Assembly: GCA_965220085.1 (NCBI GenBank)
Contig: CBDCOZ010000003.1
Span: forward strand, 1,888,001 to 1,952,000
Source of the DNA: Candidatus Oxydemutatoraceae bacterium
GTDB lineage: Bacteria; Pseudomonadota; Gammaproteobacteria; Poriferisulfidales; Oxydemutatoraceae
Reading direction: 5' to 3'
Length of the DNA stretch: 64,000 nucleotides
In this document: positions 1 to 64,000 of the stretch, piece by piece
Position numbering within the stretch: the stretch's first letter is position 1
How the letters are laid out: every line of letters begins with the position of its first letter
Program-made: the position numbers and the translations under genes
The notes under the pieces: model-generated
The model's database searches: none
Told to the model about the DNA's origin: nothing
What the model saw: the letters and a program-made list of their open reading frames with translations, nothing else

Positions 1-500
1 GAGGATTGGCAAAAAGATCGCTCAAGCAATACAAAGAAGCCATCGCCGACTACGATGAGGCAATCAGACTTAACCCACAGGATAGCTTCGCTTATGCCGA
101 CAGAGGATTGGCAAAAAGATCGCTCAAGCAATACAAAGAAGCCATCGCCGACTACGATGAGGCAATCAGGCTCAACCCGCAGGATAGCTTCGCTTATGCC
201 GACAGAGGAGATATAAAAAGAGAACTAAAACAATACGAAGAGGCTATCGATGACTACGATAAGGCAATAGAGATTGATCCGAAAAGTAGCTTCGCTTATG
301 TCAGCAGAGGAGATGTAAAAAGGCTATTCAAGCAATACACAGAAGCCATTGCTGACTTCAATGAGGCACTCAAGATTAATCCACATGATAGCTTTGCACG
401 TCTTTGCAAAGAACAAGCGGAGAAAGAGCGAATAGAAGAGATACGAATAGAAGAGATAGCGTCAGCCTTTGCAAAGAAAGCCTTAGGCCAGAAACCTTAG
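1..500 (+). CDS. TPR-repeat protein, 5' end outside window
   Basis: 34-aa TPR units (KQYKEAIADYDEAIRLNPQDSFAYADRG); first two are near-identical 102-bp DNA copies; frame open to the window edge. Confidence 0.9.
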   Translation, partial: GLAKRSLKQYKEAIADYDEAIRLNPQDSFAYADRGLAKRSLKQYKEAIADYDEAIRLNPQDSFAYADRGDIKRELKQYEEAIDDYDKAIEIDPKSSFAYVSRGDVKRLFKQYTEAIADFNEALKINPHDSFARLCKEQAEKERIEEIRIEEIASAFAKKALGQKP

Positions 501-669
501 AAGCCACAGTCCTGCTACTTAACCAGCACTTAAGAATATTTCGTAGTGTTGCTTCAAGAAGAAACCCTTCAGCGTTACTAACCCAACACACCCAATTTTA
601 GTATCCGCCCAGATATTCGCCGCAACAGTGCGCGAATAGCGCTGGCAGTATAGAAAAGCAAGATGCTTA

Positions 670-1041
670 TTATTGTATTGGGACTACAAAGCTTGCCGGA
701 TAGGCTCTGTGCTTGTCGGTGATAGCATCGGTGATCCCTAAATCTAGGAACAATACGCTTGCGCCGAATTTAGCGCCCTCAATAGAACTCGGTATGGCAC
801 CGGTGGCGTTATCTCCGTTATCCGTCTTGCACCTATACATCAGCGACTCATCATCCCTGCGAACATACAATGTGCTAGGAACATTAGCCGACCAAACACC
901 GCGCTCGTTGCTCAAAGTGCATTCCCCTTCCGAACCATCGCTAAAGCTGATTGCTAACGGAACCATCGGATCATTTGTCAAAGTGGCACAACCGGTTAAT
1001 AAGATAGTCGCAACTAAAATATTAGTTAATCTTATTTGCAT
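670..1041 (-). CDS. small lipoprotein, unknown function
   Basis: Signal peptide with lipobox LTGC; GGAGA SD-like sequence upstream. Confidence 0.75.
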   Translation of the reverse strand: MQIRLTNILVATILLTGCATLTNDPMVPLAISFSDGSEGECTLSNERGVWSANVPSTLYVRRDDESLMYRCKTDNGDNATGAIPSSIEGAKFGASVLFLDLGITDAITDKHRAYPASFVVPIQ

Positions 1042-1073
1042 TGGATTCTCCTTGTTTCTTATTATGAGAAATT

Positions 1074-1108
1074 AAAAAAAAGCCACGGTCACAACTCGGT
1101 GCCGTGGC
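1074..1108 (-). terminator. intrinsic terminator-like hairpin upstream of the lipoprotein gene
   Basis: Minus strand GCCACGG...CCGTGGC stem followed by T8. Confidence 0.65.
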
Positions 1109-1143
1109 ACCCGCGGCCGGAGGCCTTGGGAAGTTTCTAGATG

Positions 1144-1172
1144 ATTATCAAATATTGCCGCTATGCTGTCAA
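1144..1172 (-). promoter_or_regulatory. sigma70-like promoter
   Basis: Minus strand TTGACA-17 nt-GATAAT. Confidence 0.5.
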
Positions 1173-1416
1173 ACTTCTAAGCCTCAATGCTTGGCTCAAA
1201 CTCGCTGCTCAGCCAGCGCTTAAAAACGTGTCAAAGTGTTGTTTCAAGCGGTCGCAATCCGGACGATTCTCCGATTGGCGCGACAGGTGAATGCGCCGTT
1301 CGTTCATCTCTTGAAAGCCATGTTTCAGCATCGGCTCATCGTGCTATTCCAAAAGCCTCGGCTAGCGACACGCGAACGGCGCCAATTTATTGGCTTGCTT
1401 GCGCGGCAACCGGAAA

Positions 1417-1584
1417 CTACTGTCTTGCAAAGGCCGAAGCAGGTCTTAGGTTATAACCCTGCTTTTTTGCTATGCCCTCCTCACACAGACGTTTGTAATA
1501 CGCTTCTTGCGACTTAAGTTTCTCCGGATCATGCACGGTTCTTTCCTTCACAATCCTCTTTACTTCATCGGCTATCTTAGTCAT
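1417..1584 (-). CDS. 55-aa small protein below the ORF-track cutoff (MTKIADEVKRIVKERTVHDPEKLKSQEAYYKRLCEEGIAKKQGYNLRPASAFARQ)
   Basis: Manual translation; AAGGAG SD 6 nt before ATG. Confidence 0.6.
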   Translation of the reverse strand: MTKIADEVKRIVKERTVHDPEKLKSQEAYYKRLCEEGIAKKQGYNLRPASAFARQ

Positions 1585-1644
1585 TGGCTTCTCCTTTGTG
1601 TTTCATTTGGGGATAATTCTTCTGTTTGGCGCTTCCGTCCTCGC

Positions 1645-1722
1645 TCAGAACTCAATCAGATCAAAATACATCATCCGAGCATCGGCATCTTTGTCTTCTG
1701 TTGAGCCGCTCTAACTGCAAAG
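1645..1722 (-). pseudogene. remnant of a GNAT-type toxin gene (internal deletion)
   Basis: C-terminus TEDKDADARMMYFDLIEF* immediately downstream of the antitoxin-like gene; family assignment from recalled motif only. Confidence 0.35.
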
Positions 1723-1723
1723 G

Positions 1724-1894
1724 CTACTTCTCGGGTATCTTTATCTCTATCGACTCGTATGCTTTCTGAGCCCTGAGATATTCCTCTCGGGACACCTTGC
1801 GCTTTCCGGCTTCGGCCTCCTTCATTCTTTCGTCAAAACGCCGGGCATCTTCTCCGGTAAGAATAGGCGTCTCTTTAATAGGCATGGCCATCAT
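1724..1894 (-). CDS. small antitoxin-like protein (MMAMPIKETPILTGEDARRF...)
   Basis: GAGGAG SD; PIKETP-x-LTG-x-DA-x-RF motif recalled from small proteins preceding GNAT genes; homologous pieces at 16443, 19022 and 29073. Confidence 0.6.
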   Translation of the reverse strand: MMAMPIKETPILTGEDARRFDERMKEAEAGKRKVSREEYLRAQKAYESIEIKIPEK

Positions 1895-2100
1895 ATTCTC
1901 CTCTTTTGTATGCATTGGTATTTGTGAGCGGCTCTTCCGCCCCTGACAGTGGTCACACTCAAACTCCGGCGGAAACAATTTATAAACCGCGCCGTTTGAC
2001 TCTCCCCAACCATCTGCGAATCCAATATGTAACAGAATGTCACTACATTGTCAACACATTTTTCCCCAACCATCTGCGAATCTCAGCATATAACAGAAGG

Positions 2101-2216
2101 CGCCGATACGATCCACATCGGCGGGCGCAGAGCCGACGCACAGTCTTTAAGCGCATGCCAAGCGTTCGCAACTTGCGCTTCACGGCGGGAGCAGCCTTCA
2201 GTACCGGCGCGGGCAT
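2101..2216 (-). pseudogene. truncated paralog of the HTH antitoxin at 6708-7010
   Basis: MPAPVLKAAPAVKRKLRTLGMRLKT nearly identical to the 7010 gene, then frameshift and truncation. Confidence 0.8.
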
Positions 2217-2259
2217 TCGCAGTGCCTGCGCCACATATTCCCGCAAGTATGCACTCCTC

Positions 2260-2478
2260 TTGTTGCTGTCGGGAATCCGCAATGTTTGCGGCATTGCTCG
2301 CCTGCCTCCCCTTTGTGCGCCCCACAACGCTCGCCTCCTCCGGTGCGCCTGCGGGGGGCAGTGCGAGAGGAGCGTATCGGGGTAGTTGCCGCCAGGCTAC
2401 CGCCAGTCAGCCCCCTTGGCTCGCCGACGCTCCCGCAAAGGGAGCGTGGGCGCAAGTCTTGCGAGGGGATGGCTCGCG
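2260..2478. repeat. dispersed trailer repeat associated with LEGPLR-tail genes
   Basis: Related copies near 5300-5430, 11750-11880, 14370-14447, 53810-53979; begins with an IS481-end-like motif GGAATCCGCAATGTTTGCGGCATT. Confidence 0.75.
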
Positions 2479-4815
2479 CTATCGCAGCGGGCCTTCGAGG
2501 AAGAGGCGCAACCGCAAGCGTATGGCTGTGGCTGTGACGCTCAGACTGTAAGCTCCCGTTATCGAGCTGCTCTGGCCGGAAATGCTTATGAAATAAGTGC
2601 CCGCGCCAAGAGCGCTTTCAATCCTGAAGTTATCGCCTGTGCCGTTGCCATCATCAGATGCCAATTCTGTGCCCGCGCTGTTCTGCAGTTCTCCATATGT
2701 GTCAGTTGCGCCTGTGGTTTCAATAATGACCGTTGAGGGCGAAGCCAGCGTAAAACTGTAGTAATCAACCTCCGCCGGCGCCGAGAGGGCCCCTGATACG
2801 GGGGTTCCCACTGTGACTGCGGTTGCATCCTCCGCTGTGACGCTCAGACTGTAATTGCCTGTTGCGGAGAACCAGCCGGCAACTCTTATGTAATAAACGC
2901 CGGCGCCAAGAGCTCTTTCAATCCTGAAGTTGACGCCTGTGCCGCCATCGTCATCAGATGCCAACTCTGTGCCCGCGCTGTCCTGTAGCAATCCAAATGT
3001 GTCAGTTGCGCCTGCGGTTTCAATAGTGACCACTGAGGGCGAAGTCAGCGTAAGACTGTAGTAATCAGCATCCCCTGCCGCTGAGATGCCCCCTGATGCG
3101 GGGGTTCCCGCTGTGACTGCGATTACACTCTCCTCTGTGACGCTCAGACTGTAAGCTCCTGTTGCAGTCTGGCCGGCAACTCTTATGTAATAAGCGCCGG
3201 CGCCAAGATATCTGATGATCCTGAAGTTGTTGCCTGTGCCGTCATCACTATCAGATTCCAATTCTGTGCCCGCGCTGTCCTGCAGTTGCCCCGCTGTGTC
3301 AGTTGTGCCTGTGGTTGCAATGGTGACCACTGAGGGCGAGGCCAGCGTAAAACTGTAGTAATCAACATCCCCCACCGGTGAGATGGAATCTGATGCGGGG
3401 GTTCCCGCTGTTAATGCGGTTGCGCCATCTCTTGTGAAGTCGCTATCGGCTGTGGCCGCTACGCTCAGACTGTAATTTCCTGTTACAGAGCTGCTCTGGC
3501 CGGCAACTCTTATGAAATAAGCGCCGGCGCCAAGAGTCCATTCAATCCTGAAGTTGCTGCCTGTGCCGTCATCACTATCAAATTCCAAGAGGCCGCCCGC
3601 GCTGTCCTGCAGTTGCCCCGCCGTATCAGTTGCGCCCGTGGTTTCAATAGTGACCGCTGAAGCCGAGGCCAGCGTAAAACTGTAGAGATCAACATGCCCC
3701 GCCGGTGAGATGGCCCCTGATGCAGGGGTTCCCAATGTTACTGCGGTCGCACTCTCCCCTGTTACGCTCAGACTGTAATTTCCTGTTATATTGTTGCCCT
3801 GGCCTTGGACTCTTACGAAATAAGCGCCCGCGCCAAGAACTCTTTCAATCCTGAAGTTGTTGCCCGCACCGTCGCTATCATCAAATTCCAAGGAGTTGCC
3901 CGCACTGTCCTCCAGTCGCCCCGCCGTATCAGTTGCGCCTGTGGTTTCAATGGTGACCACTGAGGGCGAGGCCAGCGTAAACCTGTAGAAATCAACATCC
4001 GCCGGTGAGATGGCCCCTGATGCGGGGGTTCCCACTGTTACTGCGATTGCGCCATCTCTTGTGAAGTCGCTATCGGCTGTGGCTGCTACGCTCAGGCTGT
4101 AATTTCCTGTTACCGAGCTGCTCTGGCCGGAAACTCTTATGAAATAAGCGCCGGCGCCAAGAGTCCATTCAATCCTGAAGTTGCTGCCTGTGCCGTCATC
4201 ACTATCAAATTCCACGAGGCTGCCCGCGCTGTTCTGCAGTCGCCCTGCCGTATCAGTTGCGCCTGTGGTTTCAATAGTGACCGCTGAGGGCGAGGCCAGC
4301 GTGAAACTGTAGAAATCAACATCTCCCCCCGGTGAGATGGCCCCTGATACCGGGGTTCCCAATGTTACTGCGATTGCAGTGGCTCTGTCGTCATCTGTCG
4401 CTATCGCCCGTATGTCGTCGTCGACGGGCCCGGCCTGTCCGTCTTTGCCGGGCGCTTGCCGGTGCGGAGCCTCGCCGGTGTCAGCGGTATAGATGATCGT
4501 CGGGGGATTGTTGACAGAGTTGGCAGCGCCGTCAATCTCGCCGCTTGTCATGCCCCGGGCGGGGCTGAGGGTGGCGGTGCCATCGGCATAGGCTATGGCA
4601 CCCATGGCACCCATGGCACCCATGGCACCCTGGGCACCCTGGGCACTCTGGGCGGCGGCAAGCGCACTGTCCTCAATGGGGCCCACTATCGTCAAGTCGG
4701 CGCTGTCCGCCGTCGTGACGACCAGTGCGCCAGTGGCGAGGCTATTAGCCTGCGCCTGCGCACAGACAACAAACAGGCCCGGCAGAATAAGCGACCAGAG
4801 ACTGCGCCGGGTCAT
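2479..4815 (-). CDS. secreted protein with ~6 tandem pre-peptidase C-terminal (PPC)-like domains and C-terminal [12 protein letters not shown] tail
   Basis: Signal peptide ending AQAQA; repeated DVDFYSFTLAS...DTAG.L....DDDG.G.NFRI...LGAG.YFIRV; 9-bp GAM repeats. Confidence 0.85.
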   Translation of the reverse strand: MTRRSLWSLILPGLFVVCAQAQANSLATGALVVTTADSADLTIVGPIEDSALAAAQSAQGAQGAMGAMGAMGAIAYADGTATLSPARGMTSGEIDGAANSVNNPPTIIYTADTGEAPHRQAPGKDGQAGPVDDDIRAIATDDDRATAIAVTLGTPVSGAISPGGDVDFYSFTLASPSAVTIETTGATDTAGRLQNSAGSLVEFDSDDGTGSNFRIEWTLGAGAYFIRVSGQSSSVTGNYSLSVAATADSDFTRDGAIAVTVGTPASGAISPADVDFYRFTLASPSVVTIETTGATDTAGRLEDSAGNSLEFDDSDGAGNNFRIERVLGAGAYFVRVQGQGNNITGNYSLSVTGESATAVTLGTPASGAISPAGHVDLYSFTLASASAVTIETTGATDTAGQLQDSAGGLLEFDSDDGTGSNFRIEWTLGAGAYFIRVAGQSSSVTGNYSLSVAATADSDFTRDGATALTAGTPASDSISPVGDVDYYSFTLASPSVVTIATTGTTDTAGQLQDSAGTELESDSDDGTGNNFRIIRYLGAGAYYIRVAGQTATGAYSLSVTEESVIAVTAGTPASGGISAAGDADYYSLTLTSPSVVTIETAGATDTFGLLQDSAGTELASDDDGGTGVNFRIERALGAGVYYIRVAGWFSATGNYSLSVTAEDATAVTVGTPVSGALSAPAEVDYYSFTLASPSTVIIETTGATDTYGELQNSAGTELASDDGNGTGDNFRIESALGAGTYFISISGQSSSITGAYSLSVTATAIRLRLRLFLEGPLR

Positions 4816-4833
4816 TGTTGCCCACCAATGCGA

Positions 4834-4848
4834 GGGGGGGGGGGGGGG
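4834..4848. repeat. G15 homopolymer in the 5' region of the PPC gene
   Basis: Direct reading of 15 G. Confidence 0.9.
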
Positions 4849-4969
4849 TATTATTATATATTTGTCTTTTCATGCTGTTTTCTTGGCTCATGGTTTTACT
4901 CCAGATGTTTATCCTGCATCTCGTAAACGCAGTTATATATATTAATGAGCGCCGATATTCTTAGCGCCG

Positions 4970-5165
4970 TGCCCTATCACAAAGTGCGAGTCATTTGCAA
5001 ATGCCGGTACCTCCCGTGTTTAAACGCAATTTACAACGAGTGTCGCACTATACCACAAAGCAAGCCCTTTGCAAGTTGCGCCAACCCGACAATGGTTTTG
5101 CCAGCGATTGAGTCGCACTATAGCACAAAGCGCAAGCCCTTTGCAAGCGCTTTTTTGTCAAGTCT
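4970..5165 (-). promoter_or_regulatory. repeated promoter-like cassette upstream of LEGPLR genes
   Basis: Minus strand TTGCAA-agggcttgcgctttgtgc-TATAGT; about three related copies here and homologs near 13540-13580 and 56005-56045. Confidence 0.5.
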
Positions 5166-5479
5166 TGGCGACCGCCTCCGGCGGCCAGTTGCGGCGTCGT
5201 TGCCGATGTGTTGCTATTGCCTGTCTGCTATGTTTCTTGTCGCTACCAGCAATCTAATGGCTCCGACCAGAGCCCCGCAAAATGCTTGTCGGCTACGTTT
5301 CTTGTCGCTACCGGGAATCCGCAATGTTTGCGGCATTGCTCGCCTGCCTCCCCTTTGTGCGCCCCACAACACTCCCCTCCTCAGGTGCGCCTGCGGGGGT
5401 GGTGCGAGAGGAGCGTGTCGGGAGGCTACCGACAAGCCGCAATGTCTCCGGCATTATCAAGCCCGAATATTGCCGGCGG

Positions 5480-6715
5480 CTACAACGCCAGCGCATATCT
5501 CAAGTCCTCGTGCTCAAAAGCGGAAACCATCTGATTGATTTCCGCCGCGGGGGCTTGTCGGCGCTTGGCGTATGCGCGCCAGTCCCGAACCACCGCGGCG
5601 CATTCGCGTATCACGCGATTGCCATCGGACGGGCGCAGGAAATATTCCGCGACATCCTGCAACAATTGCAAAGAAGCTGTCGCATCGTCAAAATTAATTC
5701 GCGTCTTGAGAATGCGCGGCGCATTCGCAACCGGGTTCAAATCATAACAGGGGCTGAGCGTCCAACCGCGGCGCCCGAAGCGGAGAAACCCGTGATTGCG
5801 CAGATGGTCGTCCGCGTTGCTAATCAAAATGCCAAAAGCCATCCGGCGAAAGAGCTCCGCCCTGTCGCGGGCCGGCGCCGCTCCGTGATGGGCAATCACA
5901 TCGGCGATCTCAAGATAGCTGGCATCTTCGTCGCCGTCGCTGTGCTCGGTCATGGTCATAGCGCTGGCGAACGGGATGCGCCGCGCTCCGGCGCGGTCAA
6001 AACGCTTGGTCATAAAGATTGGCCCATACGGGCTTTCTACCAAATCGTGCTCGTTTGCCGTGATGCCGCAATCCTTGGCCATATCAAGGGCAATCGCCTC
6101 CCAGCGCGGGATTGAATATTGATCCGTCTCTCTGGGAAACTTTGCAATGGAAAGATGCCCGTGCCGATCGATGATCGAAGCCTTCGGGCGGGCGCCGCCA
6201 AGAGAAGAACCCGGCGCAAAAATCAAAAGGAGATCCGCATCGGCCTCCTCGCCGCGCAACACCCGTTGCGAAGCCAGCAAGAGATCGCCAAGGGCGGTTG
6301 TGGTTGGCACACCATGCGGTTGCGGCGCCTGAAATTCTTCCTCGCCTTCAAACCGAAACCGAAAAGCACCAATACGAGCCACATCAGATACACCAAGCAG
6401 GTAGTCAGTCTCTTGTAAAGTTCTGAACGGGCGACTTTCGTGGTCTGCGGTGCGACGCGCGGCGCGGCGCATGAGCTCGCGCCCCCATGTGTCGGGAGCG
6501 CTATCGCCAAAGGCTGCGAACATCTCTTTGCTGTCGGGGGTGGGGCCTTGAACCAGTGGCAAAGCAGGGTCAAACTGAAACGCATCCGGGGAAGCCAGCC
6601 AGTCGGGGTCGTGCTCGTAAGTTACACGTTCCCGGCGCGCGCCCGCATAACGTCTGAGCAAACCCACTCGGCGGCTCCGACCGCAGGCGTTTAGAAAGAC
6701 TTCGATATTACGCAC
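5480..6715 (-). CDS. hipA: HipA-family kinase toxin
   Basis: DSAPDTWGR, GSSLGGARPKA, NADDHLRNHGFL, LSPCYDL motifs; GTG start overlaps the HTH gene end. Confidence 0.9.
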   Translation of the reverse strand: MRNIEVFLNACGRSRRVGLLRRYAGARRERVTYEHDPDWLASPDAFQFDPALPLVQGPTPDSKEMFAAFGDSAPDTWGRELMRRAARRTADHESRPFRTLQETDYLLGVSDVARIGAFRFRFEGEEEFQAPQPHGVPTTTALGDLLLASQRVLRGEEADADLLLIFAPGSSLGGARPKASIIDRHGHLSIAKFPRETDQYSIPRWEAIALDMAKDCGITANEHDLVESPYGPIFMTKRFDRAGARRIPFASAMTMTEHSDGDEDASYLEIADVIAHHGAAPARDRAELFRRMAFGILISNADDHLRNHGFLRFGRRGWTLSPCYDLNPVANAPRILKTRINFDDATASLQLLQDVAEYFLRPSDGNRVIRECAAVVRDWRAYAKRRQAPAAEINQMVSAFEHEDLRYALAL

Positions 6716-7010
6716 GCCGATGCGCCCGTTTCGGAAGTCGCTCGGCGATAAGTTGCTCGCCCAGCGGGTCTTTGATATCGCCAAACTCCCCGAGCAGGCC
6801 GAGCGCATGGAGCGCCAACAGGTAAGAGCCGATGCGCACATTCGGGTCGCCGCGCTCCATTCTATAGAGTGTGCTGCGCGTCGTTCCGGCGCGCTCGGCG
6901 ACGAGCTCCATCGGCAGGCGCCGAAGTTGGCGCGCAGTCTTTAAGCGCATGCCAAGCGTTCGCAACTTGCGCTTCACGGCGGGGGTGGTTTTCAATACTG
7001 GAGCGGGCAT
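6708..7010 (-). CDS. XRE-family HTH antitoxin (HipB-like)
   Basis: LKTARQLRRL...VAERAGTTRSTLYRMERG HTH; upstream of and overlapping hipA. Confidence 0.85.
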   Translation of the reverse strand: MPAPVLKTTPAVKRKLRTLGMRLKTARQLRRLPMELVAERAGTTRSTLYRMERGDPNVRIGSYLLALHALGLLGEFGDIKDPLGEQLIAERLPKRAHRRA

Positions 7011-7039
7011 TCGTATTACCGGTGTTACATATTCCCGTA

Positions 7040-7070
7040 ATATGTACTACAAATGATACAAAATAGCAAG
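7040..7070 (-). promoter_or_regulatory. promoter-like motif shared with the phd-doc upstream region (8826-8856)
   Basis: AATATGTRCTACAAATGATACAAAATAGCAAG present upstream of both TA operons. Confidence 0.55.
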
Positions 7071-7074
7071 CCGG

Positions 7075-8012
7075 CGTGCGATGCCATGGCATATTGGACA
7101 CCTGGGGCAGATGTTTTGTAATTTGTGCCATAGGCGCTTGAAGCCTCAGTCCGTAGTGTGGTCTCTGGGTGTGAAACCATGACAGATACTTTATCCGACG
7201 AGCACGGAATGTCCGAATATTTGGTCCGCAACTTAACGCGCATTCCGCGCAGACGCGTGACGAGCGCGGATTGTCCGAATATTCGGTCCGCAACAAACCC
7301 TCTTCAAACTCTGCAAACTCTGCAAACTCTTCCTGAGTCGCGCGGTGAAAGCGTTCCTTGAGCCTTCATCTTCGGGCATCCGGGGCATGTGTGGCAACGG
7401 CGATACCCTGCTCGCAGGCAGCGATCAAACGCGCCGCAAAACTCCGAACCGTTGTCGGTGAGCGCTTGCTCTGTCTTGCCGGGAAAAACTTGCCTCGCCA
7501 GTTCCATAAAGAAGTTGGCGGCGGCGCTACTGCCACAATAGGCGGCGATAGCGAAGCGGCTATGCGGTTATGGTACGCGGACATGGTACGCAAACATGGT
7601 ACGCAAACATGGTACGCAAACAATATTTGGTGCGCGCCGCAGGGATAGCTTCGGGGGACAGTGTTCTCATCGTCGGCGAATCTCGGCGACCGCCTCCGGC
7701 GGCCAGTTGCGGCGGCGAGGGCGGTATGGGACAGTATTGGTTAAGCCGTTCATGCCATCGCACTGATATTTTTCCGCCACGCATACCGTGATGAGCGGCC
7801 GATATGACAAGTGTTCATACCGGCTTTTATGCCATGTTTCTCCCATCGCGTAAGCGCTTCAAGTTTCGGTCGCAGGACTCATAGTTGCCTCCTTTCGTGT
7901 GGAAGCAACTATTTTATGGAAACCTTTGACACCGCAGCCGATGCGCTGATGTTGCATGCCGGCTATGTTTTCGGTTGAAGCCGGGAATCCGGAATGCTTC
8001 CGGCATTATGCA
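7075..8012 (-). mobile_element. degenerate IS481-family remnant
   Basis: Fragments LTDNGSEFCGAFD and WFHTQRPHYGL; both ends resemble the intact IS at 29103; interrupted by 9- and 13-bp microrepeats. Confidence 0.85.
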
Positions 8013-8099
8013 AAAATGATTTTATAGCAAAGGTCTTGCGGGACCTGCGCGCGTCCCGGCAAACCCTCCGCATTTGGCAGGTTAGCCCGCCCCAAACTA

Positions 8100-8492
8100 T
8101 CAGCGCGGCGCGCAATTGCCTTTGTAAAAAGCGGCCAGATCTTCCTGAGATACCCGCCCGGCGGCGACATTCTCAAAAAGGGTGATTTGCGCGGATACAT
8201 CAGAAACTGGCAATTTGTATCCATTCGCCTGCAAAAACAAACCGGCGACCGAATATGCGGTGCGCTTGTTGCCGTCAATAAAGGCGTGGTTGCGAGCAAT
8301 GCCAATCGCATAAGCCGCCGCAAGCCGGAATATATCCGCTTCGCCATAAGCAAATAAATTCTCAGCCCGTGCCAATGCCGATTCAAGCAAGCCCGCATCT
8401 CTTATGCCTGCGCTTCCGCCATGGCGCTCAATAGAGCGCTCATGAATATGCAGTGCCTGGTCTTTGCTTATCCATTCCGGCGCGCGGGTCAC
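8100..8492 (-). CDS. doc: Doc (death-on-curing, Fic-family) toxin
   Basis: NHAFIDGNKRTA motif; GIRDAGLLESALAR. Confidence 0.92.
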   Translation of the reverse strand: MTRAPEWISKDQALHIHERSIERHGGSAGIRDAGLLESALARAENLFAYGEADIFRLAAAYAIGIARNHAFIDGNKRTAYSVAGLFLQANGYKLPVSDVSAQITLFENVAAGRVSQEDLAAFYKGNCAPR

Positions 8493-8743
8493 TTAGCCAG
8501 CCCGTCCAACACATCGGCGTGGTCGTTCATAAAGCTGTCAACATCGCTTTTGAATGAATCGGATGTTTTGCCCTGATAGGCATAGCGGCTATTTTTGTAT
8601 TCAAGGAATGCCCGATACTCAGCCGCCGATAGCAAAACAACGCTTGGTCTGCCATTGCTAGTTACGCTGACTGGCTCGCGCTGGGCGAGTTCTTTGTACT
8701 TCCCAAAATTCTTCTGAAACTCTGATGATGTCACACGCGACAT
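8489..8743 (-). CDS. phd: Phd/YefM-family antitoxin
   Basis: VTSSEFQKNFG...EPVSVTSNGRPSVVLLS; 4-bp overlap with doc. Confidence 0.88.
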   Translation of the reverse strand: MSRVTSSEFQKNFGKYKELAQREPVSVTSNGRPSVVLLSAAEYRAFLEYKNSRYAYQGKTSDSFKSDVDSFMNDHADVLDGLAK

Positions 8744-8939
8744 AACGCACCTCCCATATTCCCATAATGCATAAATTGCGTAATTTACATATTATGCACA
8801 AACCGCAGAAGGCCCGCAAGTAGCAATATGTGCTACAAATGATACAAAATAGCAAGATGGTGATACATCCGGTGCTATACGAGCAATTGCGACAAGCCCG
8901 CCGGTGATTGACGACACCAACTCTACGATATTGCCCTCG

Positions 8940-9488
8940 GCAAGCCCTTGCCCTAGCGGGCGGTAGCGGGCGTACCGCCACCCGTGGATTCGGTCTGCAA
9001 GAACCCGATGCCTATCGGGCGGTGGCGGGCGTATCGTCGCACACGGATTCGGTCTGCAAGAACCCGATGCCTACCGGGCGATGCGGTGGCGGGTGTTGAT
9101 TTGCGGATTCTTGATGATGTGTTGCTCGCCGGTGGGCCATGTCACGACGGCTCTTTGGACATTGGTGGCATCGCCCAGTCCGAATACGAGTTCGGGCGCC
9201 TGGTCGGTGAGATAGCCTTGCCCGGCGATGAACTGTCGGGTGTTGATTTGCGGATTCTTGATGATGCGCTGCTCGCCGGTAGGCCATGTTACGACGGCTC
9301 TTTGCACCTCGGTGGCATCGCCCAGTCCGAATACGAGCTCGGGCGCCTGGTCGGTGAGATAGCCTTGCCCGGCGATGCGGTGGCGGGCGTACCGCCGCCC
9401 ATGGATTCGGTCTGCAAGAGCCCGATGCCTACCGGGCGATAGCGAACGTACCTGCTCGGCATTGCTGGCACTGCCGGTGAACTATGCC
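8940..9488 (-). repeat. diverged tandem copies of the 3' end of the CRTAC1-like gene plus ~40-60-bp repeats
   Basis: Segment encoding GQGYLTDQAPELVFGLG...KNPQINTR repeated at ~9090-9235 and ~9236-9380; TGGATTCGGTCTGCAAGA-like motif three times. Confidence 0.85.
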
Positions 9489-11027
9489 CTAGCGGGCGAT
9501 GCGGTAGCGGGTGTTGATTTGCGGATTCTTGATGATGCGCTGCTCGCCGGTAGGCCATGTTACGACGGCTCTTTGCACCTCGGTGGCATCGCCCAGTCCG
9601 AATACGAGCTCGGGCGCCTGGTCGGTGAGATAGCCTTGCCCGGCGATGAGCTGTCGGGTGTAACTCCTGCCGGCGGCGGTTTCAATGAAGATGGAAGTGC
9701 CCAGATGTCTGATGTCATCGGGGAGCCGGAACGAGACGAAGTTACCGTCGCCGGTGTTGAGGTAGGCTTGTTGCGGGCCGCCCATATTGATCCAGAAATA
9801 GTCAAGCCGCGCATCGCCGTTGAGGTCGACAAACAGGGACGACTGCCCGTAGTAGGGATTATCAAGGCCGAGTTGCGGCGCGTGTCGGAAGGCGGGTTTG
9901 CCATCGCGCTCGGTTTGCAAAAACGCCCGGCCGTCCAACTTGCAGAGTTTGTGAATCGGCCACTTGATGTAGTTCTGCGCGACAAACAGGTCAAGCCGCC
10001 CGTCAAGGTTCGCATCCTCAAACACACCGCCCCAGCCAAAGCCTTCATCTTTGATGCCCCAGTCGGGCGCGACCTCGGCGAAGTTGAAATTGCCGTCGTT
10101 GCGCAACAGCGACCAGTCGTGGGTGTGGCGCTGGTCGTCTCTGATATCGCCCCGCGTCAGCCACATCGGAATCGATGTGCCGGCATTGGGAAAGAACAGG
10201 TCTTGGTCGCCGTCGTTGTCGATGTCCCCGACACCCGCGCCCATCCAGAACCCGTAGCCGGTATCAACAGGCTGCAAGGCGAAGGTGCCGTCGCGGTTGT
10301 TTTTGAAAACCTCCGCCTGCCAAGTGTTCTGCGCGATAACCAGATCATCGTAGAAATCGCCGTTCAAATCCAGCAAGACAGCGCCGAAGGAATTGGCCGA
10401 GCCCGCAACGCCCGCCGCCTCTGTCACATCGGCGAATGTCAGATTGCCGTCGTTGCGCAACAGTCGGTTGCGCTTGGCGTGGCTTGGGTCATTGAAGGTC
10501 GCGCTCTTGAAATTCGGAAAGTCCACGAAGTAGCTCACATAGAGGTCCGCATCGCCATCGCGGTCGTAGTCGCTTGGCGAAACCTGAAACGGCTCCGATG
10601 CGGGCGGCGCATCGACAGCAACCCGCGCGCTCTCAAAGCGCCCGCGCCCGTCGTTGAGATACATATATACCCCGCCGGCGCGCGCGACGACGAGATCCAC
10701 ATCGCCATCGTTGTCCATGTCAATAGACACCGCGCCGTGAGCGGCATCGTCATCCGCAAGACCGGCGGCGGCGATGACATCGGTCAGCGCACCGTTTGCA
10801 AAGCGATACAAACGGTCGGGCTGATTCAAGCCGCCGCCGATGAACACCTCATCGCGACCGTCGCCGTCAATGTCAATCGCCGCAGCACCCGTGAACGGAT
10901 GCGCCGCATCATCCCACACAACATCAAAGTCAATCTCAAGCGGCTGAAACTGCCCGCCGGTTGCGGCGCATGCCGAGGCGAGCATCGCCACGGCTATGCA
11001 TAGGTTGGTTTTGGCAAGTGCGGGCAT
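9489..11027 (-). CDS. CRTAC1/ASPIC-UnbV-like FG-GAP repeat protein, probable lipoprotein (start uncertain)
   Basis: Multiple DxDxDGxxDL repeats; C-terminal GQGYLTD...LVFGLG...VTWP; LASAC lipobox. Confidence 0.85.
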   Translation of the reverse strand: MPALAKTNLCIAVAMLASACAATGGQFQPLEIDFDVVWDDAAHPFTGAAAIDIDGDGRDEVFIGGGLNQPDRLYRFANGALTDVIAAAGLADDDAAHGAVSIDMDNDGDVDLVVARAGGVYMYLNDGRGRFESARVAVDAPPASEPFQVSPSDYDRDGDADLYVSYFVDFPNFKSATFNDPSHAKRNRLLRNDGNLTFADVTEAAGVAGSANSFGAVLLDLNGDFYDDLVIAQNTWQAEVFKNNRDGTFALQPVDTGYGFWMGAGVGDIDNDGDQDLFFPNAGTSIPMWLTRGDIRDDQRHTHDWSLLRNDGNFNFAEVAPDWGIKDEGFGWGGVFEDANLDGRLDLFVAQNYIKWPIHKLCKLDGRAFLQTERDGKPAFRHAPQLGLDNPYYGQSSLFVDLNGDARLDYFWINMGGPQQAYLNTGDGNFVSFRLPDDIRHLGTSIFIETAAGRSYTRQLIAGQGYLTDQAPELVFGLGDATEVQRAVVTWPTGEQRIIKNPQINTRYRIAR

Positions 11028-11195
11028 AAAACGAATCACTGATGCCTCCATGATACTGAGGATTGGCAATCTGCGCAATGCTCCCTGCATTGTCATGATA
11101 GAAAGCCACTCTTTGCGGTGACAGCTTCTTGCTCGCCTTCCGCTCGGATGCGGGCCGCACAAACCCGCGCGTATTCTCCAACACCCGCACCGCCC

Positions 11196-11765
11196 CCGCT
11201 GATGCGCCTGCGGGGATGGCGCACGATTCAGATCATCGGCTACATTGCCTCATACTCCGTTGATGCGCCTGCGGGAATGGCGCACGATTCGGATCATCGG
11301 CAACATTGACTCATGCCCCGCTGATGCGCCTGCGGGAATGGCGCACGATTCAGATCATCGGCGACATTGACTCATACCCCGCTGATGCGCCTGCGGGAAT
11401 GGTGCGCGATGCAGATCATCGCTACATTGACTCATACCCCGCTGATGCGCCTGCGGGAATGGCGCACGATTCAGATCATCGGCGGCATTGCCTCATACTC
11501 CGCCGCCGCGCCTGCGGGGATGGCGCACGATTCAGATCATCGGCGACATTGACTCATGCCCCGCCGCCGCGCCTGCGGGAATGGCGCACGATTCGGATCA
11601 TCGGCTACATTGCCTCATACTCCGTTGATGCGCCTGCGGGAATGGCGCACGATTCGGATCATCGGCAACATTGACTCATGCCCCGCTGATGCGCCTGCGG
11701 GGGTGGCGCACGATTCGGATCATCGGCAACATTGCCTCATGCCCCGCTGATGCGCCTGCGGGGGT
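11196..11765. repeat. ~61-bp tandem repeat, about 9.5 units
   Basis: Unit CCCGCTGATGCGCCTGCGGGAATGGCGCACGATTCAGATCATCGGCGACATTGACTCATAC with minor variants and no unique spacers. Confidence 0.9.
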
Positions 11766-11881
11766 GGTGCGAGAGGAGCGTGTCGGGCGGCTACCGGCAA
11801 TCCGCCAGTCAGCCCCCTTCGCTTACCGACGCTCCCATCAGGGGAGCGTGTGGCGCAAGTCCTGCGAAGGAATTGCTCGCG

Positions 11882-13417
11882 CTACCGCAACGGCCCTTCA
11901 AGGAAGAGGCGCAGCCGCAAGCGCAGGAACCCCAGATGTATGGTCATGGTGTGGATTGCGCTATCCGCTTTGCCATCGTTTACTCTGAAGGCGAAGGTGG
12001 CAAAGTCGGAGGTGATACCGTTGCCCGCCGGAGGGTAGTAGGTGAGCCGTGATATTGAAGACCTGTCTATGATGATGCCTCTGGGGGTAACCTCCAGACT
12101 CGAAAAGCGGAGTGTGCCCTTGCCGGGTTCTACGGTGGAAACTATGGTTATTCCGGACAGGCGGTCGCCGCCGGTATCCCTGAACGGGAAGTCGGATACC
12201 CTGAAGACGTATGGCTTGGCCGCGGTTGCGGTGGTGGATACGCTCACAGAAGCATCGGCGCTGAGGGGGGTATGGTTGATGATGGCGCCGTCGGAGCAGA
12301 ACGTGCCCTCGGCGGTGCCTATGCCATCGGTGAATCTGAGGCAGACGCGGATGTATTGGCCGACATTCGCCCGTCCAGGGGTGAAGGTGACGGCGGTGGC
12401 GCCGGCGATGTCGGCGTATGCGCCGGCCGCCGGAGCGCCGGTGGCAGGGGCGGAAGCGGATTGCCATTGCCATCTGCGGCCGGCGTTGGGGATGCCGTTG
12501 GCATCGGTGACGCCGGCGACGGTGGCGGTCAGTTCCACATCCTCGTTGTGGGCGGTGCCGGTTACCGCCGTCACAGTGGGTGCGCCGCTTGCCGCCGATG
12601 GCACGGTCGTCACCAGGTCTATAGTCATGACGCGGGTTGCGCTGTCCTTGACATTGAAACCGCTCTCGCCAGTCCGCACCTTGAAATTAAAACTGGCATA
12701 GCCGGCCATGGCCGCGGTGGCATCAGTGGGAGGAGTGTAGGTCAGGAGACGCGCATCCAGCTGTGCCAGCGTAATGGCAAAGCCCGCGGCAACCGTTGTT
12801 CCGGACAGACTCAAAGCGCCTCTGGCGGGTACGGAGGAGCCAATGGTTATGCGACTCAGAGCATCGCCATCTTCATCGGCAAACGGGAAGTCGTCTGCCG
12901 AGAAAGTATAGGCGCGACCCACGGGCACATAGACGGTGTTGTCCTGCGCAACCGGGCTGTCAGCGGCATTGACGACGGCGGCGACGGAGGCGCGGCATCG
13001 GGTCTCGCGGTTGTCGGCATCATCGTTGAAGGCGGCGCAAACACGCAGAAACTTGCCCACATGCTCTTGCAAGGGCGTGAAGGTGGCGGCGGTGGCTCCG
13101 GCGATGGCATCGTAGGCGCTACCCGTCGGGGTGCTGCTGCCAGTCGGGGCATCGGCCTGTTGCCATTGCCAAGTCGGGGCGAAAGTGGTGATGCCATCGT
13201 CATCCATTATGGTGCCCTGGGCGGCGGTCAGCGCGCTGTCCTCAGTGGGGCCGACCGTGGTCAGGTCGGCGCTGTTCGCCGCCGTAATCGCCGGTGCGCC
13301 GGTGGCGGCATTGTTCTGCGCTTGGGCCTGTGCGCAGAGAGCAAGCAACGCCGACAGAACCAGTAACAAGAGACTGCGCCGCATCACCGGCGGTAGCAAG
13401 AGGCTACGCCGGGTCAT
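11882..13417 (-). CDS. secreted Ig/cadherin-like repeat protein with [12 protein letters not shown] tail
   Basis: Signal peptide; TGAP...D.DG...WQWQ...TFTP...GKFLRVC modules alternating with F...DFPF.D.DGD.L modules. Confidence 0.8.
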   Translation of the reverse strand: MTRRSLLLPPVMRRSLLLLVLSALLALCAQAQAQNNAATGAPAITAANSADLTTVGPTEDSALTAAQGTIMDDDGITTFAPTWQWQQADAPTGSSTPTGSAYDAIAGATAATFTPLQEHVGKFLRVCAAFNDDADNRETRCRASVAAVVNAADSPVAQDNTVYVPVGRAYTFSADDFPFADEDGDALSRITIGSSVPARGALSLSGTTVAAGFAITLAQLDARLLTYTPPTDATAAMAGYASFNFKVRTGESGFNVKDSATRVMTIDLVTTVPSAASGAPTVTAVTGTAHNEDVELTATVAGVTDANGIPNAGRRWQWQSASAPATGAPAAGAYADIAGATAVTFTPGRANVGQYIRVCLRFTDGIGTAEGTFCSDGAIINHTPLSADASVSVSTTATAAKPYVFRVSDFPFRDTGGDRLSGITIVSTVEPGKGTLRFSSLEVTPRGIIIDRSSISRLTYYPPAGNGITSDFATFAFRVNDGKADSAIHTMTIHLGFLRLRLRLFLEGPLR

Positions 13418-13648
13418 TGCCGCCTCGCCGGTTCGGGGAGGCAGCAGTACTAGAAATTTGTCGATTCATGCTATGACTCCTTATGGCCTATATCCGGTAA
13501 ATGCAGTTGTACGATGAATGCTGGCACTCTTAGTGCTGTACTCTACCACAAAGCGCAAGTCATTCGCAAATGTCTTTTTGTCAAACCTCTGCGACCCCTT
13601 CCGGCGGGCGGTTGCGTCGGCGTTGCCGGTGTGTTGCTATTGCGGTAG

Positions 13649-14394
13649 CAACTCGTGCCGAAGCCGGCAAGCCCGAATGCTTCCGGCATGGTTCATGACA
13701 GTTCGCGCCGAAGCCGGCAAACCCGAATGTTTCCGGCATGATTCATGACAACTCGTGCCGAAGCCGACAAGCCGGAATGCTTCCGGCATGGTTCATGACA
13801 GTTCGCGCCGAAGCCGGCAAACCCGAATGTTTCCGGCATGGTTCATGACATCTCGTGCCGAAGCCGGCAAGCCGGAATGTTTCCGGCATGATTCATGACA
13901 ACTCGCGCCGAAGCCGACAAGCCGGAATGTTTCCGGCATGATTCATGACAACTCGCGCCGAAGCCGGCAAGCCGGAATGTTTCCGGCATGATTCATGATA
14001 ACCCGCGCCGAAGCCGACAAACCCGAATGTTTCCGGCATGGTTCATGACAACTCGTGCCGAAGCCGACAAGCCGGAATGTTTCCGGCATGATTCATGACA
14101 ACTCGCGCCGAAGCCGGCAAGCCGGAATGTCTCCGGCATGATTCATGATAACCCGCGCCGAAGCCGGCAAGCCCGAATGCTTCCGGCATGGTTCATGACA
14201 GTTCGCGCCGAAGCCGGCAAACCCGAATGTCTCCGGCATGATTCATGATAACCCGCGCCGAAGCCGGCAAGCCCGAATGCTTCCGGCATGGTTCATGACA
14301 GTTCGTGCCGAAGCCGACAAGCCGGAATGCTTCCGGCATGGTTCATGACAGTTCGCGCCGAAGCCGGCAAACCCGAATGTTTCCGGCATGGTTC
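13649..14394. repeat. 50-bp tandem repeat, 15 units, resembling an IS481 terminal sequence
   Basis: Unit core GAAGCCGGCAAGCCGGAATGTTTCCGGCATGATTCA vs IS end GAAGCCAAGAATCCAGAATGTTTCTGGCATTATGCA. Confidence 0.9.
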
Positions 14395-14447
14395 GCCTGT
14401 CTCACCCTTGCGCCCCATAGCGCTCCTCTTCTCCGTGAGCGCTCGCG

Positions 14448-16367
14448 CTACCGCAACGGGCCTTCAAGGAAGAGCCGCAGCCGCAGGCTTAGGAACCCCA
14501 GATGTATGGTCATGGTGCGGAAGGCGCTGCCCGCATTGCCATCGCTTACTCTAAATCTGAATGTGGCGTAGCCAGTCTGGGCGCTCTGCCCGGCCGCCGG
14601 CCAGTAGGTTATCGTGCCGATGTCGGCGGCGGGCACAATCTGGTTGACACGGGCGTCAGCGCCGCCCACCCGCAAGGTGCCGGCGGTTGGCAGGCTGCTT
14701 ATGGTCACACTGGCCAGGCTGTCGCCTTCCGCGTCCCTGTACGGGAAGTCGGATTCCTTGAAGACGTATGGCTCGGCTTCGGTCGCGGTGGTGGATACGC
14801 TCACAGCTGCATCGACACTGGTAGGGGGAGCGTTGACGAGGCGGCCGTTGGAGCAGACCGGGCCTTCGCGGACGGGGGTGCTGTGCAGGTCCATATACCA
14901 GACGCAGGCGCGGATGTATCTGCCCACCTGGGCCCGGGTGACCATGTATACCGCTATGGTTTCGCCCTCCAGGTCGGCATAGTCCTCGTCTGCCGGGCGC
15001 CCGCCGGCGGCCGGTGCGGCGGCAGACTGCCATTGCAATTCAAGGGTGTTGATGTTTATGTCGTCGGGATCACTCACCGTGCCTAAGTTAATGGCCAGGG
15101 TTTGACCCGGTGCGACAACACCATGTCCCAGATCGGGCTGACCAGTGGGGGGCATCTGCACGGCGGGCGTTATGACAGCGGGGGCGCTGCATCGCATCTC
15201 GCTGGCGGGAGCGCTGCTGTGCAGGTCCATATAGCTGGCGCAGGCGCGGATGTATCCGCCCACCTGACTTGAAATGGGGGTGTATGTGGCGGCGGTGGCA
15301 TCGGCTATGTCCGCATAGTCGCCGTCCGCCGGGGCGCCGGTAGCCGATGCGGCGGCAAACCGCCATCGCCAGCTCAGGGTGCTCTCGTTTATGCCGTTGG
15401 GTTCTATGATGCCGTCTATCGTGGCAGTCAGTTGTACTCCTCGTTGATAGGCGGTGGCCGTGCTGTCGGCGGCGGCGACGGTCGGTGCGCCGGCGGCGGC
15501 GGTCTGGGTGGCGGATATCAGGCCGATGGTGATGGTGGCATCGTTGCTGCTGAGCGAGCCGTCGGAGAGGCGGAATTTGAAGGAGGTTCTGTGCACGCCA
15601 TTGGGCAGGGTTATGTTGAAAGCGCCGCCGGCGAAGCCATCGCGGGCGGTGTTAAGGGCGAGGGAGGCGTTGACAGCCAAATCTGTGGTCGCTGAGGCGC
15701 CGGCCAGTTGCAGGGTGCTGCCATCGGCGGGCAACTCGGCGATGATGACAGCGCCCAGCATGTCGCCGGCGCCGTCGGGATCGCTGAATGCCGTCACAAA
15801 TGGCGTCACCGGGATGGCGGCGGTGTTGCTGCCTGCGGTGCGGGCGATGTGATGGGTCACATCTTTGGCGCTGGGGGCATCATTGACATTGGCCACGGCG
15901 GTGGCTATCCGGTGGCAACGTTTTTCGTTGAAGCCGCGATCGTCATTGAAAGCTGCGCAGACTTCCAGGAACTTGCCCACATGGATCTGCAACGGGGCAA
16001 AGGTGGCAGTCGCGACATTCAGGGAATCGGCGGGGCGGTATGCGGCATAGGCGCCGCCGTGGGTGTCGGCCACTCTCCATTCCCAGAGGGTGGGGATGAA
16101 AGTGGTTAAACCATGGCTATCCTCGATGCTACCGCGGGATGCGGTGATGGGGCTGCCCTGGGTGGGGACGGTTATGCCGCTGGCGTAGGCGACGGCCGGC
16201 TCGCCAGTGGCTTGTTGCGCCTGCGCCTGACCGCAGACAACAAACAGCGCCGGCAACATCAGCGAGCAGAGACTGCGCCGCATCACCAGCGGTAACAAGA
16301 GGCTACGCCGGGACATCGTTGCTCGCCAGTGCGGGGGGGTAGCAGTATTAAAAACTTGTCGATTCAT
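14448..16367 (-). CDS. secreted Ig/cadherin-like repeat protein with [12 protein letters not shown] tail
   Basis: AAGGAG SD before MNRQ start; signal peptide ending GQAQA; same module types as the 11882 gene. Confidence 0.8.
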   Translation of the reverse strand: MNRQVFNTATPPHWRATMSRRSLLLPLVMRRSLCSLMLPALFVVCGQAQAQQATGEPAVAYASGITVPTQGSPITASRGSIEDSHGLTTFIPTLWEWRVADTHGGAYAAYRPADSLNVATATFAPLQIHVGKFLEVCAAFNDDRGFNEKRCHRIATAVANVNDAPSAKDVTHHIARTAGSNTAAIPVTPFVTAFSDPDGAGDMLGAVIIAELPADGSTLQLAGASATTDLAVNASLALNTARDGFAGGAFNITLPNGVHRTSFKFRLSDGSLSSNDATITIGLISATQTAAAGAPTVAAADSTATAYQRGVQLTATIDGIIEPNGINESTLSWRWRFAAASATGAPADGDYADIADATAATYTPISSQVGGYIRACASYMDLHSSAPASEMRCSAPAVITPAVQMPPTGQPDLGHGVVAPGQTLAINLGTVSDPDDININTLELQWQSAAAPAAGGRPADEDYADLEGETIAVYMVTRAQVGRYIRACVWYMDLHSTPVREGPVCSNGRLVNAPPTSVDAAVSVSTTATEAEPYVFKESDFPYRDAEGDSLASVTISSLPTAGTLRVGGADARVNQIVPAADIGTITYWPAAGQSAQTGYATFRFRVSDGNAGSAFRTMTIHLGFLSLRLRLFLEGPLR

Positions 16368-16442
16368 GCTATGACTCCTTATGGCCTCTGGCAAATGCAA
16401 GAGTATATGAAATCTGCGGAGAGACAAAACCTTTGCAAAGGC

Positions 16443-16599
16443 TTACTTCTCAGTCGCCTTTATCTCTATTGACTCGTATACCCTTTTAGCCCTGAGATAC
16501 TTTTCCTTTGACACTTTCTTGTTCCGCTTGAGCTCTTCCTCAAAGCGCCGAGCATCCTTTCCCGGTAAGGACAGGTGTTTCTTTAATAGGTCTGGACAT
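16443..16599 (-). pseudogene. frameshifted paralog of the small antitoxin-like gene
   Basis: MSRPIKETPVLTG, +1 frameshift, DARRFEEELKRNKKVSKEKYLRAKRVYESIEIKATEK*. Confidence 0.75.
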
Positions 16600-16694
16600 T
16601 TTTTATCTCCGTTGTGTGGCTTGTAACAGTAATGCTACAGTATATAACAATCTGCGCAGACAACAAAACGCTCGCGCGACCAAAGCCCGGAGTA

Positions 16695-16752
16695 TCACGG
16701 GGGCTATGCACAAACGCTTGGCAGTTCTCCGGCGTGATTGTCTCGTAACTCG
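16695..16752 (-). pseudogene. 3'-end remnant of an AAA/DUF4143 ATPase gene
   Basis: Similar to 30213-30272 (CCGGCGTGATTGTCTCGTA). Confidence 0.6.
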
Positions 16753-16991
16753 CATTTTGCCCCGATTCTACGGGCTATCGGGAGTATTTTCCTCGGATTT
16801 GAAATGCTCGTGAACATACACTATACTGTACCTTAGCTAATTCAAGGAGATGAAGCGATTTCTTTAAAACACGCCATCCGCACGTATCCTTCTAAGTGGT
16901 GCGTGGTTCTCTGAGAGATGAGAGGCACAATCCCGCGTGCGGCTCTGGCACTTTTTCATTTCGGAATCAGGTTGCGCCTATCGGCGCAGGT

Positions 16992-17211
16992 TGCATAATG
17001 CCGGAAGCATTCCGGATTCCCGGTTTCAACACGACACGCAATATCATCACATCGGCCACGGCATCAAAAGACCCCCAGCGCAAGCTCCGTCTTGGCAGGG
17101 TTTTAAGGCCGCGCATCCCGGTCATTGCATTGCTATGGGCGCCGCGCAAGCGCCAATGCCACACAGCACAATATTTGCCCCGTATGTTCAATATGCCATG
17201 GCATCGGCGCA
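16992..17211 (+). mobile_element. ~220-bp MITE derived from the IS481 element
   Basis: Starts TGCATAATGCCGGAAGCATT and ends ATATGCCATGGCATCGGCGCA, matching both IS ends; related pieces at 56190-56460. Confidence 0.75.
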
Positions 17212-17249
17212 GGCTTGAAAAGCGTAACGTTATGGTTTATGGTTTGCGG

Positions 17250-18221
17250 ATGAATTATGACCGACTGACCGAGAAGAAAAAACGCTTGGACGCGTTACGC
17301 CCGTTGCCAGATGCGCTTGTCCGCAATCTGGACGCGTGGTTTCGCATTGAGCTGACCTACACCAGCAATGCGCTTGAGGGGAATACGCTCACCCGGCGGG
17401 AAACGGCGTTGGTCGTTGAAAAGGGGCTGAGCGTTGGCGGCAAGTCTGTGACAGAACATCTTGAAGCGACCAACCATGCCCGCGCGCTGGACTGGGTCAA
17501 AGAGCGGGTTAAGCGCAAACCCGCCGGCCCGACTGCGAAGGATATTTTGCACATCCATAATGTTATCTTGCACGGTATTGACGATGCCAATGCCGGGCGT
17601 TACCGTCGCGTGTCGGCGCGCATTGCCGGCTCGACCATCGTGTTGCCGAACCCGCGCAAGGTTCCCGAATTGATGGGGGCATTTATCAAATGGCTTAGCG
17701 CAAGCAGGGCGCACCCGGTGCGGCGGGCCGCCGAAGTCCATTACCGGCTGGTCACTATTCATCCGTTTGTCGATGGCAATGGCCGCACCGCGCGGTTGCT
17801 GATGAATATGATTCTGCTGAGGGCCGGTTACCCTGCGGCCATTATCCGCAAGCGCGACCGCCTCGCTTACATCGATGCGCTTGAGACAGCGCAGACCGGA
17901 GGGGCGATTGACGACTATCACAGATTGATTGCGCAAGCCGTCAACCGCTCATTGGATATTTATCTGACAGCGGTTGCCGGGGAAGGCGCCGAACCGGCGG
18001 AGGGGGAGAGGTTGCTGAAGATTGGCGCACTCGCCGGACAAGCAGGCGAGAGCCCTTCGACCATTCGTCACTGGACCAAGGAAGGGTTGCTGGAGGTTGC
18101 CGAGATTACGCCGAGCGGATACCGGCTTTATGCCCCTGAAATGATTGCGCGCATTGAGAAGATCCATGCGCTGAAGAAACAACGCCTGACGTTGCCGGAG
18201 ATTAAAGACAAGTTGGGTTAG
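17250..18221 (+). CDS. Fic-domain protein with C-terminal MerR-type HTH
   Basis: HPFVDGNGRTAR catalytic motif; SNALEGN inhibitory motif; LKIGALA...STIRHWTKEGLL...SGYRLY. Confidence 0.9.
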   Translation: MNYDRLTEKKKRLDALRPLPDALVRNLDAWFRIELTYTSNALEGNTLTRRETALVVEKGLSVGGKSVTEHLEATNHARALDWVKERVKRKPAGPTAKDILHIHNVILHGIDDANAGRYRRVSARIAGSTIVLPNPRKVPELMGAFIKWLSASRAHPVRRAAEVHYRLVTIHPFVDGNGRTARLLMNMILLRAGYPAAIIRKRDRLAYIDALETAQTGGAIDDYHRLIAQAVNRSLDIYLTAVAGEGAEPAEGERLLKIGALAGQAGESPSTIRHWTKEGLLEVAEITPSGYRLYAPEMIARIEKIHALKKQRLTLPEIKDKLG

Positions 18222-18223
18222 GC

Positions 18224-18259
18224 ATTTGCCGGAATAGAAATTAATGAGTCATTTTAGAC
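18224..18259 (-). CRISPR. isolated degenerate CRISPR repeat (30/36 identity)
   Basis: ATTTGCCGGAATAGAAATTAATGAGTCATTTTAGAC vs ATCTACTAGAGTAGAAATTAATGAGTCATCTTAGAC. Confidence 0.85.
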
Positions 18260-18481
18260 TCGGTCAAGACCCCGCCTGAAAAGGCAATATGTGAAATGCG
18301 GTTGCAACAGGGCGCCGCAGTGTTTGCCCTGTCAGCGAGCGGGTGCAATGATGAAAGTGATTGATTAATGTGGGGATTTCTCTGAACCTATATAATTTCT
18401 CCCTAAAGGATTCCAGCCCGTTAAAGGGCGAGAAAGAAACGAGCATAGCATGAACTATAAAGATACCCTTCCTATCTGAGA

Positions 18482-18988
18482 ATGCCTGAAGCAATACTGG
18501 TACCCCTCGCTATTTTAGTGTCGGCGGCACTGGCGTTGTTTTGTGTCTTGTGGCAGATAAATCAGCAACGCAAATTAAAAAAACAAACTAACAGCATCCA
18601 AGTTATGCTGGCACTCTGTAGTGACAAGGACCTTTACGATGCTTCAAGCATGATTTCTGAAATTGAGGACGATCCGAATGATTCGTCCGAAAAGTATGCC
18701 CACTCCCCGCCAGAAAATCTGACTGTGCAACAAAAGAACAAGTGGTTAAAAAAGCGAAGCGCATTGCGCGCGATGGTTAATTTCTTTGAGACGGTCAGCG
18801 TTGGAATCCGCCAAAACATTTATGACGAGGAAATCATTTGCGGATGCGCACGGTCAATGTTTATTAAAAATTACGAGCGAATCGAACCGTTCATCCTCAA
18901 GATGCGAAGCAAAAACAACGTGTACTCCTACGGCGAACACTTCCAACATATCGCCGAAAAATTTAGACAGGTGGATCCTCCTCCCTAA
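18482..18988 (+). CDS. membrane-anchored protein, DUF4760-like
   Basis: N-terminal TM helix; NFFETVSVGIRQNIYDE and YGEHF motifs. Confidence 0.7.
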   Translation: MPEAILVPLAILVSAALALFCVLWQINQQRKLKKQTNSIQVMLALCSDKDLYDASSMISEIEDDPNDSSEKYAHSPPENLTVQQKNKWLKKRSALRAMVNFFETVSVGIRQNIYDEEIICGCARSMFIKNYERIEPFILKMRSKNNVYSYGEHFQHIAEKFRQVDPPP

Positions 18989-19021
18989 CTTCCCAATTTG
19001 GTATGGCGAATGGATTGCGAG

Positions 19022-19095
19022 ATTGACTCGTATGCCCTTTTAGCCCTGAGATACTCTTCCTTTGACACTTTTCTTGTTCTGCTTAGGTTCTTCTT
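19022..19095 (-). pseudogene. internal fragment of the small antitoxin-like gene abutting the array
   Basis: Encodes KVSKEEYLRAKRAYES; matches 16468-16540. Confidence 0.8.
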
Positions 19096-19096
19096 A

Positions 19097-22000
19097 TTCT
19101 ACTAGAGTAGAAATTAATGAGTCATCTTAGACATGGACTGTATATTATCACAACGCGCAATCTACTAGAGTAGAAATTAATGAGTCATCTTAGACGCTTA
19201 CAGGCGACTGTATTGAAATTAAATCTACTAGAGTAGAAATTAATGAGTCATCTTAGACATGGACGCCGTAGAGGCGGCGGAGAAATCTACTAGAGTAGAA
19301 ATTAATGAGTCATCTTAGACATGGACGCCGTAGAGGCGGCGGAGAAATCTACTAGAGTAGAAATTAATGAGTCATCTTAGACCTATCGGCTCCGAGGTTG
19401 AGGACATCCATCTACTAGAGTAGAAATTAATGAGTCATCTTAGACGACATTTGTTGCGAGGTTAGTGTATGCATCTACTAGAGTAGAAATTAATGAGTCA
19501 TCTTAGACATCGACGGAGGCCAACTGATGTACCGATCTACTAGAGTAGAAATTAATGAGTCATCTTAGACCCAACAGCCAAGACATTCAAGGCGCTATCT
19601 ACTAGAGTAGAAATTAATGAGTCATCTTAGACCCTCGATGTAGACATATGATCCTTTGCGATCTACTAGAGTAGAAATTAATGAGTCATCTTAGACAATT
19701 GCGCGACCGATTTGATGATGCCGCATCTACTAGAGTAGAAATTAATGAGTCATCTTAGACACGTATGACCCTGCGCAAAGTGCCTCAATCTACTAGAGTA
19801 GAAATTAATGAGTCATCTTAGACGCCCGCCCGCAGGAGAAAAAACAATGAATATCTACTAGAGTAGAAATTAATGAGTCATCTTAGACCGATCGTTATTT
19901 GACGGCGCGGTGATATCTACTAGAGTAGAAATTAATGAGTCATCTTAGACATTTCGTTGCGCCGGCGCTTCATTTCAATCTACTAGAGTAGAAATTAATG
20001 AGTCATCTTAGACGCGCGATGTCGTCGTCAGATTCCACCCAATCTACTAGAGTAGAAATTAATGAGTCATCTTAGACGCAACAAACTGGACGGGCGGCGA
20101 TGGCAGATCTACTAGAGTAGAAATTAATGAGTCATCTTAGACCTGCGACGACGCCCGATCCCACCGCGCCCAATCTACTAGAGTAGAAATTAATGAGTCA
20201 TCTTAGACAATACAAAGCTTTCCGCCGAATCAAGATCTACTAGAGTAGAAATTAATGAGTCATCTTAGACTCCGATGCGCTGCTCATCGGCCTGCGATCT
20301 ACTAGAGTAGAAATTAATGAGTCATCTTAGACGAGGTGGTGCACGGCCTCGGCGCCGATATCTACTAGAGTAGAAATTAATGAGTCATCTTAGACCGGCG
20401 GGCGATTCGGCGGATCGGCCTATCTACTAGAGTAGAAATTAATGAGTCATCTTAGACTCACGCACGACAGCCTCCTCACCGCCCATCTACTAGAGTAGAA
20501 ATTAATGAGTCATCTTAGACATGTCGTCAGCGGCGGCCGTCATTTGATCTACTAGAGTAGAAATTAATGAGTCATCTTAGACATTCGCGCCGAGCGCAAG
20601 AGGCGCTGATCTACTAGAGTAGAAATTAATGAGTCATCTTAGACGTACCGCTGACTGGCGGCACATAAACATCTACTAGAGTAGAAATTAATGAGTCATC
20701 TTAGACACGTTGAACGAGGCTGAGATTGCGTTATCTACTAGAGTAGAAATTAATGAGTCATCTTAGACAGGCATCGGATGCGATGCTCGAAATCCATCTA
20801 CTAGAGTAGAAATTAATGAGTCATCTTAGACGTTCGGCGCATCCGCATCGACCTGCAATCTACTAGAGTAGAAATTAATGAGTCATCTTAGACAGGATAA
20901 TCCATCCCGATCAGCCCGCCATCTACTAGAGTAGAAATTAATGAGTCATCTTAGACCTTGCAGCCCCAAGCGCGAGAGTCGCATCTACTAGAGTAGAAAT
21001 TAATGAGTCATCTTAGACCCAAGGATTAATAGAATGGCAACACCATCTACTAGAGTAGAAATTAATGAGTCATCTTAGACGTCGCCGGCGCCAAGAGCGC
21101 CGAACGCATCTACTAGAGTAGAAATTAATGAGTCATCTTAGACAGTTTGGCGACATCGGCTAGTAAACAATCTACTAGAGTAGAAATTAATGAGTCATCT
21201 TAGACCCTTATTTCAATATGTGAATACTCGTATCTACTAGAGTAGAAATTAATGAGTCATCTTAGACATATCTGTGCCCCAGACCTATGCCCAATATCTA
21301 CTAGAGTAGAAATTAATGAGTCATCTTAGACAAAGAACGAATTCGAGAATTCTACTGACATCTACTAGAGTAGAAATTAATGAGTCATCTTAGACGAAGT
21401 TTTCAGAAACCCGCCCGCCTGATCTACTAGAGTAGAAATTAATGAGTCATCTTAGACCCGATACCATTGCGGAATCCATGAAACATCTACTAGAGTAGAA
21501 ATTAATGAGTCATCTTAGACATTCTGGTGATTACGCAGATGTCTTTCAATCTACTAGAGTAGAAATTAATGAGTCATCTTAGACGGTTTATGGTCTGCGC
21601 TGTAAGCTCCAATCTACTAGAGTAGAAATTAATGAGTCATCTTAGACTAAACAGGGGTTAATGATATAAAATCATCTACTAGAGTAGAAATTAATGAGTC
21701 ATCTTAGACAGCGTGTGCACAATCTCAACCGATTGATCTACTAGAGTAGAAATTAATGAGTCATCTTAGACAGCGTGTGCACAATCTCAACCGATTGATC
21801 TACTAGAGTAGAAATTAATGAGTCATCTTAGACCTTGGCGTCGCGAGCACGCGCTCAAAATCTACTAGAGTAGAAATTAATGAGTCATCTTAGACCCTAG
21901 CATGCCCCCACATTTTCTGCGATCTACTAGAGTAGAAATTAATGAGTCATCTTAGACCACGAAAATCCCGGGAGTGATCTAATATCTACTAGAGTAGAAA

Positions 22001-23083
22001 TTAATGAGTCATCTTAGACAAAACAATTTTTTCGAGATCTTCCCAAATCTACTAGAGTAGAAATTAATGAGTCATCTTAGACTGGGGCGATCGCGGCGTT
22101 CGCCGACAATCTACTAGAGTAGAAATTAATGAGTCATCTTAGACAGTCGAAGATTTGTGCATCAGCTGTTAATCTACTAGAGTAGAAATTAATGAGTCAT
22201 CTTAGACGTCATACCATCGCGTTGAGCTTCCGATCTACTAGAGTAGAAATTAATGAGTCATCTTAGACGGCGTGCTCATGCGAGCAGGCTCTGTAGATCT
22301 ACTAGAGTAGAAATTAATGAGTCATCTTAGACCTGCGAATCTTCGCACTCGCGCAGAGAATCTACTAGAGTAGAAATTAATGAGTCATCTTAGACTCAGC
22401 ACCCTCTCTAACGCCTTCTTATCTACTAGAGTAGAAATTAATGAGTCATCTTAGACCCGCAACCTGTTCTGTCTGCCGGCGAATCTACTAGAGTAGAAAT
22501 TAATGAGTCATCTTAGACCATCGGCGGCATGCGAGGTCCAATCATATCTACTAGAGTAGAAATTAATGAGTCATCTTAGACAAGTGATCAATCCGGACAA
22601 AATCGATCTATCTACTAGAGTAGAAATTAATGAGTCATCTTAGACAACATACAATAATAACAACTTACTGTAATCTACTAGAGTAGAAATTAATGAGTCA
22701 TCTTAGACAAACGGTGTCTGTTGCCGTCGAGGTAATCTACTAGAGTAGAAATTAATGAGTCATCTTAGACCGAGGTTGTTCAAGGAGTTGTAAAATATCT
22801 ACTAGAGTAGAAATTAATGAGTCATCTTAGACTTTTAGAGGCAAAAAACATGAGCAAAATCTACTAGAGTAGAAATTAATGAGTCATCTTAGACACAACA
22901 CAGGAGATAAACATGAAAAAAATCTACTAGAGTAGAAATTAATGAGTCATCTTAGACTTTGCCGACACCGCCGGCACGGAGAGATCTACTAGAGTAGAAA
23001 TTAATGAGTCATCTTAGACCCCTGAGCCGCTAACGCTCATCTCAACTATCTACTAGAGTAGAAATTAATGAGTCATCTTAGAC
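19097..23083 (-). CRISPR. type V-A CRISPR array, 64 repeats / 63 spacers (25-30 nt)
   Basis: 36-bp repeat GTCTAAGATGACTCATTAATTTCTACTCTAGTAGAT with the Cas12a AATTTCTACT...GTAGAT handle; manual count; two adjacent duplicate spacer pairs. Confidence 0.98.
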
Positions 23084-23243
23084 AGATAAATTGACCAAAT
23101 GGCATAAAAAATATCTTCCTGCCTGCATAAAGCAACAAAACTATTTTGACTAAGCAGACTCATTTTATCTAAATATCCTCTTTTGAGGCCATTAAGACCA
23201 AGGTTTGCAATTTGGGACTCACACTATACAAGGACTATAGCAT
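23084..23243 (-). promoter_or_regulatory. CRISPR leader
   Basis: AT-rich non-coding gap between cas2 and the first repeat. Confidence 0.75.
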
Positions 23244-23519
23244 TTAATCAACAAAAATTAAGCTCTCGTCGTCATTTTTTGCATATCCGAACCTCCATTG
23301 CTTGCAAGTTTTGCTAAGAGCAAAAATTATGACACTATCGTTCTGAGAAAAATGATGGGAAAAACGACCCTCTATCTCAGAAATAATGTTGTTTAATACT
23401 CTATCACTATTTCGAATCTGGAACATAGAGTACTGTAAACGATAGCCAAATTTCCCTAAAAATTTAGACAGCTTTCCTCTAACCTTATCGTCACTTATGT
23501 CGTATGAAACAATGAGCAC
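23244..23519 (-). CDS. cas2: CRISPR-associated Cas2
   Basis: LIVSYDISDDK...GYRLQYSMF; probable GTG start. Confidence 0.93.
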   Translation of the reverse strand: MLIVSYDISDDKVRGKLSKFLGKFGYRLQYSMFQIRNSDRVLNNIISEIEGRFSHHFSQNDSVIIFALSKTCKQWRFGYAKNDDESLIFVD

Positions 23520-23529
23520 CTTGTTTATC

Positions 23530-24492
23530 TCAAAGAGCAAAGACTGGATATTCCCGCACCGCCTTTTGTCGAATAAAACACCGATAATATTGTTGTACAA
23601 AAATAAACATAGCTTTTCTATAGTTCAGTATCTCCTTTGATAGCCACTCTATATAGGGTTTCCCAGTCTTGCCCAAAATACGATACTGCTTATTTACAAT
23701 GGTAAAGTCTTCGCTTTTTATCTGATTAAGAGTGTGGGCTTTTTTAATGCGGGCATCAATAATTGGCCGAAATGGTTCAACTAAATCGCACACTAAGGAT
23801 TTCCTTTGATAAAAACACTGATGATAGACGCCTTTATAAATATCAAAACCATAGAGGCCCAACAAACCCTCAATGAAATTAAATAATATCGTATAACCAG
23901 TATCTTGCAACGAGTTTGTGGGATCATGCTTGACTCTTGGCCTGCGTGCTGTCCAGTTACATCCCCCAAACAACATTTTGAAATACTCTCTGGAAGCAAT
24001 TCCCTCAAGCCCTAATATTCCCTGCAAATCCGGCTTATCTCTGGTAAGACGCACACTATACTCTCCCAACCTTTCAATAGTCTTTTTCATCTCACCATCT
24101 TTATTGCGAATCTTTTTGAGCACACTTTTTTGATTGTCTATTTTATTCCTTATTAAATGTGTAGCGATTGCAAGCGATGAATAGCTGTATTGTTTCTCCC
24201 TTAACAGAAAATTCCCTTCTGTTTTTGCTCCCCATATCCCGTATGGTCGCAACCAACTTGTCATAAAGATTAGTGTGAAACCAAACTTGTCAGACCGTTG
24301 AAGTAACCCTGATGTGATTGTCAGGTTCCCAACGATATAAACTGCAAATAACCTATAGCATGTTGACTGATGGATAGTTTCACCCTCCTTGTCTTTTACA
24401 ATGATGTTGTCGTTCTTGAAAGTTAGCTTCTCTCCATTATTAGCAAATACGAACACGAGTTGCTTTTCCATAAAGTCAGGCAGACTCATCAT
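23530..24492 (-). CDS. cas1: type V CRISPR-associated Cas1
   Basis: GLEGIASREYF, SLVCDLVEPFRP motifs; operon position. Confidence 0.95.
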   Translation of the reverse strand: MMSLPDFMEKQLVFVFANNGEKLTFKNDNIIVKDKEGETIHQSTCYRLFAVYIVGNLTITSGLLQRSDKFGFTLIFMTSWLRPYGIWGAKTEGNFLLREKQYSYSSLAIATHLIRNKIDNQKSVLKKIRNKDGEMKKTIERLGEYSVRLTRDKPDLQGILGLEGIASREYFKMLFGGCNWTARRPRVKHDPTNSLQDTGYTILFNFIEGLLGLYGFDIYKGVYHQCFYQRKSLVCDLVEPFRPIIDARIKKAHTLNQIKSEDFTIVNKQYRILGKTGKPYIEWLSKEILNYRKAMFIFVQQYYRCFIRQKAVREYPVFAL

Positions 24493-25049
24493 ATCTCAGC
24501 TTTCTCATCGCAAAGGTTTGAATATATGCATCTGGCACATTTGTGAGGATTTGCATGAAATGAACTTGTCAAGTCATAGCAGTTAATATCTTGAATCAAC
24601 CTTTCAAATCTCTGTTGCATAAGTCTGTCATCCTTTGGCAATTTGATTGGATAAACTTTGTTGGTGTCCAGACTATATAAGCGTAACTTTCTAACGTTAT
24701 AGCCCATCTCTGTTAGGCAATGAAATTGACCATACAGTTGAAACACATATCCATCATATACCTGTTTTATAAGCTTCTTTCTCTCTGTAAGTAGCCCTTT
24801 CGCTTCATCAAAAATATCAATCTTTCCATGCAGCCTATAGCGTTCTGAGTAAACAGGAATCCCCTGCAAAACTGACTTTCTTGTGCTGTATGCACGGGAA
24901 TCAATAGCCTGATGGGCCTGTCGGCCTTCAATTTGGGGCTTTTCCTGATAACCCAGTTGCTCGCGCTTTGAATAAAGCTGGTGGAAGTAAATGGAGCGAG
25001 GACAGAAAATAAAATCATTCAGGAATGATATTGGGATATAGTTTTCCAA
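24489..25049 (-). CDS. cas4: type V CRISPR-associated Cas4
   Basis: LNDFIFCPRSIYFH, GKID, ERKK, C-terminal CxxCxxxxxC. Confidence 0.95.
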   Translation of the reverse strand: MENYIPISFLNDFIFCPRSIYFHQLYSKREQLGYQEKPQIEGRQAHQAIDSRAYSTRKSVLQGIPVYSERYRLHGKIDIFDEAKGLLTERKKLIKQVYDGYVFQLYGQFHCLTEMGYNVRKLRLYSLDTNKVYPIKLPKDDRLMQQRFERLIQDINCYDLTSSFHANPHKCARCIYSNLCDEKAEI

Positions 25050-25061
25050 TGGTATTTTGCT

Positions 25062-28000
25062 TCAGCTATTTTTATCTCTGCTCTGAACAAACTCATACCA
25101 AGCCCTATTGCTTAAATCAGGTTTGAACTTTTTAATTTCTTCTTCGTGCTTATTGAGTTGTCGAAGCATCATCAAAGATTTCAATGCTATATGGTATGCG
25201 CCATTCGCATCCGCATTCTGCGGCATAGAGCCATCTGCTACACGGGAATCAAAAAACTTTCCGCTTTTATCTCTCACCGGTGAAATTAGCCAATCCTCAT
25301 CTGTTCCTATCTTACTATTGCGCATCTGCAAAATTAATTTGAGTAAGCGGATAATAGACTTAAAGAATTGGCTATCGCTCTGCTCAATTATTAGATCTTT
25401 TATACACTGCTCATTAGAATAATCGATAGAAGAGTTGTGAAATAATTGTTTCAATTCCTTCGTTAAATTAACTTCTCGGGATGTCCACTGATTATTGTTG
25501 TCCGTGTCTTTAAAGTTTTCCAATCTTTCGCCATGGCTACATACAGTCCAATCTAATTTGCTTCCTTCTGCCTTATTCGTAAATTCATTGTAATTAAATT
25601 GAAACTCAAAGTAGTCGCCACTTTCATTGAAAGATATTTTCTCAAACTTCCCGAAGTAATCTTTTGTTTTTTCTATCGTCTCGTACTTTGGGCAAAGCAA
25701 ATTGACAAATCCAGTCGTTGGGCAAACTTTAGAAGTATGATACGCAGGAACATAGAAGATGAACCCAGTCTGTTTGCCCAATTTCTGAAAGCTTTCGAAA
25801 GGAGCGGCTAACTGCAAAGCGCTATATAGCCCTCCCGCTTCATCTTTTTCCTTATCCTTAAATACCAGATAATTCAACTTATCTATGAGCGTCTTCTCCA
25901 ACTTTTGATAGACCTGCTTTTCTATTTTGAATCGCCCTCTCTTAAAGCCAAAGTTTAAGTCTTCAAATACAACGATAGCATTGTATTCAACCATGAGTTG
26001 AGAAATTTTGTGCACGACTTGAGAAAGATAACCCTCTTTCAAGTCTTTAATTCTTTCAATGGTTCCCCACGACTTTCTGGCCTCGTCTCTTTCTCCTTCC
26101 CGCTGATCTAAAAGTTTTTGATAATCTTTTTCTCCAAACGGATTATTTAGACTGTCCTGCAGATAATCGCCGTTTTTATCTTTCAGTATTTCTCCGTTCT
26201 GATTAATAACCGTGTAATACGCCAAATGCCTTTCACCCCTGTCAATACCAATGATGTTAATGTCAGAATTGTTTTTCAAAAATTGGTTAACTTCATCTTT
26301 GATGTTGCTAAGTCCATCTGCTTTGAAATTACACGTAATCGGCACATGAAATAAGTATGTGTCCTGCGCATAGCGTCGATCTTTAATGATGGGATATTTT
26401 TGCTTCTTTTTTGGGTCGTTCGCATGGTGACCCTTTTTGCGAATTGCATCGGAGTATTCTATTGATGCTTTGCGATGAAATAGTTCGGACTCTCCGTCAA
26501 GTTTATAAATGACATGTTTTCGGTTCTGTCCTTCAAATAGAGCTCTCCAGTAAAGGGTTTGCAAGTTCGGCTTCCCCTTTGACTGCGGAGAAAAATCTTT
26601 GGAATAAATTTGGAATAGGTATAACTTACCCTCGCTTACGCATTTATCAATATAGTTTTCCGAAATATCTACAAAAGTGATTTTATAACCCTGTTTATCT
26701 ACATCGTCGGTAAAGTCTTTGAACTTATCATAATTGCCACTTGAGCGAAAATTAAAATTAGCCCACGGCCAGTAACTTTCTGCTGCCTCCTTATAGTAAT
26801 CAATGAATATTGATAAATCGCTCTTACTAAAATGTTTGCCTGGTTTATAAGATTCTTCTTGCTTTATTCTTGCTATACCAGGGATGTGCTGCTCTTTCAA
26901 TTCCTCTAAATGTTTTGTGTATTTTATAAACTGTCCTTCCACCTTGACTAAATTTTGAATATTTATAGCAGCTCTCGTCTGTTTATAAACCATTTTTTGA
27001 TAACATTTTCCATCGCTAGGCAACTTATCTTTATTTGCAAATAACTTTTTGTGACCCTTGTCCATAACCCCAAGAAAATATTGCCCGTCTTTCATTAAAA
27101 GTACACAAGTGGTAGCTGTTTCCCTATTCTTGTCCCACCCACCTGCAAGTTCTTGGTTTTCAAAATTTAATTTATATTTCTCAATGCTATAAGGCCTTTT
27201 AGTAAGGTAATTACGCACCTTATCGTAGAGTGGGATAATCTGGCTAAGCTCTCGGTATAGTTCATCAAATGTGCTATAGAAACCACCGTCTTTTTCATAT
27301 GCCTCAATCTTTTTTTGATCTTTCTTTCTAAGTTGTATATATAGCGGTCGCAGGAAAAGCTGTAAGTCTTTAAGTGCGTCAAGGTAAGCCTTAATTTTGC
27401 TCACTTCTTCTTTCTTAGCCTTGAGTCTCTTTTCTTCAATACACTTATACTTTTCCATTATGGGCAAAGCGGCCTTATACGCTATTTCTATTTCTTCAAG
27501 TAGTTCTTTGGGTTCAAATAAATTCTTCTTTTCGTTCTTTTTGCGAATGGAGAGTTCTGCAAAATAATTAAATAGGGGCTCGCTTGTGGCGATCTCTTTT
27601 TGTTGTTTCATGTCTTTTTCTCCGGCTATCTTCTCTTGTTTGTCACCCTTTTCCTCCTTTAGCTCATCGTCCGTATATCGGTCAAAGTATATTGCTAATG
27701 CTTCATGAATTTCATGAAAGGAAAAATAGGACTGCTTACACCACGTTTCTCTAGCCTTTTGAAGCTTCTTTGTTTCTTTTTTATTAGCAGGTTTAGGAAA
27801 CTTTACTACTTCGGCATAGTATTCCAGACAATCATTTATCGTATTCCAATTGCCAAACAAGTGTTGTGAAATACTCTCTATAGCACGATCATTTCTAATA
27901 TAGATTTTCTTAGGATCCGCTTTCTCAAGGGATTGCAGATAGGCCTCCTCTACTTGCTCTTGAACCTCCCTTGTAATTTCTCTGACATGCTCCAGTTTTT

Positions 28001-28955
28001 TACATAGATCAGCATCACTCTCAATATTTTCAATGCGGAAAGAAAGCGTATTGCGATCACTAAGAATCTGTTTGTATAAGGCCTCCAGCTTACACGACCT
28101 GATTTTCTTGGCTTTTACGCCGTCTTTTTGTTTTTGTGCATAGAGGTTTATCTTTTCATTGAGTCCTTTTTGTTTAACACTGCCTTCCAAGCTAATTCCA
28201 CCCACAATTGAGTTGTACTTATCAATGCCCTCCTGAGTTAAACAGTGGTTAAAACCTGCAATAGTAAGAAGGTCATCTAACTTCATATTAGAATGCTTTT
28301 CTAAATGTTTTTCCACTTCAGAAAAATCAACACCAAAGCTTTTAGCTTCCTGATAGCGTTCTATGTTATCCAGAAACTTCGGTAGATTGTCATGTATTAG
28401 GCGGTAGCCAATAGATGTACTGTGATCTTTACTTGTATAAATATTCTCCCTGTTTTCATTGAAGCCACCAAAATAACTCGTCCAGTTCTTAAAGCTATCA
28501 ATAATCTCTTCCGGGTTGTCAACACCCTCAATGGAAACAGAGTTCTTTTTTAGCCAATTTGGAAGTGTATCCTTGATAAATCTCGCTTTAAATATATCTT
28601 CACCTTTGAATATATTTGCTACTTCTCTGCGAAGCTTGTTTTGTTGATTGCTAAAACTATGCCGCTTTTTTGTATCCAACTTATCTTGTTTGAGATCTCT
28701 GTACGCTTTTTGGAATACGCACAGATCTTCTTCCTTGAATCTAAAGCCAGATAACTTGCGATTGATATAATCTTTGTGATATTCATCAATAATCTTTTTT
28801 GCTTGTTTATATTTATCGGCAAGATCTTCATCTTGCTTAAGCAGACCTTTACTATCTATATGCTTTTGCGTCTCGCCAATCGGCTTAAGTGCAAACCGCA
28901 GTGTCTTGTTCACCTTAAACTTGTTAGTGAATTCCATTAATGTTCTATTCATCAT
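25062..28955 (-). CDS. cas12a: Cas12a (Cpf1) effector, 1297 aa
   Basis: KTLRFALKPIG N-terminus; intact RuvC motifs IIGIDRGERHL, VFEDLN, NADANGAY. Confidence 0.98.
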   Translation of the reverse strand: MMNRTLMEFTNKFKVNKTLRFALKPIGETQKHIDSKGLLKQDEDLADKYKQAKKIIDEYHKDYINRKLSGFRFKEEDLCVFQKAYRDLKQDKLDTKKRHSFSNQQNKLRREVANIFKGEDIFKARFIKDTLPNWLKKNSVSIEGVDNPEEIIDSFKNWTSYFGGFNENRENIYTSKDHSTSIGYRLIHDNLPKFLDNIERYQEAKSFGVDFSEVEKHLEKHSNMKLDDLLTIAGFNHCLTQEGIDKYNSIVGGISLEGSVKQKGLNEKINLYAQKQKDGVKAKKIRSCKLEALYKQILSDRNTLSFRIENIESDADLCKKLEHVREITREVQEQVEEAYLQSLEKADPKKIYIRNDRAIESISQHLFGNWNTINDCLEYYAEVVKFPKPANKKETKKLQKARETWCKQSYFSFHEIHEALAIYFDRYTDDELKEEKGDKQEKIAGEKDMKQQKEIATSEPLFNYFAELSIRKKNEKKNLFEPKELLEEIEIAYKAALPIMEKYKCIEEKRLKAKKEEVSKIKAYLDALKDLQLFLRPLYIQLRKKDQKKIEAYEKDGGFYSTFDELYRELSQIIPLYDKVRNYLTKRPYSIEKYKLNFENQELAGGWDKNRETATTCVLLMKDGQYFLGVMDKGHKKLFANKDKLPSDGKCYQKMVYKQTRAAINIQNLVKVEGQFIKYTKHLEELKEQHIPGIARIKQEESYKPGKHFSKSDLSIFIDYYKEAAESYWPWANFNFRSSGNYDKFKDFTDDVDKQGYKITFVDISENYIDKCVSEGKLYLFQIYSKDFSPQSKGKPNLQTLYWRALFEGQNRKHVIYKLDGESELFHRKASIEYSDAIRKKGHHANDPKKKQKYPIIKDRRYAQDTYLFHVPITCNFKADGLSNIKDEVNQFLKNNSDINIIGIDRGERHLAYYTVINQNGEILKDKNGDYLQDSLNNPFGEKDYQKLLDQREGERDEARKSWGTIERIKDLKEGYLSQVVHKISQLMVEYNAIVVFEDLNFGFKRGRFKIEKQVYQKLEKTLIDKLNYLVFKDKEKDEAGGLYSALQLAAPFESFQKLGKQTGFIFYVPAYHTSKVCPTTGFVNLLCPKYETIEKTKDYFGKFEKISFNESGDYFEFQFNYNEFTNKAEGSKLDWTVCSHGERLENFKDTDNNNQWTSREVNLTKELKQLFHNSSIDYSNEQCIKDLIIEQSDSQFFKSIIRLLKLILQMRNSKIGTDEDWLISPVRDKSGKFFDSRVADGSMPQNADANGAYHIALKSLMMLRQLNKHEEEIKKFKPDLSNRAWYEFVQSRDKNS

Positions 28956-29072
28956 CTTAAACTTTCAAATTTTTGTTAATCAATAATAATGTGGGAGAGC
29001 ATTGCTACAAACTAAAATACCTTTTTAATAAAGTATATGAAATCTACGGAGAGACAAAACCTTTGCAAAGGC

Positions 29073-29102
29073 TTACTTCTCAGTCGCCTTTATCTCTATT
29101 GA
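29073..29102 (-). pseudogene. 3' end of the small antitoxin-like gene (SIEIKATEK*), cut by IS481
   Basis: 29032-29102 nearly identical to 16402-16472. Confidence 0.8.
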
Positions 29103-30155
29103 TGTATGATGCCAGTACATATTGGAAACTCTGGGCAAATATTGTGTAATTTGTGCCATAGGTGTTTGGAGCCTCAATCCATAATGTGGTCGTTGGGTAT
29201 TAAACCATAGCAGGTAGTCTATCATACGCTCATTGAATTCCCGAATATCGGTCAGCAACAAGCCCTCTTCAAACTCCACAAATTCTTCCTGGAGCGTGCG
29301 GTTAAAGCGTTCATTGAATGCGTTCATCTTCGGACATTTGGGATACGTGTAGCAGTGCCGGATACCTTGCTCTTGCAGGCAGCGATCAAACGCGCCGCAG
29401 AACTCGGAGCCGTTGTCGGTGAGCACTTGCTCTATCTTGGCGGGGAACACTTCCATCATCAGCTTCATAAAGAACTCGGCAGCGATGCTGTTGCCACGAG
29501 GGACGCCGATAGCAAAGCCAAACCGGCTATACAAATCTACGGCCGTGAACAGATAGCGACGCTGACCTTGAATAAACCGTTGCACGGTATCCATAGCGAT
29601 GCAATGCCCGATACGCTTTGCATTGAAACCCTTTTCAAGACGCTCCTTGCTCTTGCTTTGCGTTGTGCGTTGCCGACGCGGTTTTGCGGGCACCCAGCGC
29701 ATCTTATCGGCTTCGCCGGCAATCAGTCGCGCGATGGTGCGCGGCTTGGGACAACGCAAGCCGCGCTCGTCACACCACGGTTGAATCAGCAGGTATATCT
29801 TGGGTGCGCCGTAGGGATAGTTTTCGCGGTGTCGCCGAATCTCGTCGATAATCTCCTCAGGCCAGTCGCGCCGGCGTGGCTGGCGCGGGCAAGTGCTCTG
29901 ATTGATTAAGCCGTTAATGCCATAAAGCCGATATTGTCTCCGCCACTCATAGAGTGATGATTTGCTGATGTGGTAAGCGTCCATGCTGGCTTTTATGTTG
30001 TGGTTCTCCCATAATATAAGGGCTTCAAGTTTCTGTTTTGCTTTATAGCTCATAGTTGCCTCGTCTATTGAAAAAGCAGCTATTTTATAGAAACCTTTGA
30101 CGCCGTAGCCGATGTGTTGATATTGCATGTCGGCTACGTTTGTTGTTGAAGCCAA
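29073..30155 (-). CDS. IS481-family DDE transposase (stop codon lies outside the IS)
   Basis: HTH plus rve core: AMDT, LTDNGSEF, NERFNRTLQEEF, NTQRPH. Confidence 0.93.
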   Translation of the reverse strand: MASTTNVADMQYQHIGYGVKGFYKIAAFSIDEATMSYKAKQKLEALILWENHNIKASMDAYHISKSSLYEWRRQYRLYGINGLINQSTCPRQPRRRDWPEEIIDEIRRHRENYPYGAPKIYLLIQPWCDERGLRCPKPRTIARLIAGEADKMRWVPAKPRRQRTTQSKSKERLEKGFNAKRIGHCIAMDTVQRFIQGQRRYLFTAVDLYSRFGFAIGVPRGNSIAAEFFMKLMMEVFPAKIEQVLTDNGSEFCGAFDRCLQEQGIRHCYTYPKCPKMNAFNERFNRTLQEEFVEFEEGLLLTDIREFNERMIDYLLWFNTQRPHYGLRLQTPMAQITQYLPRVSNMYWHHTSIEIKATEK

Positions 30156-30183
30156 GAATCCAGAATGTTTCTGGCATTATGCA
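29103..30183 (-). mobile_element. IS481-family element, copy 1 (1081 bp)
   Basis: Ends TGTATGATGCCAG / TGCATAATGCCAG; no matching flanking duplication. Confidence 0.9.
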
Positions 30184-30212
30184 AACACTCATGCGGCCAA
30201 CGGCTTAAAACA

Positions 30213-31346
30213 TCACGCATCGGGGCTGTGCAAAAGATCCCGGTAGTTTTCCGGCGTGATTGTCTCGTAGCTTGCATTGTCATAGGTAGCAAGCCACTCT
30301 TTAGGCGGTGCCTTCTTAGTTGCTTTCCATTTGAACCCGTAGCCGTGCAGACGGCCGCCGCGCTCTTCAATCAAATCAATCTCCTTGCCGTCGTAAGTCT
30401 GCCAGAAGTAATAGTTCGCATGCACCCCGCCGTAGGCGTTCGCTTTCAGTCTTTCCACGACCATGAAGTTCTCCCACAGTTGTCCGACATCGTTTCGTAA
30501 CTCCAGTTCATTGAAGTTTGCAATCAGTGCGTTGCGAATACCCAAGTCATAGAAATAGTACTTGCCCATCTTGCTGATCTCTTTTCGCAAGTTGCGCGAG
30601 AAACTGTTAAGCCGGAATATCACAAAGGACTTTTCCAGCAAGTCGAGATAGCGGGTGACGGTCTTGTTATCCATGCCAAGGCTTGAGCCCAGCTCGGAAG
30701 TAGATACCTTGCTTCCTACCTGAAAGGCGAGGAGCTTCAGCAGGTCAATGAGCGGCTTAGCACGCCGGACCCGGTCAAACTCAAGGATGTCCCTGACCAG
30801 ATAGCTGTCCTTGATCTCAACAAGCCGTCGTTGCCTGTGCGCATTGTTCTCAGCAGTGACGATGGCAGGGTATGACCCGTAAATCAGATACTCGGAAAGA
30901 CGCTGCTCAATCTCATGCCATGTGTGAACCGAGTGCAACTCGCTCAGCGAGAGCGGGTACATCGTCATCACGACTTTCCTGCCGGTCAACGGTTCGTCTG
31001 CAACATTTGCCAGATCAAAAGAGGAAGAGCCGGTAATGACGATATGAATATCGGGGACTTGATCGATCAACAGCTTCAGTGCCCTGCCGACATTCTGTAT
31101 CTTTTGTGCTTCATCAATGAACAGCAGGCGGGCATCGCCGAGCATGTTTTTCATCAGGTGCAAATCACACTTGGCGAAGGTGTCGGCAAACTCAAGCTCA
31201 TCGGCAGTGAACGCCTTGTAGGGCAAGTCGGTCGTCTGCAGAAACGCCTGCGCCAGAGTCGTTTTGCCAACCTGACGCGCCCCGTAGATGATGAGGATTT
31301 TGCCTTTCTCCAAGTAATCCTCTATGTTGAGTTGCCTTGGAATCAT
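30213..31346 (-). CDS. AAA_14 ATPase with DUF4143 C-terminus
   Basis: GARQVGKTT, FIDEAQ, TGSS, YFYDLG, EIDLI. Confidence 0.9.
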   Translation of the reverse strand: MIPRQLNIEDYLEKGKILIIYGARQVGKTTLAQAFLQTTDLPYKAFTADELEFADTFAKCDLHLMKNMLGDARLLFIDEAQKIQNVGRALKLLIDQVPDIHIVITGSSSFDLANVADEPLTGRKVVMTMYPLSLSELHSVHTWHEIEQRLSEYLIYGSYPAIVTAENNAHRQRRLVEIKDSYLVRDILEFDRVRRAKPLIDLLKLLAFQVGSKVSTSELGSSLGMDNKTVTRYLDLLEKSFVIFRLNSFSRNLRKEISKMGKYYFYDLGIRNALIANFNELELRNDVGQLWENFMVVERLKANAYGGVHANYYFWQTYDGKEIDLIEERGGRLHGYGFKWKATKKAPPKEWLATYDNASYETITPENYRDLLHSPDA

Positions 31347-31548
31347 GGGCGGATTATCACACAATTCCTATGATTTAGCAAAATTATGGGAATTGTATTC
31401 CTATAATTCAACTGAATTATAGGATTTCCAAGCGTTGACTCGCTATGAAACCCAAGAGATATAAAGGCGAACGGCAGGTTTTCTGACTGAAGCAAACCAT
31501 ACTTTGGAATAGTCAAGACTATTCTAAAGTATAGTTTATAATGGTCGG

Positions 31549-32670
31549 ATGCGTTATCTACTACCCAATCTGCAAAAAGATCTGAAGAAAAAGATGGTTA
31601 TATTGGCCGGTCCCCGGCAATGCGGCAAAACCACTCTGGCCAAATCCCTGCTCAATAAAAACGGTGAGTACCTGAATTGGGACATCGCAACCGACCGCAA
31701 AATTATCCGCGACATTGCCTGGCCCAAAGATGCATCCCTCGTCGTACTGGATGAGTTGCACAAAGCCCCCAAGTGGAAAAACTTATTGAAAGGCGTGGCG
31801 GATGAGTTTGCCAACACCCCGCCGATTCTAGTCACTGGCAGTGCCCGCCTGAATGCTTTGCGCAAAACCGGAGATGCTTTAACCGGGCGCCATTATTTCT
31901 ATCACTTACATCCTATTGACATCGCCGAGTCCCGTCTCTTTCTGCCCAAGATGCCGCTTGCCAAACGAATACAGAGACTGTTGCACACCGGCGGGTTTCC
32001 CGAAGCTTTCCTCCATCCTGAGGAAAGCCTGCGGCTGCGTAATGACAGAATGGAGCTAATCGTGAAAGAAGACAGTCACAGCTTAAGCCAAATCAGTTCC
32101 TGGCGCGGCGCGGTTGATTTGGTGGAATTATTGCGCGCCTCCGTGGGCAAGCCGATCAACTACGGCAGCCTCGCACGAGACCTGAGTATCTCTCCTCCGA
32201 CCGTCAGGAATTGGATTACGCTGCTTGAGAATCTCTATATCGTCTTTCTCATACCGCCTTACTCGCGCTATCTCACGCGTAGCATACGCAAGGAGAAACG
32301 AGCATTTTTCTATGATTGCGCCGCGGCATACGACGACACGCAAGGCGCGCAACTGGAAAATCTGGTTGCATGCTGCCTGCTCAAATACATTCAGTTCAAA
32401 AAAGACACTACAGGTGAGAACTGGGATTTGTTCTATCTGCGTGACAAAGAAAAACGAGAGGTGGATTTTGTCGTGACACTCAACCGACGGGTACATTGGC
32501 TGATAGAAGTCAAAAAGTCGGACGATGCCATCGGCAATGGCCTTAGCTATTACACGAAGCGGCTGAAGCCGAAGGAATCCATACAACTGGTGCTACACCT
32601 TGACCGCGCCCAAGAGAAAGCCGGCATCAAAGTCCTGCCGCTTGGGGAATGGCTGGACGCGCTTGGCTAA
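31549..32670 (+). CDS. AAA_14 ATPase with DUF4143 C-terminus
   Basis: GPRQCGKTT, VLDELH, TGSA, GGFPE, EVDFV...IEVK. Confidence 0.9.
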   Translation: MRYLLPNLQKDLKKKMVILAGPRQCGKTTLAKSLLNKNGEYLNWDIATDRKIIRDIAWPKDASLVVLDELHKAPKWKNLLKGVADEFANTPPILVTGSARLNALRKTGDALTGRHYFYHLHPIDIAESRLFLPKMPLAKRIQRLLHTGGFPEAFLHPEESLRLRNDRMELIVKEDSHSLSQISSWRGAVDLVELLRASVGKPINYGSLARDLSISPPTVRNWITLLENLYIVFLIPPYSRYLTRSIRKEKRAFFYDCAAAYDDTQGAQLENLVACCLLKYIQFKKDTTGENWDLFYLRDKEKREVDFVVTLNRRVHWLIEVKKSDDAIGNGLSYYTKRLKPKESIQLVLHLDRAQEKAGIKVLPLGEWLDALG

Positions 32671-32711
32671 TTTATTAAATAGCCTCGTCGCTTGTGGCGA
32701 CCATATCATTC

Positions 32712-34685
32712 TCAATACAAAATCCGAACCAGATCTTTGTTCAAGCCCAACATATTAAGCCACTTCAATAAACCTATCTGTGCGTAGCCATCTATATAAA
32801 CGCGGCTGTTGACAGATACTTTTCTCAAGTCGGTTTCGCATTCGCCAAGAACAAAGTATGAGCTTCGCACTTTATAAAGCTTATCCGCTTCAATTTCTTC
32901 AATCGCGTCGTCAAGTAATACTTCGCCACTTGCCGCCATCATGTTGTACAGAGTATCGGTTGCAGTTTGTCGATCAATATGCAAGCGTAACTTGCCATCT
33001 TCATCTGTCTTTGTTTTCGGTTTTTCAGTAAGAGAAAAAACCTTGTAACCTATATCAAGACCATTCTCCAATAGGCCTGCCTCTTCTTTTATTTTGTCGC
33101 CGGCCCGATTAACCCGCTCTATGCATATTGAGGATATAACTGGTTGCAGATCATTCTTCTTGCAAAAATCAAAAATAGACTTACTCGTTTTGGAATCAAT
33201 TTCTTCATCGCGCTGGACAAGAATAAATTTACGCTTGCCGCCATCTTCTTTATTTAAGTCCATCACCGCATGCGCAGTCGTGCCGGAACCGGCAAAGAAG
33301 TCCAGCACAATATCTCCTTCACTAGTTACCATATTTAATATATCTCTAATCAACCGCACTGGTTTCTTGCCATTCTTAAATTCTACCCCACCTTCAGTAG
33401 CTATATTCATCATGTCTTTGTAATATCCCTTCCACCAATCACCACGGATTTTTCTCAGTCCATACCAAGGTTGAAAGTCATGCGTGTCACCTATTGACTG
33501 GGCTAAATTAATCAATTGCCGAATCACCCCGTTGGAGTTTTTAAAAATTGTATAGCTTTTATTTAACTTACTTACAGATATAATCTTCCCTTCTTCCAAC
33601 TGCTTCTTCTCTTCTTCAGAAAAATTCAACTTGACCTGACACACAGCATCTCGGCAGATATGCTCTGCATCTTCATGCACAAACTGGCGGAATTGCTCAT
33701 TTCTCTCATATAAGTGAGAAATATTATCCAAACTATTTTTAGAAACAGACGGAATCTTCCCCGCATCAATTTTCTCTCTTAGATATTCCTTCAGGGTCCG
33801 CCGGTCACCGGTGACCGAATCGTAATATATAGAGTAGTGTGTATCCCATTCACGCTTTTCATAAAGCAGTTGGAATGGTTGCTTAAGATTTCTATCTTTT
33901 CCATAAACAAGAACAAATTCGCCATTCTTTACAATCTCACCTTTCTGGGCTGTAGCAACTTTCATCCCTTGAGTAACAGACATCTCCACAAAAAGGTGCG
34001 AAATGAAATTATATTCCCCAAAAATTTCATCACACATGATTTTTAAGTTAGCTTGCTCGTTATCACCAATGGAAATAAAGATAACACCGTCTTCGGTTAG
34101 CAAGTCACGCGCCAGTTTCAATCGCGGGTACATGGCAAAAAGCCAACCGGAATGATTCTTTGTACCGAATACATTCTCAAAGAACTGAACCGCGTCTTCA
34201 TCCAGACTGTACCTTTCTATCAGTTCCGCTTCACTTTCCTTGAAGCTATCGTTGTAGACAAAGTTTGCAGTGTCTGTGTTATAAGGCGGGTCAATGTAGA
34301 TTGACCTAATCTTGCCTTCGTAGTTTTGGCGCAGAATTTTCAACGCATCCAGATTATCGCCACGGATGATAATATTCTCTGTCGTGTCGAAATCTTTCGA
34401 CTGCTCTTTTTCTACCTGTAACTCCTTATGTGTAGGTTCATCCGCTTTGATTCTCGCCAGCCCTTTGCCGGCAAAATTCAAACCATAACCCTGATTCTCC
34501 GTCGCATAGCCGGCAACACCCAGCAGGTTTTTGAGGGCTTTAATATCCAGCAAGCCATCGCCATTAATCAGCTCGGGAAAAATAGAATGTAATTGCTCCA
34601 ATTTATCCTGCCTGCATATTGATGTCTCTACGTTAGAATCAATGGTCTTAAACCCAGACTGCTCGGCATCCTTTTTATCAATCAT
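32712..34685 (-). CDS. mod: type III restriction-modification methyltransferase (Mod)
   Basis: IRGDNLDALK, IYIDPPYNT, KPVRLI, LDFFAGSGTT; ATGA overlap with res. Confidence 0.93.
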   Translation of the reverse strand: MIDKKDAEQSGFKTIDSNVETSICRQDKLEQLHSIFPELINGDGLLDIKALKNLLGVAGYATENQGYGLNFAGKGLARIKADEPTHKELQVEKEQSKDFDTTENIIIRGDNLDALKILRQNYEGKIRSIYIDPPYNTDTANFVYNDSFKESEAELIERYSLDEDAVQFFENVFGTKNHSGWLFAMYPRLKLARDLLTEDGVIFISIGDNEQANLKIMCDEIFGEYNFISHLFVEMSVTQGMKVATAQKGEIVKNGEFVLVYGKDRNLKQPFQLLYEKREWDTHYSIYYDSVTGDRRTLKEYLREKIDAGKIPSVSKNSLDNISHLYERNEQFRQFVHEDAEHICRDAVCQVKLNFSEEEKKQLEEGKIISVSKLNKSYTIFKNSNGVIRQLINLAQSIGDTHDFQPWYGLRKIRGDWWKGYYKDMMNIATEGGVEFKNGKKPVRLIRDILNMVTSEGDIVLDFFAGSGTTAHAVMDLNKEDGGKRKFILVQRDEEIDSKTSKSIFDFCKKNDLQPVISSICIERVNRAGDKIKEEAGLLENGLDIGYKVFSLTEKPKTKTDEDGKLRLHIDRQTATDTLYNMMAASGEVLLDDAIEEIEADKLYKVRSSYFVLGECETDLRKVSVNSRVYIDGYAQIGLLKWLNMLGLNKDLVRILY

Positions 34686-37579
34686 TCGTTTGCTCCTATA
34701 TCTTTCAACAAGTAGGCAAGCTCCTGTTTGTTGATGCGTTTTCTAAATTTTACCAGTACCTTGGCTTCGGAAGTTTGAGCGGCATATTGACTCAACGCAT
34801 TAAAGAAACGTTCGCCGTATTGTATTTTTTTCTTCTCGTCTGCGGGAATATCGCTTTCACTGTCATAGCCCTTTGTTTCCACAACTAAGAATAGCTTTTT
34901 CTCTGCAGTTGTCCGTATATAGTAAGCAAAGTCAGGGCTATAAGACTTATACGGAGTCGGGATAGACAGCCGTGGCAATTTAGCGAACACGACGATTCTG
35001 TCATCCCCAACCCGCTCAGGATCATCATTAACAATGTCGCGCTCAATTTTGGAGTCATAACAAATCTTGTCATAAAGATAGGCGGCCTTTGGTTCAGAAC
35101 TGGTATCCGTGTACTTGCCTAAGTAGGAAGCTTCCATTTGTTCTTTCAACTCACTACATTTATTGTCCCTGTAAAAAATACTTCTCGTATCAATCGCTAT
35201 TTCACCTTTGAATTCATAGTCTATCGACTCGATTACATTGCTGTGGATATGGTCTTTAACGAATTTTGAGATAAGTTCATATGCCCGCTTCGGATTCGAA
35301 GAAATCTTTTCCTTATCCAATGACCGGAACAACTTCAGGCAAAACTGCAAAGGCAATTTTTCTTGCTCGGCAAAATTCGCAACAAATTCGGCATACTGGT
35401 CCTCACTAAAGATATCCGCCCTGCCCAGAAAAGTTTGCTTTTCAAACACAATCTGATTGTTCTGGTGGTCATAGGTTCTTTTTTCAACCTTTCTTTCAAT
35501 CACAGGCACAGATTCGTTTTCAAAAGACGCTTTGACATTCGCTATCAACTTATCATCATCTACATTGCGATAGATGATTTCTGCCTTGTTAGTGATGGTG
35601 TGCCACAAGGATTCAAATTCCTTAAATTTGTCGGCTCTAATGCCAACCTTGTCTTGCTTCCGATTACGATTAACTACGGGCGGACGTACAGACTTTTTGA
35701 ATGCATCCACCAACATATCGTATTTTTCCTTAAGACCACTGAGCTTGTCGGGGAGATTATCTTTATTCTCTACAAGAAAGTCAGCAACAGGCATATTGAT
35801 ATGCCATGCTTCGTCCCCACTTTCATCTAGGCTGATGACTTGTCCATCCTCCAACCATGTAGAAAGCCGATTGACCTGCGATGCATTTAAACCTAATTTG
35901 AGCAAACCCGCACGAGTCAGCCTCTCAGCGGTCAAACTGCCCTTGGTAATCTCATTTTGAATACCTTCAATAAAATTCTTTTCCTGCCCGGAAACGACAA
36001 CATCCAGCGTATTCACTTCATAAAACCTACTTTCACTGTCCTCGCAGGACTTGATAGTTTGCCTTCTGCCATTACGATCTACTACAAGCCTCAGGCCACG
36101 TCCGACTTGTTGTCGACGCGTGGTCTCCTTACTTGTTGAAGCAAGTTTGCAGATAGTCAAAATATTCGGATTGTCCCAACCTTCCTGTAGCGCCCACACG
36201 GAAAAAATAAACCTGAGTGGTTCCTGAGTAGATAGTAACCGTTCCTTATCGTTAAGAATAAGATTAATACCATAATTCTCTTTTTCCTGATTAGTCCCTT
36301 TGTCGCCAGAGAAGTAACCTTGGTGGACACATAGCCGATGTTCATTGTCGTAGTCCTTATTTAGATATTCATGGTAGGAATCAGACAAGGGCTCTTGTAA
36401 CTTCTCTTGCCTTTGCTTGGTATATTCTTCTTCAAATATGATTTTGATACGAGGGTTATCACCCCTGAAGTCCGCAACACTGGGGATAAAAAAGAGGGAT
36501 AGGGCTTTAATACCCCGATCAAACAGATCTTTTTCTTTTTCAAAGTGGAGCGCTATGGTTGCCTTTATCATCTCTCGCACAGTATCGTCAGCAATATCGT
36601 AACTCGGCGAGGATAAATCCTGCTTGGTACCATTGCTCAAAATAACCTTATCCTGTTTTACTCTAAGGCTGTGGAAATCATGTGCTTTATCACCAGTGAC
36701 AGTGGATATGTTCTGACCGTGCGTGATGTTAGCCTTATGCTCTATGCCATCTTTGAAATAATACAGACTCAGACCGTTGCGGCCACCACGATAAAACTTA
36801 ATGCTTGAATTCTCATCCGTAACGGTGGATACGCTGATGCGTTTAACCAGATAATCACGAAAGGCGGTGATACTATCCAAAGTGTAAACAACATTGGATA
36901 GTTGGTTTTCTGCCTCCTGCGGGAAAGTAGCGCCAAAGCGCAAAAGTAATGATTCAGAAAAATATTTATCATAAGTGTTAGTAAACCCCTCTCCTTTCAA
37001 TAGGTGTGGCTCGTCAATAAACATAATCGGCTTCAACTTACTAATTGCTTCAAGCGGTGCTACTGCGCCTAACAGGCTTTCATTCGCTCTGGTAAGTATT
37101 TTGCTCTGTTTTTTTTGCCCTGTTATGGACGCACTGGTTAAAATCAGCACCGAAAACTCCCGCTCATTACTGATGTAATTCTCAACTTGATGAAGTCCGT
37201 TTTTGTCACCATAGACGTACTGCTTGAGTCGCTTGCCGTACTCTTGGAAAAAATAGTCGGCGGTCAAGTTTATATTCTGGATGATACCGGCACGAATAGC
37301 GAGACGCGGTACGAAGATTAAAAATTTTGTCACCCCGTGCCGCCGATTTATCTCATACATGGTTTTAAGATAGGTGAAGGTTTTTCCAGTGCCGGTCTCC
37401 ATGAGAATATCCAGCCTGAAATCGTCCTTCAAATCCGAAACCGGAATGTTCTGCTCGCCGCACAGTTGCTCAAGCCCCTCTCTTAGCGATACGCGACCAT
37501 TGAATGCATCGCTGTATTCAAGCACCTGCAGAATATTGCTGACGCAACTTTCCTGATATTCCTGTTTTTCGAATAACAT
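34682..37579 (-). CDS. res: type III restriction endonuclease/helicase (Res)
   Basis: METGTGKT, FIDEPH, LQEGWDNPN, QQVGRGLRL, PDF...VETKG nuclease. Confidence 0.93.
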   Translation of the reverse strand: MLFEKQEYQESCVSNILQVLEYSDAFNGRVSLREGLEQLCGEQNIPVSDLKDDFRLDILMETGTGKTFTYLKTMYEINRRHGVTKFLIFVPRLAIRAGIIQNINLTADYFFQEYGKRLKQYVYGDKNGLHQVENYISNEREFSVLILTSASITGQKKQSKILTRANESLLGAVAPLEAISKLKPIMFIDEPHLLKGEGFTNTYDKYFSESLLLRFGATFPQEAENQLSNVVYTLDSITAFRDYLVKRISVSTVTDENSSIKFYRGGRNGLSLYYFKDGIEHKANITHGQNISTVTGDKAHDFHSLRVKQDKVILSNGTKQDLSSPSYDIADDTVREMIKATIALHFEKEKDLFDRGIKALSLFFIPSVADFRGDNPRIKIIFEEEYTKQRQEKLQEPLSDSYHEYLNKDYDNEHRLCVHQGYFSGDKGTNQEKENYGINLILNDKERLLSTQEPLRFIFSVWALQEGWDNPNILTICKLASTSKETTRRQQVGRGLRLVVDRNGRRQTIKSCEDSESRFYEVNTLDVVVSGQEKNFIEGIQNEITKGSLTAERLTRAGLLKLGLNASQVNRLSTWLEDGQVISLDESGDEAWHINMPVADFLVENKDNLPDKLSGLKEKYDMLVDAFKKSVRPPVVNRNRKQDKVGIRADKFKEFESLWHTITNKAEIIYRNVDDDKLIANVKASFENESVPVIERKVEKRTYDHQNNQIVFEKQTFLGRADIFSEDQYAEFVANFAEQEKLPLQFCLKLFRSLDKEKISSNPKRAYELISKFVKDHIHSNVIESIDYEFKGEIAIDTRSIFYRDNKCSELKEQMEASYLGKYTDTSSEPKAAYLYDKICYDSKIERDIVNDDPERVGDDRIVVFAKLPRLSIPTPYKSYSPDFAYYIRTTAEKKLFLVVETKGYDSESDIPADEKKKIQYGERFFNALSQYAAQTSEAKVLVKFRKRINKQELAYLLKDIGANE

Positions 37580-37584
37580 AGGAG

Positions 37585-38475
37585 TTATAAATGTAAGCAA
37601 CTCTTAATTGCGTCAGCTTTTTTGAGCTTATCCGCTTTCTTAGGTTCAGTCAAAGCAATATGATCTAGCTTACCTTTTACAGAAGATTGAGAAATATTCT
37701 TCTCTTTGCAATCCTTGATTAAATCGTTCGTATATTTATCCGGCTTCCTTAAGCTATATCGACCAAGCCTATACCCAAGTAACTCTTTCTTATCCTGAGA
37801 TCCTTGTACCCTGGTCTTCTTGTTTTTTATTCTTAGCCCTTTCTCCTTCACCAACCCGGTAACCTTTTTTATTATGTCTGTCTTCTCACCACAACTAAGA
37901 TTACGCTTAGAGCTTATCGCAATATCATCTATGTAGCGTGTGTATGTGCACCCGTTCTTTTCTAAGTCCTTAAAAAGTTTATGCTCTTCACCTCCGGCTA
38001 ATAGCACAAGATTAGCAAGGTGAGAACTGGTAGAAACTCCTTGTGGAAGTCCCCCATCATATGTCGTCAGTTGTGTCAAAAGTTCAGCCACTTCAGGGGA
38101 AAAGCGGAAATGATACTTAAATAAGTGGCAAATCATATCACTCGTTACAGACGGGAAAAAATTTGCTATGTCCATAGTAATTAGAACGGTTGAGCGCAAG
38201 TGAATAGAAGCACTTCCTTGTACTGAACGACCTTCTATTCCGCCACAAACGAAAGGTGGGTATTCTGCTCTCCTTAATATTTTATCTTTGATTCTTGACT
38301 GAATTGGCTTTAGAGGCATCTTTGAGGGTGTAATTGCACGGGCACCTTTCATATATGTATGATAATAACTTGCAGAGTTAGTAGCTATACACCTCAAAGA
38401 TGCCTCTTCGTAACCCAAGCATTTTCCAAGGCTACGCACAGAGCGGATAGGTCTATGTGAGTACAGCTGATACAT
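37585..38475 (-). CDS. retron-type reverse transcriptase (Ec48-like by recalled motifs), 296 aa
   Basis: MDIANFFPSV, LPQGVSTS, YTRYIDDIAIS, NKKT; SAxxH at the NAxxH position; ELLG at the VTG position. Confidence 0.88.
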   Translation of the reverse strand: MYQLYSHRPIRSVRSLGKCLGYEEASLRCIATNSASYYHTYMKGARAITPSKMPLKPIQSRIKDKILRRAEYPPFVCGGIEGRSVQGSASIHLRSTVLITMDIANFFPSVTSDMICHLFKYHFRFSPEVAELLTQLTTYDGGLPQGVSTSSHLANLVLLAGGEEHKLFKDLEKNGCTYTRYIDDIAISSKRNLSCGEKTDIIKKVTGLVKEKGLRIKNKKTRVQGSQDKKELLGYRLGRYSLRKPDKYTNDLIKDCKEKNISQSSVKGKLDHIALTEPKKADKLKKADAIKSCLHL

Positions 38476-38602
38476 ATCTTGTCCTCAGGTAAATGATGAT
38501 GGCGAGTAAACTAATTGCTATCTTGGTAAGGAGCCTAATAAAAGCCTCCTCAATCCTGATATATATCAGTCTACCCCGTTCGGTTAATATTATTATTTTC
38601 AT
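38453..38602 (-). CDS. 49-aa hydrophobic small protein (MKIIILTERGRLIYIRIEEAFIRLLTKIAISLLAIIIYLRTRYVSAVLT), putative retron effector
   Basis: Manual translation; AGGAGG SD 7 nt before ATG; overlaps the RT start by 23 nt. Confidence 0.6.
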   Translation of the reverse strand: MKIIILTERGRLIYIRIEEAFIRLLTKIAISLLAIIIYLRTRYVSAVLT

Positions 38603-38999
38603 AATAATACCTCCTAATTAGGTTAGCCTGAACTTAACTCAGTCAGGTCAATCTGAGTTGTCTCACAATGAGACAAAAGCCTCTTGTGAAATATCTCAGT
38701 GTGAACACTCAGCTTACGAACGGGATACTCGCCACCACCATGTAAAGCCTCTGCTGTTTTAACAACAGAGGTCTGACACAAGTATTTCGCAATGCCATGT
38801 AGCAAACGGAATTCGTCGTATTGTCCTGACTCGCTTTCACGCCCTCGTTACAATACACGAACCCGATACTTTATGAATCGCAATTCTTGCATCGTAGCAA
38901 CAGACTTCTACATAGGTAGAGTACTGTCAGATTAAAGCTCTTGCCTTAACCTATATTTAGTGTTCACTAACACTAATTAGTGCCCCCTTCAGGGGTGCG
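38603..38999 (-). ncRNA. putative retron msr/msd-like structured RNA (boundaries approximate)
   Basis: Dense hairpins (AACTCAG/CTGAGTT, TTGTCTCA/TGAGACAA, CCTCTG/CAGAGG, GTATTGT/ACAATAC, TCTAC/GTAGA) and long-range IRs (GTGAACACT/AGTGTTCAC, TAGGTTA/TAACCTA) directly upstream of the RT operon. Confidence 0.6.
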
Positions 39000-39005
39000 T
39001 CGGAT

Positions 39006-39033
39006 ACTATATCTAGTTTTGAAAATTATGCAA
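39006..39033 (-). promoter_or_regulatory. sigma70-like promoter for the retron-RM operon
   Basis: Minus strand TTGCAT-16 nt-TATAGT. Confidence 0.5.
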
Positions 39034-39209
39034 CCCCCCACATATTGCGATATCTGGCGGGGACTTAGCAATTATCTTGGCACAGCAGTGGTATGTTAAT
39101 TGCTAGGTTCTTGACTCTATTAGGGTTATTTGCCACAAGCTACTGATGGCAGAATCATCCCACAGAAACTTGCGACTCTAGCGGTTGCTAATCTAACAAG
39201 GTTGCATGG

Positions 39210-39716
39210 CTAAACCCGCCGCGCATCGTATGCCCAGTGCAGTAGCGACTGGCGTTGGCGGGGCCGGCAAGCAAAGTCTTTGCTCCGGCAGTTCTTGGTT
39301 ATCTGCATCAGGTGGCGGCGATATGCTTTCCAGCGTTTAATCTGGCGCGTGTCATCTTCGCTGCGCCGCCCAAGATAATAGCGGCAATACCATTGAAACC
39401 AGCCGCGCGGGTCTTGCGGGTGAATCCATCCCTTGTCGCGCCACACACTGAGCGGCTGGCTGGCATTGACACCGAAGAAGTTCAGCTCTTTGTGGCGGAT
39501 GCCATCAGGCGATAGCTTTGCATCCTTGAACCAATCCGGCGGCAAGTCGGATGGCTTGTCACTGAAGTACAGCCCGCCGAATACACCGAGCGCAAGCATC
39601 TGCACAGGTGTCAGTTCGGGTTCAAACTCTTTGGCAAAGTTTTTACCGGCAGGCTCCGTGAGTGTATAACGATAATCCTTCTGATAGCCGTCGGAATAGC
39701 GTACTGTCTTCATCAT
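39210..39716 (-). CDS. conserved hypothetical protein (LGVFGG / DPRGWFQWYCRYY motifs)
   Basis: Intact ORF; truncated diverged paralog at ~45226-45577 and a remnant near 48795-48845. Confidence 0.8.
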   Translation of the reverse strand: MMKTVRYSDGYQKDYRYTLTEPAGKNFAKEFEPELTPVQMLALGVFGGLYFSDKPSDLPPDWFKDAKLSPDGIRHKELNFFGVNASQPLSVWRDKGWIHPQDPRGWFQWYCRYYLGRRSEDDTRQIKRWKAYRRHLMQITKNCRSKDFACRPRQRQSLLHWAYDARRV

Positions 39717-39868
39717 GTTGAGATAATCGGCAACTCGCCGATATGCTTTTGGTTATTAACTATCAACCGGAAAGAGTGGCTTCATAGCGTGACTATCTGC
39801 GAACCTAAAATGCTTTCAACGCTTTAGCACAGGCCGCTTTAACTGTCGCCGAGAACGCCGAAGGAATT

Positions 39869-40210
39869 CTACTCAGCCTTAGCCTTAGCAACCTTTTCGG
39901 CCATGCGGATATACTCTCTAATCAGGGCAATGAAACGCGGATAGCCGGACTCTTTGGCAATAAACTCAAATGTTGATTCAACCTGTTCCGCAGAGTAACC
40001 CTCGCGGACAAGACCGCCAAAAGCCTCTTCAAGAAACGAAGACGGGTAACCGCGCGCACCGTCCAGAATAATCTCTGCCTTCTCGCCGGATTTAATTGCC
40101 GGGACAAGAAACTTCTCTCGAAATATAGTTCCGTTACCCTTCCCATCTTCCGGATAACGCCCGCCCGGGTGCTGACTGAAATCTTCCGCAATGTTAATCG
40201 TTTGATTCAT
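39869..40210 (-). CDS. STAS-like (DUF4325-like) protein
   Basis: INIAEDFS.HPGGRY...G..FRE...LDGARGYPSSFLEEAFGGL. Confidence 0.8.
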   Translation of the reverse strand: MNQTINIAEDFSQHPGGRYPEDGKGNGTIFREKFLVPAIKSGEKAEIILDGARGYPSSFLEEAFGGLVREGYSAEQVESTFEFIAKESGYPRFIALIREYIRMAEKVAKAKAE

Positions 40211-40340
40211 GTTGGCATAGTCCGTTCAATAAGGGCGCCTCCTATATGCCGAGGCAACTCTATTCTATCAATTTTCCCTTCTCCTTCATATGTGATGCAT
40301 GATGCCACATCTGTAGTACAATGTGCGCACCTGTTGTTTT

Positions 40341-40515
40341 ATGGAGTTTGTTATGTTTGTCTGCCGTTTTGTCTTGATTGTCTGCGCCCTGTTGCCAGTG
40401 CCGTTTGCCAGTGCGGATGCTCCCCTGCATGAAGCCGCCAAGGATGGCACCCCCGCCGATATTGTCCGCCTGGTCGCTGAGGGGGCGGATGCAAACAAGC
40501 GTGACGAGAATGGCG
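40341..40515 (+). pseudogene. truncated secreted ankyrin-repeat gene
   Basis: Signal peptide then PLHEAAKDG...IVRLVAEGADANKRDENG; collides with an opposite-strand signal-peptide fragment (~40515-40724). Confidence 0.65.
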
Positions 40516-40801
40516 AATGCTTCGCCGGTTTGCGGTTTTTGGAGGCACTCGGCGTTGACGCCATAGGTTGCGCCGGGGGGGATGGCGCGGAATTGGGCGG
40601 GGTTTTGGCTGTTGTTGCGGAGGCGGATTTTGTCGCAGGCGCGGACTTCGGGCGCGAGGATTGCGGCGCAGGCCATCGCAACCGCAAGGGCGGCGATTCG
40701 CTTGGACATCGTGCGGTTGCGCATGACGGGATTATGGCGCCGTCGCGCCTGAAATGAAATTAAAATCCGCCCCCCGTCGTTTTGCGTTATAATTGCCGCC
40801 G

Positions 40802-42028
40802 ATGTCGACCGCTTTGAACGCCGCTTTGGAAACGCCGGGGGTTTTGCCGGGGGTTTTGCCGCCGCCTGCGCTTTCCGCGCCGGAGGTTGACGCGGAAAGG
40901 CGCGCGCTGGCGGCTCTGGCGGAGACCGACTGGGATTTTCGCGGCGCAAGCACCGGCGGCGCTACCCACGGCTTTCATCCTTATCCGGCCCGCTTTATCC
41001 CTCAAATTCCCGCCGCCCTGATTTGCGCCTTCACCCGGCCGGGGGAGGTTGTCTACGACCCGTTTGTCGGCGGCGGAACAACCTGCGTGGAGGCCAATCT
41101 GGCCGGCCGCGACGCGCTGGGCGGCGATGTGAACGGACTCGCCGTTCTTGTCTCGCGCGTTAAAACCCGCCCGTTGCCGGAGGGCGCCGTTGCGGCGATT
41201 TTGGAAACCGCCGAGCGCGCGCGCAAGCGCGTGGAAAACTCAAACGGCGAATCTTGGGAGACGCCCGCGCCGTCCGCCGAATGGTTTGAGGGTTTTGTCG
41301 CGCGCGAAATCGCCGCCGTCAAGGGGGAGATTATGCGCCTGCCGAGCGTCCCGCGGGAATTTTGCCTTGTCGCGCTTTCGGCGATTTTGGTCGGCGTTTC
41401 CAGGCAGGACAGCGACACGCGGTATGTCCGCGTCCGCAAGAATTTGTCGTCGGGCGACGCGGTGGCGCGCTACGGGCGGCAACTGCGAAAAATGCTGCGC
41501 CTGATGGACTCCGCCCGCGACGCCCTTTCGCGGGGGACAACCCGCGCGCGCGTTTCCGACAGCCGCGTCCCCGGCGCCTTTGCGGAAAACTCCGCGGACT
41601 TTGTCGCGACCTCCCCGCCGTATCCGAACGCCTACGATTATCATCTGTATCACCGCCACCGCCTGCTGTGGCTGGGCATGGACCCCGCCGAATTAAAGCG
41701 GCGCGAAATCGGCGCGCACGCGCATTACTCGCGCCGGAACGGCTTGGACGAAAACGACTTTCGCCGCGACATGGAGAAGGTTTTTCGCGCATCGTCCCGC
41801 ATCCTGAAGCGCGGGCGGCATTTCGCCCTGGTGGTGGGCGACTCCATTCTGCACGGGCGGCGCGTCCGCAACAGCGAGGTGGTGAAGGCGGCGGCGGCGG
41901 CGGCTGGATTTTCGCCGGTCGCGGATTTCCGCCGCCGGATGGATTCGCGGAAAAAATCCTTCAACCCCGCGCACGGCAACATCCATGCCGAGGACATTGT
42001 GATTCTGCGAAACGACCGGAGGCGATGA
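40802..42028 (+). CDS. amino-methyltransferase 1 (N4-C/N6-A)
   Basis: THGFHPYPARF, DPFVGGGTT, TSPPY. Confidence 0.9.
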   Translation: MSTALNAALETPGVLPGVLPPPALSAPEVDAERRALAALAETDWDFRGASTGGATHGFHPYPARFIPQIPAALICAFTRPGEVVYDPFVGGGTTCVEANLAGRDALGGDVNGLAVLVSRVKTRPLPEGAVAAILETAERARKRVENSNGESWETPAPSAEWFEGFVAREIAAVKGEIMRLPSVPREFCLVALSAILVGVSRQDSDTRYVRVRKNLSSGDAVARYGRQLRKMLRLMDSARDALSRGTTRARVSDSRVPGAFAENSADFVATSPPYPNAYDYHLYHRHRLLWLGMDPAELKRREIGAHAHYSRRNGLDENDFRRDMEKVFRASSRILKRGRHFALVVGDSILHGRRVRNSEVVKAAAAAAGFSPVADFRRRMDSRKKSFNPAHGNIHAEDIVILRNDRRR

Positions 42029-43566
42029 TTCAGCGCGAACTGATCTTTGCGGAGCATCCGCTTCGCCCGCGCGAGCGCGAACTGATCTTTGCGGAGTATC
42101 CGCTTCGCCCGCACGAGCGCGAACTGGCGCTGATGGAGTTGCGCGGACTGTTGCCGGACGCGCGCATTCGGGGCGGCGGCGGCGCGTTGCTGCTGAAAAC
42201 ATCCGACCCGGACGCGGACGAGAAAATTCGCCGTCTGGCGTTTTTTTCCCGCTTTCGCGGCGACGGGGGCTGGTGCTTCACGGCGCAACGCGAACTGGAG
42301 GCGCTGGACGGCGGGCGTCCGGGCGTCCGCAACATTCGCTATCTGGCGCACGGACTGCACGAATACAAGGGGCGCTTTTACCCGCAACTGGGCAAGGCGC
42401 TGATGAACGCGGCGGGCGGCGGACAAGGCGCGGCGCTGGACCCTTTCTGCGGATGCGGAACGCTGCTGCTGGAGGCGGCGCTGAACAACACGCCGGCCGT
42501 CGGAGTGGACATCAATCCGGTGGGCTGGATGATTGCGCGCGCTAAAATCGCCGCCCTGCGCCTGGGCGAAAAAAGCGCCGAAAGAATGCGCGACGCCTTC
42601 GCCGGCGAAAAGCCGCCCGCCGACGCGCCCCCGATTCCGGACGGCGCAAACATGGAATACCTGCGGCGCTGGTTTCCCGAATCCAATCTGCGGGAAATCC
42701 TGCGGCTGGACGCGGAAATTCAGGGGGCGTTTTCCGGCGCGGCGCGGCTTTTTCTGCGGGTGGTTTTGAGCGAATCACTGAAGCGCTTTTCATGGCAGGC
42801 CCCGGGCGAGCAACGCGTTCGGCGCAGAAAAGATTCGCCGCCGGACAATGTGCGGGCGTTTTTCCGCGAGCGGCTTTTCTTTCACCTCGCCAAGACGGAC
42901 GCGTTGCGGCGGACGCGGCGGACGACTCCGCCGCGGGCGGACGCGCGGCTGGGCGACGCGCGCAGTTTGCCGGTGGATTCGGGCTCGGCGGACTTTGTGG
43001 TGACCTCGCCGCCCTACGCGACGGCGTTGCCGTACATAGACGCGGACCGCCTGTCGCTGTTTTTCTTCGGCCTGGCGGACCGCAAAACATTCGCCGACCT
43101 GGAGCGGCGCTCCATCGGCAACCGCGAAATATCCGTCGGCGACCGCCGGGCCTGGGAGGCGCGAATCGCGCGCGCCCGGGCGGATTCGGAGTTGCCGGGG
43201 GAGGTTTTGGACTTTTTGGAGGAGGTGCGGGACCGCAACGCCGCGTCGGATTCCGGCTTTCGCCGCCGCAACACCGCCGCATTGCTGTGCAAGTATTTTC
43301 TGGACATGCGCGACGCCCTGCGGGAAATGCGCCGGGCGCTGAAGCCGCGCGGCCCGGCGGCGCTGGTGGTCGGCGACAACTTCACCGTCGCCGGCGGGCG
43401 GCGGATGGAGATTCCCACCGCCCGCTTTATCAATCTGATTGCGGAGCAAAACGGCTTTCGCCTGCGCCGCGCCGTCTCCACCGCGCCGCCGACCGCCTAC
43501 AACATATACTCCCGCAACGCCATACGGCGGGAGACCGTCTCCTTTCTGCAAAAGGCGGAAAAATGA
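42025..43566 (+). CDS. amino-methyltransferase 2 (N4-C/N6-A)
   Basis: HGLHEYKGRFYPQL, DPFCGCGT, TSPPY; ATGA overlap; 42-bp in-frame duplication at the N-terminus. Confidence 0.9.
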   Translation: MIQRELIFAEHPLRPRERELIFAEYPLRPHERELALMELRGLLPDARIRGGGGALLLKTSDPDADEKIRRLAFFSRFRGDGGWCFTAQRELEALDGGRPGVRNIRYLAHGLHEYKGRFYPQLGKALMNAAGGGQGAALDPFCGCGTLLLEAALNNTPAVGVDINPVGWMIARAKIAALRLGEKSAERMRDAFAGEKPPADAPPIPDGANMEYLRRWFPESNLREILRLDAEIQGAFSGAARLFLRVVLSESLKRFSWQAPGEQRVRRRKDSPPDNVRAFFRERLFFHLAKTDALRRTRRTTPPRADARLGDARSLPVDSGSADFVVTSPPYATALPYIDADRLSLFFFGLADRKTFADLERRSIGNREISVGDRRAWEARIARARADSELPGEVLDFLEEVRDRNAASDSGFRRRNTAALLCKYFLDMRDALREMRRALKPRGPAALVVGDNFTVAGGRRMEIPTARFINLIAEQNGFRLRRAVSTAPPTAYNIYSRNAIRRETVSFLQKAEK

Positions 43567-44669
43567 GGGCGACCCTGCTGCGCGGCGAAAGGAGGACCGG
43601 CGCGGCCCTCGCCGAAATTCTTGAGGGCGGAATCCGGCGAGACTTCCGCTTTGCCGTCGCCTACGCGCGCGCGTCCGGGGCGGCGATTTTGGAAAAGCCG
43701 CTCCGGCAATTCATCAGCGGCGGCGGCGCGGCGCAGGGCATTGTGGGAGTCAATCAGGGCAACACCTCGTATCAGGGGCTGGCGCTGCTGGCCGATGTCA
43801 TCGGCGACGGGCTGCATTTGCGATGCGCACGAAAGGGCGGCGCGATTTTTCATCCGAAACTGTATTTCTTCGGCGACGCGGCCGGGGAAGTTGCGCCCGC
43901 ATCGGTCGTGGTTGGCTCCTCCAACCTGACCCGCGGCGGGCTGCAGGGCAACGAGGAATGCGACGCGCTGCTGGAAAACTTCTCAACGCGCGACGACAGG
44001 GAGTTTGCCGAGTCGGTCGGGGATTTCTGGGAGGGACTGCGCGTCAACAGCGCTAACTTCGCCACCATTCGGGCGAATCCGGACATCCTGAAAGCCCTGC
44101 TGGAGTGCGGCGCGCTGGTTGACGAAAATAAATCGGCGAAAAGGGCCGCGGCGACTCCGAAGGTAATTGAGGAAGCGTTGTCCCGGATTCTGGCAGATGC
44201 CGCCGTTTCGCAGCATGGAATTTTCGCCATGACGCTCAGCGGCTTTGACACCAGCAAGCGAGGCGCGGATCCGGTCGTTCTCATTCCGGTGAGCGCCCGC
44301 GACGAGGACCCGAGATTCTGGTTTTGGCCGGATTTTTTCCAGCGCGAAAAAAAGCTGCTCGGCATGCATTTGGATTCGTCGGTGGACATGGACGGCGAAA
44401 CGCATCCGGAGCAGGTGCGGCTTTACGACTATCCGGACAAGACCGAGTTTCGCCTGAAGTCCGAGATTGTGAAGCGCCGCGGAAACAAGGGCGACATTTT
44501 GGTTGTCCGCCGCAACGGCGACGAGATGCGCCTTTCCGTGATTCGGCGGGATGCGCCGGAGCATGCGACGTGCTTGCGCCGCCTGACTAATCGCGTTTCC
44601 CCGATGAAGCAGTACGGCTATTTCAACCGCATGTGGAGGCGGGGGATGCGGACAGGCTCATCTGTATGA
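43563..44669 (+). CDS. PLD (HKD)-family restriction endonuclease
   Basis: FHPKLYFF...VVGSSNLTRGGL..NEE; ATGA overlap with MTase 2. Confidence 0.85.
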   Translation: MRATLLRGERRTGAALAEILEGGIRRDFRFAVAYARASGAAILEKPLRQFISGGGAAQGIVGVNQGNTSYQGLALLADVIGDGLHLRCARKGGAIFHPKLYFFGDAAGEVAPASVVVGSSNLTRGGLQGNEECDALLENFSTRDDREFAESVGDFWEGLRVNSANFATIRANPDILKALLECGALVDENKSAKRAAATPKVIEEALSRILADAAVSQHGIFAMTLSGFDTSKRGADPVVLIPVSARDEDPRFWFWPDFFQREKKLLGMHLDSSVDMDGETHPEQVRLYDYPDKTEFRLKSEIVKRRGNKGDILVVRRNGDEMRLSVIRRDAPEHATCLRRLTNRVSPMKQYGYFNRMWRRGMRTGSSV

Positions 44670-44789
44670 CGCCCCCTGCGCTATGTAGCCGATTGGCGCA
44701 CCCCCGCCAACATCGCCGCTGAGTCATAAAATCAGTTGATGGCAGGGCACCATAATACAAAGCGCAAGCGGCGATAGCCGGAACAGCTG

Positions 44790-45577
44790 TGCTTGGCGCG
44801 CCAGCGGATGTCCATGCCCTTCGCTTCTTGTTCGTTGCTCACGCGCACACCGCCATAAGTCGATTTGCGTTAATCGGCATAGGAAGGGGAAGTCACTATC
44901 AAGTCGACCGTGTCGCTGCCCATATCAGACAGCGCCTTCAGCGCATCCCCGTGGCGGATTTCCGGCCTCGATAATTTGGTCATAGCAGACATAATACGCG
45001 ATGCCTCCGCACTCAGACTTGTCAGAGGTTGTAGCCTTTCTCGTCGTGCCGGTGGATGTCCAGGCCCTGCGCTTCTTGTTCGCTGCTCACGCGCAGGCCG
45101 ACCAGTAGCCCGGTCACTTTCAGAATGACGAAGCTGATGAGCGCAGTCCACAGCAACACGGCTATGACGCCGATGAGTTGCGCTTGAAACTGCCCGCCCG
45201 TTGTCATCCCTTCCGCAAAGCCGGCGCCGCCCAAGATAATAGCGGCAATACCATTGAAACCAGCCGCGCGGGTCTTGCGGGTGAATCCATCCCTTGTCGC
45301 GCCACACGCTGAGCGGCTGGCTGGCATTGACACCGAAGAAGTTCAACTCTTTGTGGCGCAGGCCATCGGGTGACAACCTTGCATCCTTGAACCAACTCTG
45401 CGGCAAGTCAGATGGTTTGTCACTGAAGTACAGCCCGCCGAATACGCCAAGCACAAGCATCTCCTTGGGTGTCAGTTCGGGCTTAAACTCTTTGGCAAAG
45501 CTTTTACCGGCAGGCTCCGTGAGTACATAACGATAACCCTTCTGATAGCTATCGGAGTAGCATACTGTTCTTACCAT
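44790..45577 (-). pseudogene. mosaic of gene fragments: hypothetical-gene 5' part, amtB 3' ends, MTase 5' end
   Basis: Pieces homologous to 39370-39716, 49754-49965 and 49585-49740. Confidence 0.85.
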
Positions 45578-45676
45578 ATTGAGATAATTGGCAATTCGCC
45601 GATATGCTTTTGGTTATTAACTATCAACCGGAAAGAGTGGCTTCATAGCGTGACTATCTGCGAACCTAAAATGCTT

Positions 45677-46159
45677 TCAAGGCCTTAGCACAGGCCGCTT
45701 TAACTGTCGCCTGAAACGCCGAGCGTGATAGACAAGTTCATACGCAGCATCTTCAATTTCTTCCAAACGGCCCTTTTCTGCATCCCTGCCTACAACCCTA
45801 AAATTACCTTTTGTTATAGATTCGTGAAAATGATTCACCTTTTCCTGTACCCTTTCATTTAAGCTTTCTTCCTGCTTGAAAAGATCATCGACTGCCTTCC
45901 CGATAAAAGTCAACCTTGCGGATATTGATACTTCTTCTGAAACCAGCAGAGCACTATCCTTAGCATCCTGCGCCCAATAAGTTATTGCTCGGTCACGAAT
46001 ATCAAATGTTGCTTCGACAATCGTATTAAGATTATCATCCTGCTGAATAGTTTGCAGAGAAGCCCCCCTTACAAAGTAGTCAAAACCCACTTTTATGGCA
46101 ACGCCAATGATAACAAGGACAACCGGAGATAAATATGGAGCAATGGCATCTAACACCAT
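45677..46159 (-). CDS. membrane-anchored hypothetical protein downstream of STAS
   Basis: N-terminal TM helix; intact 160-aa ORF. Confidence 0.7.
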   Translation of the reverse strand: MVLDAIAPYLSPVVLVIIGVAIKVGFDYFVRGASLQTIQQDDNLNTIVEATFDIRDRAITYWAQDAKDSALLVSEEVSISARLTFIGKAVDDLFKQEESLNERVQEKVNHFHESITKGNFRVVGRDAEKGRLEEIEDAAYELVYHARRFRRQLKRPVLRP

Positions 46160-46178
46160 ACAACGCCTTTAAGAAATT

Positions 46179-46534
46179 CTACTCAGCCTTAGCCTTAGCA
46201 ACCTTTTCGGCCATGCGGATATAGTCTTTAATCAGGGTAATGAAACGCGGGTAGCCGGGCTCTTTGGCAACAAACTCAAATGTTGATTCAATCTGTTCTG
46301 CAGAGTAACCTTTCCGGACAAGACCACCAAAAGCCTCTTCAAGAAACGAAGACGGGTAACCACGCGCACCGTCCAGAATAATTTTTACCTTCTCACCAGA
46401 TTTAATTTTTGGGATAAGGAATTTCTCTCGGAAGTCAGTTCCGTTACCCTTCCCATCTTTCGGATAACGCCCGCCCGGGAACGCCCGCCCGGGTGCTGAT
46501 TGAAATCTTCTGCAATGTTAATTATTTTCGTCAT
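46179..46534 (-). pseudogene. STAS-like (DUF4325-like) paralog frameshifted by a 14-bp duplication
   Basis: AACGCCCGCCCGGG duplicated near 46466-46493; homologous to 39869-40210. Confidence 0.85.
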
Positions 46535-46583
46535 ATCGGTATAGTCCATTCAATAAGGGTGCCTCCTATATGCCGAGGCAACT

Positions 46584-47672
46584 CTATTCTATCAATTTTC
46601 CCTTCTCCTTCATATGTGATGTATGATGCCAGTACATATTGGAAACTTTGGGCAAATATTGTGTAATTTGTGCCATAGGTGTTTGGAGCCTCAATCCATA
46701 ATGTGGTCGTTGGGTATTAAACCATAGCAGGTAGTCTATCATACGCTCATTGAATTCCCGAATATCGGTCAGCAACAAGCCCTCTTCAAACTCCACAAAT
46801 TCTTCCTGGAGCGTGCGGTTAAAGCGTTCATTGAATGCGTTCATCTTCGGACATTTGGGATACGTGTAGCAGTGCCGGATACCTTGCTCTTGCAGGCAGC
46901 GATCAAACGCGCCGCAGAACTCGGAGCCGTTGTCGGTGAGCACTTGCTCTATCTTGGCGGGGAACACTTCCATCATCAGCTTCATAAAGAACTCGGCAGC
47001 GATGCTGTTGCCACGAGGGACGCCGATAGCAAAGCCAAACCGGCTATACAAATCTACGGCCGTGAACAGATAGCGACGCTGACCTTGAATAAACCGTTGC
47101 ACGGTATCCATGGCGATGCAATGCCCGATACGCTTTGCATTGAAACCCTTTTCAAGACGCTCCTTGCGCTTGCTTTGCGGTGTGCGTTGCCGACGCGGTT
47201 TTGCGGGCACCCAGCGCATCTTATCGGCTTCGCCGGCAATCAGTCGCGCGATGGTGCGCGGCTTGGGACAACGCAAGCCGCGCTCGTCACACCACGGTTG
47301 AATCAGCAGGTATATCTTGGGTGCGCCGTAGGGATAGTTTTCGCGGTGTCGCCGAATCTCGTCGATAATCTCCGGAGGCCAGTCGCGCCGGCGTGGCTGG
47401 CGCGGGCAAGTGCTCTGATTGATTAAGCCGTTAATGCCATAAAGCCGATATTGTCTCCGCCACTCATAGAGCGATGATTTGCTGATGTGGTAAGCGTCCA
47501 TGCTGGCTTTTATGTTGTGGTTCTCCCATAATATAAGGGCTTCAAGTTTCTGTTTTGCTTTATAGCTCATAGTTGCCTCGTCTATTGAAAAAGCAGCTAT
47601 TTTATAGAAACCTTTGACGCCGTAGCCGATGTGTTGATATTGCATGTCGGCTACGTTTGTTGTTGAAGCCAA
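46584..47672 (-). CDS. IS481-family transposase
   Basis: Same motifs as copy 1; terminates in flanking DNA. Confidence 0.93.
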   Translation of the reverse strand: MASTTNVADMQYQHIGYGVKGFYKIAAFSIDEATMSYKAKQKLEALILWENHNIKASMDAYHISKSSLYEWRRQYRLYGINGLINQSTCPRQPRRRDWPPEIIDEIRRHRENYPYGAPKIYLLIQPWCDERGLRCPKPRTIARLIAGEADKMRWVPAKPRRQRTPQSKRKERLEKGFNAKRIGHCIAMDTVQRFIQGQRRYLFTAVDLYSRFGFAIGVPRGNSIAAEFFMKLMMEVFPAKIEQVLTDNGSEFCGAFDRCLQEQGIRHCYTYPKCPKMNAFNERFNRTLQEEFVEFEEGLLLTDIREFNERMIDYLLWFNTQRPHYGLRLQTPMAQITQYLPKVSNMYWHHTSHMKEKGKLIE

Positions 47673-47700
47673 GAATCCAGAATGTTTCTGGCATTATGCA
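46620..47700 (-). mobile_element. IS481-family element, copy 2, with 5-bp target duplication TGTGA
   Basis: Near-identical to copy 1; TGTGA at 46615-46619 and 47701-47705. Confidence 0.93.
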
Positions 47701-48867
47701 TGTGACCTGACCTTTGCCGCTCAATATGCGTACTTTGCCTTTCTTAAGCTGATCTACAGGAGATACAATATCTTTCAGCCCTTTACCATGTCCCGATTTT
47801 GGTTCCCTAGATGTTCTGGAAATATCCAGTGCTGCCTCAATCATTTTTGCATGCTCTTGTAGCACTTTATCAGAAAGTGGAAATCTCTGAGCAAGCCACC
47901 TCTGTAACTCCTGCGAACGCTTCCATCTTGGCAATGTCGCAGCAATGCCAACACCTTGATCGTAAGCAATAAACCTAACCGCTGATTTCTTTTCCGACAA
48001 ACTCCCGGTTACCCACCATTGGTTTTTAATAGGGGGAAAGTTGTACTTGTGTTTGTCAGGATACCCATGCTCTACGCTGTTATATACCGCCTCTATTAAT
48101 GCCCCATAAATAGAAGGGTCCTACCTAGCAATATTCGCTATTTCCTGCAAACGATCTTCCACTTGACCGATGCTCTCTTTATTGAGTGTGTTACCGGTTG
48201 TTAATTTGAGAGTAGTCACACTACTCTCTGAGTTACTCCTATCAAATAAATTGGGTGGCTTTATACCAAGCAACTCAAAAAAGCCAATCTCAACCAACAT
48301 TCGTCCAATTTTAGGGTCCCATTTGTCAACATCTACTGGCCCGAGAGATATTCTCATTTTCTTGCGCCATCGATCAACTTCAGCTGCAAGGACTAGGGTA
48401 GCGGCTACAGACATATCACGGATAGGCACAAGATTAATCATGACCCGTTTATTCCTCCATTCCCCTTGTGTGTATTTCTTAAGGTTATATAGGAATTTAA
48501 CAGTTTCCTTGTAATTCTCTGGTGAAAAGCTGAGAGCCTTTGGCGCGCTGATTACGATAGCATCCCTGCTTTTCTTTTCCTTACGCGGTGATTGCGCCTT
48601 AGCCTTATCTCTGAGCCTCTTGAGTCGTCTTCGATGGCAGTTATGCTCCCCGTGCTTCAAAGCTCTGGTAGAAAGTTTCTCCTTTTCTAGACTACTTTGG
48701 TAACGCATATTAATTAAGGTAACAAACTGGTATAGATATATACAATTTCTAAATCAAGGGGTGGCATTTTGTGAATGGTGACAAGCTCTGTGAGCACATA
48801 GCGATAACCTTTCTGATAGCCATCGGAGTAATGTACATCTTTCCTCGCACACCGAGAGCATTCTATG

Positions 48868-49722
48868 CTATTGGGTAATATACGCCGGAGTCGTTAGGCG
48901 ACAGGAATTGATCTTTTCCAAAACCATGTCGCAATATTCTTCAACGATGTCAATCCCTATGGCATGACGGTTCAGGTCCATGGCCGCATATATCGTTGTG
49001 CCCGATCCCATGAATGGGTCCAACACCGTATCGCCCTCATCGGTAAACAACTTGATGAACCACTCGGGAAGGTGGCGTGGGAATGTAGCGCTGTGGTTAC
49101 GGTTTGCACATTCTGTAGCCATGTGAAGAACATTTGTCGGATAGGCCATGCTGCGCCCCAGCCAATTGGATATGTTCTTGCCGAACCCACTCTCGGCCTT
49201 GGACTCGTCGCGCCGCTTGTCGGTATCGCTGAGGTTTTTCAAGCGTGTATTGGCCCAGTCGCCCATCGGCACCATGACAGCTTCCTGATTCATCTTGAAC
49301 TGCTTACTCTTATTAAAATGTAGCAACCTTTCCCATGCATCGCGGAAACGATTCGGCCACTTGCCCGGATAACAGTTGCGTTTGTGCCAAATATATTCGT
49401 CAGTCCAGTACCAGCCCCGTTCGCGCATACCGAGAATGAGTTCCAGTACATAAGTGTGCCGCTCTCCGGCAACGACCCGCTCCTTAATATTGAGGACAAA
49501 ACTGCCTGTAGGTTTTAAGACCCGTAAGAATTCGTCTGTATAAGGCATAAACCAGTCAACATATTTGTCGGGAGACACACCACCATAAGTTGATTTGCGT
49601 TGATCCGCATAGGGAGGGGAAGTCACTATCAAGTCGACCGTGTCGCCGCCCATATCGGATAGCACCTTCAGTGCGTCCCCATGGCAGATTTCCGGCGCTA
49701 ACAGATTGGTCATGGTAGACAT
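48868..49722 (-). CDS. solitary beta-class DNA amino-methyltransferase
   Basis: VTSPPY, HSATFP, LDPFMGSGTT. Confidence 0.9.
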   Translation of the reverse strand: MSTMTNLLAPEICHGDALKVLSDMGGDTVDLIVTSPPYADQRKSTYGGVSPDKYVDWFMPYTDEFLRVLKPTGSFVLNIKERVVAGERHTYVLELILGMRERGWYWTDEYIWHKRNCYPGKWPNRFRDAWERLLHFNKSKQFKMNQEAVMVPMGDWANTRLKNLSDTDKRRDESKAESGFGKNISNWLGRSMAYPTNVLHMATECANRNHSATFPRHLPEWFIKLFTDEGDTVLDPFMGSGTTIYAAMDLNRHAIGIDIVEEYCDMVLEKINSCRLTTPAYITQ

Positions 49723-49753
49723 GATACACGATGCCTCTTTGGATATATTTTTC

Positions 49754-51046
49754 TCAGAAGTTGTAGCCTTTCTCGTCGTGCTGGTTGATATCCAGGCCTT
49801 GCACTTCTTGTTCGTTGCTGACGCGCAGGCCGCCGACTAGCATCCCGGTTACTTTCAGAATGATGAAGCTGATGACCGCAGTCCACAACAGCACGGCTAT
49901 CACGCCGATGAGTTGCACTTGAAACTGGCTGCCCACCGTCATGCCTTCTACAAGGCCGGCGCCGCCCCAGCTTTGCGTAGCAAATACGCTCACCAGAATG
50001 GTTCCGAGAATGCCCCCGACACCGTGGACGGGGAACACATCCAGTGAGTCGTCTATCTTCAGCGCCTGCTTCATGAAGCCGGTCATGAAAAAGCACAGGA
50101 TGCCGGCGCTGAGGCCGATAATCAGTGCGCCGGCCGGTCCGACAAAGCCGGAGGCGGGTGTGATCGCACCCAGCCCGGCGACCATTCCGGTCACGATGCC
50201 AAGCGCACTCGGCTTGCCGTACTTGACCCATTCCAGTGCGGCCCAGACCAAAGAGGCGGTGGCGGCGCTGGTGTGGGTTACGAGCATTGCCATGCCGGCA
50301 TCGCCGTTTGCCGCGACCGCGCTGCCGGCGTTGAAACCGAACCAGCCGACCCACAACATTCCGGCGCCGGTGACCGTCATCGTCAGGTTGTGCGGCAAGA
50401 TCATGGTATGCGGAAAGCCTTTGCGTTTGCCAAGCGCCAGCGCCGCGACCAGCGCGGCGGTGCCAGCGGTTACATGCACGACGGTGCCGCCGGCGTAGTC
50501 GAGCAACCCCAGCTCGCTAAGCCAGCCGCCGCCCCAAACCCAGTGGCATACCGGGATGTAGACCAGCGTGACCCACAGTATCGTGAAGATAACAACGGCG
50601 GAGAATTTCATGCGCTCGGCGAAACCGCCGATGACCAGCGCCGGAGTGATGATGGCAAAGGTCATTTGAAACATGACATAGACCGACTCGGGGATGGTGC
50701 CGCTCACCGAATCGCGGCCGACGCCGTTGAGCCAGATATTACTCAAGCCGCCCAGCCACGCATGAAACGCCCCGCCGTCTGAGAACGCAAGCGAATAGCC
50801 GTATATCAGCCACAGGATTGATACGATGCACGTGATGGTGAAGCACTGCATCAGTATGGATAGCACATTGCCGCTTCTGACAAGCCCGGCGTAGAACAGG
50901 GACAAACCCGGAATCGTCATGAACAAGACCAGCGCGGTGGCGACAAGAAGCCAGGCGGTATCGCCGCTGTCCGCGCCGTTTGCCGCAACGGCGACAGCCG
51001 GCAAGCAGAACAGCATGGCAAAAGCCGCCAGCAACCGCCTTTTCAT
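49754..51046 (-). CDS. amtB: ammonium transporter AmtB
   Basis: FQMTFAIIT, DYAGGTVVH, LWVGWFGFNAGS, DDSLDVFPVHG. Confidence 0.97.
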   Translation of the reverse strand: MKRRLLAAFAMLFCLPAVAVAANGADSGDTAWLLVATALVLFMTIPGLSLFYAGLVRSGNVLSILMQCFTITCIVSILWLIYGYSLAFSDGGAFHAWLGGLSNIWLNGVGRDSVSGTIPESVYVMFQMTFAIITPALVIGGFAERMKFSAVVIFTILWVTLVYIPVCHWVWGGGWLSELGLLDYAGGTVVHVTAGTAALVAALALGKRKGFPHTMILPHNLTMTVTGAGMLWVGWFGFNAGSAVAANGDAGMAMLVTHTSAATASLVWAALEWVKYGKPSALGIVTGMVAGLGAITPASGFVGPAGALIIGLSAGILCFFMTGFMKQALKIDDSLDVFPVHGVGGILGTILVSVFATQSWGGAGLVEGMTVGSQFQVQLIGVIAVLLWTAVISFIILKVTGMLVGGLRVSNEQEVQGLDINQHDEKGYNF

Positions 51047-51424
51047 GCCGCTTGCCCCGGCGCCCTCAGATGGCATCGTCGCCCGACTCGCCGGTTCTGA
51101 TACGAGTCGCCTCCTCAAGGTTGAAGACGAACACCTTGCCATCGCCGGTCTCGCCTTCGTTAGCCGCCTTGACCAGCGCGGTGGCGACAAGCAGCCAGGC
51201 GGTATCGCCGCTGTCCGCGCCGTTCGCCGCAACGGCGACAGCCGGCAAGCAGAACAGCATGGCAAAAGCCGCCAGCAATCGCCTTTTCATGCCGCTTCCC
51301 CCGACGCCCTCAGATGGCATCGTCGCCCGACTCGCCGGTTCTGATACGAGTCGCCTCCTCAAGGTTGAATACGAATACCTTGCCATCGCCGGTCTCGCCT
51401 TCGTTAGCCGCCTTGACCAGCGCG
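50927..51424. repeat. 244-bp tandem duplication across the glnK-amtB junction
   Basis: GACCAGCGCG at 50927, 51171 and 51415; creates chimeric ORF 51066-51290. Confidence 0.92.
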
Positions 51425-51648
51425 TCTTTGACAACGCCCGCATCTTTGTCGCTCACGGCGATTTCAAGTTTCAACTTGGGAATGAACTCCACCAGATACT
51501 CGGCGCCGCGATAGATTTCCGTATGCCCTTTCTGACGACCGAAGCCTTTCACTTCGCTAACGGTCATCCCTTTGATATCCGCTTTTGACAATGCCTCTCG
51601 CACGGCTTCAAACTTGGGCGGCTTGATAATGGCAACAATCATCTTCAT
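51310..51648 (-). CDS. glnK: P-II nitrogen regulator
   Basis: GFGRQKGHTEIYRGAEY, GDGKVFV, RIRTGE; upstream of amtB. Confidence 0.95.
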   Translation of the reverse strand: MKMIVAIIKPPKFEAVREALSKADIKGMTVSEVKGFGRQKGHTEIYRGAEYLVEFIPKLKLEIAVSDKDAGVVKDALVKAANEGETGDGKVFVFNLEEATRIRTGESGDDAI

Positions 51649-51796
51649 CGTTCTTTCTCCGTCTGTAACAGCATAGCGCCTCGGTCATCCGGCGCGCCAG
51701 CGGACGCCCGCACCGCGCTTGCATCGTCATGGCGTAATCTTTTCATCGAATCGGACATCCTATCAGTATAGTGCCTGAGCGAAATAGCTTATAGCA

Positions 51797-52363
51797 TCAG
51801 GCTTTGGGCAGGGTGACCCCGACCTGCTTCTGGTATTTGCCCCTGCGGTCGCTGTAGGACGTTTCGCACACATCGTCGGATTCAAAGAAGAGCAACTGCG
51901 CGACCCCCTCGTTGGCATAGATCTTCGCCGGCAGCGGGGTCGTGTTGGAAAACTCCAGCGTGATATGCCCTTCCCATTCGGGTTCGAGCGGCGTGACATT
52001 GACGATGATGCCGCAACGCGCATACGTCGACTTGCCGACGCACACCGTCAGCACCGAGCGCGGAATGCGGAAGTACTCGACCGTGCTGGCCAGCGCAAAC
52101 GAGTTGGGCGGGATGATGCAAACATCGTTATCAAGAGGGACAAAGCTTTTTTCATCAAACTCTTTCGGGTCGACAACCGCCGAGTTGATATTGGTAAACA
52201 CCTTAAAGTGGCTGCTGCAACGGACATCATAACCATAGCTCGAAGTGCCGTAAGAAATCACCCTGCTCTGATCGATCGCGCTGACTTGCTTCGGCTCAAA
52301 GGGAGCAATCATATTGCGCTCTTGCGCCATCTTGCGTATCCACTTGTCGTTCTTGATCGCCAT
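51797..52363 (-). CDS. dcd: dCTP deaminase
   Basis: [28 protein letters not shown]. Confidence 0.97.
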
Positions 52364-52381
52364 GGCCGTTGCGCGGCGGGC

Positions 52382-53473
52382 TCAACTGCCGCTTGACACC
52401 ACAATCTTGGGGAACTTTGCCGAATAGTCTTTGTTCTGCATCGCAAGTTGCGCCGTCGCGCGCCGCGCCAACTCCTTGTATGTCTGCGCCAACTTGTCAT
52501 CGGGCGCGGCCACGACCGTCGGGTTGCCGCTGTCGGTCGTCTCGCGTATCGCGACATCGAGCGGCAGGCTGGCGAGCAGCCTCAAATCAAAATCGGCGGC
52601 CATCTTCTCGCCGCCGCCGCTGCCGAAAATGTGCTCCTCGTGACCGCACTTGCCACACACATGCGTGCTCATGTTCTCAACGATGCCAAGAATCGGCACA
52701 TCGACCTTTTTGAACATATTGACCCCCTTGCGCGCGTCGAGCAACGCGATGTCCTGCGGAGTCGTCACGATCAACGCGCCGCTGACCGGTATCTTCTGCG
52801 CCAACGTCAGTTGCACATCGCCGGTGCCGGGCGGCAGGTCGACGATCAGATAATCCATCTCGCGCCAGTTTGTGAAATTGAGCAACTGCTCCAGCGCCTG
52901 AGTGACCATCGGCCCGCGCCAGATCATCGGCGTTTCCTCGTCGATCAGAAAGCCGATCGACATCGCCTGAATGCCAAACTGCTCCATCGGTTCCAACCGC
53001 TGCCCGTCTTCCGAGTCGGGCTGGCCTTTGATGCCGAGCATGCTCGGCTGACTCGGCCCGTAGATATCCGCATCGAGGATGCCGACCGCCGCGCCCTCTG
53101 CGGCGATGGCCAGCGCGAGATTGACCGCCGTCGTCGACTTTCCGACCCCGCCTTTGCCCGATGCCACGGCGATGACATTCTTTATCTTCTCCATCGGCTT
53201 GAGGGTCTTCTGCACCGAGTGCGCCGTAATCGTCGCGCCCGCATCGACCTCCGCAGCAGCCGCGCCCAGCGCGCGCGCCGTTTCGGCAATCTGGCGCTCT
53301 AACTGCGGCAGGTAGCTTGCGGCCGGATAGCCGAGGCGGACGGTGATGCGCGCCCTGTCGCCTTCGATGGCGATGTCTTTGACCGCCTTGAGTGCGCCGA
53401 GCGTCGCATCGGCATTGGGATCAACAATCTCGTTAATCGCATCTTCAATCTTATCGCGGGCTAACTCTGCCAT
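52382..53473 (-). CDS. apbC: Fe-S cluster carrier ApbC/Mrp
   Basis: VASGKGGVGKST, DADIYGPS, DLPPGTGD, ENMS...C..C. Confidence 0.96.
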   Translation of the reverse strand: MAELARDKIEDAINEIVDPNADATLGALKAVKDIAIEGDRARITVRLGYPAASYLPQLERQIAETARALGAAAAEVDAGATITAHSVQKTLKPMEKIKNVIAVASGKGGVGKSTTAVNLALAIAAEGAAVGILDADIYGPSQPSMLGIKGQPDSEDGQRLEPMEQFGIQAMSIGFLIDEETPMIWRGPMVTQALEQLLNFTNWREMDYLIVDLPPGTGDVQLTLAQKIPVSGALIVTTPQDIALLDARKGVNMFKKVDVPILGIVENMSTHVCGKCGHEEHIFGSGGGEKMAADFDLRLLASLPLDVAIRETTDSGNPTVVAAPDDKLAQTYKELARRATAQLAMQNKDYSAKFPKIVVSSGS

Positions 53474-53589
53474 TGGTTATCAAGTCTGTCGGGTCAATAT
53501 CAAGTAAGGTGCGACCATTATACTATACGCGACATTGCGCCGCGCACCGTCGAATGTGCGCAATCCTCGCACTGCCAACGGCGGGCAAT

Positions 53590-54830
53590 CAGGAATCACG
53601 CCGGAGATATTCCGGATGTCAGGCGGCAACAAAAACCGCGGGAGCCATGACACATCGGACACATCGGGCAGCGTGTGCGGCATGGGCGCTTGAAGATGCA
53701 ATCCGCACCGTGGTCGCCGGGTGTCACACGATAACAGAGAGTCTGTGCATTGCGGGGATGTCCGGTGCGCGAAGCAAAACGGCGCGCCGGATGCGGAAAG
53801 CGCGCGGTTGTCGCCAGACTGCCCGCCAGTCAGCCCATCACGGAGCGTGTCGGCGCCAGCGCCGACTCCGCCGCAACGGAAGTGTGAGAAGCGACTCTCG
53901 CAAGGGAGCGGCGGCTGCGCCCTTGCCGACTCTCGCAAGGAGAGTGCGTTGTTGGCGCAAGTCTCGCGAAGCGCTCGCGCTACCGCAGCGGGCCTTCGAG
54001 GAAGAGGCGCAGCCGCAAGCGCAGGCGCTCCGCCAAATTGATGGTCATCGTATAGTCGTCTTCGCTGTCTGTGGTGCCATCGTTTACGGTGAAGGCGAAA
54101 CTGTCGAAGTTGGGGCCGCCGGCGGAGTTGCCCGGGGGATAATAGGTGATGGCGCCGCCCATGATGTCAGCGACGGGCACAGACTGCCCTATGCTGGCGG
54201 CGCGGGCGTTGGCATGAGCGCGATCCAGAGTCGGAATGATGCCGACCGTATCGCCTTCGCGGTAGTTATGCGCGCTGTGGGCGCCGGCAAAGACAGCCGC
54301 CATGACACCGGTCAACCCGCCGCTGCAAACGCGGAAGCCGGACGCTATCAGGCGGCGGCCGATATCATGCGCAATGCGGTAGTTGGGCGCGTCTTCGGGC
54401 GTGCCGCTGTCGCCGATAACAGACACCATAAACCGCCGCGCGGGTTGCGATATTGCTCTTTGTTCCATCATGCCAGTGTATACAATAACAAGGATAGCAC
54501 GGCGGCGACGGCCATCCCCCCTTTCCGGCTCAAACCGGCGCCGCATAATGCCGGAAATATTCCGGATTCCTGACACCGACAAAAACCGCAGGAGCCATGA
54601 CACATTGGACACATGGGGCAAACATCGTGTGCCGCGGGCGCTCGAAGATTCAGTCCGCAGTGTGATTCGTTCGCGGTGTTTTGGCGCTAAACCATAACAG
54701 ATAGTCTGTTCATTGCGGTTTGGGATGTCTGCGGCGCGCATCAAAACGACGCGACAGATGCGGAAAGCGCGCGGTTGCCGCCAGACTGCCCGCCAGTCAG
54801 CCCCGTCACGGAGCGTGTCGGCGCCAGCGC
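53590..54830. repeat. diverged direct repeats (~53590-53870 and ~54540-54830) with IS481-end-like starts
   Basis: Shared GCCGGARATATTCCGGAT...CAAAAACCGC.GGAGCCATGACACAT...GCCAGACTGCCCGCCAGTCAGCCC. Confidence 0.7.
53980..54471 (-). CDS. chimeric ORF: N-half of a LOG/SLOG-family protein fused in frame to the LEGPLR C-terminal module
   Basis: VSVIGD...IGRRL...CSGGLTGVMAA...TVGIIP then ITYYPP...FAFTVNDG...[14 protein letters not shown]. Confidence 0.65.
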   Translation of the reverse strand: MMEQRAISQPARRFMVSVIGDSGTPEDAPNYRIAHDIGRRLIASGFRVCSGGLTGVMAAVFAGAHSAHNYREGDTVGIIPTLDRAHANARAASIGQSVPVADIMGGAITYYPPGNSAGGPNFDSFAFTVNDGTTDSEDDYTMTINLAERLRLRLRLFLEGPLR

Positions 54831-54845
54831 CGAGGATGGTTCGCG

Positions 54846-55958
54846 CTATCGCAGCGGGCCTTCAAGAAAGAGGCGCAGCCGCAAGCGTATGTCCACACTG
54901 GCCACTGCTATGCCGAAGGTCAGGGTGTCCGCATCGCTACTCGCGGTGTTGCTATCGGCATCCCTCGCTGTGTATGTGTATGTGGCGGCAGCGGTAGCAA
55001 CCGTGGGTGTGCCGCTGATGGTGCGGGTGGCCGGCACATAGCTGAGACCAGCGGGCAGGGCCGGGGACAGTGCATACGAGAGAGTGCCATTGCCGCCGCT
55101 GGCCGCAGGCAGGGTCAGGTCGGTGATGGCCGTGCCCACTTCCCAGGCCTGATCCTCAACAGATGCGCTGCCAAAGTCCGGTACCAGATCCGTGGCGGTG
55201 CATGTTTCGCCGCTGGCGCAAGTTACGGTGATGGTGAAAGTCAGGGTAGCTTCATCGCTGGACAGGGTATTGCTGTCACCATCGGCGAGCGTGTAGGTAT
55301 AGGATAGCGCAGTTGCGGTGGCGGTCGGTGTGCCGCTGATGGTACGGGTGGCGGCATCAAAGCTGAGGCCCGCAGGCAACGAGGACGGGGTCAGGGTATA
55401 GGTGTACGGAATCACGAGCGCGGTCGCAGCAGTGTTGAACAGGACATTGCCTATGTTGGCTCCGGGCAACACCAGAGCGGTGATGGCACTATGCGATGTC
55501 CAGGTCTGGTTGGCAATGGTTGCGCCATCGGCAAAGACCGGCGTCACATCGGCCTGCGCCGCGGCGCGGAATGTCAGCGTATCGGTATCGCCATCGGCGT
55601 CGGTGGCCGTGAGCGTGAAAGTGGCGGTGGCCAAAGACAACACCGGTCGGCCGCTGATAGTGCGGGTGGCCGCATCAAATCTGAGTCCTGTGGCAGACGT
55701 CAGAGTCGGCGACAGGCTGTAGGTGATGGTGCCATTGCCGCCGGTGGCCGCGGGCAAGACCAGATTGAGGTCCCGGTCGGTCAGCCAGATCAGGTCCGCA
55801 CCAGTGACCGCCGCGTTGCCAAAGTCCGGCGCGGTGTCCTGCGCATGCGCCTGAGCGCAGACAACAAACAGCGCCGGCAACATCAGCGACCAAAGACTCC
55901 CGCGGATCCGTGTTGCCGCGCCGTTGCGCGGAGTCATATCGGAATTTTGACAGTTCAT
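54846..55958 (-). CDS. secreted protein with three putative Ig (He_PIG-like) domains and [12 protein letters not shown] tail
   Basis: Signal peptide ending AQAHA; [19 protein letters not shown] repeats. Confidence 0.85.
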
Positions 55959-56562
55959 ATTTACGGTTTTAATAACGACATGTTTCATGCATGCACGATT
56001 AGTGCCCTACTATACCATAAAACGCGCGTCATCCGCTCATGTCTTTGTATCTGCCGCATTCCTTGTGCGCCCCCGACGCTCGCCCTCTCCCTGCGGCGGC
56101 ATAGCCTGCCCCGTCCGCAATGTCTTTGTATCTTGCCGCATTCCTTCGCGCCCCTGCTCCCCTCCCCGCTGGCGGCAGAGCACAACGCCCGCCCCGTCTT
56201 GCAGGGGTTTAAGGCGAGGCATCCCGCGCATGGCTATGGCTGCCGCGCAAACGCCCATGCCACACACGATATTTGCCCCATGTGCCCGCCATGTCCTGTG
56301 CATCCCACACCCGCTTGACCTTCAAGCCGCCAAGCCTCCGCAACCCTTGCGCCGATACAGGTTTCCAGATCGCGCATCCCGCACACTGCCGCGGCTGCCG
56401 CGCAAGCGCCCATGCCGCAGCACAGCATTTTCCCCAAGCGCCCGCCATGTCCTGTGCATCCTGCGAATCATTGCGGGCGGATGCGCATCATGTAGAATAG
56501 ACGCTCAAAGCGGGTGTCGCCACGCGCCCCGCATCACCGCAAACGAGCAGGACATACCGACC

Positions 56563-58212
56563 ATGATGAGCCAAGATACCCGCGACATTCTGATAACCAG
56601 CGCGCTGCCCTACGCCAACGGCGAGATACATCTGGGGCACTTGGTCGAATACATCCAGACCGACATATGGGCGCGCTTTCAGAAACTGCGCGGGCATCGT
56701 TGCTACTACGTCTGCGCCGATGATGCGCACGGCACGCCGATCATGTTGTACGCGCGGCAACACGACATCACGCCGGAGGAACTGATAGCAAAAATGCGCA
56801 AAGCCCATATCCGCGACTTTGAAGCCTTTGACATTGGCTTTGACAACTACTACACGACGCACTCAAAGGAGAACTACGAATTCTCGCGCGATATTTTTGA
56901 ACGCCTGCGACCGCATATCACAAAGCGCGCCATCTGGCAGGCGTACGATGAGAAGGCCGGCATGTTCCTGCCCGACCGCTTCATCCGCGGGCAATGCCCC
57001 AAGTGCGGCGCCGAAGATCAGTATGGCGACTGCTGCGAAGCGTGCGGCGCGACCTATGCGGCCGACAGCCTGATTAACCCGGTTTCGGTTCTCAGCGGCG
57101 ACGCGCCGAGCAAGCGCGAATCGGAGCACCTCTTTTTCAAGCTCAGCGACTTTGAGGCCGACCTCAGGGAGTGGGTGCGCGGCAGCTCGGTGCAAAACGA
57201 GATCAGCAACAAGATCAGCGAGTGGTTTGAAGTCGGCTTGCAGGACTGGGATATTTCCAGAGACGCCCCCTACTTCGGGTTCAAGATTCCGGGCTATGAC
57301 GACAAGTATTTTTATGTCTGGCTTGACGCGCCGATCGGATACATGGCGAGCTTTAAGGACCTCTGCAACCGCACCGGCTTGGACTTTGATCACTTTTGGC
57401 GCGAAGGCAGCGACGCCGAGCTACACCACTTTATCGGCAAAGACATCGCGTATTTCCACACGCTGTTTTGGCCCGCCATGCTCAAAGGCGCGGGCTTGCG
57501 CCTGCCGAACGCCGTTCGCTGTCACGGCTTTCTCACCATCAACGGCAAGAAGATGTCCAAGTCCCGCGGCACTTTCATCACCGCGCGGGCGTATCTGGAG
57601 CATCTGCGCCCCGATTATCTGCGCTACTACTTCGCCGCGCACATAAACGGCAGCATAGAAGACATCGACCTCAATCTGGACGACTTCAGGCAACGCGTGA
57701 ACAGCGACATGGTCGGCAAGTTCATCAACATCGCCAGCAGATGCGCCGGCTTTATCAACAAGCGCTTTGACGACCGCATACTGTGCGGCGATGCGTTGCT
57801 GCAACACGAACTCTATCGCGCAAGCGTCCGCCGCGGCGAAGACATCGCGGCGGCCTATGACGCGCTCGATTACGCGGCGGCAATCCGCGCAATCATGGCG
57901 CTCGCCGACGATGCCAACCGCTACATCGAGCGCAACAAGCCGTGGGAAGTCGCAAAACGCGACGGCGCCGACGCGCAACTGCATGAGATTTGCAGCCTCG
58001 GGCTGCTCCTTTTCGCGCGCCTCGTGTTGTGCCTGAAGCCCGTGTTGCCGCGCAGTTGCGCCCAATGCGAAGACTTTTTGCAGTGCCGGTTTGAGAGATG
58101 GGACGACAATCCGTTTGCGGGCAAAACGACGCACGCGATAAAACGCTTCGCCGCGTTGATCTCCAGAATAGAAGCGGCGCAGGTTGCCGCGCTGACAAAC
58201 GCCGCGGATTGA
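56563..58212 (+). CDS. metG: methionyl-tRNA synthetase
   Basis: [20 protein letters not shown], zinc-knuckle cysteines; no C-terminal tRNA-binding domain. Confidence 0.97.
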
Positions 58213-58214
58213 AA

Positions 58215-58790
58215 ATGACAGAGGCCGTTCTGATTATCATCAACGCCGCCTTGATCAACAACTTTGTGCTGGTTAAGTTTCTCGGGCTGTGTCCGCTGAT
58301 GGGAACCTCGCGGCGGCTCGACAGCGCGCTGGGCATGGCGGGCGCGACCCTGATCGTGCTGACGACCGCTTCCGCCATCAGTTATCCGCTGAACCGCTTC
58401 GTGCTGGCGCCGAATCAACTGGAGTTTTTGCAGACCCTGAGTTTCATTCTGGTCATCGCGATGGTCGTGCAACTGATAAAGACCCTCATCCGCCGCGCCG
58501 ACCCCCTGTTGCATAACCGGCTCGGCATTTACCTGCCGCTGATTACCACCAATTGCGCGGTGCTCGGCATCGCATTGCTCAACGCCCGCGCGGCGAGCGG
58601 TTTCGGCGAAGCCGTGCTGACCGGCCTCGGCGCGTCGCTCGGTTTCGCGCTGGTGCTCGTTGCCTTTGCCGGCATGCGCGAGAAACTGGAATACAGCGCC
58701 ATCCCCGCCCTGTTGCGAGGCGCGCCGATAGCGCTGATTACCGCGGGGATCATGTCGCTTGCGTTTGCCGGCTTTGGCGGGCTTGCCTGA
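58215..58790 (+). CDS. rnfA: Rnf/Rsx subunit A
   Basis: NNFVLVKFLGLCP, YLPLITTNCAVLG. Confidence 0.95.
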   Translation: MTEAVLIIINAALINNFVLVKFLGLCPLMGTSRRLDSALGMAGATLIVLTTASAISYPLNRFVLAPNQLEFLQTLSFILVIAMVVQLIKTLIRRADPLLHNRLGIYLPLITTNCAVLGIALLNARAASGFGEAVLTGLGASLGFALVLVAFAGMREKLEYSAIPALLRGAPIALITAGIMSLAFAGFGGLA

Positions 58791-59683
58791 TGCTGATCGC
58801 TGTTCTCACATTGGGCGCGTTCGCGTTTGTCACGGCGCTGATACTGGGGCTTGCATCGCGCCGCCTCGCCGGCGACGATGATGCGCTGACAGAGCGCGTC
58901 AATCAACTGTTGCCGCAAAGCCAATGCGCCCAGTGCGGCTATCCCGGGTGCCGGCCTTATGCGCAAGCCATCGCGCGAGAACAAGCGCCGATAGACCTCT
59001 GCCCGCCGGGCGGCGCGGCGACAGTGTCGGCATTGCAACGGCTGCTCGACAAGGAACAGCCGGCGCGGGCGGCCATGGGCGATGCCGCCGAAGCGGTCGC
59101 AAAAATTCGCGAACAGGACTGCATCGGTTGCGCGCTTTGCGCACAAGCGTGTCCGGTCGATGCGATTGTCGGCGCGCCGCAATGGATGCACACCGTGATC
59201 GAAGCCGACTGCACCGGCTGCGAGCTGTGCATCGCGCCGTGTCCGGTCGATTGCATTGAGATGGAAACGCGCGAAGCGCGACAGACTGCGGCGCCGGTCG
59301 CGCCGTTGCCGTGCATCCGTTGCGACGCCTGCTCTGTTTCGTGTCCGGCGGCGCTCGATGCGCAACGGTTGTATCAACTCGCCGCGGGCGGGCAAGCGCA
59401 AGCGGCGGCGGATGCCGGACTCGGCGACTGCATCGAATGCGAGGCGTGCGAGGAAGCATGCCCCAGCGAAATACCGTTGCTCGCTTTCTTTCGCCACACC
59501 CGCGCGCAAGCCGATGCGGCCGCGCAACGACAGCGACAGGCAAACATCCGGCAGCAACGTTATGAAGCGCGGAATGCGCGGCTGGCACGGCAAGAGAGCG
59601 AGACGCAAGAGGCGGCGCAAGCGCAAAAGCGCCGGCTGAAAGAAAAGATCATGCAAAAACCGATACTGTTTGATCACCGATGA
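58790..59683 (+). CDS. rnfB: RnfB fused to an RnfC-like C-terminal Fe-S/coiled-coil segment
   Basis: LPQSQCAQCGYPGC, CIGCALC, CTGCELC followed by PCIRCDAC...CP and DCIECEAC...CPSEIPL. Confidence 0.88.
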   Translation: MLIAVLTLGAFAFVTALILGLASRRLAGDDDALTERVNQLLPQSQCAQCGYPGCRPYAQAIAREQAPIDLCPPGGAATVSALQRLLDKEQPARAAMGDAAEAVAKIREQDCIGCALCAQACPVDAIVGAPQWMHTVIEADCTGCELCIAPCPVDCIEMETREARQTAAPVAPLPCIRCDACSVSCPAALDAQRLYQLAAGGQAQAAADAGLGDCIECEACEEACPSEIPLLAFFRHTRAQADAAAQRQRQANIRQQRYEARNARLARQESETQEAAQAQKRRLKEKIMQKPILFDHR

Positions 59684-60627
59684 CCGCTTCCGCACCGTTG
59701 CAAGCGCCACAGCGCATGATGCGGCTCACGCTGCTCGCATTGGCGCCGGGAACCATCGCGATGTGTGCGACCTTCGGATACGGCGTCGCCATCAATCTCG
59801 CGATCGCAATCCTCGCCGCCGTCGCCGCCGAAGCGATCGCGCTCAAACTGAGAAAAATACCGCCGTTGCATTTTCTGCGCGACGGCAGCGCGGCGCTCAC
59901 CGGCGTGTTGCTCGCGTTGGCGCTGCCGCCGCACTTGCCGTGGTGGATACCCGCGATCGCGGCGGTCGCGGCGATCGGACTGGGCAAACAAATCTATGGC
60001 GGCCTCGGCAACAACCTGTTCAATCCGGCGATGCTCGGCTACTGCATCGTCTTAATCGCATGGCCGTTGCACCTCACCGCCTGGCCCGACCAATCCGCCA
60101 TGGCGCAAGGCTTTGACCTCGCTCTGGCCGTTCAATACGCCGGCAACCACAGCGGGGAAATACTCGCGGCGGCGATGACCGGCGCGACGCCGCTTGAAAG
60201 CTGGCGCAGCACAGCGCCGGCGCCTTATGATGCGGTCACCGCCGCGCTGCAGTGGAATCTGATCAATGTCGCTTTTGCGCTGGGCGGCGTGTGGCTTATC
60301 TTCAAAGGCGTTATCAGTTGGCACATACCGGCGGCGATGGCGCTCACCGTCGCGCTGATGGCGCTGCTGATACAAGGCGACTTGCACTCGCTCAAGTTGA
60401 ATCTGCTCAGCGGCGCGACCATGCTCGGCGCGTTTTTTATCGCGACCGACCCCGCGACATCGCCGCGCGCCCCCCATGCGATGTTGCTGTTTGGCATCGG
60501 AACGGCGGCGTTGCTGGTGTTAATCCGCAGTTTCGGCGACTACGCCGACGGCCTCGCCTTTGCCGTATTAATCATGAACACGCTCGTGCCCCTGTCGGAG
60601 CGGATATCATCGCGCCATGCGACATAA
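59680..60627 (+). CDS. rnfD: Rnf/Rsx subunit D
   Basis: KQIYGGLGNNLFNPAM, TGATPL, GAFFIATDP. Confidence 0.95.
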   Translation: MTASAPLQAPQRMMRLTLLALAPGTIAMCATFGYGVAINLAIAILAAVAAEAIALKLRKIPPLHFLRDGSAALTGVLLALALPPHLPWWIPAIAAVAAIGLGKQIYGGLGNNLFNPAMLGYCIVLIAWPLHLTAWPDQSAMAQGFDLALAVQYAGNHSGEILAAAMTGATPLESWRSTAPAPYDAVTAALQWNLINVAFALGGVWLIFKGVISWHIPAAMALTVALMALLIQGDLHSLKLNLLSGATMLGAFFIATDPATSPRAPHAMLLFGIGTAALLVLIRSFGDYADGLAFAVLIMNTLVPLSERISSRHAT

Positions 60628-61177
60628 AGACATCATCCGCTCGGCGCTGACCCTGACCGCGCTGACCATAGGCGCCGCGGCCTTGTTGATATGGACGGCA
60701 CAACTCAGTCAGGAGCGACGGACGCTCGCGCGCGACGACTACCGGCTCAAAGTCATTGCCCAAGCCTTTCCCGCCGGCTTTGACAACGACCCGGTCAAAG
60801 AAGCCGCGCGGCGCGCCGACGGCGACGCCATCTACCCGCTGTACCGCAACGACGACTTGATAGGCTATGCCATTGAAACCGTCGCGGAAGACGGCTATAG
60901 CGGCGATATACGCCTGCTCATCGCGCTGGATGAAAACCATAGAATCCTATCGGTGCGGGCGTTGGCGCACCGGGAAACACCGGGGCTCGGCGACCGCATC
61001 GATGCGACAGACGGTTGGATGAGGGGCTTCAACGGCATGCACGGCGGATTAGGCGATGCGGATTGGACGCTGATGAGCGACGGCGGACGCCTCGGCAACC
61101 TGACCGGCGCCAGCATCACCGCGCGCGCGGTGCGCAATCGGGTGCGGATGGCGCTGTCGCAAGAGGACAACCGATGA
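60617..61177 (+). CDS. rnfG: Rnf/Rsx subunit G
   Basis: DGYSGDI, HRETPGLGD, TGASIT. Confidence 0.92.
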   Translation: MRHKDIIRSALTLTALTIGAAALLIWTAQLSQERRTLARDDYRLKVIAQAFPAGFDNDPVKEAARRADGDAIYPLYRNDDLIGYAIETVAEDGYSGDIRLLIALDENHRILSVRALAHRETPGLGDRIDATDGWMRGFNGMHGGLGDADWTLMSDGGRLGNLTGASITARAVRNRVRMALSQEDNR

Positions 61178-61812
61178 GAACGACGAATCATGCCGTCTAT
61201 CCGCTAAAACCCGCGCAAGAAACATCGTGGCATGCCATTCTGCTGCGCGGGATATGGTCGGAGAACCCGGCCACTATCCGCCTGCTGGGGCTCTGCCCTT
61301 TGCTGGCGGTAACGACTACTTTGAATAACGGCATTGTGCTCGGGCTTGCCAGCGCTGTGACGGTAACCATCGCTTGTCTGCTCGCTTCGCTGCTCAGATA
61401 CAAACTCAGTCCGCTCATCCGCCTGCCGGCGTGTATCGTCATCATCGCGGCGATTGTCGGCTGTATCGATCTGTGGCTTGAAGCATTCTTCTATGAGATG
61501 CATCGCGCGCTCGGCTTATTCATCCCGCTTATCGTGACCAACTGCGCGATCGCCGCCCGCGCCGAATCGTTTGCGGCAAAAAATCCGCCGCTGGCGGCGA
61601 CACTCGACGGCATCGGCTGCGGCATCGGCATCACGTTGGCGCTATCCGCCGTCGGCGCCCTGCGCGAACTGCTGCATGCCGGCAGCCTGACAGCGGGCGA
61701 TGCGCTCGCCCAGCCGCTGTTTCTGGTCGCGGTCTTGCCCGCCGGCGGGTTTTTCTGTCTGGCTTTGTTGGTTATCCTGCAAAGAGCCGTTGCCTCGCAC
61801 AGCAACCGATGA
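61174..61812 (+). CDS. rnfE: Rnf/Rsx subunit E
   Basis: LLGLCPLLAVT, LGLFIPLIVTNC. Confidence 0.93.
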   Translation: MRTTNHAVYPLKPAQETSWHAILLRGIWSENPATIRLLGLCPLLAVTTTLNNGIVLGLASAVTVTIACLLASLLRYKLSPLIRLPACIVIIAAIVGCIDLWLEAFFYEMHRALGLFIPLIVTNCAIAARAESFAAKNPPLAATLDGIGCGIGITLALSAVGALRELLHAGSLTAGDALAQPLFLVAVLPAGGFFCLALLVILQRAVASHSNR

Positions 61813-62450
61813 AAACCGCGGACATTGAAAAAGCCTTCGCGCGCTTCCGGAGAAAAAAGCCGAAGCCGCTGACCGAGCTCAATTACGATTCTTACTTTGA
61901 ACTGCTCGTGGCCGTCATCCTGTCGGCACAAGCGACCGATGTCAGCGTCAACAAAGCGACCGCCAAGCTGTTCAAAGAAGCGAACACTCCGCAGAAAATG
62001 CTCAAGCTCGGCAAGCGCAAATTAAAAAGTCATATAAAGACCATCGGCCTGTTCAATGCCAAAGCCGATAACATCATGGCAACGTGCCGCCTGCTAATCG
62101 ACGAACACAACGGGCGGGTGCCCGATACCAGAGAGGCGCTGGCAAAACTTCCCGGCGTCGGGCGCAAGACGGCGAATGTCGTGCTCAACAACGCCTTCGG
62201 GCAGCCGACTATCGCCGTGGATACGCATATTTTCAGAGTGGCAAACCGCACCCGCATGGCGCCGGGCAAGACGCCGCGGGCGGTGGAGGACACGCTCTTA
62301 AAGCGCGTACCGGACAAATTCAAATTGCACGCGCACCACTGGCTGATACTACACGGGCGCTATACCTGTCTGGCGCGCAAACCGCTGTGCGGCGATTGCA
62401 TCATCCGTGACCTGTGCCAATATCCCGACAAAAACGATTGCAAAGCATAA
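61809..62450 (+). CDS. nth: endonuclease III
   Basis: LSAQATDVSVN, LPGVGRKTANV, AVDTH, C-terminal 4Fe-4S cysteines. Confidence 0.97.
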   Translation: MKTADIEKAFARFRRKKPKPLTELNYDSYFELLVAVILSAQATDVSVNKATAKLFKEANTPQKMLKLGKRKLKSHIKTIGLFNAKADNIMATCRLLIDEHNGRVPDTREALAKLPGVGRKTANVVLNNAFGQPTIAVDTHIFRVANRTRMAPGKTPRAVEDTLLKRVPDKFKLHAHHWLILHGRYTCLARKPLCGDCIIRDLCQYPDKNDCKA

Positions 62451-62467
62451 CGCTCGCGCCATCCCGT

Positions 62468-63080
62468 CATTCTCCCCTCGCGGGGCACGCCGCCCGCAAC
62501 ACGAGCGCTCTCCCCTCGCGAGAGGCAAGCCATGCTTCGTCCAAGACCTCCAGCACGATGCCTACAATCATTCCCCTCGCGAGAGGCACACGCAACGAAT
62601 TCGTACGCACCGGATCGCACCTCGCGTCATTCTCCCCTCGCGGGAGATATTCCTGCGCGAGCACAAACCCGACCCTTGCGCACAGCGCAACACTCTCCCC
62701 TCGCGGGAGAGTAGGCAAGCCAAGAGCGAAGCTCGCAGGCGAGCCGTGAGGGGGCGATGCTAACAATGTGCTCAAAACTACTTGCCCCCTCTCCGCATCG
62801 CCCATCGCCTGCGGCTCGGACTCTGCGACTCTCCCGCAAGGGGAGAGTGTCAGATGCAAGCGCTTTCCCCTCTCCGCATCGCCCATCGCCTGCGGCTCGG
62901 ACTCTGCGACTCTCCCACAAGGGGAGAGTGTCAGATGCAAGCGCTTTCCCCTCTCCGCATCGCCCATCGCCTGCGGCTCGGACTCTGCGACTCTCCCACA
63001 AGGGGAGAGTGTCGGATGCAATCTGTTTGCCGGCGCCGGATGCGATGGCTCTGCGACTCTCCCGCAAGGGGAGAGTCGCA
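62468..63080. repeat. REP-like palindromic cluster including ~83-bp tandem units
   Basis: CTCTCCC(G/A)CAAG(G)GGGAGAG hairpins four times; CTCCCCTCGCG motifs. Confidence 0.8.
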
Positions 63081-63142
63081 GGTAATGAGGGTATAATTCT
63101 CCGATGTGTCGGATAATGTGCGGACACTGACAAACCTTTGCC

Positions 63143-64000
63143 ATGTTTCAATCCATCAACGACCAAGTACAGCAACTCAATTCCGTCGTCTGGGGCCTGC
63201 CGATGATCATACTGGTGCTGGGCGTCGGCTTGGCGCTGAGTATCGCTCTGGCGGGTCTGCCCTTGCGCCGCATCGGCGCCGGTTTTAAGCTGCTGTGGCG
63301 CGGGCGCAAGGCGCGCGGGGAAGGAGACATCACCGGCTTCAGCGCGTTGATGACGTCGCTATCGGCGACCGTCGGCACCGGCAACATAGCCGGTGTCGCC
63401 ACGGCGATCGCGATCGGCGGGCCGGGGGCGCTGTTCTGGATGTGGATTACCGCGCTGGTCGGCATGGCGACCAAATACAGCGAAGCGGTTTGTGCGGTGC
63501 GCTATCGCGAGACCGATAAGGCCGGCAGATTCGTCGGCGGACCCATGTATTACATCAAAAACGGGCTCGGCGAGAACTGGCAGTGGCTTGGGTTTCTGTT
63601 CGCGCTCTTCGGCGCGGCGGCGGCATTGGGCATCGGCAACATGGTGCAATCAAACGCGATTGCCGACGCCCTCAACAACAAGTTTGCGCTGCCGCCGCTG
63701 GCCGTCGCCGGCGCGCTCATCGTGCTCATCGGCATCGTCGTAATCGGCGGCATCAAACGCATCGGCAGCTGGGCGAACAAATTGGTGCCATCCATGATCA
63801 TTGCGTACATCATCGCCGGACTGATCGTGCTGCTGATCCGCGCCGACGAAATACCGGCGGCTTTCAAACTCATCGTATCGAGCGCCTTCACCGACACCGC
63901 CGCAAGCGGCGGGTTTGTCGGGGCGTCGGTGTGGGCGGCGCTGCAGTTCGGAGTGGCGCGCGGCATCTTCTCTAACGAAGCGGGGCTCGGCAGCGCGCCG
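63143..64000 (+). CDS. alanine/glycine:cation symporter (AGCS family), 3' end outside window
   Basis: TVGTGNIAGVATAI..GGPGALFWMW, GGPMYYI, GVARGIFSNEAGLGSA. Confidence 0.95.
   Translation, partial: MFQSINDQVQQLNSVVWGLPMIILVLGVGLALSIALAGLPLRRIGAGFKLLWRGRKARGEGDITGFSALMTSLSATVGTGNIAGVATAIAIGGPGALFWMWITALVGMATKYSEAVCAVRYRETDKAGRFVGGPMYYIKNGLGENWQWLGFLFALFGAAAALGIGNMVQSNAIADALNNKFALPPLAVAGALIVLIGIVVIGGIKRIGSWANKLVPSMIIAYIIAGLIVLLIRADEIPAAFKLIVSSAFTDTAASGGFVGASVWAALQFGVARGIFSNEAGLGSAP

Follow-up and report, generated by a model that had tools for sequence, protein, structure and literature searches.

Gene content of the locus

The window, a stretch of 64,000 nucleotides from a Candidatus Oxydemutatoraceae bacterium, contains a foreign gene cluster of 6.4 kb on the minus strand (Table 1). 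Read from 5' to 3', it consists of a folded leader, an open reading frame (ORF) of 49 amino acids, a reverse transcriptase (RT) gene with a YIDD motif, and the genes res and mod of a type III restriction-modification (RM) system. The ORF list agrees with this anatomy, as first described in an earlier note on this DNA. Only 5 nt separate the RT stop codon (37587-37585) from the ATG of res. The genes res and mod share the 4 nt ATGA, and a scan of the minus strand gave no terminator-like site at the RT-res or the res-mod junction; sequence and scan confirm what had been claimed for these junctions. The window as a whole is a mosaic of islands, with an IS at 29073-30155, a methyltransferase segment of 64-68% GC at 40.5-44 kb and two AAA_14/DUF4143 genes.

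Table 1 Features of the retron-RM locus (positions refer to the window)
Feature	Position	Strand	Description
Variable block	31529..39218		7.69 kb; contains ATPase gene, mod, res, RT, small-protein (SP) ORF, leader and promoter candidates
AAA_14/DUF4143 ATPase gene	31549..32670	+	Convergent with mod, inside variable block
Mod, type III methyltransferase	32712..34685	-	657 aa; DPPY, FAGSG; own AGGAG Shine-Dalgarno (SD) sequence; ATGA overlap with res
Res, type III restriction subunit	34682..37579	-	965 aa; ResIII helicase and C-terminal endonuclease; no SD
Type VI retron RT (by sequence)	37585..38475	-	296 aa; YIDD
49-aa ORF	38453..38602	-	Candidate SP toxin effector; overlaps RT start by 23 nt
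Start-codon hairpin (predicted)	38586..38611	-	11 bp; covers 3' end of SD and first two bases of SP start codon
Leader	38603..39005	-	Non-coding, highly structured; candidate msr-msd part of type VI hybrid RNA
Leader arm (predicted)	38717..38741	-	Pairs with 38573-38582 and 38493-38507, at both ends of SP coding region
Composite stem-loop (predicted)	38775..38893	-	About 119 nt; candidate reverse-transcription template (msd-like), from helix list
Promoter candidate of the earlier note	39006..39033	-	TTGCAT-16-TATAGT
Promoter-like site	39071..39099	-	TTAACA-17-GATAAT; consensus match 10/12

Transcription and translation of the unit

The promoter had been placed directly upstream of the leader (TTGCAT-16-TATAGT). 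The -10 hexamer of this candidate matches the consensus at five of six positions and the -35 hexamer at three of six, and the consensus promoter scan did not list the site. Within the variable block, the site TTAACA-17-GATAAT is the only consensus match on the minus strand ahead of the unit; promoter-like matches in the region are, however, not above chance (18 versus 16.0 +/- 3.8 in shuffles). Between position 39071 and the start of res, the consensus scan found neither a terminator-like nor a promoter-like site on the minus strand, and the sole terminator-like match on this strand is weak and lies within mod (33764-33749). From these weak consensus scans, SP, RT, res and mod are probably co-transcribed as a single operon, in line with the earlier view that a retron-type RT and an intact type III res-mod pair are apparently transcribed as one unit.

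SD sequences precede SP, RT and mod, but not res. With no SD of its own and only 5 nt between its ATG and the RT stop codon, res is probably translated by reinitiating ribosomes that have just finished RT.

Retron type

Among the PADLOC models, RT_VI matched the RT best (8.4e-64, 213.5 bits, model positions 2-278 of 279), followed by RT_V (181.9 bits) and RT_IV (105.8 bits). RT_VI was also the best model for 30 of the 40 nearest RT homologues scanned, i.e. P0002-4 and 37 representatives. In an RT tree made without the Mestre reference sequences, in which the type labels are PADLOC models, the query groups with P0002-4 (support 100/99) inside a clade of 11 rows (support 96/95), in which the best hit of every other row is RT_VI. 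P0002-4 come from ENA metagenomes and are the nearest relatives, with 48-50% identity; this branch of RTs is sparsely sampled. Judged by its sequence, the RT belongs to the type VI retron lineage.

Retron-Eco6/Ec48 belongs to type IV and has a 2TM effector. Its RT is of the related IV/V/VI group, and the RT at the locus had been taken for Ec48-type. This assignment is ruled out by an RT_IV score far under that of RT_VI, by the position of the RT in an RT_VI clade, and by the lack of a 2TM gene in the unit (ORF list and Pfam domains). The earlier note also regarded the usual effector as absent. Instead, the likely effector is the 49-aa protein, which, unlike the 2TM protein, is encoded inside the candidate RNA. 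RT groups IV, V and VI are described as monophyletic in a recent preprint (bioRxiv 10.64898/2026.04.27.721009).

The leader and the candidate hybrid RNA

A hairpin-rich leader of about 400 nt had been claimed, and its predicted structure goes far beyond chance: the minus strand of 38440-39005 has an MFE of -203.8 kcal/mol, compared to -145.5 +/- 6.2 in 100 shuffles (z = -9.4). When a window of 566 nt was slid along the locus, three positions over the leader gave -194 to -204, versus -124 to -164 for 27 over RT, res and mod, which are similar in GC to the leader windows. One leader arm is predicted to clamp the SP coding region by a 15-bp and a 10-bp helix, which correspond to the inverted repeats I1 (19 nt, 84%) and I5 (11 nt, 91%), and the hairpin over the start codon is also found as a perfect inverted repeat of 9 nt (I8). 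By likeness to SL3 of Retron-Sen3, the composite stem-loop is a candidate for the reverse-transcription template. Rfam has no family for the leader (best score 25.8 bits versus a gathering score of 90), and the search returned only two sub-threshold miRNA-like matches. Stability, clamps and start-codon hairpin, all from thermodynamic folding, match features reported for Retron-Vpa2 and Retron-Sen3 and make the leader plus the SP coding region a candidate type VI hybrid RNA.

A strong SD (AGGAGG) is located 7 nt ahead of the ATG of the 49-aa ORF. AlphaFold2, run on the single sequence, predicted one helix (residues 2-48, pLDDT 89.7), and the protein has a hydrophobic core at residues 24-39 (KD maximum 2.87) and a net charge of +5. 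No homologue was found in the comparator loci or by sequence searches, and the protein atlas gave no usable match. By analogy to described type VI SPs, which have 55-79 aa and are thus longer, it is likely to be the retron effector, and its toxicity is presumed.

The characterisation of type VI retrons is recent and comes from two preprints of 2025-2026 (bioRxiv 10.1101/2025.10.22.683967 and 10.64898/2026.04.27.721009). Retron-Vpa2 from Vibrio parahaemolyticus, the subject of the first, is of the type whose PADLOC model fits the RT at the locus best. [quoted passage not shown] The predictions for the locus are alike in these points. This comparison is one of described features and not of RT sequence identity. 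Unlike in Retron-Vpa2, the SP ORF at the locus directly overlaps the RT start and a co-oriented type III res-mod pair follows. For the Retron-Sen3/cl2075 lineage, the second preprint reports a long-range inverted repeat that connects ncRNA and SP region, a sequestered SP RBS and, as candidate template, a long internal stem-loop, all of which resemble predictions for the locus. It differs in its gene order SP-HTH-RT, with the HTH protein as post-translational antitoxin, in its SP of 79 aa, whose C-terminal helix is amphipathic, and in the distal repeat arm, which is downstream of the SP stop, whereas at the locus both arms pairing with the leader are inside the SP coding sequence.

The missing HTH partner

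A Cro/C1-type HTH gene is absent from the locus: the three small ORFs between promoter and RT have no Pfam match, and no further ORF at the locus fits an HTH partner. In 46 of the 66 comparator loci, by contrast, the RT has an HTH_3 ORF as its direct neighbour. According to the Sen3 preprint, the cl2_1 HTH is present in about 78% of 158 type VI entries and missing in about 22%; the HTH is therefore usual but not universal. From its gene content, the locus is a type VI retron without HTH, an atypical member of its type. Both characterised type VI retrons are reported to need the HTH to keep the SP harmless (bioRxiv 10.1101/2025.10.22.683967; 10.64898/2026.04.27.721009), and since it is absent here, the mechanism cannot be exactly theirs.

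Loss of the HTH could have left a disabled remnant, whose upstream region now serves merely as promoter and leader of the RM genes. The absence of a gene that most comparators have next to the RT would fit, as would an SP that is shorter than those described and without a detectable homologue. But the RT covers nearly the whole RT_VI model with its YIDD intact, the SP ORF has kept its strong SD, and the predicted fold of the RNA is exceptionally stable and holds this ORF in specific clamps. Moreover, HTH-less entries make up about 22% of those in the Sen3 preprint. Decay of the retron is, therefore, a very unlikely explanation.

The type III restriction-modification genes

Res contains the domains PF04851 (8.4e-17) and PF19778 (3.9e-25) and matched the PADLOC model REase_III (8.7e-122); its match to NF012027 (4.1e-136, 455 bits) is under the cut-off of that model (564). 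Its start at ATG 37579 is backed by tblastn, in which residue 1 aligned with the starts of four homologues. Mod contains PF01555 (1.5e-33) and matched MTase_III of PADLOC (4.7e-127), and no simple-sequence repeat tract was found in mod. By these sequence criteria, Res and Mod are a standard, intact type III pair. They resemble EcoP15I in the ResIII helicase with C-terminal endonuclease, in the N6_N4 methyltransferase with DPPY, and in the overlap of the genes. The gene order of EcoP15I is mod then res. At the locus, the order is reversed and res is apparently coupled translationally to the RT gene.

Four homologous RM loci were examined, and the retron is absent from all of them. In each, the gene ahead of res (tmk, a leuB-like gene, a RhuM/Fic gene or mod) has the same direction and lies within 15 nt of the res start; the order res then mod is found in two, and defence-like or toxin-antitoxin-like passenger genes occur within the operon in three. 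The res homologues of L116, L117 and L093 have an SD.

Foreign origin of retron and RM genes

The genome has a GC content of 55.8%, compared to 41.2% in leader plus SP, 39.7% in RT, 42.4% in res and 40.9% in mod; only 3.8% of the 1-kb windows of the genome are under 43%. Tetranucleotide correlations of the retron were 0.62 with res and 0.62 with mod, but -0.15 with the genome. In addition, the variable block is missing from one related genome. A contig of 9047 nt (run X3) aligns to 31370-31528 with 4 differences and to 39219-39689 with 35 differences; between both flanks it skips 7690 nt and has 39 other letters in their place. Inspection by eye revealed no repeats at the block boundaries 31528/31529 and 39218/39219. 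Composition and joint absence in a related genome suggest a common foreign origin of retron and RM genes.

The AAA_14/DUF4143 ATPase gene shares the block but is host-like in its GC content (51.3%) and its tetranucleotides (r = 0.70 against the genome), and it is doubtful that it is part of the unit. It was also considered as a recurrent partner and rejected, being absent from all comparator loci.

Retron and RM genes may also be plain neighbours that landed successively in one hotspot, each with its own promoter, so that their adjacency is meaningless. GC3 of RT (0.357) differs somewhat from that of res (0.46) and mod (0.43), which makes it conceivable that two AT-rich modules entered one hotspot separately. 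The island mosaic of the window, the many unrelated genes that adjoin homologous RM loci and a linkage that does not recur (see below) point in the same direction. However, retron and RM genes are far closer in composition to each other than to the host, the related genome is without both together, and no minus-strand promoter-like site was found within the RT gene. Furthermore, res lacks an SD directly after the RT stop, whereas the three homologues named above have one. On this evidence, independent insertion is rather unlikely.

Recurrence of the linkage

Recurrent linkage of related RTs to res-mod, which a survey of neighbourhoods should reveal if the two belonged together, was not found. 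A Res or Mod homologue was present in 0 of 120 loci with RT homologues, about half of which are too short to show a downstream res, and an RT in 0 of 24 Res loci. These comparator loci are distant relatives (RT at most 41%, Res at most 44% identity) and leave out the neighbourhoods of P0002-4. RT profile scans yielded 13 loci in genome contigs, 71 in metagenome contigs and 29 in viral contigs, all with at most 41% identity and none inside the clade of the query. A single-protein pattern scan of genome contigs gave no RT relative, and tblastn of the RT against plasmids and phages nothing above 37%. No contig was common to the list of RT matches and the best 120 of 7999 Res matches, and no genome with both RT and RM was found in a sample of 400 genomes of the class. 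The earlier statement that no retron type with Res/Mod partners has been described holds for the literature searched, including passages of Mestre 2020; retrons and type III RM were reported for one genome, but not together (PMC6053426). Since the pairing was seen nowhere else, a working link between retron and RM is unproven.

A retron guarding the RM system?

There is precedent for an abortive-infection module that watches over a restriction enzyme. PrrC is an anticodon nuclease encoded inside the type Ic RM locus EcoprrI, in the same orientation as the RM enzyme, which is reported to hold it latent until an inhibitor from phage T4 activates it (PMC1484252); prrC is stated to be always linked to an RM locus (PMC3458546). 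It is tempting to speculate that the retron monitors the type III enzyme in a similar way, or that Res and Mod replace the HTH, so that an anti-restriction protein would free the SP toxin and the infection would abort. The usual HTH is gone while Res and Mod occupy the operon, the SD-less res follows the RT closely, and both systems seem to have been acquired together as foreign DNA; three of the four homologous RM operons carry other defence-like or toxin-antitoxin-like genes. A PrrC-like module would be expected to show recurrent linkage, but the locus is a single instance among all RT loci, Res loci and genomes of the class sample mentioned above. Also, the preprints name phage recombination systems and inhibition of RecBCD as triggers of type VI retrons, and not anti-restriction, and the tight res junction occurs with housekeeping genes upstream, too. 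While recurrent linkage and physical latency were reported for PrrC, the linkage here is a single case. We regard such a guard as improbable.

A more specific version is that a type VI retron swapped its HTH antitoxin for the type III enzyme. Res and Mod, or an RT made together with Res, would silence the toxin, and anti-restriction or DNA-end-protecting phage proteins would release it. To this we give little credence as well, and any guard function of the retron over the RM system is speculative.

A model for the locus

On balance, by a small weight of the evidence, we favour the view that the locus is one cassette gained by horizontal transfer, probably organised as a single operon, and encodes two self-sufficient and complementary phage defences. 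The promoter would drive a hybrid RNA of about 550 nt, with an msr-msd-like template in its 5' part and a 3' part that encodes the 49-aa presumed toxin. The hairpin over the start codon and the two long-range helices that clamp the coding region would leave the toxin untranslated in the resting state. If the system resembles Retron-Vpa2 in this, cues from the infection, presumably phage functions for recombination or for inhibition of RecBCD, would let the RT copy the template; the new DNA may then open the hybrid RNA, the toxin would be made and the cell would abort the infection. Res would be made by reinitiation from RT ribosomes and Mod from its own SD. The RM system would be the first to act and cut unmodified phage DNA, and the retron would kill those cells in which the phage disables DNA-end processing. 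Retron and RM would be linked by shared transcription, translational coupling and joint transfer, but not by a shared mechanism. That the mechanisms are independent is suggested by the fact that RT and RM co-occur nowhere else among the sequences examined and that homologous RM loci are without a retron.

A seemingly intact type VI retron without HTH would probe how far repression at the level of the RNA alone controls the toxin. Apparently, Res is translated only off RT ribosomes, which makes the locus a testable case of two defence layers that are co-regulated and co-transferred. If the two systems were interdependent, a long shot on present evidence, the guard idea would extend from RecBCD to restriction enzymes; and if the RM system had indeed been swapped in for the HTH, this would be the first retron dedicated to guarding RM, an analogue of PrrC-EcoprrI built on a reverse transcriptase.

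Results

An ORF reading of the minus strand at 32712-39100 gave, in this order, a non-coding leader, an ORF for 49 amino acids, a reverse transcriptase (RT) gene, res and mod, as an earlier note had described; the distance of 5 nt from the RT stop to the res ATG and the ATGA overlap of res and mod were confirmed as well. ATG 37579 is the start of res, since residue 1 aligned to the first residues of four homologues. In a consensus scan, no minus-strand terminator-like site was seen at the RT-res or res-mod junction, again in line with the note; the sole match on this strand is weak and lies within mod. The promoter proposed at 39033-39006 is weak, with 3/6 and 5/6 hexamer matches, and the scan favours 39099-39071 (minus strand, 10/12) instead, with no minus-strand promoter-like site from 39071 to the res start; promoter-like matches across the region (18) are not commoner than in shuffles (16.0 ± 3.8).

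Features of the gene cluster, predicted RNA elements and homologous type III loci
Feature	Coordinates	Strand	Basis or gene order
~119-nt stem-loop, candidate template	38893-38775	-	predicted fold
Leader arm pairing with both ends of the 49-aa ORF (15-bp and 10-bp helices)	38741-38717	-	predicted fold
11-bp hairpin hiding the SD end and start codon of the 49-aa ORF	38611-38601 with 38596-38586	-	predicted fold
49-aa ORF	38602-38453	-	ORF reading
RT gene (YIDD)	38475-37585	-	ORF reading
res	37579-34682	-	ORF reading and tblastn
mod	34685-32712	-	ORF reading
Second type III system of the same genome, contig 2 (L093)	mod 7894-9753, res 5009-7882	-	mod then res
Locus in genome G301 (L116)			mod, two unknown genes, RhuM/Fic gene, res
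Locus in genome G411 (L117)			leuB-like gene, res, Schlafen-AlbA_2/HATPase_c_4 gene, mod
Locus in genome G190 (L118)			mltG-tmk, res, M78 peptidase gene, DUF4411 gene, mod, holB

The RT matches only RVT_1 in Pfam. Among the PADLOC models it fits RT_VI best (8.4e-64, 213.5 bits, model positions 2-278 of 279), followed by RT_V (181.9 bits) and, far behind, RT_IV (105.8 bits), the Ec48 type. The observed anatomy in the earlier note holds, and its family call, an Ec48-type RT without its effector, fails. The nearest relatives in 5.8 billion clustered proteins are three metagenome proteins (P0002-4; 50, 50 and about 48-49% identity by BLASTP/alignment), with which the RT groups in a maximum-likelihood tree (support 100/99). 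All other members of the surrounding 11-row clade (96/95) have RT_VI as best match, the labels being those of PADLOC and the tree being free of published reference sequences. Of 40 near homologues scanned (P0002-4 and 37 of 149 listed representatives), 30 matched RT_VI best and 10 RT_V. The best non-self match in an exhaustive search of 50%-identity representatives reached 40% identity (128 matches at E <= 1e-30); judged by database sequences, the lineage is thinly sampled. Elsewhere in this genome, on contig 1, lies another RT-like ORF that is only distantly related (169989-170732, plus strand; L095; 27% identity, 345-aa frame).

Type VI retrons are described in two preprints as ncRNA, a small-protein toxin (SP), HTH and RT (10.1101/2025.10.22.683967; 10.64898/2026.04.27.721009). 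In Retron-Vpa2, a hybrid RNA of ~470 nt is reported to hold the template and the translationally repressed toxin ORF, with RBS and start codon within stem-loops and the 3' end paired to the 5' arm; msDNA induced by infection derepresses toxin translation (10.1101/2025.10.22.683967). In Retron-Sen3, the ncRNA is tied to the SP region via a long-range repeat, and the HTH protein is a post-translational antitoxin (10.64898/2026.04.27.721009).

The leader, called hairpin-rich in the earlier note, is structured beyond chance: leader and ORF (38440-39005, minus strand) fold at -203.8 kcal/mol, shuffles at -145.5 ± 6.2 (z = -9.4, 0/100 as good), and in a sliding 566-nt control on the same strand the three leader windows reached -194 to -204, the 27 RT, res and mod windows of similar GC -124 to -164. 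AGGAGG lies 7 nt 5' of the ATG of the 49-aa ORF. In their predicted fold, leader and ORF resemble the type VI hybrid-RNA design: similar to Retron-Vpa2, a small ORF within the RNA would have its start codon in a hairpin and its coding region paired back to the leader, and similar to Retron-Sen3 the leader would pair with the SP region over a long range. The ~119-nt stem-loop is a plausible template. The protein has a net charge of +5, a hydrophobic core (residues 24-39) and one predicted helix (pLDDT 89.7; AlphaFold2, single sequence). Sequence searches detected no relative of it, so the likeness to described SPs is one of design, not demonstrated homology. The effector that the note had called absent is presumably this ORF, and the part that is lacking is the HTH gene, in which the unit differs from Retron-Sen3.

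None of three small ORFs 5' of the RT gene has a Pfam match, and no HTH gene is present in the unit; the 49-aa ORF overlaps the RT start, the usual HTH gene position. An HTH_3 ORF abuts the RT in 46 of 66 comparator loci, each with a complete RT ORF preceded by 450 nt or more and some being duplicates (L029/L030 and L044/L045); most of the other 20 have either a long RT of type V-like kind or one that is very distant. Among 158 type VI entries, roughly 78% are reported to have a cl2_1-type HTH (10.64898/2026.04.27.721009). A member without HTH is therefore uncommon but not unprecedented. A decaying retron, weighed with both the missing HTH gene and the near-complete RT match in view, seems improbable to us. 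In two metagenome loci (L073, L076), a 331-aa ORF with a weak TIR match (PF10137, 4.2e-07) precedes a type VI-like RT in place of the HTH.

Neither Res (PF04851, PF19778; REase_III 8.7e-122) nor Mod (PF01555; MTase_III 4.7e-127) is truncated, both carry the expected motifs, and no repeat tract hinting at phase variation was found. Relatives of Res are plentiful (7999 at E <= 1e-30; best identity 66% among the matches listed). Four homologous loci were compared (Res 40-43% identity, tblastn). The one in the same genome has a Res 40% identical and a Mod with 61% identity in residues 1-231 and 45% at the C-terminus; the middle differs, as expected from a different target-recognition domain. In the other three, passenger genes lie between or beside res and mod. 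The G190 cassette as a whole is flanked by tmk and holB, and its res shares 4 nt with the end of tmk, an arrangement that resembles a promoterless insertion in a housekeeping operon.

In all four loci a gene of varying identity precedes res in the same direction and ends within 15 nt of its start. A tight junction is therefore typical of these loci and alone no evidence for a partnership with the RT. A Shine-Dalgarno sequence (SD) is absent at res in the window and present at SP, RT, mod and the res genes of L116, L117 and L093, which suggests that Res is probably made by ribosomes reinitiating past the RT stop.

That retron and restriction genes are simply independent neighbours is unlikely, if a serious minority reading, when set beside their composition and joint distribution. 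Leader with SP (41.2% GC), RT (39.7%), res (42.4%) and mod (40.9%) lie well below the genome (55.8%), of which only 3.8% of 1-kb windows fall below 43%; tetranucleotide usage of the retron correlates with res and mod (r = 0.62 each) but shows no such correlation with the genome as a whole (-0.15). In a related genome, seen on a 9-kb contig from the same study (sequencing run X3), 31528 and 39219 are separated by just 39 other letters where the window has 7690 nt, so that retron, restriction-modification pair and a convergent AAA_14/DUF4143 ATPase gene are present or absent jointly. The ATPase gene is not counted in the unit because its composition is host-like and it stands beside none of the comparator loci. 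No DNA match to RT or leader was found in forty related genomes.

Around this variable block, two divergent AAA_14/DUF4143 genes (23% identical; 30213-31364, minus, and 31549-32670, plus) flank the left boundary, and the related genome lacks only the right-hand one. An IS transposase gene (29073-30155, minus; rve integrase core and HTH domains) lies ~1.4 kb to the left. On the right, part of an orphan 168-aa gene (39210-39716) has a variant, ~83% identical to 39351-39544, on a 498-nt contig of run X2 at a depth of ~9900, which points to a very abundant relative of this fragment in those samples; runs X1 and X3 have it too. Neither this gene nor the DUF4325 (STAS-like) gene upstream of it (39869-40210, minus) matches PADLOC or NCBIfam. 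The stretch 40500-44700 (64-68% GC; two DNA-methyltransferase-like ORFs and one with a sub-threshold PLD-like match) is probably a further foreign defence or restriction-modification island of opposite compositional bias.

Discussion

Recurrent linkage of such an RT to res-mod was not found among the comparators, all of them distant. Of 155 loci from other genomes searched by tblastn, 120 had an RT match, 24 a Res match and 20 a Mod match, and none RT together with Res or Mod; in a 400-genome class sample (one genome unscored, one counted genome flagged unpublished), 11 other genomes had an RT relative (33-38% identity), 25 a Res relative and none both. All comparator RTs are at most 41% identical and outside the clade of the window RT, and only 36 of 76 complete RT loci have at least 3 kb downstream. 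In line with the earlier note, text searches of the literature and passages of Mestre 2020 and of a 2026 metagenome survey gave no description of a retron with Res/Mod partners. A guard in which Res/Mod take the place of the HTH has a precedent in PrrC with EcoprrI, going by the abstract (PMC1484252), and would suit an arrangement seen at this single locus; we give it little credence.

We favour, with moderate confidence, one foreign operon with two autonomous, complementary defences, a type III enzyme and a type VI retron without HTH. The enzyme would cut unmodified DNA, and infection would switch on reverse transcription and so release the RNA-caged toxin. Published triggers of type VI retrons, as given in the two preprints, comprise phage recombination systems and inhibition of RecBCD, functions that a phage could use to protect its DNA once cut. 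As such triggers could shield cut phage DNA, the pairing of retron and restriction-modification would make biological sense without any physical coupling.

Follow-up and report, generated by a model that had tools for sequence, protein, structure and literature searches.

Between a structured leader RNA and the gene of a retron reverse transcriptase (RT), the minus strand of the DNA analysed here carries a 49-codon open reading frame (ORF; 38602..38453), which is probably the small-protein (SP) effector of a retron that has an RT of the Type VI clade and lacks an HTH protein. The fuller statement, that such a retron was acquired horizontally and that this frame is the gene for its SP effector, is one that we hold with about even confidence. 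A sequence-only reading of the window (the whole stretch of DNA analysed, 64 kb) had proposed a translationally repressed toxin at this place. The predicted occlusion of the Shine–Dalgarno (SD) sequence and start codon and the SP-typical position of the frame speak for this proposal, whereas the long-range helix that it had named as the occluder did not hold. The proposal restates a known mechanism, because a repressed toxin in a hybrid RNA, freed by reverse-transcribed DNA, has been published for Retron-Vpa2 (bioRxiv 10.1101/2025.10.22.683967).

The small frame and its start signals

The frame starts with the ATG at 38602 on the minus strand, in agreement with the ORF list, and is preceded by the perfect SD sequence AGGAGG (38615-38610, minus strand, read from the sequence), from which it is separated by a 7-nt spacer. 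Its 3' end lies within the RT frame, with an overlap of 23 nt counted from the RT start codon at 38475. Residues 28-39 of the peptide form an uncharged hydrophobic run of 12 residues, IAISLLAIIIYL. The frame, its SD sequence, the hydrophobic stretch and the overlap with the RT start had been claimed from the letters of the sequence and were found as described. AF2 with single-sequence input models the peptide as one long, featureless helix (pLDDT 89.7); its Kyte–Doolittle maximum is 2.17 in a 19-residue window, its net charge is +5 and it is shorter than the partners of 72-87 aa in the sister RT clade.

The start signal is not enriched overall, since AGGAGG-N5-9-ATG was seen twice in the 64-kb window with 2.0 occurrences expected; within ~130 nt 5' of the RT start and on the correct strand, it would be rare (~0.3% by our own estimate). 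The codon-usage score of the frame, 0.049 per codon, is lower than that of 97% of the in-frame windows of the neighbouring res/mod genes and higher than that of 99% of the off-frame windows, and a 60-codon leader frame without an SD sequence scores higher (0.153). Frames of 30-60 codons are common in the vicinity.

Homologues of the peptide were sought widely. A shared-word search of 5.8 billion proteins and a HMMER search against 1.84 billion representatives each returned the peptide itself alone; Pfam, PADLOC and NCBIfam gave no match, and the Atlas search gave no usable one. Compared with the eight retron SP groups from related loci, the best score was 1.5 bits and the hhalign probability was at most 0.3%. 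An SD-led ORF of 49 aa occupies the site expected for an SP, between non-coding RNA (ncRNA) and RT, with no similarity to the eight SP groups or in the two protein libraries. Published SPs are themselves hard to relate: those of Retron-Sen3 and Retron-Vpa2 share 1.9% identity, and the published SP clusters cannot be aligned with each other (bioRxiv 10.64898/2026.04.27.721009; bioRxiv 10.1101/2025.10.22.683967).

A Type VI-clade reverse transcriptase without an HTH partner

The RT gene (37585..38475, minus strand) encodes 296 aa with a YIDD active site and matches RVT_1 at 3.1e-17. Among 82 PADLOC models the best is RT_VI (8.4e-64), ten orders of magnitude ahead of the next, and residues 6-283 align to positions 2-278 of the 279 in this model. 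In a tree of 122 RTs, the enzyme groups with its closest relatives, P0002-P0004, with a clade support of 100; all three are 50% identical to it and have RT_VI as their best model, and the sister group is a mostly HTH-bearing Type VI clade, so that the enzyme is nested among RT_VI loci. The profile and the tree therefore bear out the earlier assignment to Type VI as far as the RT is concerned. Retron RTs usually carry NAxxH and VTG motifs. In the present enzyme these positions read SASIH and LGY, and the four-member subclade as a whole has C/S-A-x-x-H at the NAxxH position and is missing both usual motifs. The gene has its own start signal, GAGGA, 6 nt 5' of the ATG at 38475, and this ATG is predicted to be mostly unpaired (0.67-1.0). 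A search for related loci with the single RT sequence returned nothing, and searches with RT alignments returned 80, 71 and 29 loci, none of them with an RT more than 43% identical to this one. The best identity in plasmids was 37%, no match was found in phages and none of 18 further genomes from this family contained the RT.

The Cro/C1-type HTH protein that defines Type VI retrons (cluster 2_1, 91-110 aa; Mestre et al., 2020, PMC7736814) is not found beside this RT. As the sequence-only reading had claimed, neither the ORF list nor a profile search in six frames revealed an HTH protein in the locus. The profile, built from partner ORFs of related loci, reached at most 1.1 bits in the six frames of 38301-39300 and gave nothing at E<=1 across the 3.8-kb locus, with positive controls at 1e-33 and 1e-38. 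The same six-frame search also ruled out that the leader, or the 49-aa peptide itself, preserves an HTH remnant. Elsewhere in the genome, matches to an HTH partner come no nearer than 0.4 Mb; the only XRE-type ones are on the same contig, at a distance of more than 0.4 Mb.

Comparison with related loci shows what stands in its place. Sufficient upstream DNA was available for 132 loci; in 77 of them, an HTH protein is encoded by the ORF abutting or overlapping the RT start, and 73 of these 77 have a further small ORF upstream. HTH–RT overlaps of 4-38 nt are seen in related loci. Here, the 49-aa ORF itself holds the RT-overlapping place, and because it does so there is no room for an HTH gene at the RT start. 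Three loci from Planctomycetota (L026, L027 and L041), for which RT_VI is likewise the best model, also have no HTH in six frames. They resemble the present locus in that the RT is immediately preceded by the gene of a single small protein, which is SD-led and has a hydrophobic helix. Unlike the 49-aa frame, however, their small proteins are 84-105 aa long, end 37-100 nt before the RT and are unrelated to it in sequence (51-53% identical to one another), and their RTs belong to a different branch of the tree.

Directly 3' of the RT gene lie the restriction (res) and modification (mod) genes of a Type III system (32712..37579, minus strand), with the res start codon at 37579, 5 nt past the RT stop. 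A res gene follows the RT in none of the other related loci. These genes are possibly co-transcribed with the retron, although we regard them as lying outside it. Within RT codons 23-55 there is a perfect 16-bp inverted repeat (I1; 38312..38407, minus strand) with a stem of ~20 bp (-36.1 kcal/mol, z -5.98). Sub-threshold Rfam hits to mir-5856 (25.8 bits, with a cut-off of 90) arise from this repeat and were rejected. Upstream, a promoter-like site (TTAACA, 17 nt, GATAAT; 39071..39099, 10/12 matches) has no second of its kind on the minus strand between 37400 and 39400; it is no evidence of function, since five such sites were found in the region against 4.3 expected. A weaker TTGCAT/TATAGT pair was noticed by eye at 39033-39006.

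The leader RNA and the occluded start

All RNA structures described here are thermodynamic predictions, made without covariation. The leader (38603..39000, minus strand) is structured and non-coding and is a candidate for the msr-msd part of a hybrid RNA. A 566-nt RNA covering 39005-38440 on the minus strand has an MFE of -203.8 kcal/mol, compared with -145.5 +/- 6.2 kcal/mol for shuffled sequences (z -9.37); its antisense strand gives -166.2 kcal/mol (z -4.56), and two coding control segments give z values of +0.72 and -1.22. The leader belongs to no Rfam family and showed zero nucleotide similarity in an nhmmer search against 181 other RT loci. What marks it as a possible retron ncRNA is its strand-specific folding, together with a long hairpin and a predicted long-range helix into the SP frame.

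The long hairpin is imperfect and spans 119 nt (38775..38893, minus strand; -41.1 kcal/mol, z -3.97, with 0 of 200 shuffles equally stable). By comparison with the long stem-loops of Retron-Vpa2 and Retron-Sen3, it is the strongest candidate for the template that the RT would copy (msd). It is followed by a G+C-rich 10-bp hairpin (38748..38771, minus strand; -15.8 kcal/mol, z -5.60), which separates it from the 5' strand of the long-range helix. This helix has 25 bp: nucleotides 38717..38741 of the minus strand are predicted to pair with codons 7-10 of the peptide (38582-38573) and with its codons 32-37 (38507-38493). The corresponding inverted repeats are I2 (19 nt at 84%) and I6 (11 nt at 91%), and the pair probabilities are 0.999 and 1.0 in three transcript variants.

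The two hairpins that would occlude the start lie within the domain closed by this helix. The palindrome that had been reported to overlap the SD sequence (CCTAATTAGG, 38622-38613) indeed shares its first three bases, and in the prediction CCUAAUUAGG (38613..38622, minus strand) folds into a 3-bp hairpin that pairs these bases. An adjoining 11-bp A/U hairpin (38586..38611, minus strand) extends from the last two SD bases across the spacer to the AU of the AUG, with peptide codons 2-6 as its 3' arm. The element comprising SD and AUG has a predicted stability of -8.5 kcal/mol (z -2.81; 1 of 200 shuffles equally stable), and the unpaired probabilities of the six SD bases are 0.28, 0.07, 0.24, 0.94, 0.20 and 0.03. 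Five of the six are therefore at or below 0.28, and the A and U of the AUG are at or below 0.03. The earlier claim that the SD sequence is occludable thus agrees with the predicted folding, and the start codon is predicted to be paired as well. Sequestration is predicted for seven of eight transcript variants, namely for every one that contains peptide codons 2-6. Only when the RNA is cut at +12 do the last four SD bases open (0.97-1.0 unpaired).

The predicted occlusion comes from these two hairpins rather than from the leader complement to which it had been attributed. TAACCTA (38625-38619) is exactly complementary to TAGGTTA (38953-38947), both in RNA sense, as had been noted; this helix has a pair probability of 0.0 in each of the three transcripts folded. 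Nor does the match exceed chance: when the first 120 nt of the leader were shuffled 5000 times, 867 of the shuffled sequences contained a complement of at least 7 nt to the 36 nt around the SD sequence. Several other repeats were weighed as switch elements and set aside as being at chance level by our own estimate: the direct repeats that the long hairpin shares with the riboregulator, and the inverted repeats I4, I5, I8 and I9 (10-13 nt). Some of the repeats considered sit 5' of a possible transcript start. The apical loop of the long hairpin has only UGAAA in common with the loop at the start codon, and AAGCAGG, repeated in Bacteroidota-type loci, is absent at the present locus.

Comparison with known systems and rival explanations

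The closest parallel is Retron-Vpa2 of Vibrio parahaemolyticus, in which the SP's ribosome-binding site and its initiation codon lie in stem-loops of the hybrid RNA, the SP (55 aa, with a hydrophobic C-terminal core) is toxic by itself, msDNA derepresses it and an HTH protein represses reverse transcription (Zhang et al., bioRxiv 10.1101/2025.10.22.683967). The two loci share a small toxin gene (a candidate here) 3' of the msr-msd part in one hybrid RNA, two stem-loops that take up the ribosome-binding site and the start codon and a coding region that folds back onto the non-coding part (all predicted here), a small helical protein with a hydrophobic C-terminal core and an RT of the same PADLOC class. 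They differ in that Vpa2 has an HTH protein and the present locus has none, and in that the 49-aa frame directly overlaps the RT start, unlike the Vpa2 SP. Peptide and RNA have no demonstrable sequence similarity between the two, and the conserved 7-nt direct repeats in the msd loop and riboregulator loop of Vpa2 have no clear counterpart here, where UGAAA alone is shared.

On this model, leader and gene would form one hybrid RNA, because the gene sits at the 3' end of the structured leader. In the resting state, the ribosome-binding site and start codon would be held in two adjoining hairpins, and the domain around them would be clamped by the 25-bp helix between leader and peptide coding region, so that, as we propose, little peptide would be made. 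By analogy with Retron-Vpa2, RT-copied DNA of the long leader hairpin would accumulate upon phage infection and remodel the RNA, the peptide would be translated and its hydrophobic C-terminal helix would halt growth of the infected cell. The type I toxin–antitoxin loci hok/sok and tisB/istR also encode small hydrophobic toxins whose SD sequences are occluded by mRNA structure until remodelling. No antisense RNA is evident here, in contrast to those loci, and the proposed remodeller is DNA reverse-transcribed from the same transcript.

The fold predicted here also resembles that of the Sen3/cl2075 lineage. Both have a structured ncRNA that lies within ~280-400 nt of the point where the SP starts, an internal stem-loop of great length, a sequestered SP ribosome-binding site, a long-range ncRNA–SP helix and, close to the 5' end, a small stem-loop. 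In Sen3, the helix has its 3' arm past the SP stop, whereas here this arm lies within the SP coding region, and the Sen3 SP has 79 aa rather than 49. That SP is produced constitutively, and the HTH protein neutralizes it post-translationally without requiring RT or ncRNA (Garcia-Rodriguez et al., bioRxiv 10.64898/2026.04.27.721009). The Type VI retrons catalogued earlier agree with the present locus in RT group and in having a domain-less small accessory protein, and differ in the size of that protein (75-79 aa) and in the HTH protein that is missing here (Mestre et al., 2020, PMC7736814). About 78% of Type VI entries carry HTH (bioRxiv 10.64898/2026.04.27.721009). Since its loss is toxic in both Type VI retrons studied so far, Vpa2 and Sen3 (bioRxiv 10.1101/2025.10.22.683967; bioRxiv 10.64898/2026.04.27.721009), a system without HTH needs another brake.

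That brake might act after translation. If the peptide were real, toxic and constitutive as in Retron-Sen3, the RT or a host factor would have to restrain it, because no HTH antitoxin exists. Control does differ among Type VI retrons, and the SD/AUG hairpins are only moderately stable; we nevertheless regard this as quite unlikely, as the locus encodes no antitoxin candidate, the XRE-type matches are distant and the predicted occlusion of SD and AUG points to translational control. A different possibility, in our view somewhat unlikely, is that the frame is no gene and that it belongs to the 3' part of the structured ncRNA of the retron, with AGGAGG, ATG and open frame as by-products of A/U-rich hairpin-forming sequence. 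Since codons 2-6 make up a hairpin arm and the long-range helix takes its strands from codons 7-10 and 32-37, RNA pairing alone could dictate much of the sequence of the frame. The peptide is an orphan, its codon usage does not stand apart from that of the SD-less leader frame, its start motif occurs at chance frequency in the window and frames of its length are common nearby. Against this reading stands a combination of features: the SD is perfect and ideally spaced from an ATG, the frame ends inside the RT start, and the C-terminal helix is hydrophobic. This fits what the published Type VI retrons and the three planctomycetal loci have at the same place.

The frame might also be translated merely as an upstream coupling ORF that brings ribosomes to the RT start, its amino acids being irrelevant. 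The overlap with the RT mirrors the HTH–RT overlaps of related loci and the peptide has no conserved family, but the RT has its own GAGGA before a mostly unpaired ATG, and a coupling ORF would need neither a sequestered start nor a 12-residue hydrophobic run; we consider this reading very unlikely. The reading that we prefer, an SP effector of an HTH-less retron, has a further-reaching form that we think unlikely as a whole: a natural two-part retron of hybrid RNA and RT, its toxin held by RNA structure alone, with neither HTH brake nor antitoxin, and transcribed jointly with the Type III restriction–modification operon, so that one promoter would arm two defence layers; the 16-bp hairpin in the RT gene might be a further control point of this transcript.

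Systems of the Type VI hybrid-RNA kind were described in 2025-2026, and the present locus is a variant that lacks their usual HTH regulator. It raises the question of whether RNA structure alone can restrain a retron toxin in a natural system, or whether the task of HTH has passed to the RT or to a host factor. Should the frame be no gene, the locus would consist of an RT and a large structured RNA with no effector, which would also be informative. Effectors of this retron class are tiny, evolve fast and are missed by homology searches, so that their position, start signals and RNA context must serve to find them.

A divergent reverse transcriptase in a defence island

The reverse transcriptase (RT; 37585..38475, minus strand) matches Pfam RVT_1, and its best PADLOC model is RT_VI, which it matches over its full length (8.4e-64; second RT_V, 5.3e-54). 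Close relatives are limited to three proteins from metagenomes, 48–50% identical to it and likewise matched best by RT_VI. A maximum-likelihood tree built from 122 RTs groups the four proteins into a clade with a support of 100, whose sister group is a large clade of Type VI retrons, most of them proteobacterial. The usual motifs of retron RTs are NAxxH and VTG. All four members of the subclade have YIDD at the active site, but residues 87–92 read S/C-A-x-x-H rather than the NAxxH of their relatives, and residues 233–236 read LGY rather than (V/I)TG/K. Eighteen further genomes from the same bacterial family were compared, and the RT is absent from all of them. Within codons 23–55 of the RT gene (38312–38407, minus strand) is an inverted repeat that is perfect over 16 bp and about 20 bp long in all (−36.1 kcal/mol, z −5.98; about 1e-4 such repeats per 1 kb are estimated by chance), which explains the sub-threshold hits to the Rfam family mir-5856.

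The retron locus lies in a low-GC stretch (0.38–0.46 versus 0.64–0.68 further on) that constitutes a defence island. At 23530–32670 it carries Cas1, Cas4 and Cas12a (Cpf1, 1297 aa), an rve-type transposase and two AAA_14/DUF4143 ATPases on opposite strands; it also holds a Type III restriction-modification pair. The RT stop codon is followed after 5 nt by the ATG of the Type III res gene, which has no Shine-Dalgarno sequence (SD; 37577–37587, minus strand), and res precedes mod with a 4-nt overlap (34682–34685, minus strand). Since the only minus-strand promoter-like site in 37400–39400 is upstream of the retron leader, the retron and the restriction-modification genes may share a transcript. 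A res gene downstream of the RT occurs in none of the other RT loci compared. Directly upstream of the leader is an ORF of 168 aa (39210–39716, minus strand) without a Pfam, PADLOC or NCBIfam match, and the next ORF encodes a DUF4325 STAS-like protein (39869–40210, minus strand); neither is a helix–turn–helix (HTH) protein. The same genome has a second retron (G000:C1:170007-170855), with an RT of 341 aa (PADLOC RT_IX, 1.4e-117) preceded by two ORFs, 177 and 202 aa long, for which there is no Pfam family.

A small frame within a leader with a predicted fold

A 49-codon frame, seen on reading the sequence and in the ORF listing, runs on the minus strand from an ATG at 38602 to 38453, so that it overlaps the start of the RT gene (38475; 296 aa) by 23 nt. 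A perfect SD, AGGAGG (38615–38610), stands 7 nt before the ATG and is overlapped by the palindrome CCTAATTAGG (38622–38613). The peptide would have eight basic and three acidic residues and a single uncharged run, IAISLLAIIIYL (Kyte–Doolittle 19-residue maximum 2.17); AlphaFold2 on the single sequence predicts one long helix (pLDDT 89.7). The SD-led ORF, the hydrophobic stretch, the RT overlap and the palindrome had all been described in the sequence-only reading, and all are present. The arrangement AGGAGG-N5–9-ATG has two occurrences in the window, where 2.0 would be expected, and so is not beyond chance; it is unusual only in standing next to the RT.

The 566 nt from 39005 to 38440 have a predicted folding energy of −203.8 kcal/mol (shuffles −145.5 ± 6.2; z −9.37), compared with −166.2 kcal/mol (z −4.56) for the opposite strand and z values of +0.72 and −1.22 for two coding stretches of equal length. 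The predicted fold begins at the 5′ end of the leader with a small CCCC/GGGG hairpin and three further hairpins, and includes a 10-bp hairpin (z −5.60) and an imperfect hairpin of 119 nt (38893–38775, minus strand; z −3.97). The latter is the best candidate for the template, given the long stem-loops present in Retron-Vpa2 and Retron-Sen3. The 5′ strand (38741–38717, minus strand) of a predicted 25-bp long-range helix pairs with codons 7–10 and 32–37 of the frame; in each of three transcript variants the pair probabilities are 0.999 and 1.0. Within the domain that this helix closes, the first three SD bases are predicted to pair in the palindrome's own hairpin, and an 11-bp A/U hairpin sets the two final SD bases, the spacer and the AU of the AUG against codons 2–6. 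The predicted unpaired probabilities (SD: 0.28, 0.07, 0.24, 0.94, 0.20, 0.03; AUG: 0.00, 0.03, 1.0) are identical in seven transcript variants. The local SD/AUG element has −8.5 kcal/mol (z −2.81), and truncating the RNA at +12 is predicted to open the four SD bases nearest the ATG.

The proposal that the SD is occluded therefore stands in part: the SD and AUG are predicted to be paired, but in local hairpins. The sequence-only reading had pointed to TAGGTTA (38619–38625), next to the SD, as complementary to TAACCTA (38947–38953) near the leader 5′ end. That 7-nt complement exists, yet the long-range helix it would form has a pair probability of 0.0 and is rejected; a complement of at least 7 nt between the first 120 leader nucleotides and the SD region arose in 867 of 5000 shuffles, which is not beyond chance.

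No relative of the leader was detectable among 181 loci, and no Rfam family matched it. In Bacteroidota-type Type VI loci (L094, L097, L099–L102, L107, L110, L112, L121, L123–L125 and L136) the heptamer AAGCAGG is present in two copies spaced 68–95 nt apart, which precede the small-protein gene and lie about 600–860 nt before the RT start; Zhang et al. (bioRxiv 10.1101/2025.10.22.683967) mention a conserved 7-nt direct repeat, with which the heptamer is probably identical. This heptamer is absent from the window leader.

The missing HTH partner

Type VI retrons are defined, in the accessible text of PMC7736814, by a Cro/C1-type HTH partner of 91–110 aa. The HTH gene abuts or overlaps the RT start in 77 of the 132 related loci with enough upstream DNA, and 73 of these 77 have an additional small ORF upstream of it. 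At the window locus there is no room for an HTH at the RT start. When all six frames of 38301–39300 were searched with a profile built from the HTH partner ORFs of related loci, no score exceeded 1.1 bits; the same profile had no match over the 3.8-kb locus, while two positive controls gave 1e-33 and 1e-38. The earlier statement that no HTH is present is thereby borne out; the other XRE-like matches of the genome are on the same contig, at least 0.4 Mb from the retron. Because the defining accessory was sought and is absent, we treat the locus as a variant rather than a plain Type VI member.

According to the available part of Garcia-Rodriguez et al. (bioRxiv 10.64898/2026.04.27.721009), an HTH occurs in ~78% of Type VI entries, so HTH-less members are known to exist; in that part they are uncharacterised. 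Three Planctomycetota loci (L026, L027 and L041) have RT_VI as the best model, and a six-frame search showed no HTH in them. An SD-led small protein of 84–105 aa is encoded directly upstream of each RT; these proteins are 51–53% identical and have the core VMEIVEKIRSLIFC, and AAAGGAGGT precedes the ATG in two of the three. Hence an RT with a small protein and no HTH is maintained in at least one RT_VI lineage. Eleven other loci were first labelled small-protein-only, their best models being RT_VI for one (L032), RT_V for one (L005) and RT_III-A for nine; the latter ten were left out of the Type VI count.

Coding status and possible action of the peptide

We consider the frame probably a gene. 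Several things argue for this: its start signals, its place overlapping the RT, a hydrophobic C-terminal helix typical of these retron toxins, its embedding in a predicted riboregulator-like fold, and the fact that other RT_VI loci lacking an HTH carry conserved small proteins. Nevertheless, no homologue of the peptide was found by word search, HMMER, eight small-protein groups or the Atlas. The codon usage of the frame falls between that of in-frame windows and that of off-frame windows from neighbouring genes and scores below a leader frame that has no SD, and RNA pairing also constrains much of its sequence. At 49 aa the peptide is shorter than the partners in the sister clade (72–87 aa), although close to the 55 aa of Vpa2. 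On balance, it is unlikely that the frame is not a gene. That it serves as a coupling ORF for the RT, independently of its sequence, is the least probable reading, and a real toxin controlled post-translationally is also improbable. As far as the accessible texts go, the HTH neutralises the toxin in Sen3 (Garcia-Rodriguez et al.) and represses reverse transcription in Vpa2 (Zhang et al.).

In the predicted layout one arm would hold the template, a second, riboregulatory arm would cover the SD and AUG with two hairpins, and a third, coding arm would fold back onto the non-coding part; the accessible description of the Vpa2 hybrid RNA (Zhang et al.) has the same three arms. The mechanism proposed in the sequence-only reading, a toxin released on reverse transcription, has been in print for Vpa2, in the part of that source available, since October 2025. 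What sets the window locus apart is that it lacks an HTH, that its orphan peptide is very short and overlaps the RT, that its RT belongs to a divergent subclade and that it forms a tight junction with a Type III res–mod pair. The most likely account, to which we give about an even chance, is that the peptide is a Vpa2-type effector. At rest, the folded hybrid RNA that encodes it would block its translation; upon infection, RT-made DNA would accumulate and release the peptide, which would then arrest growth.
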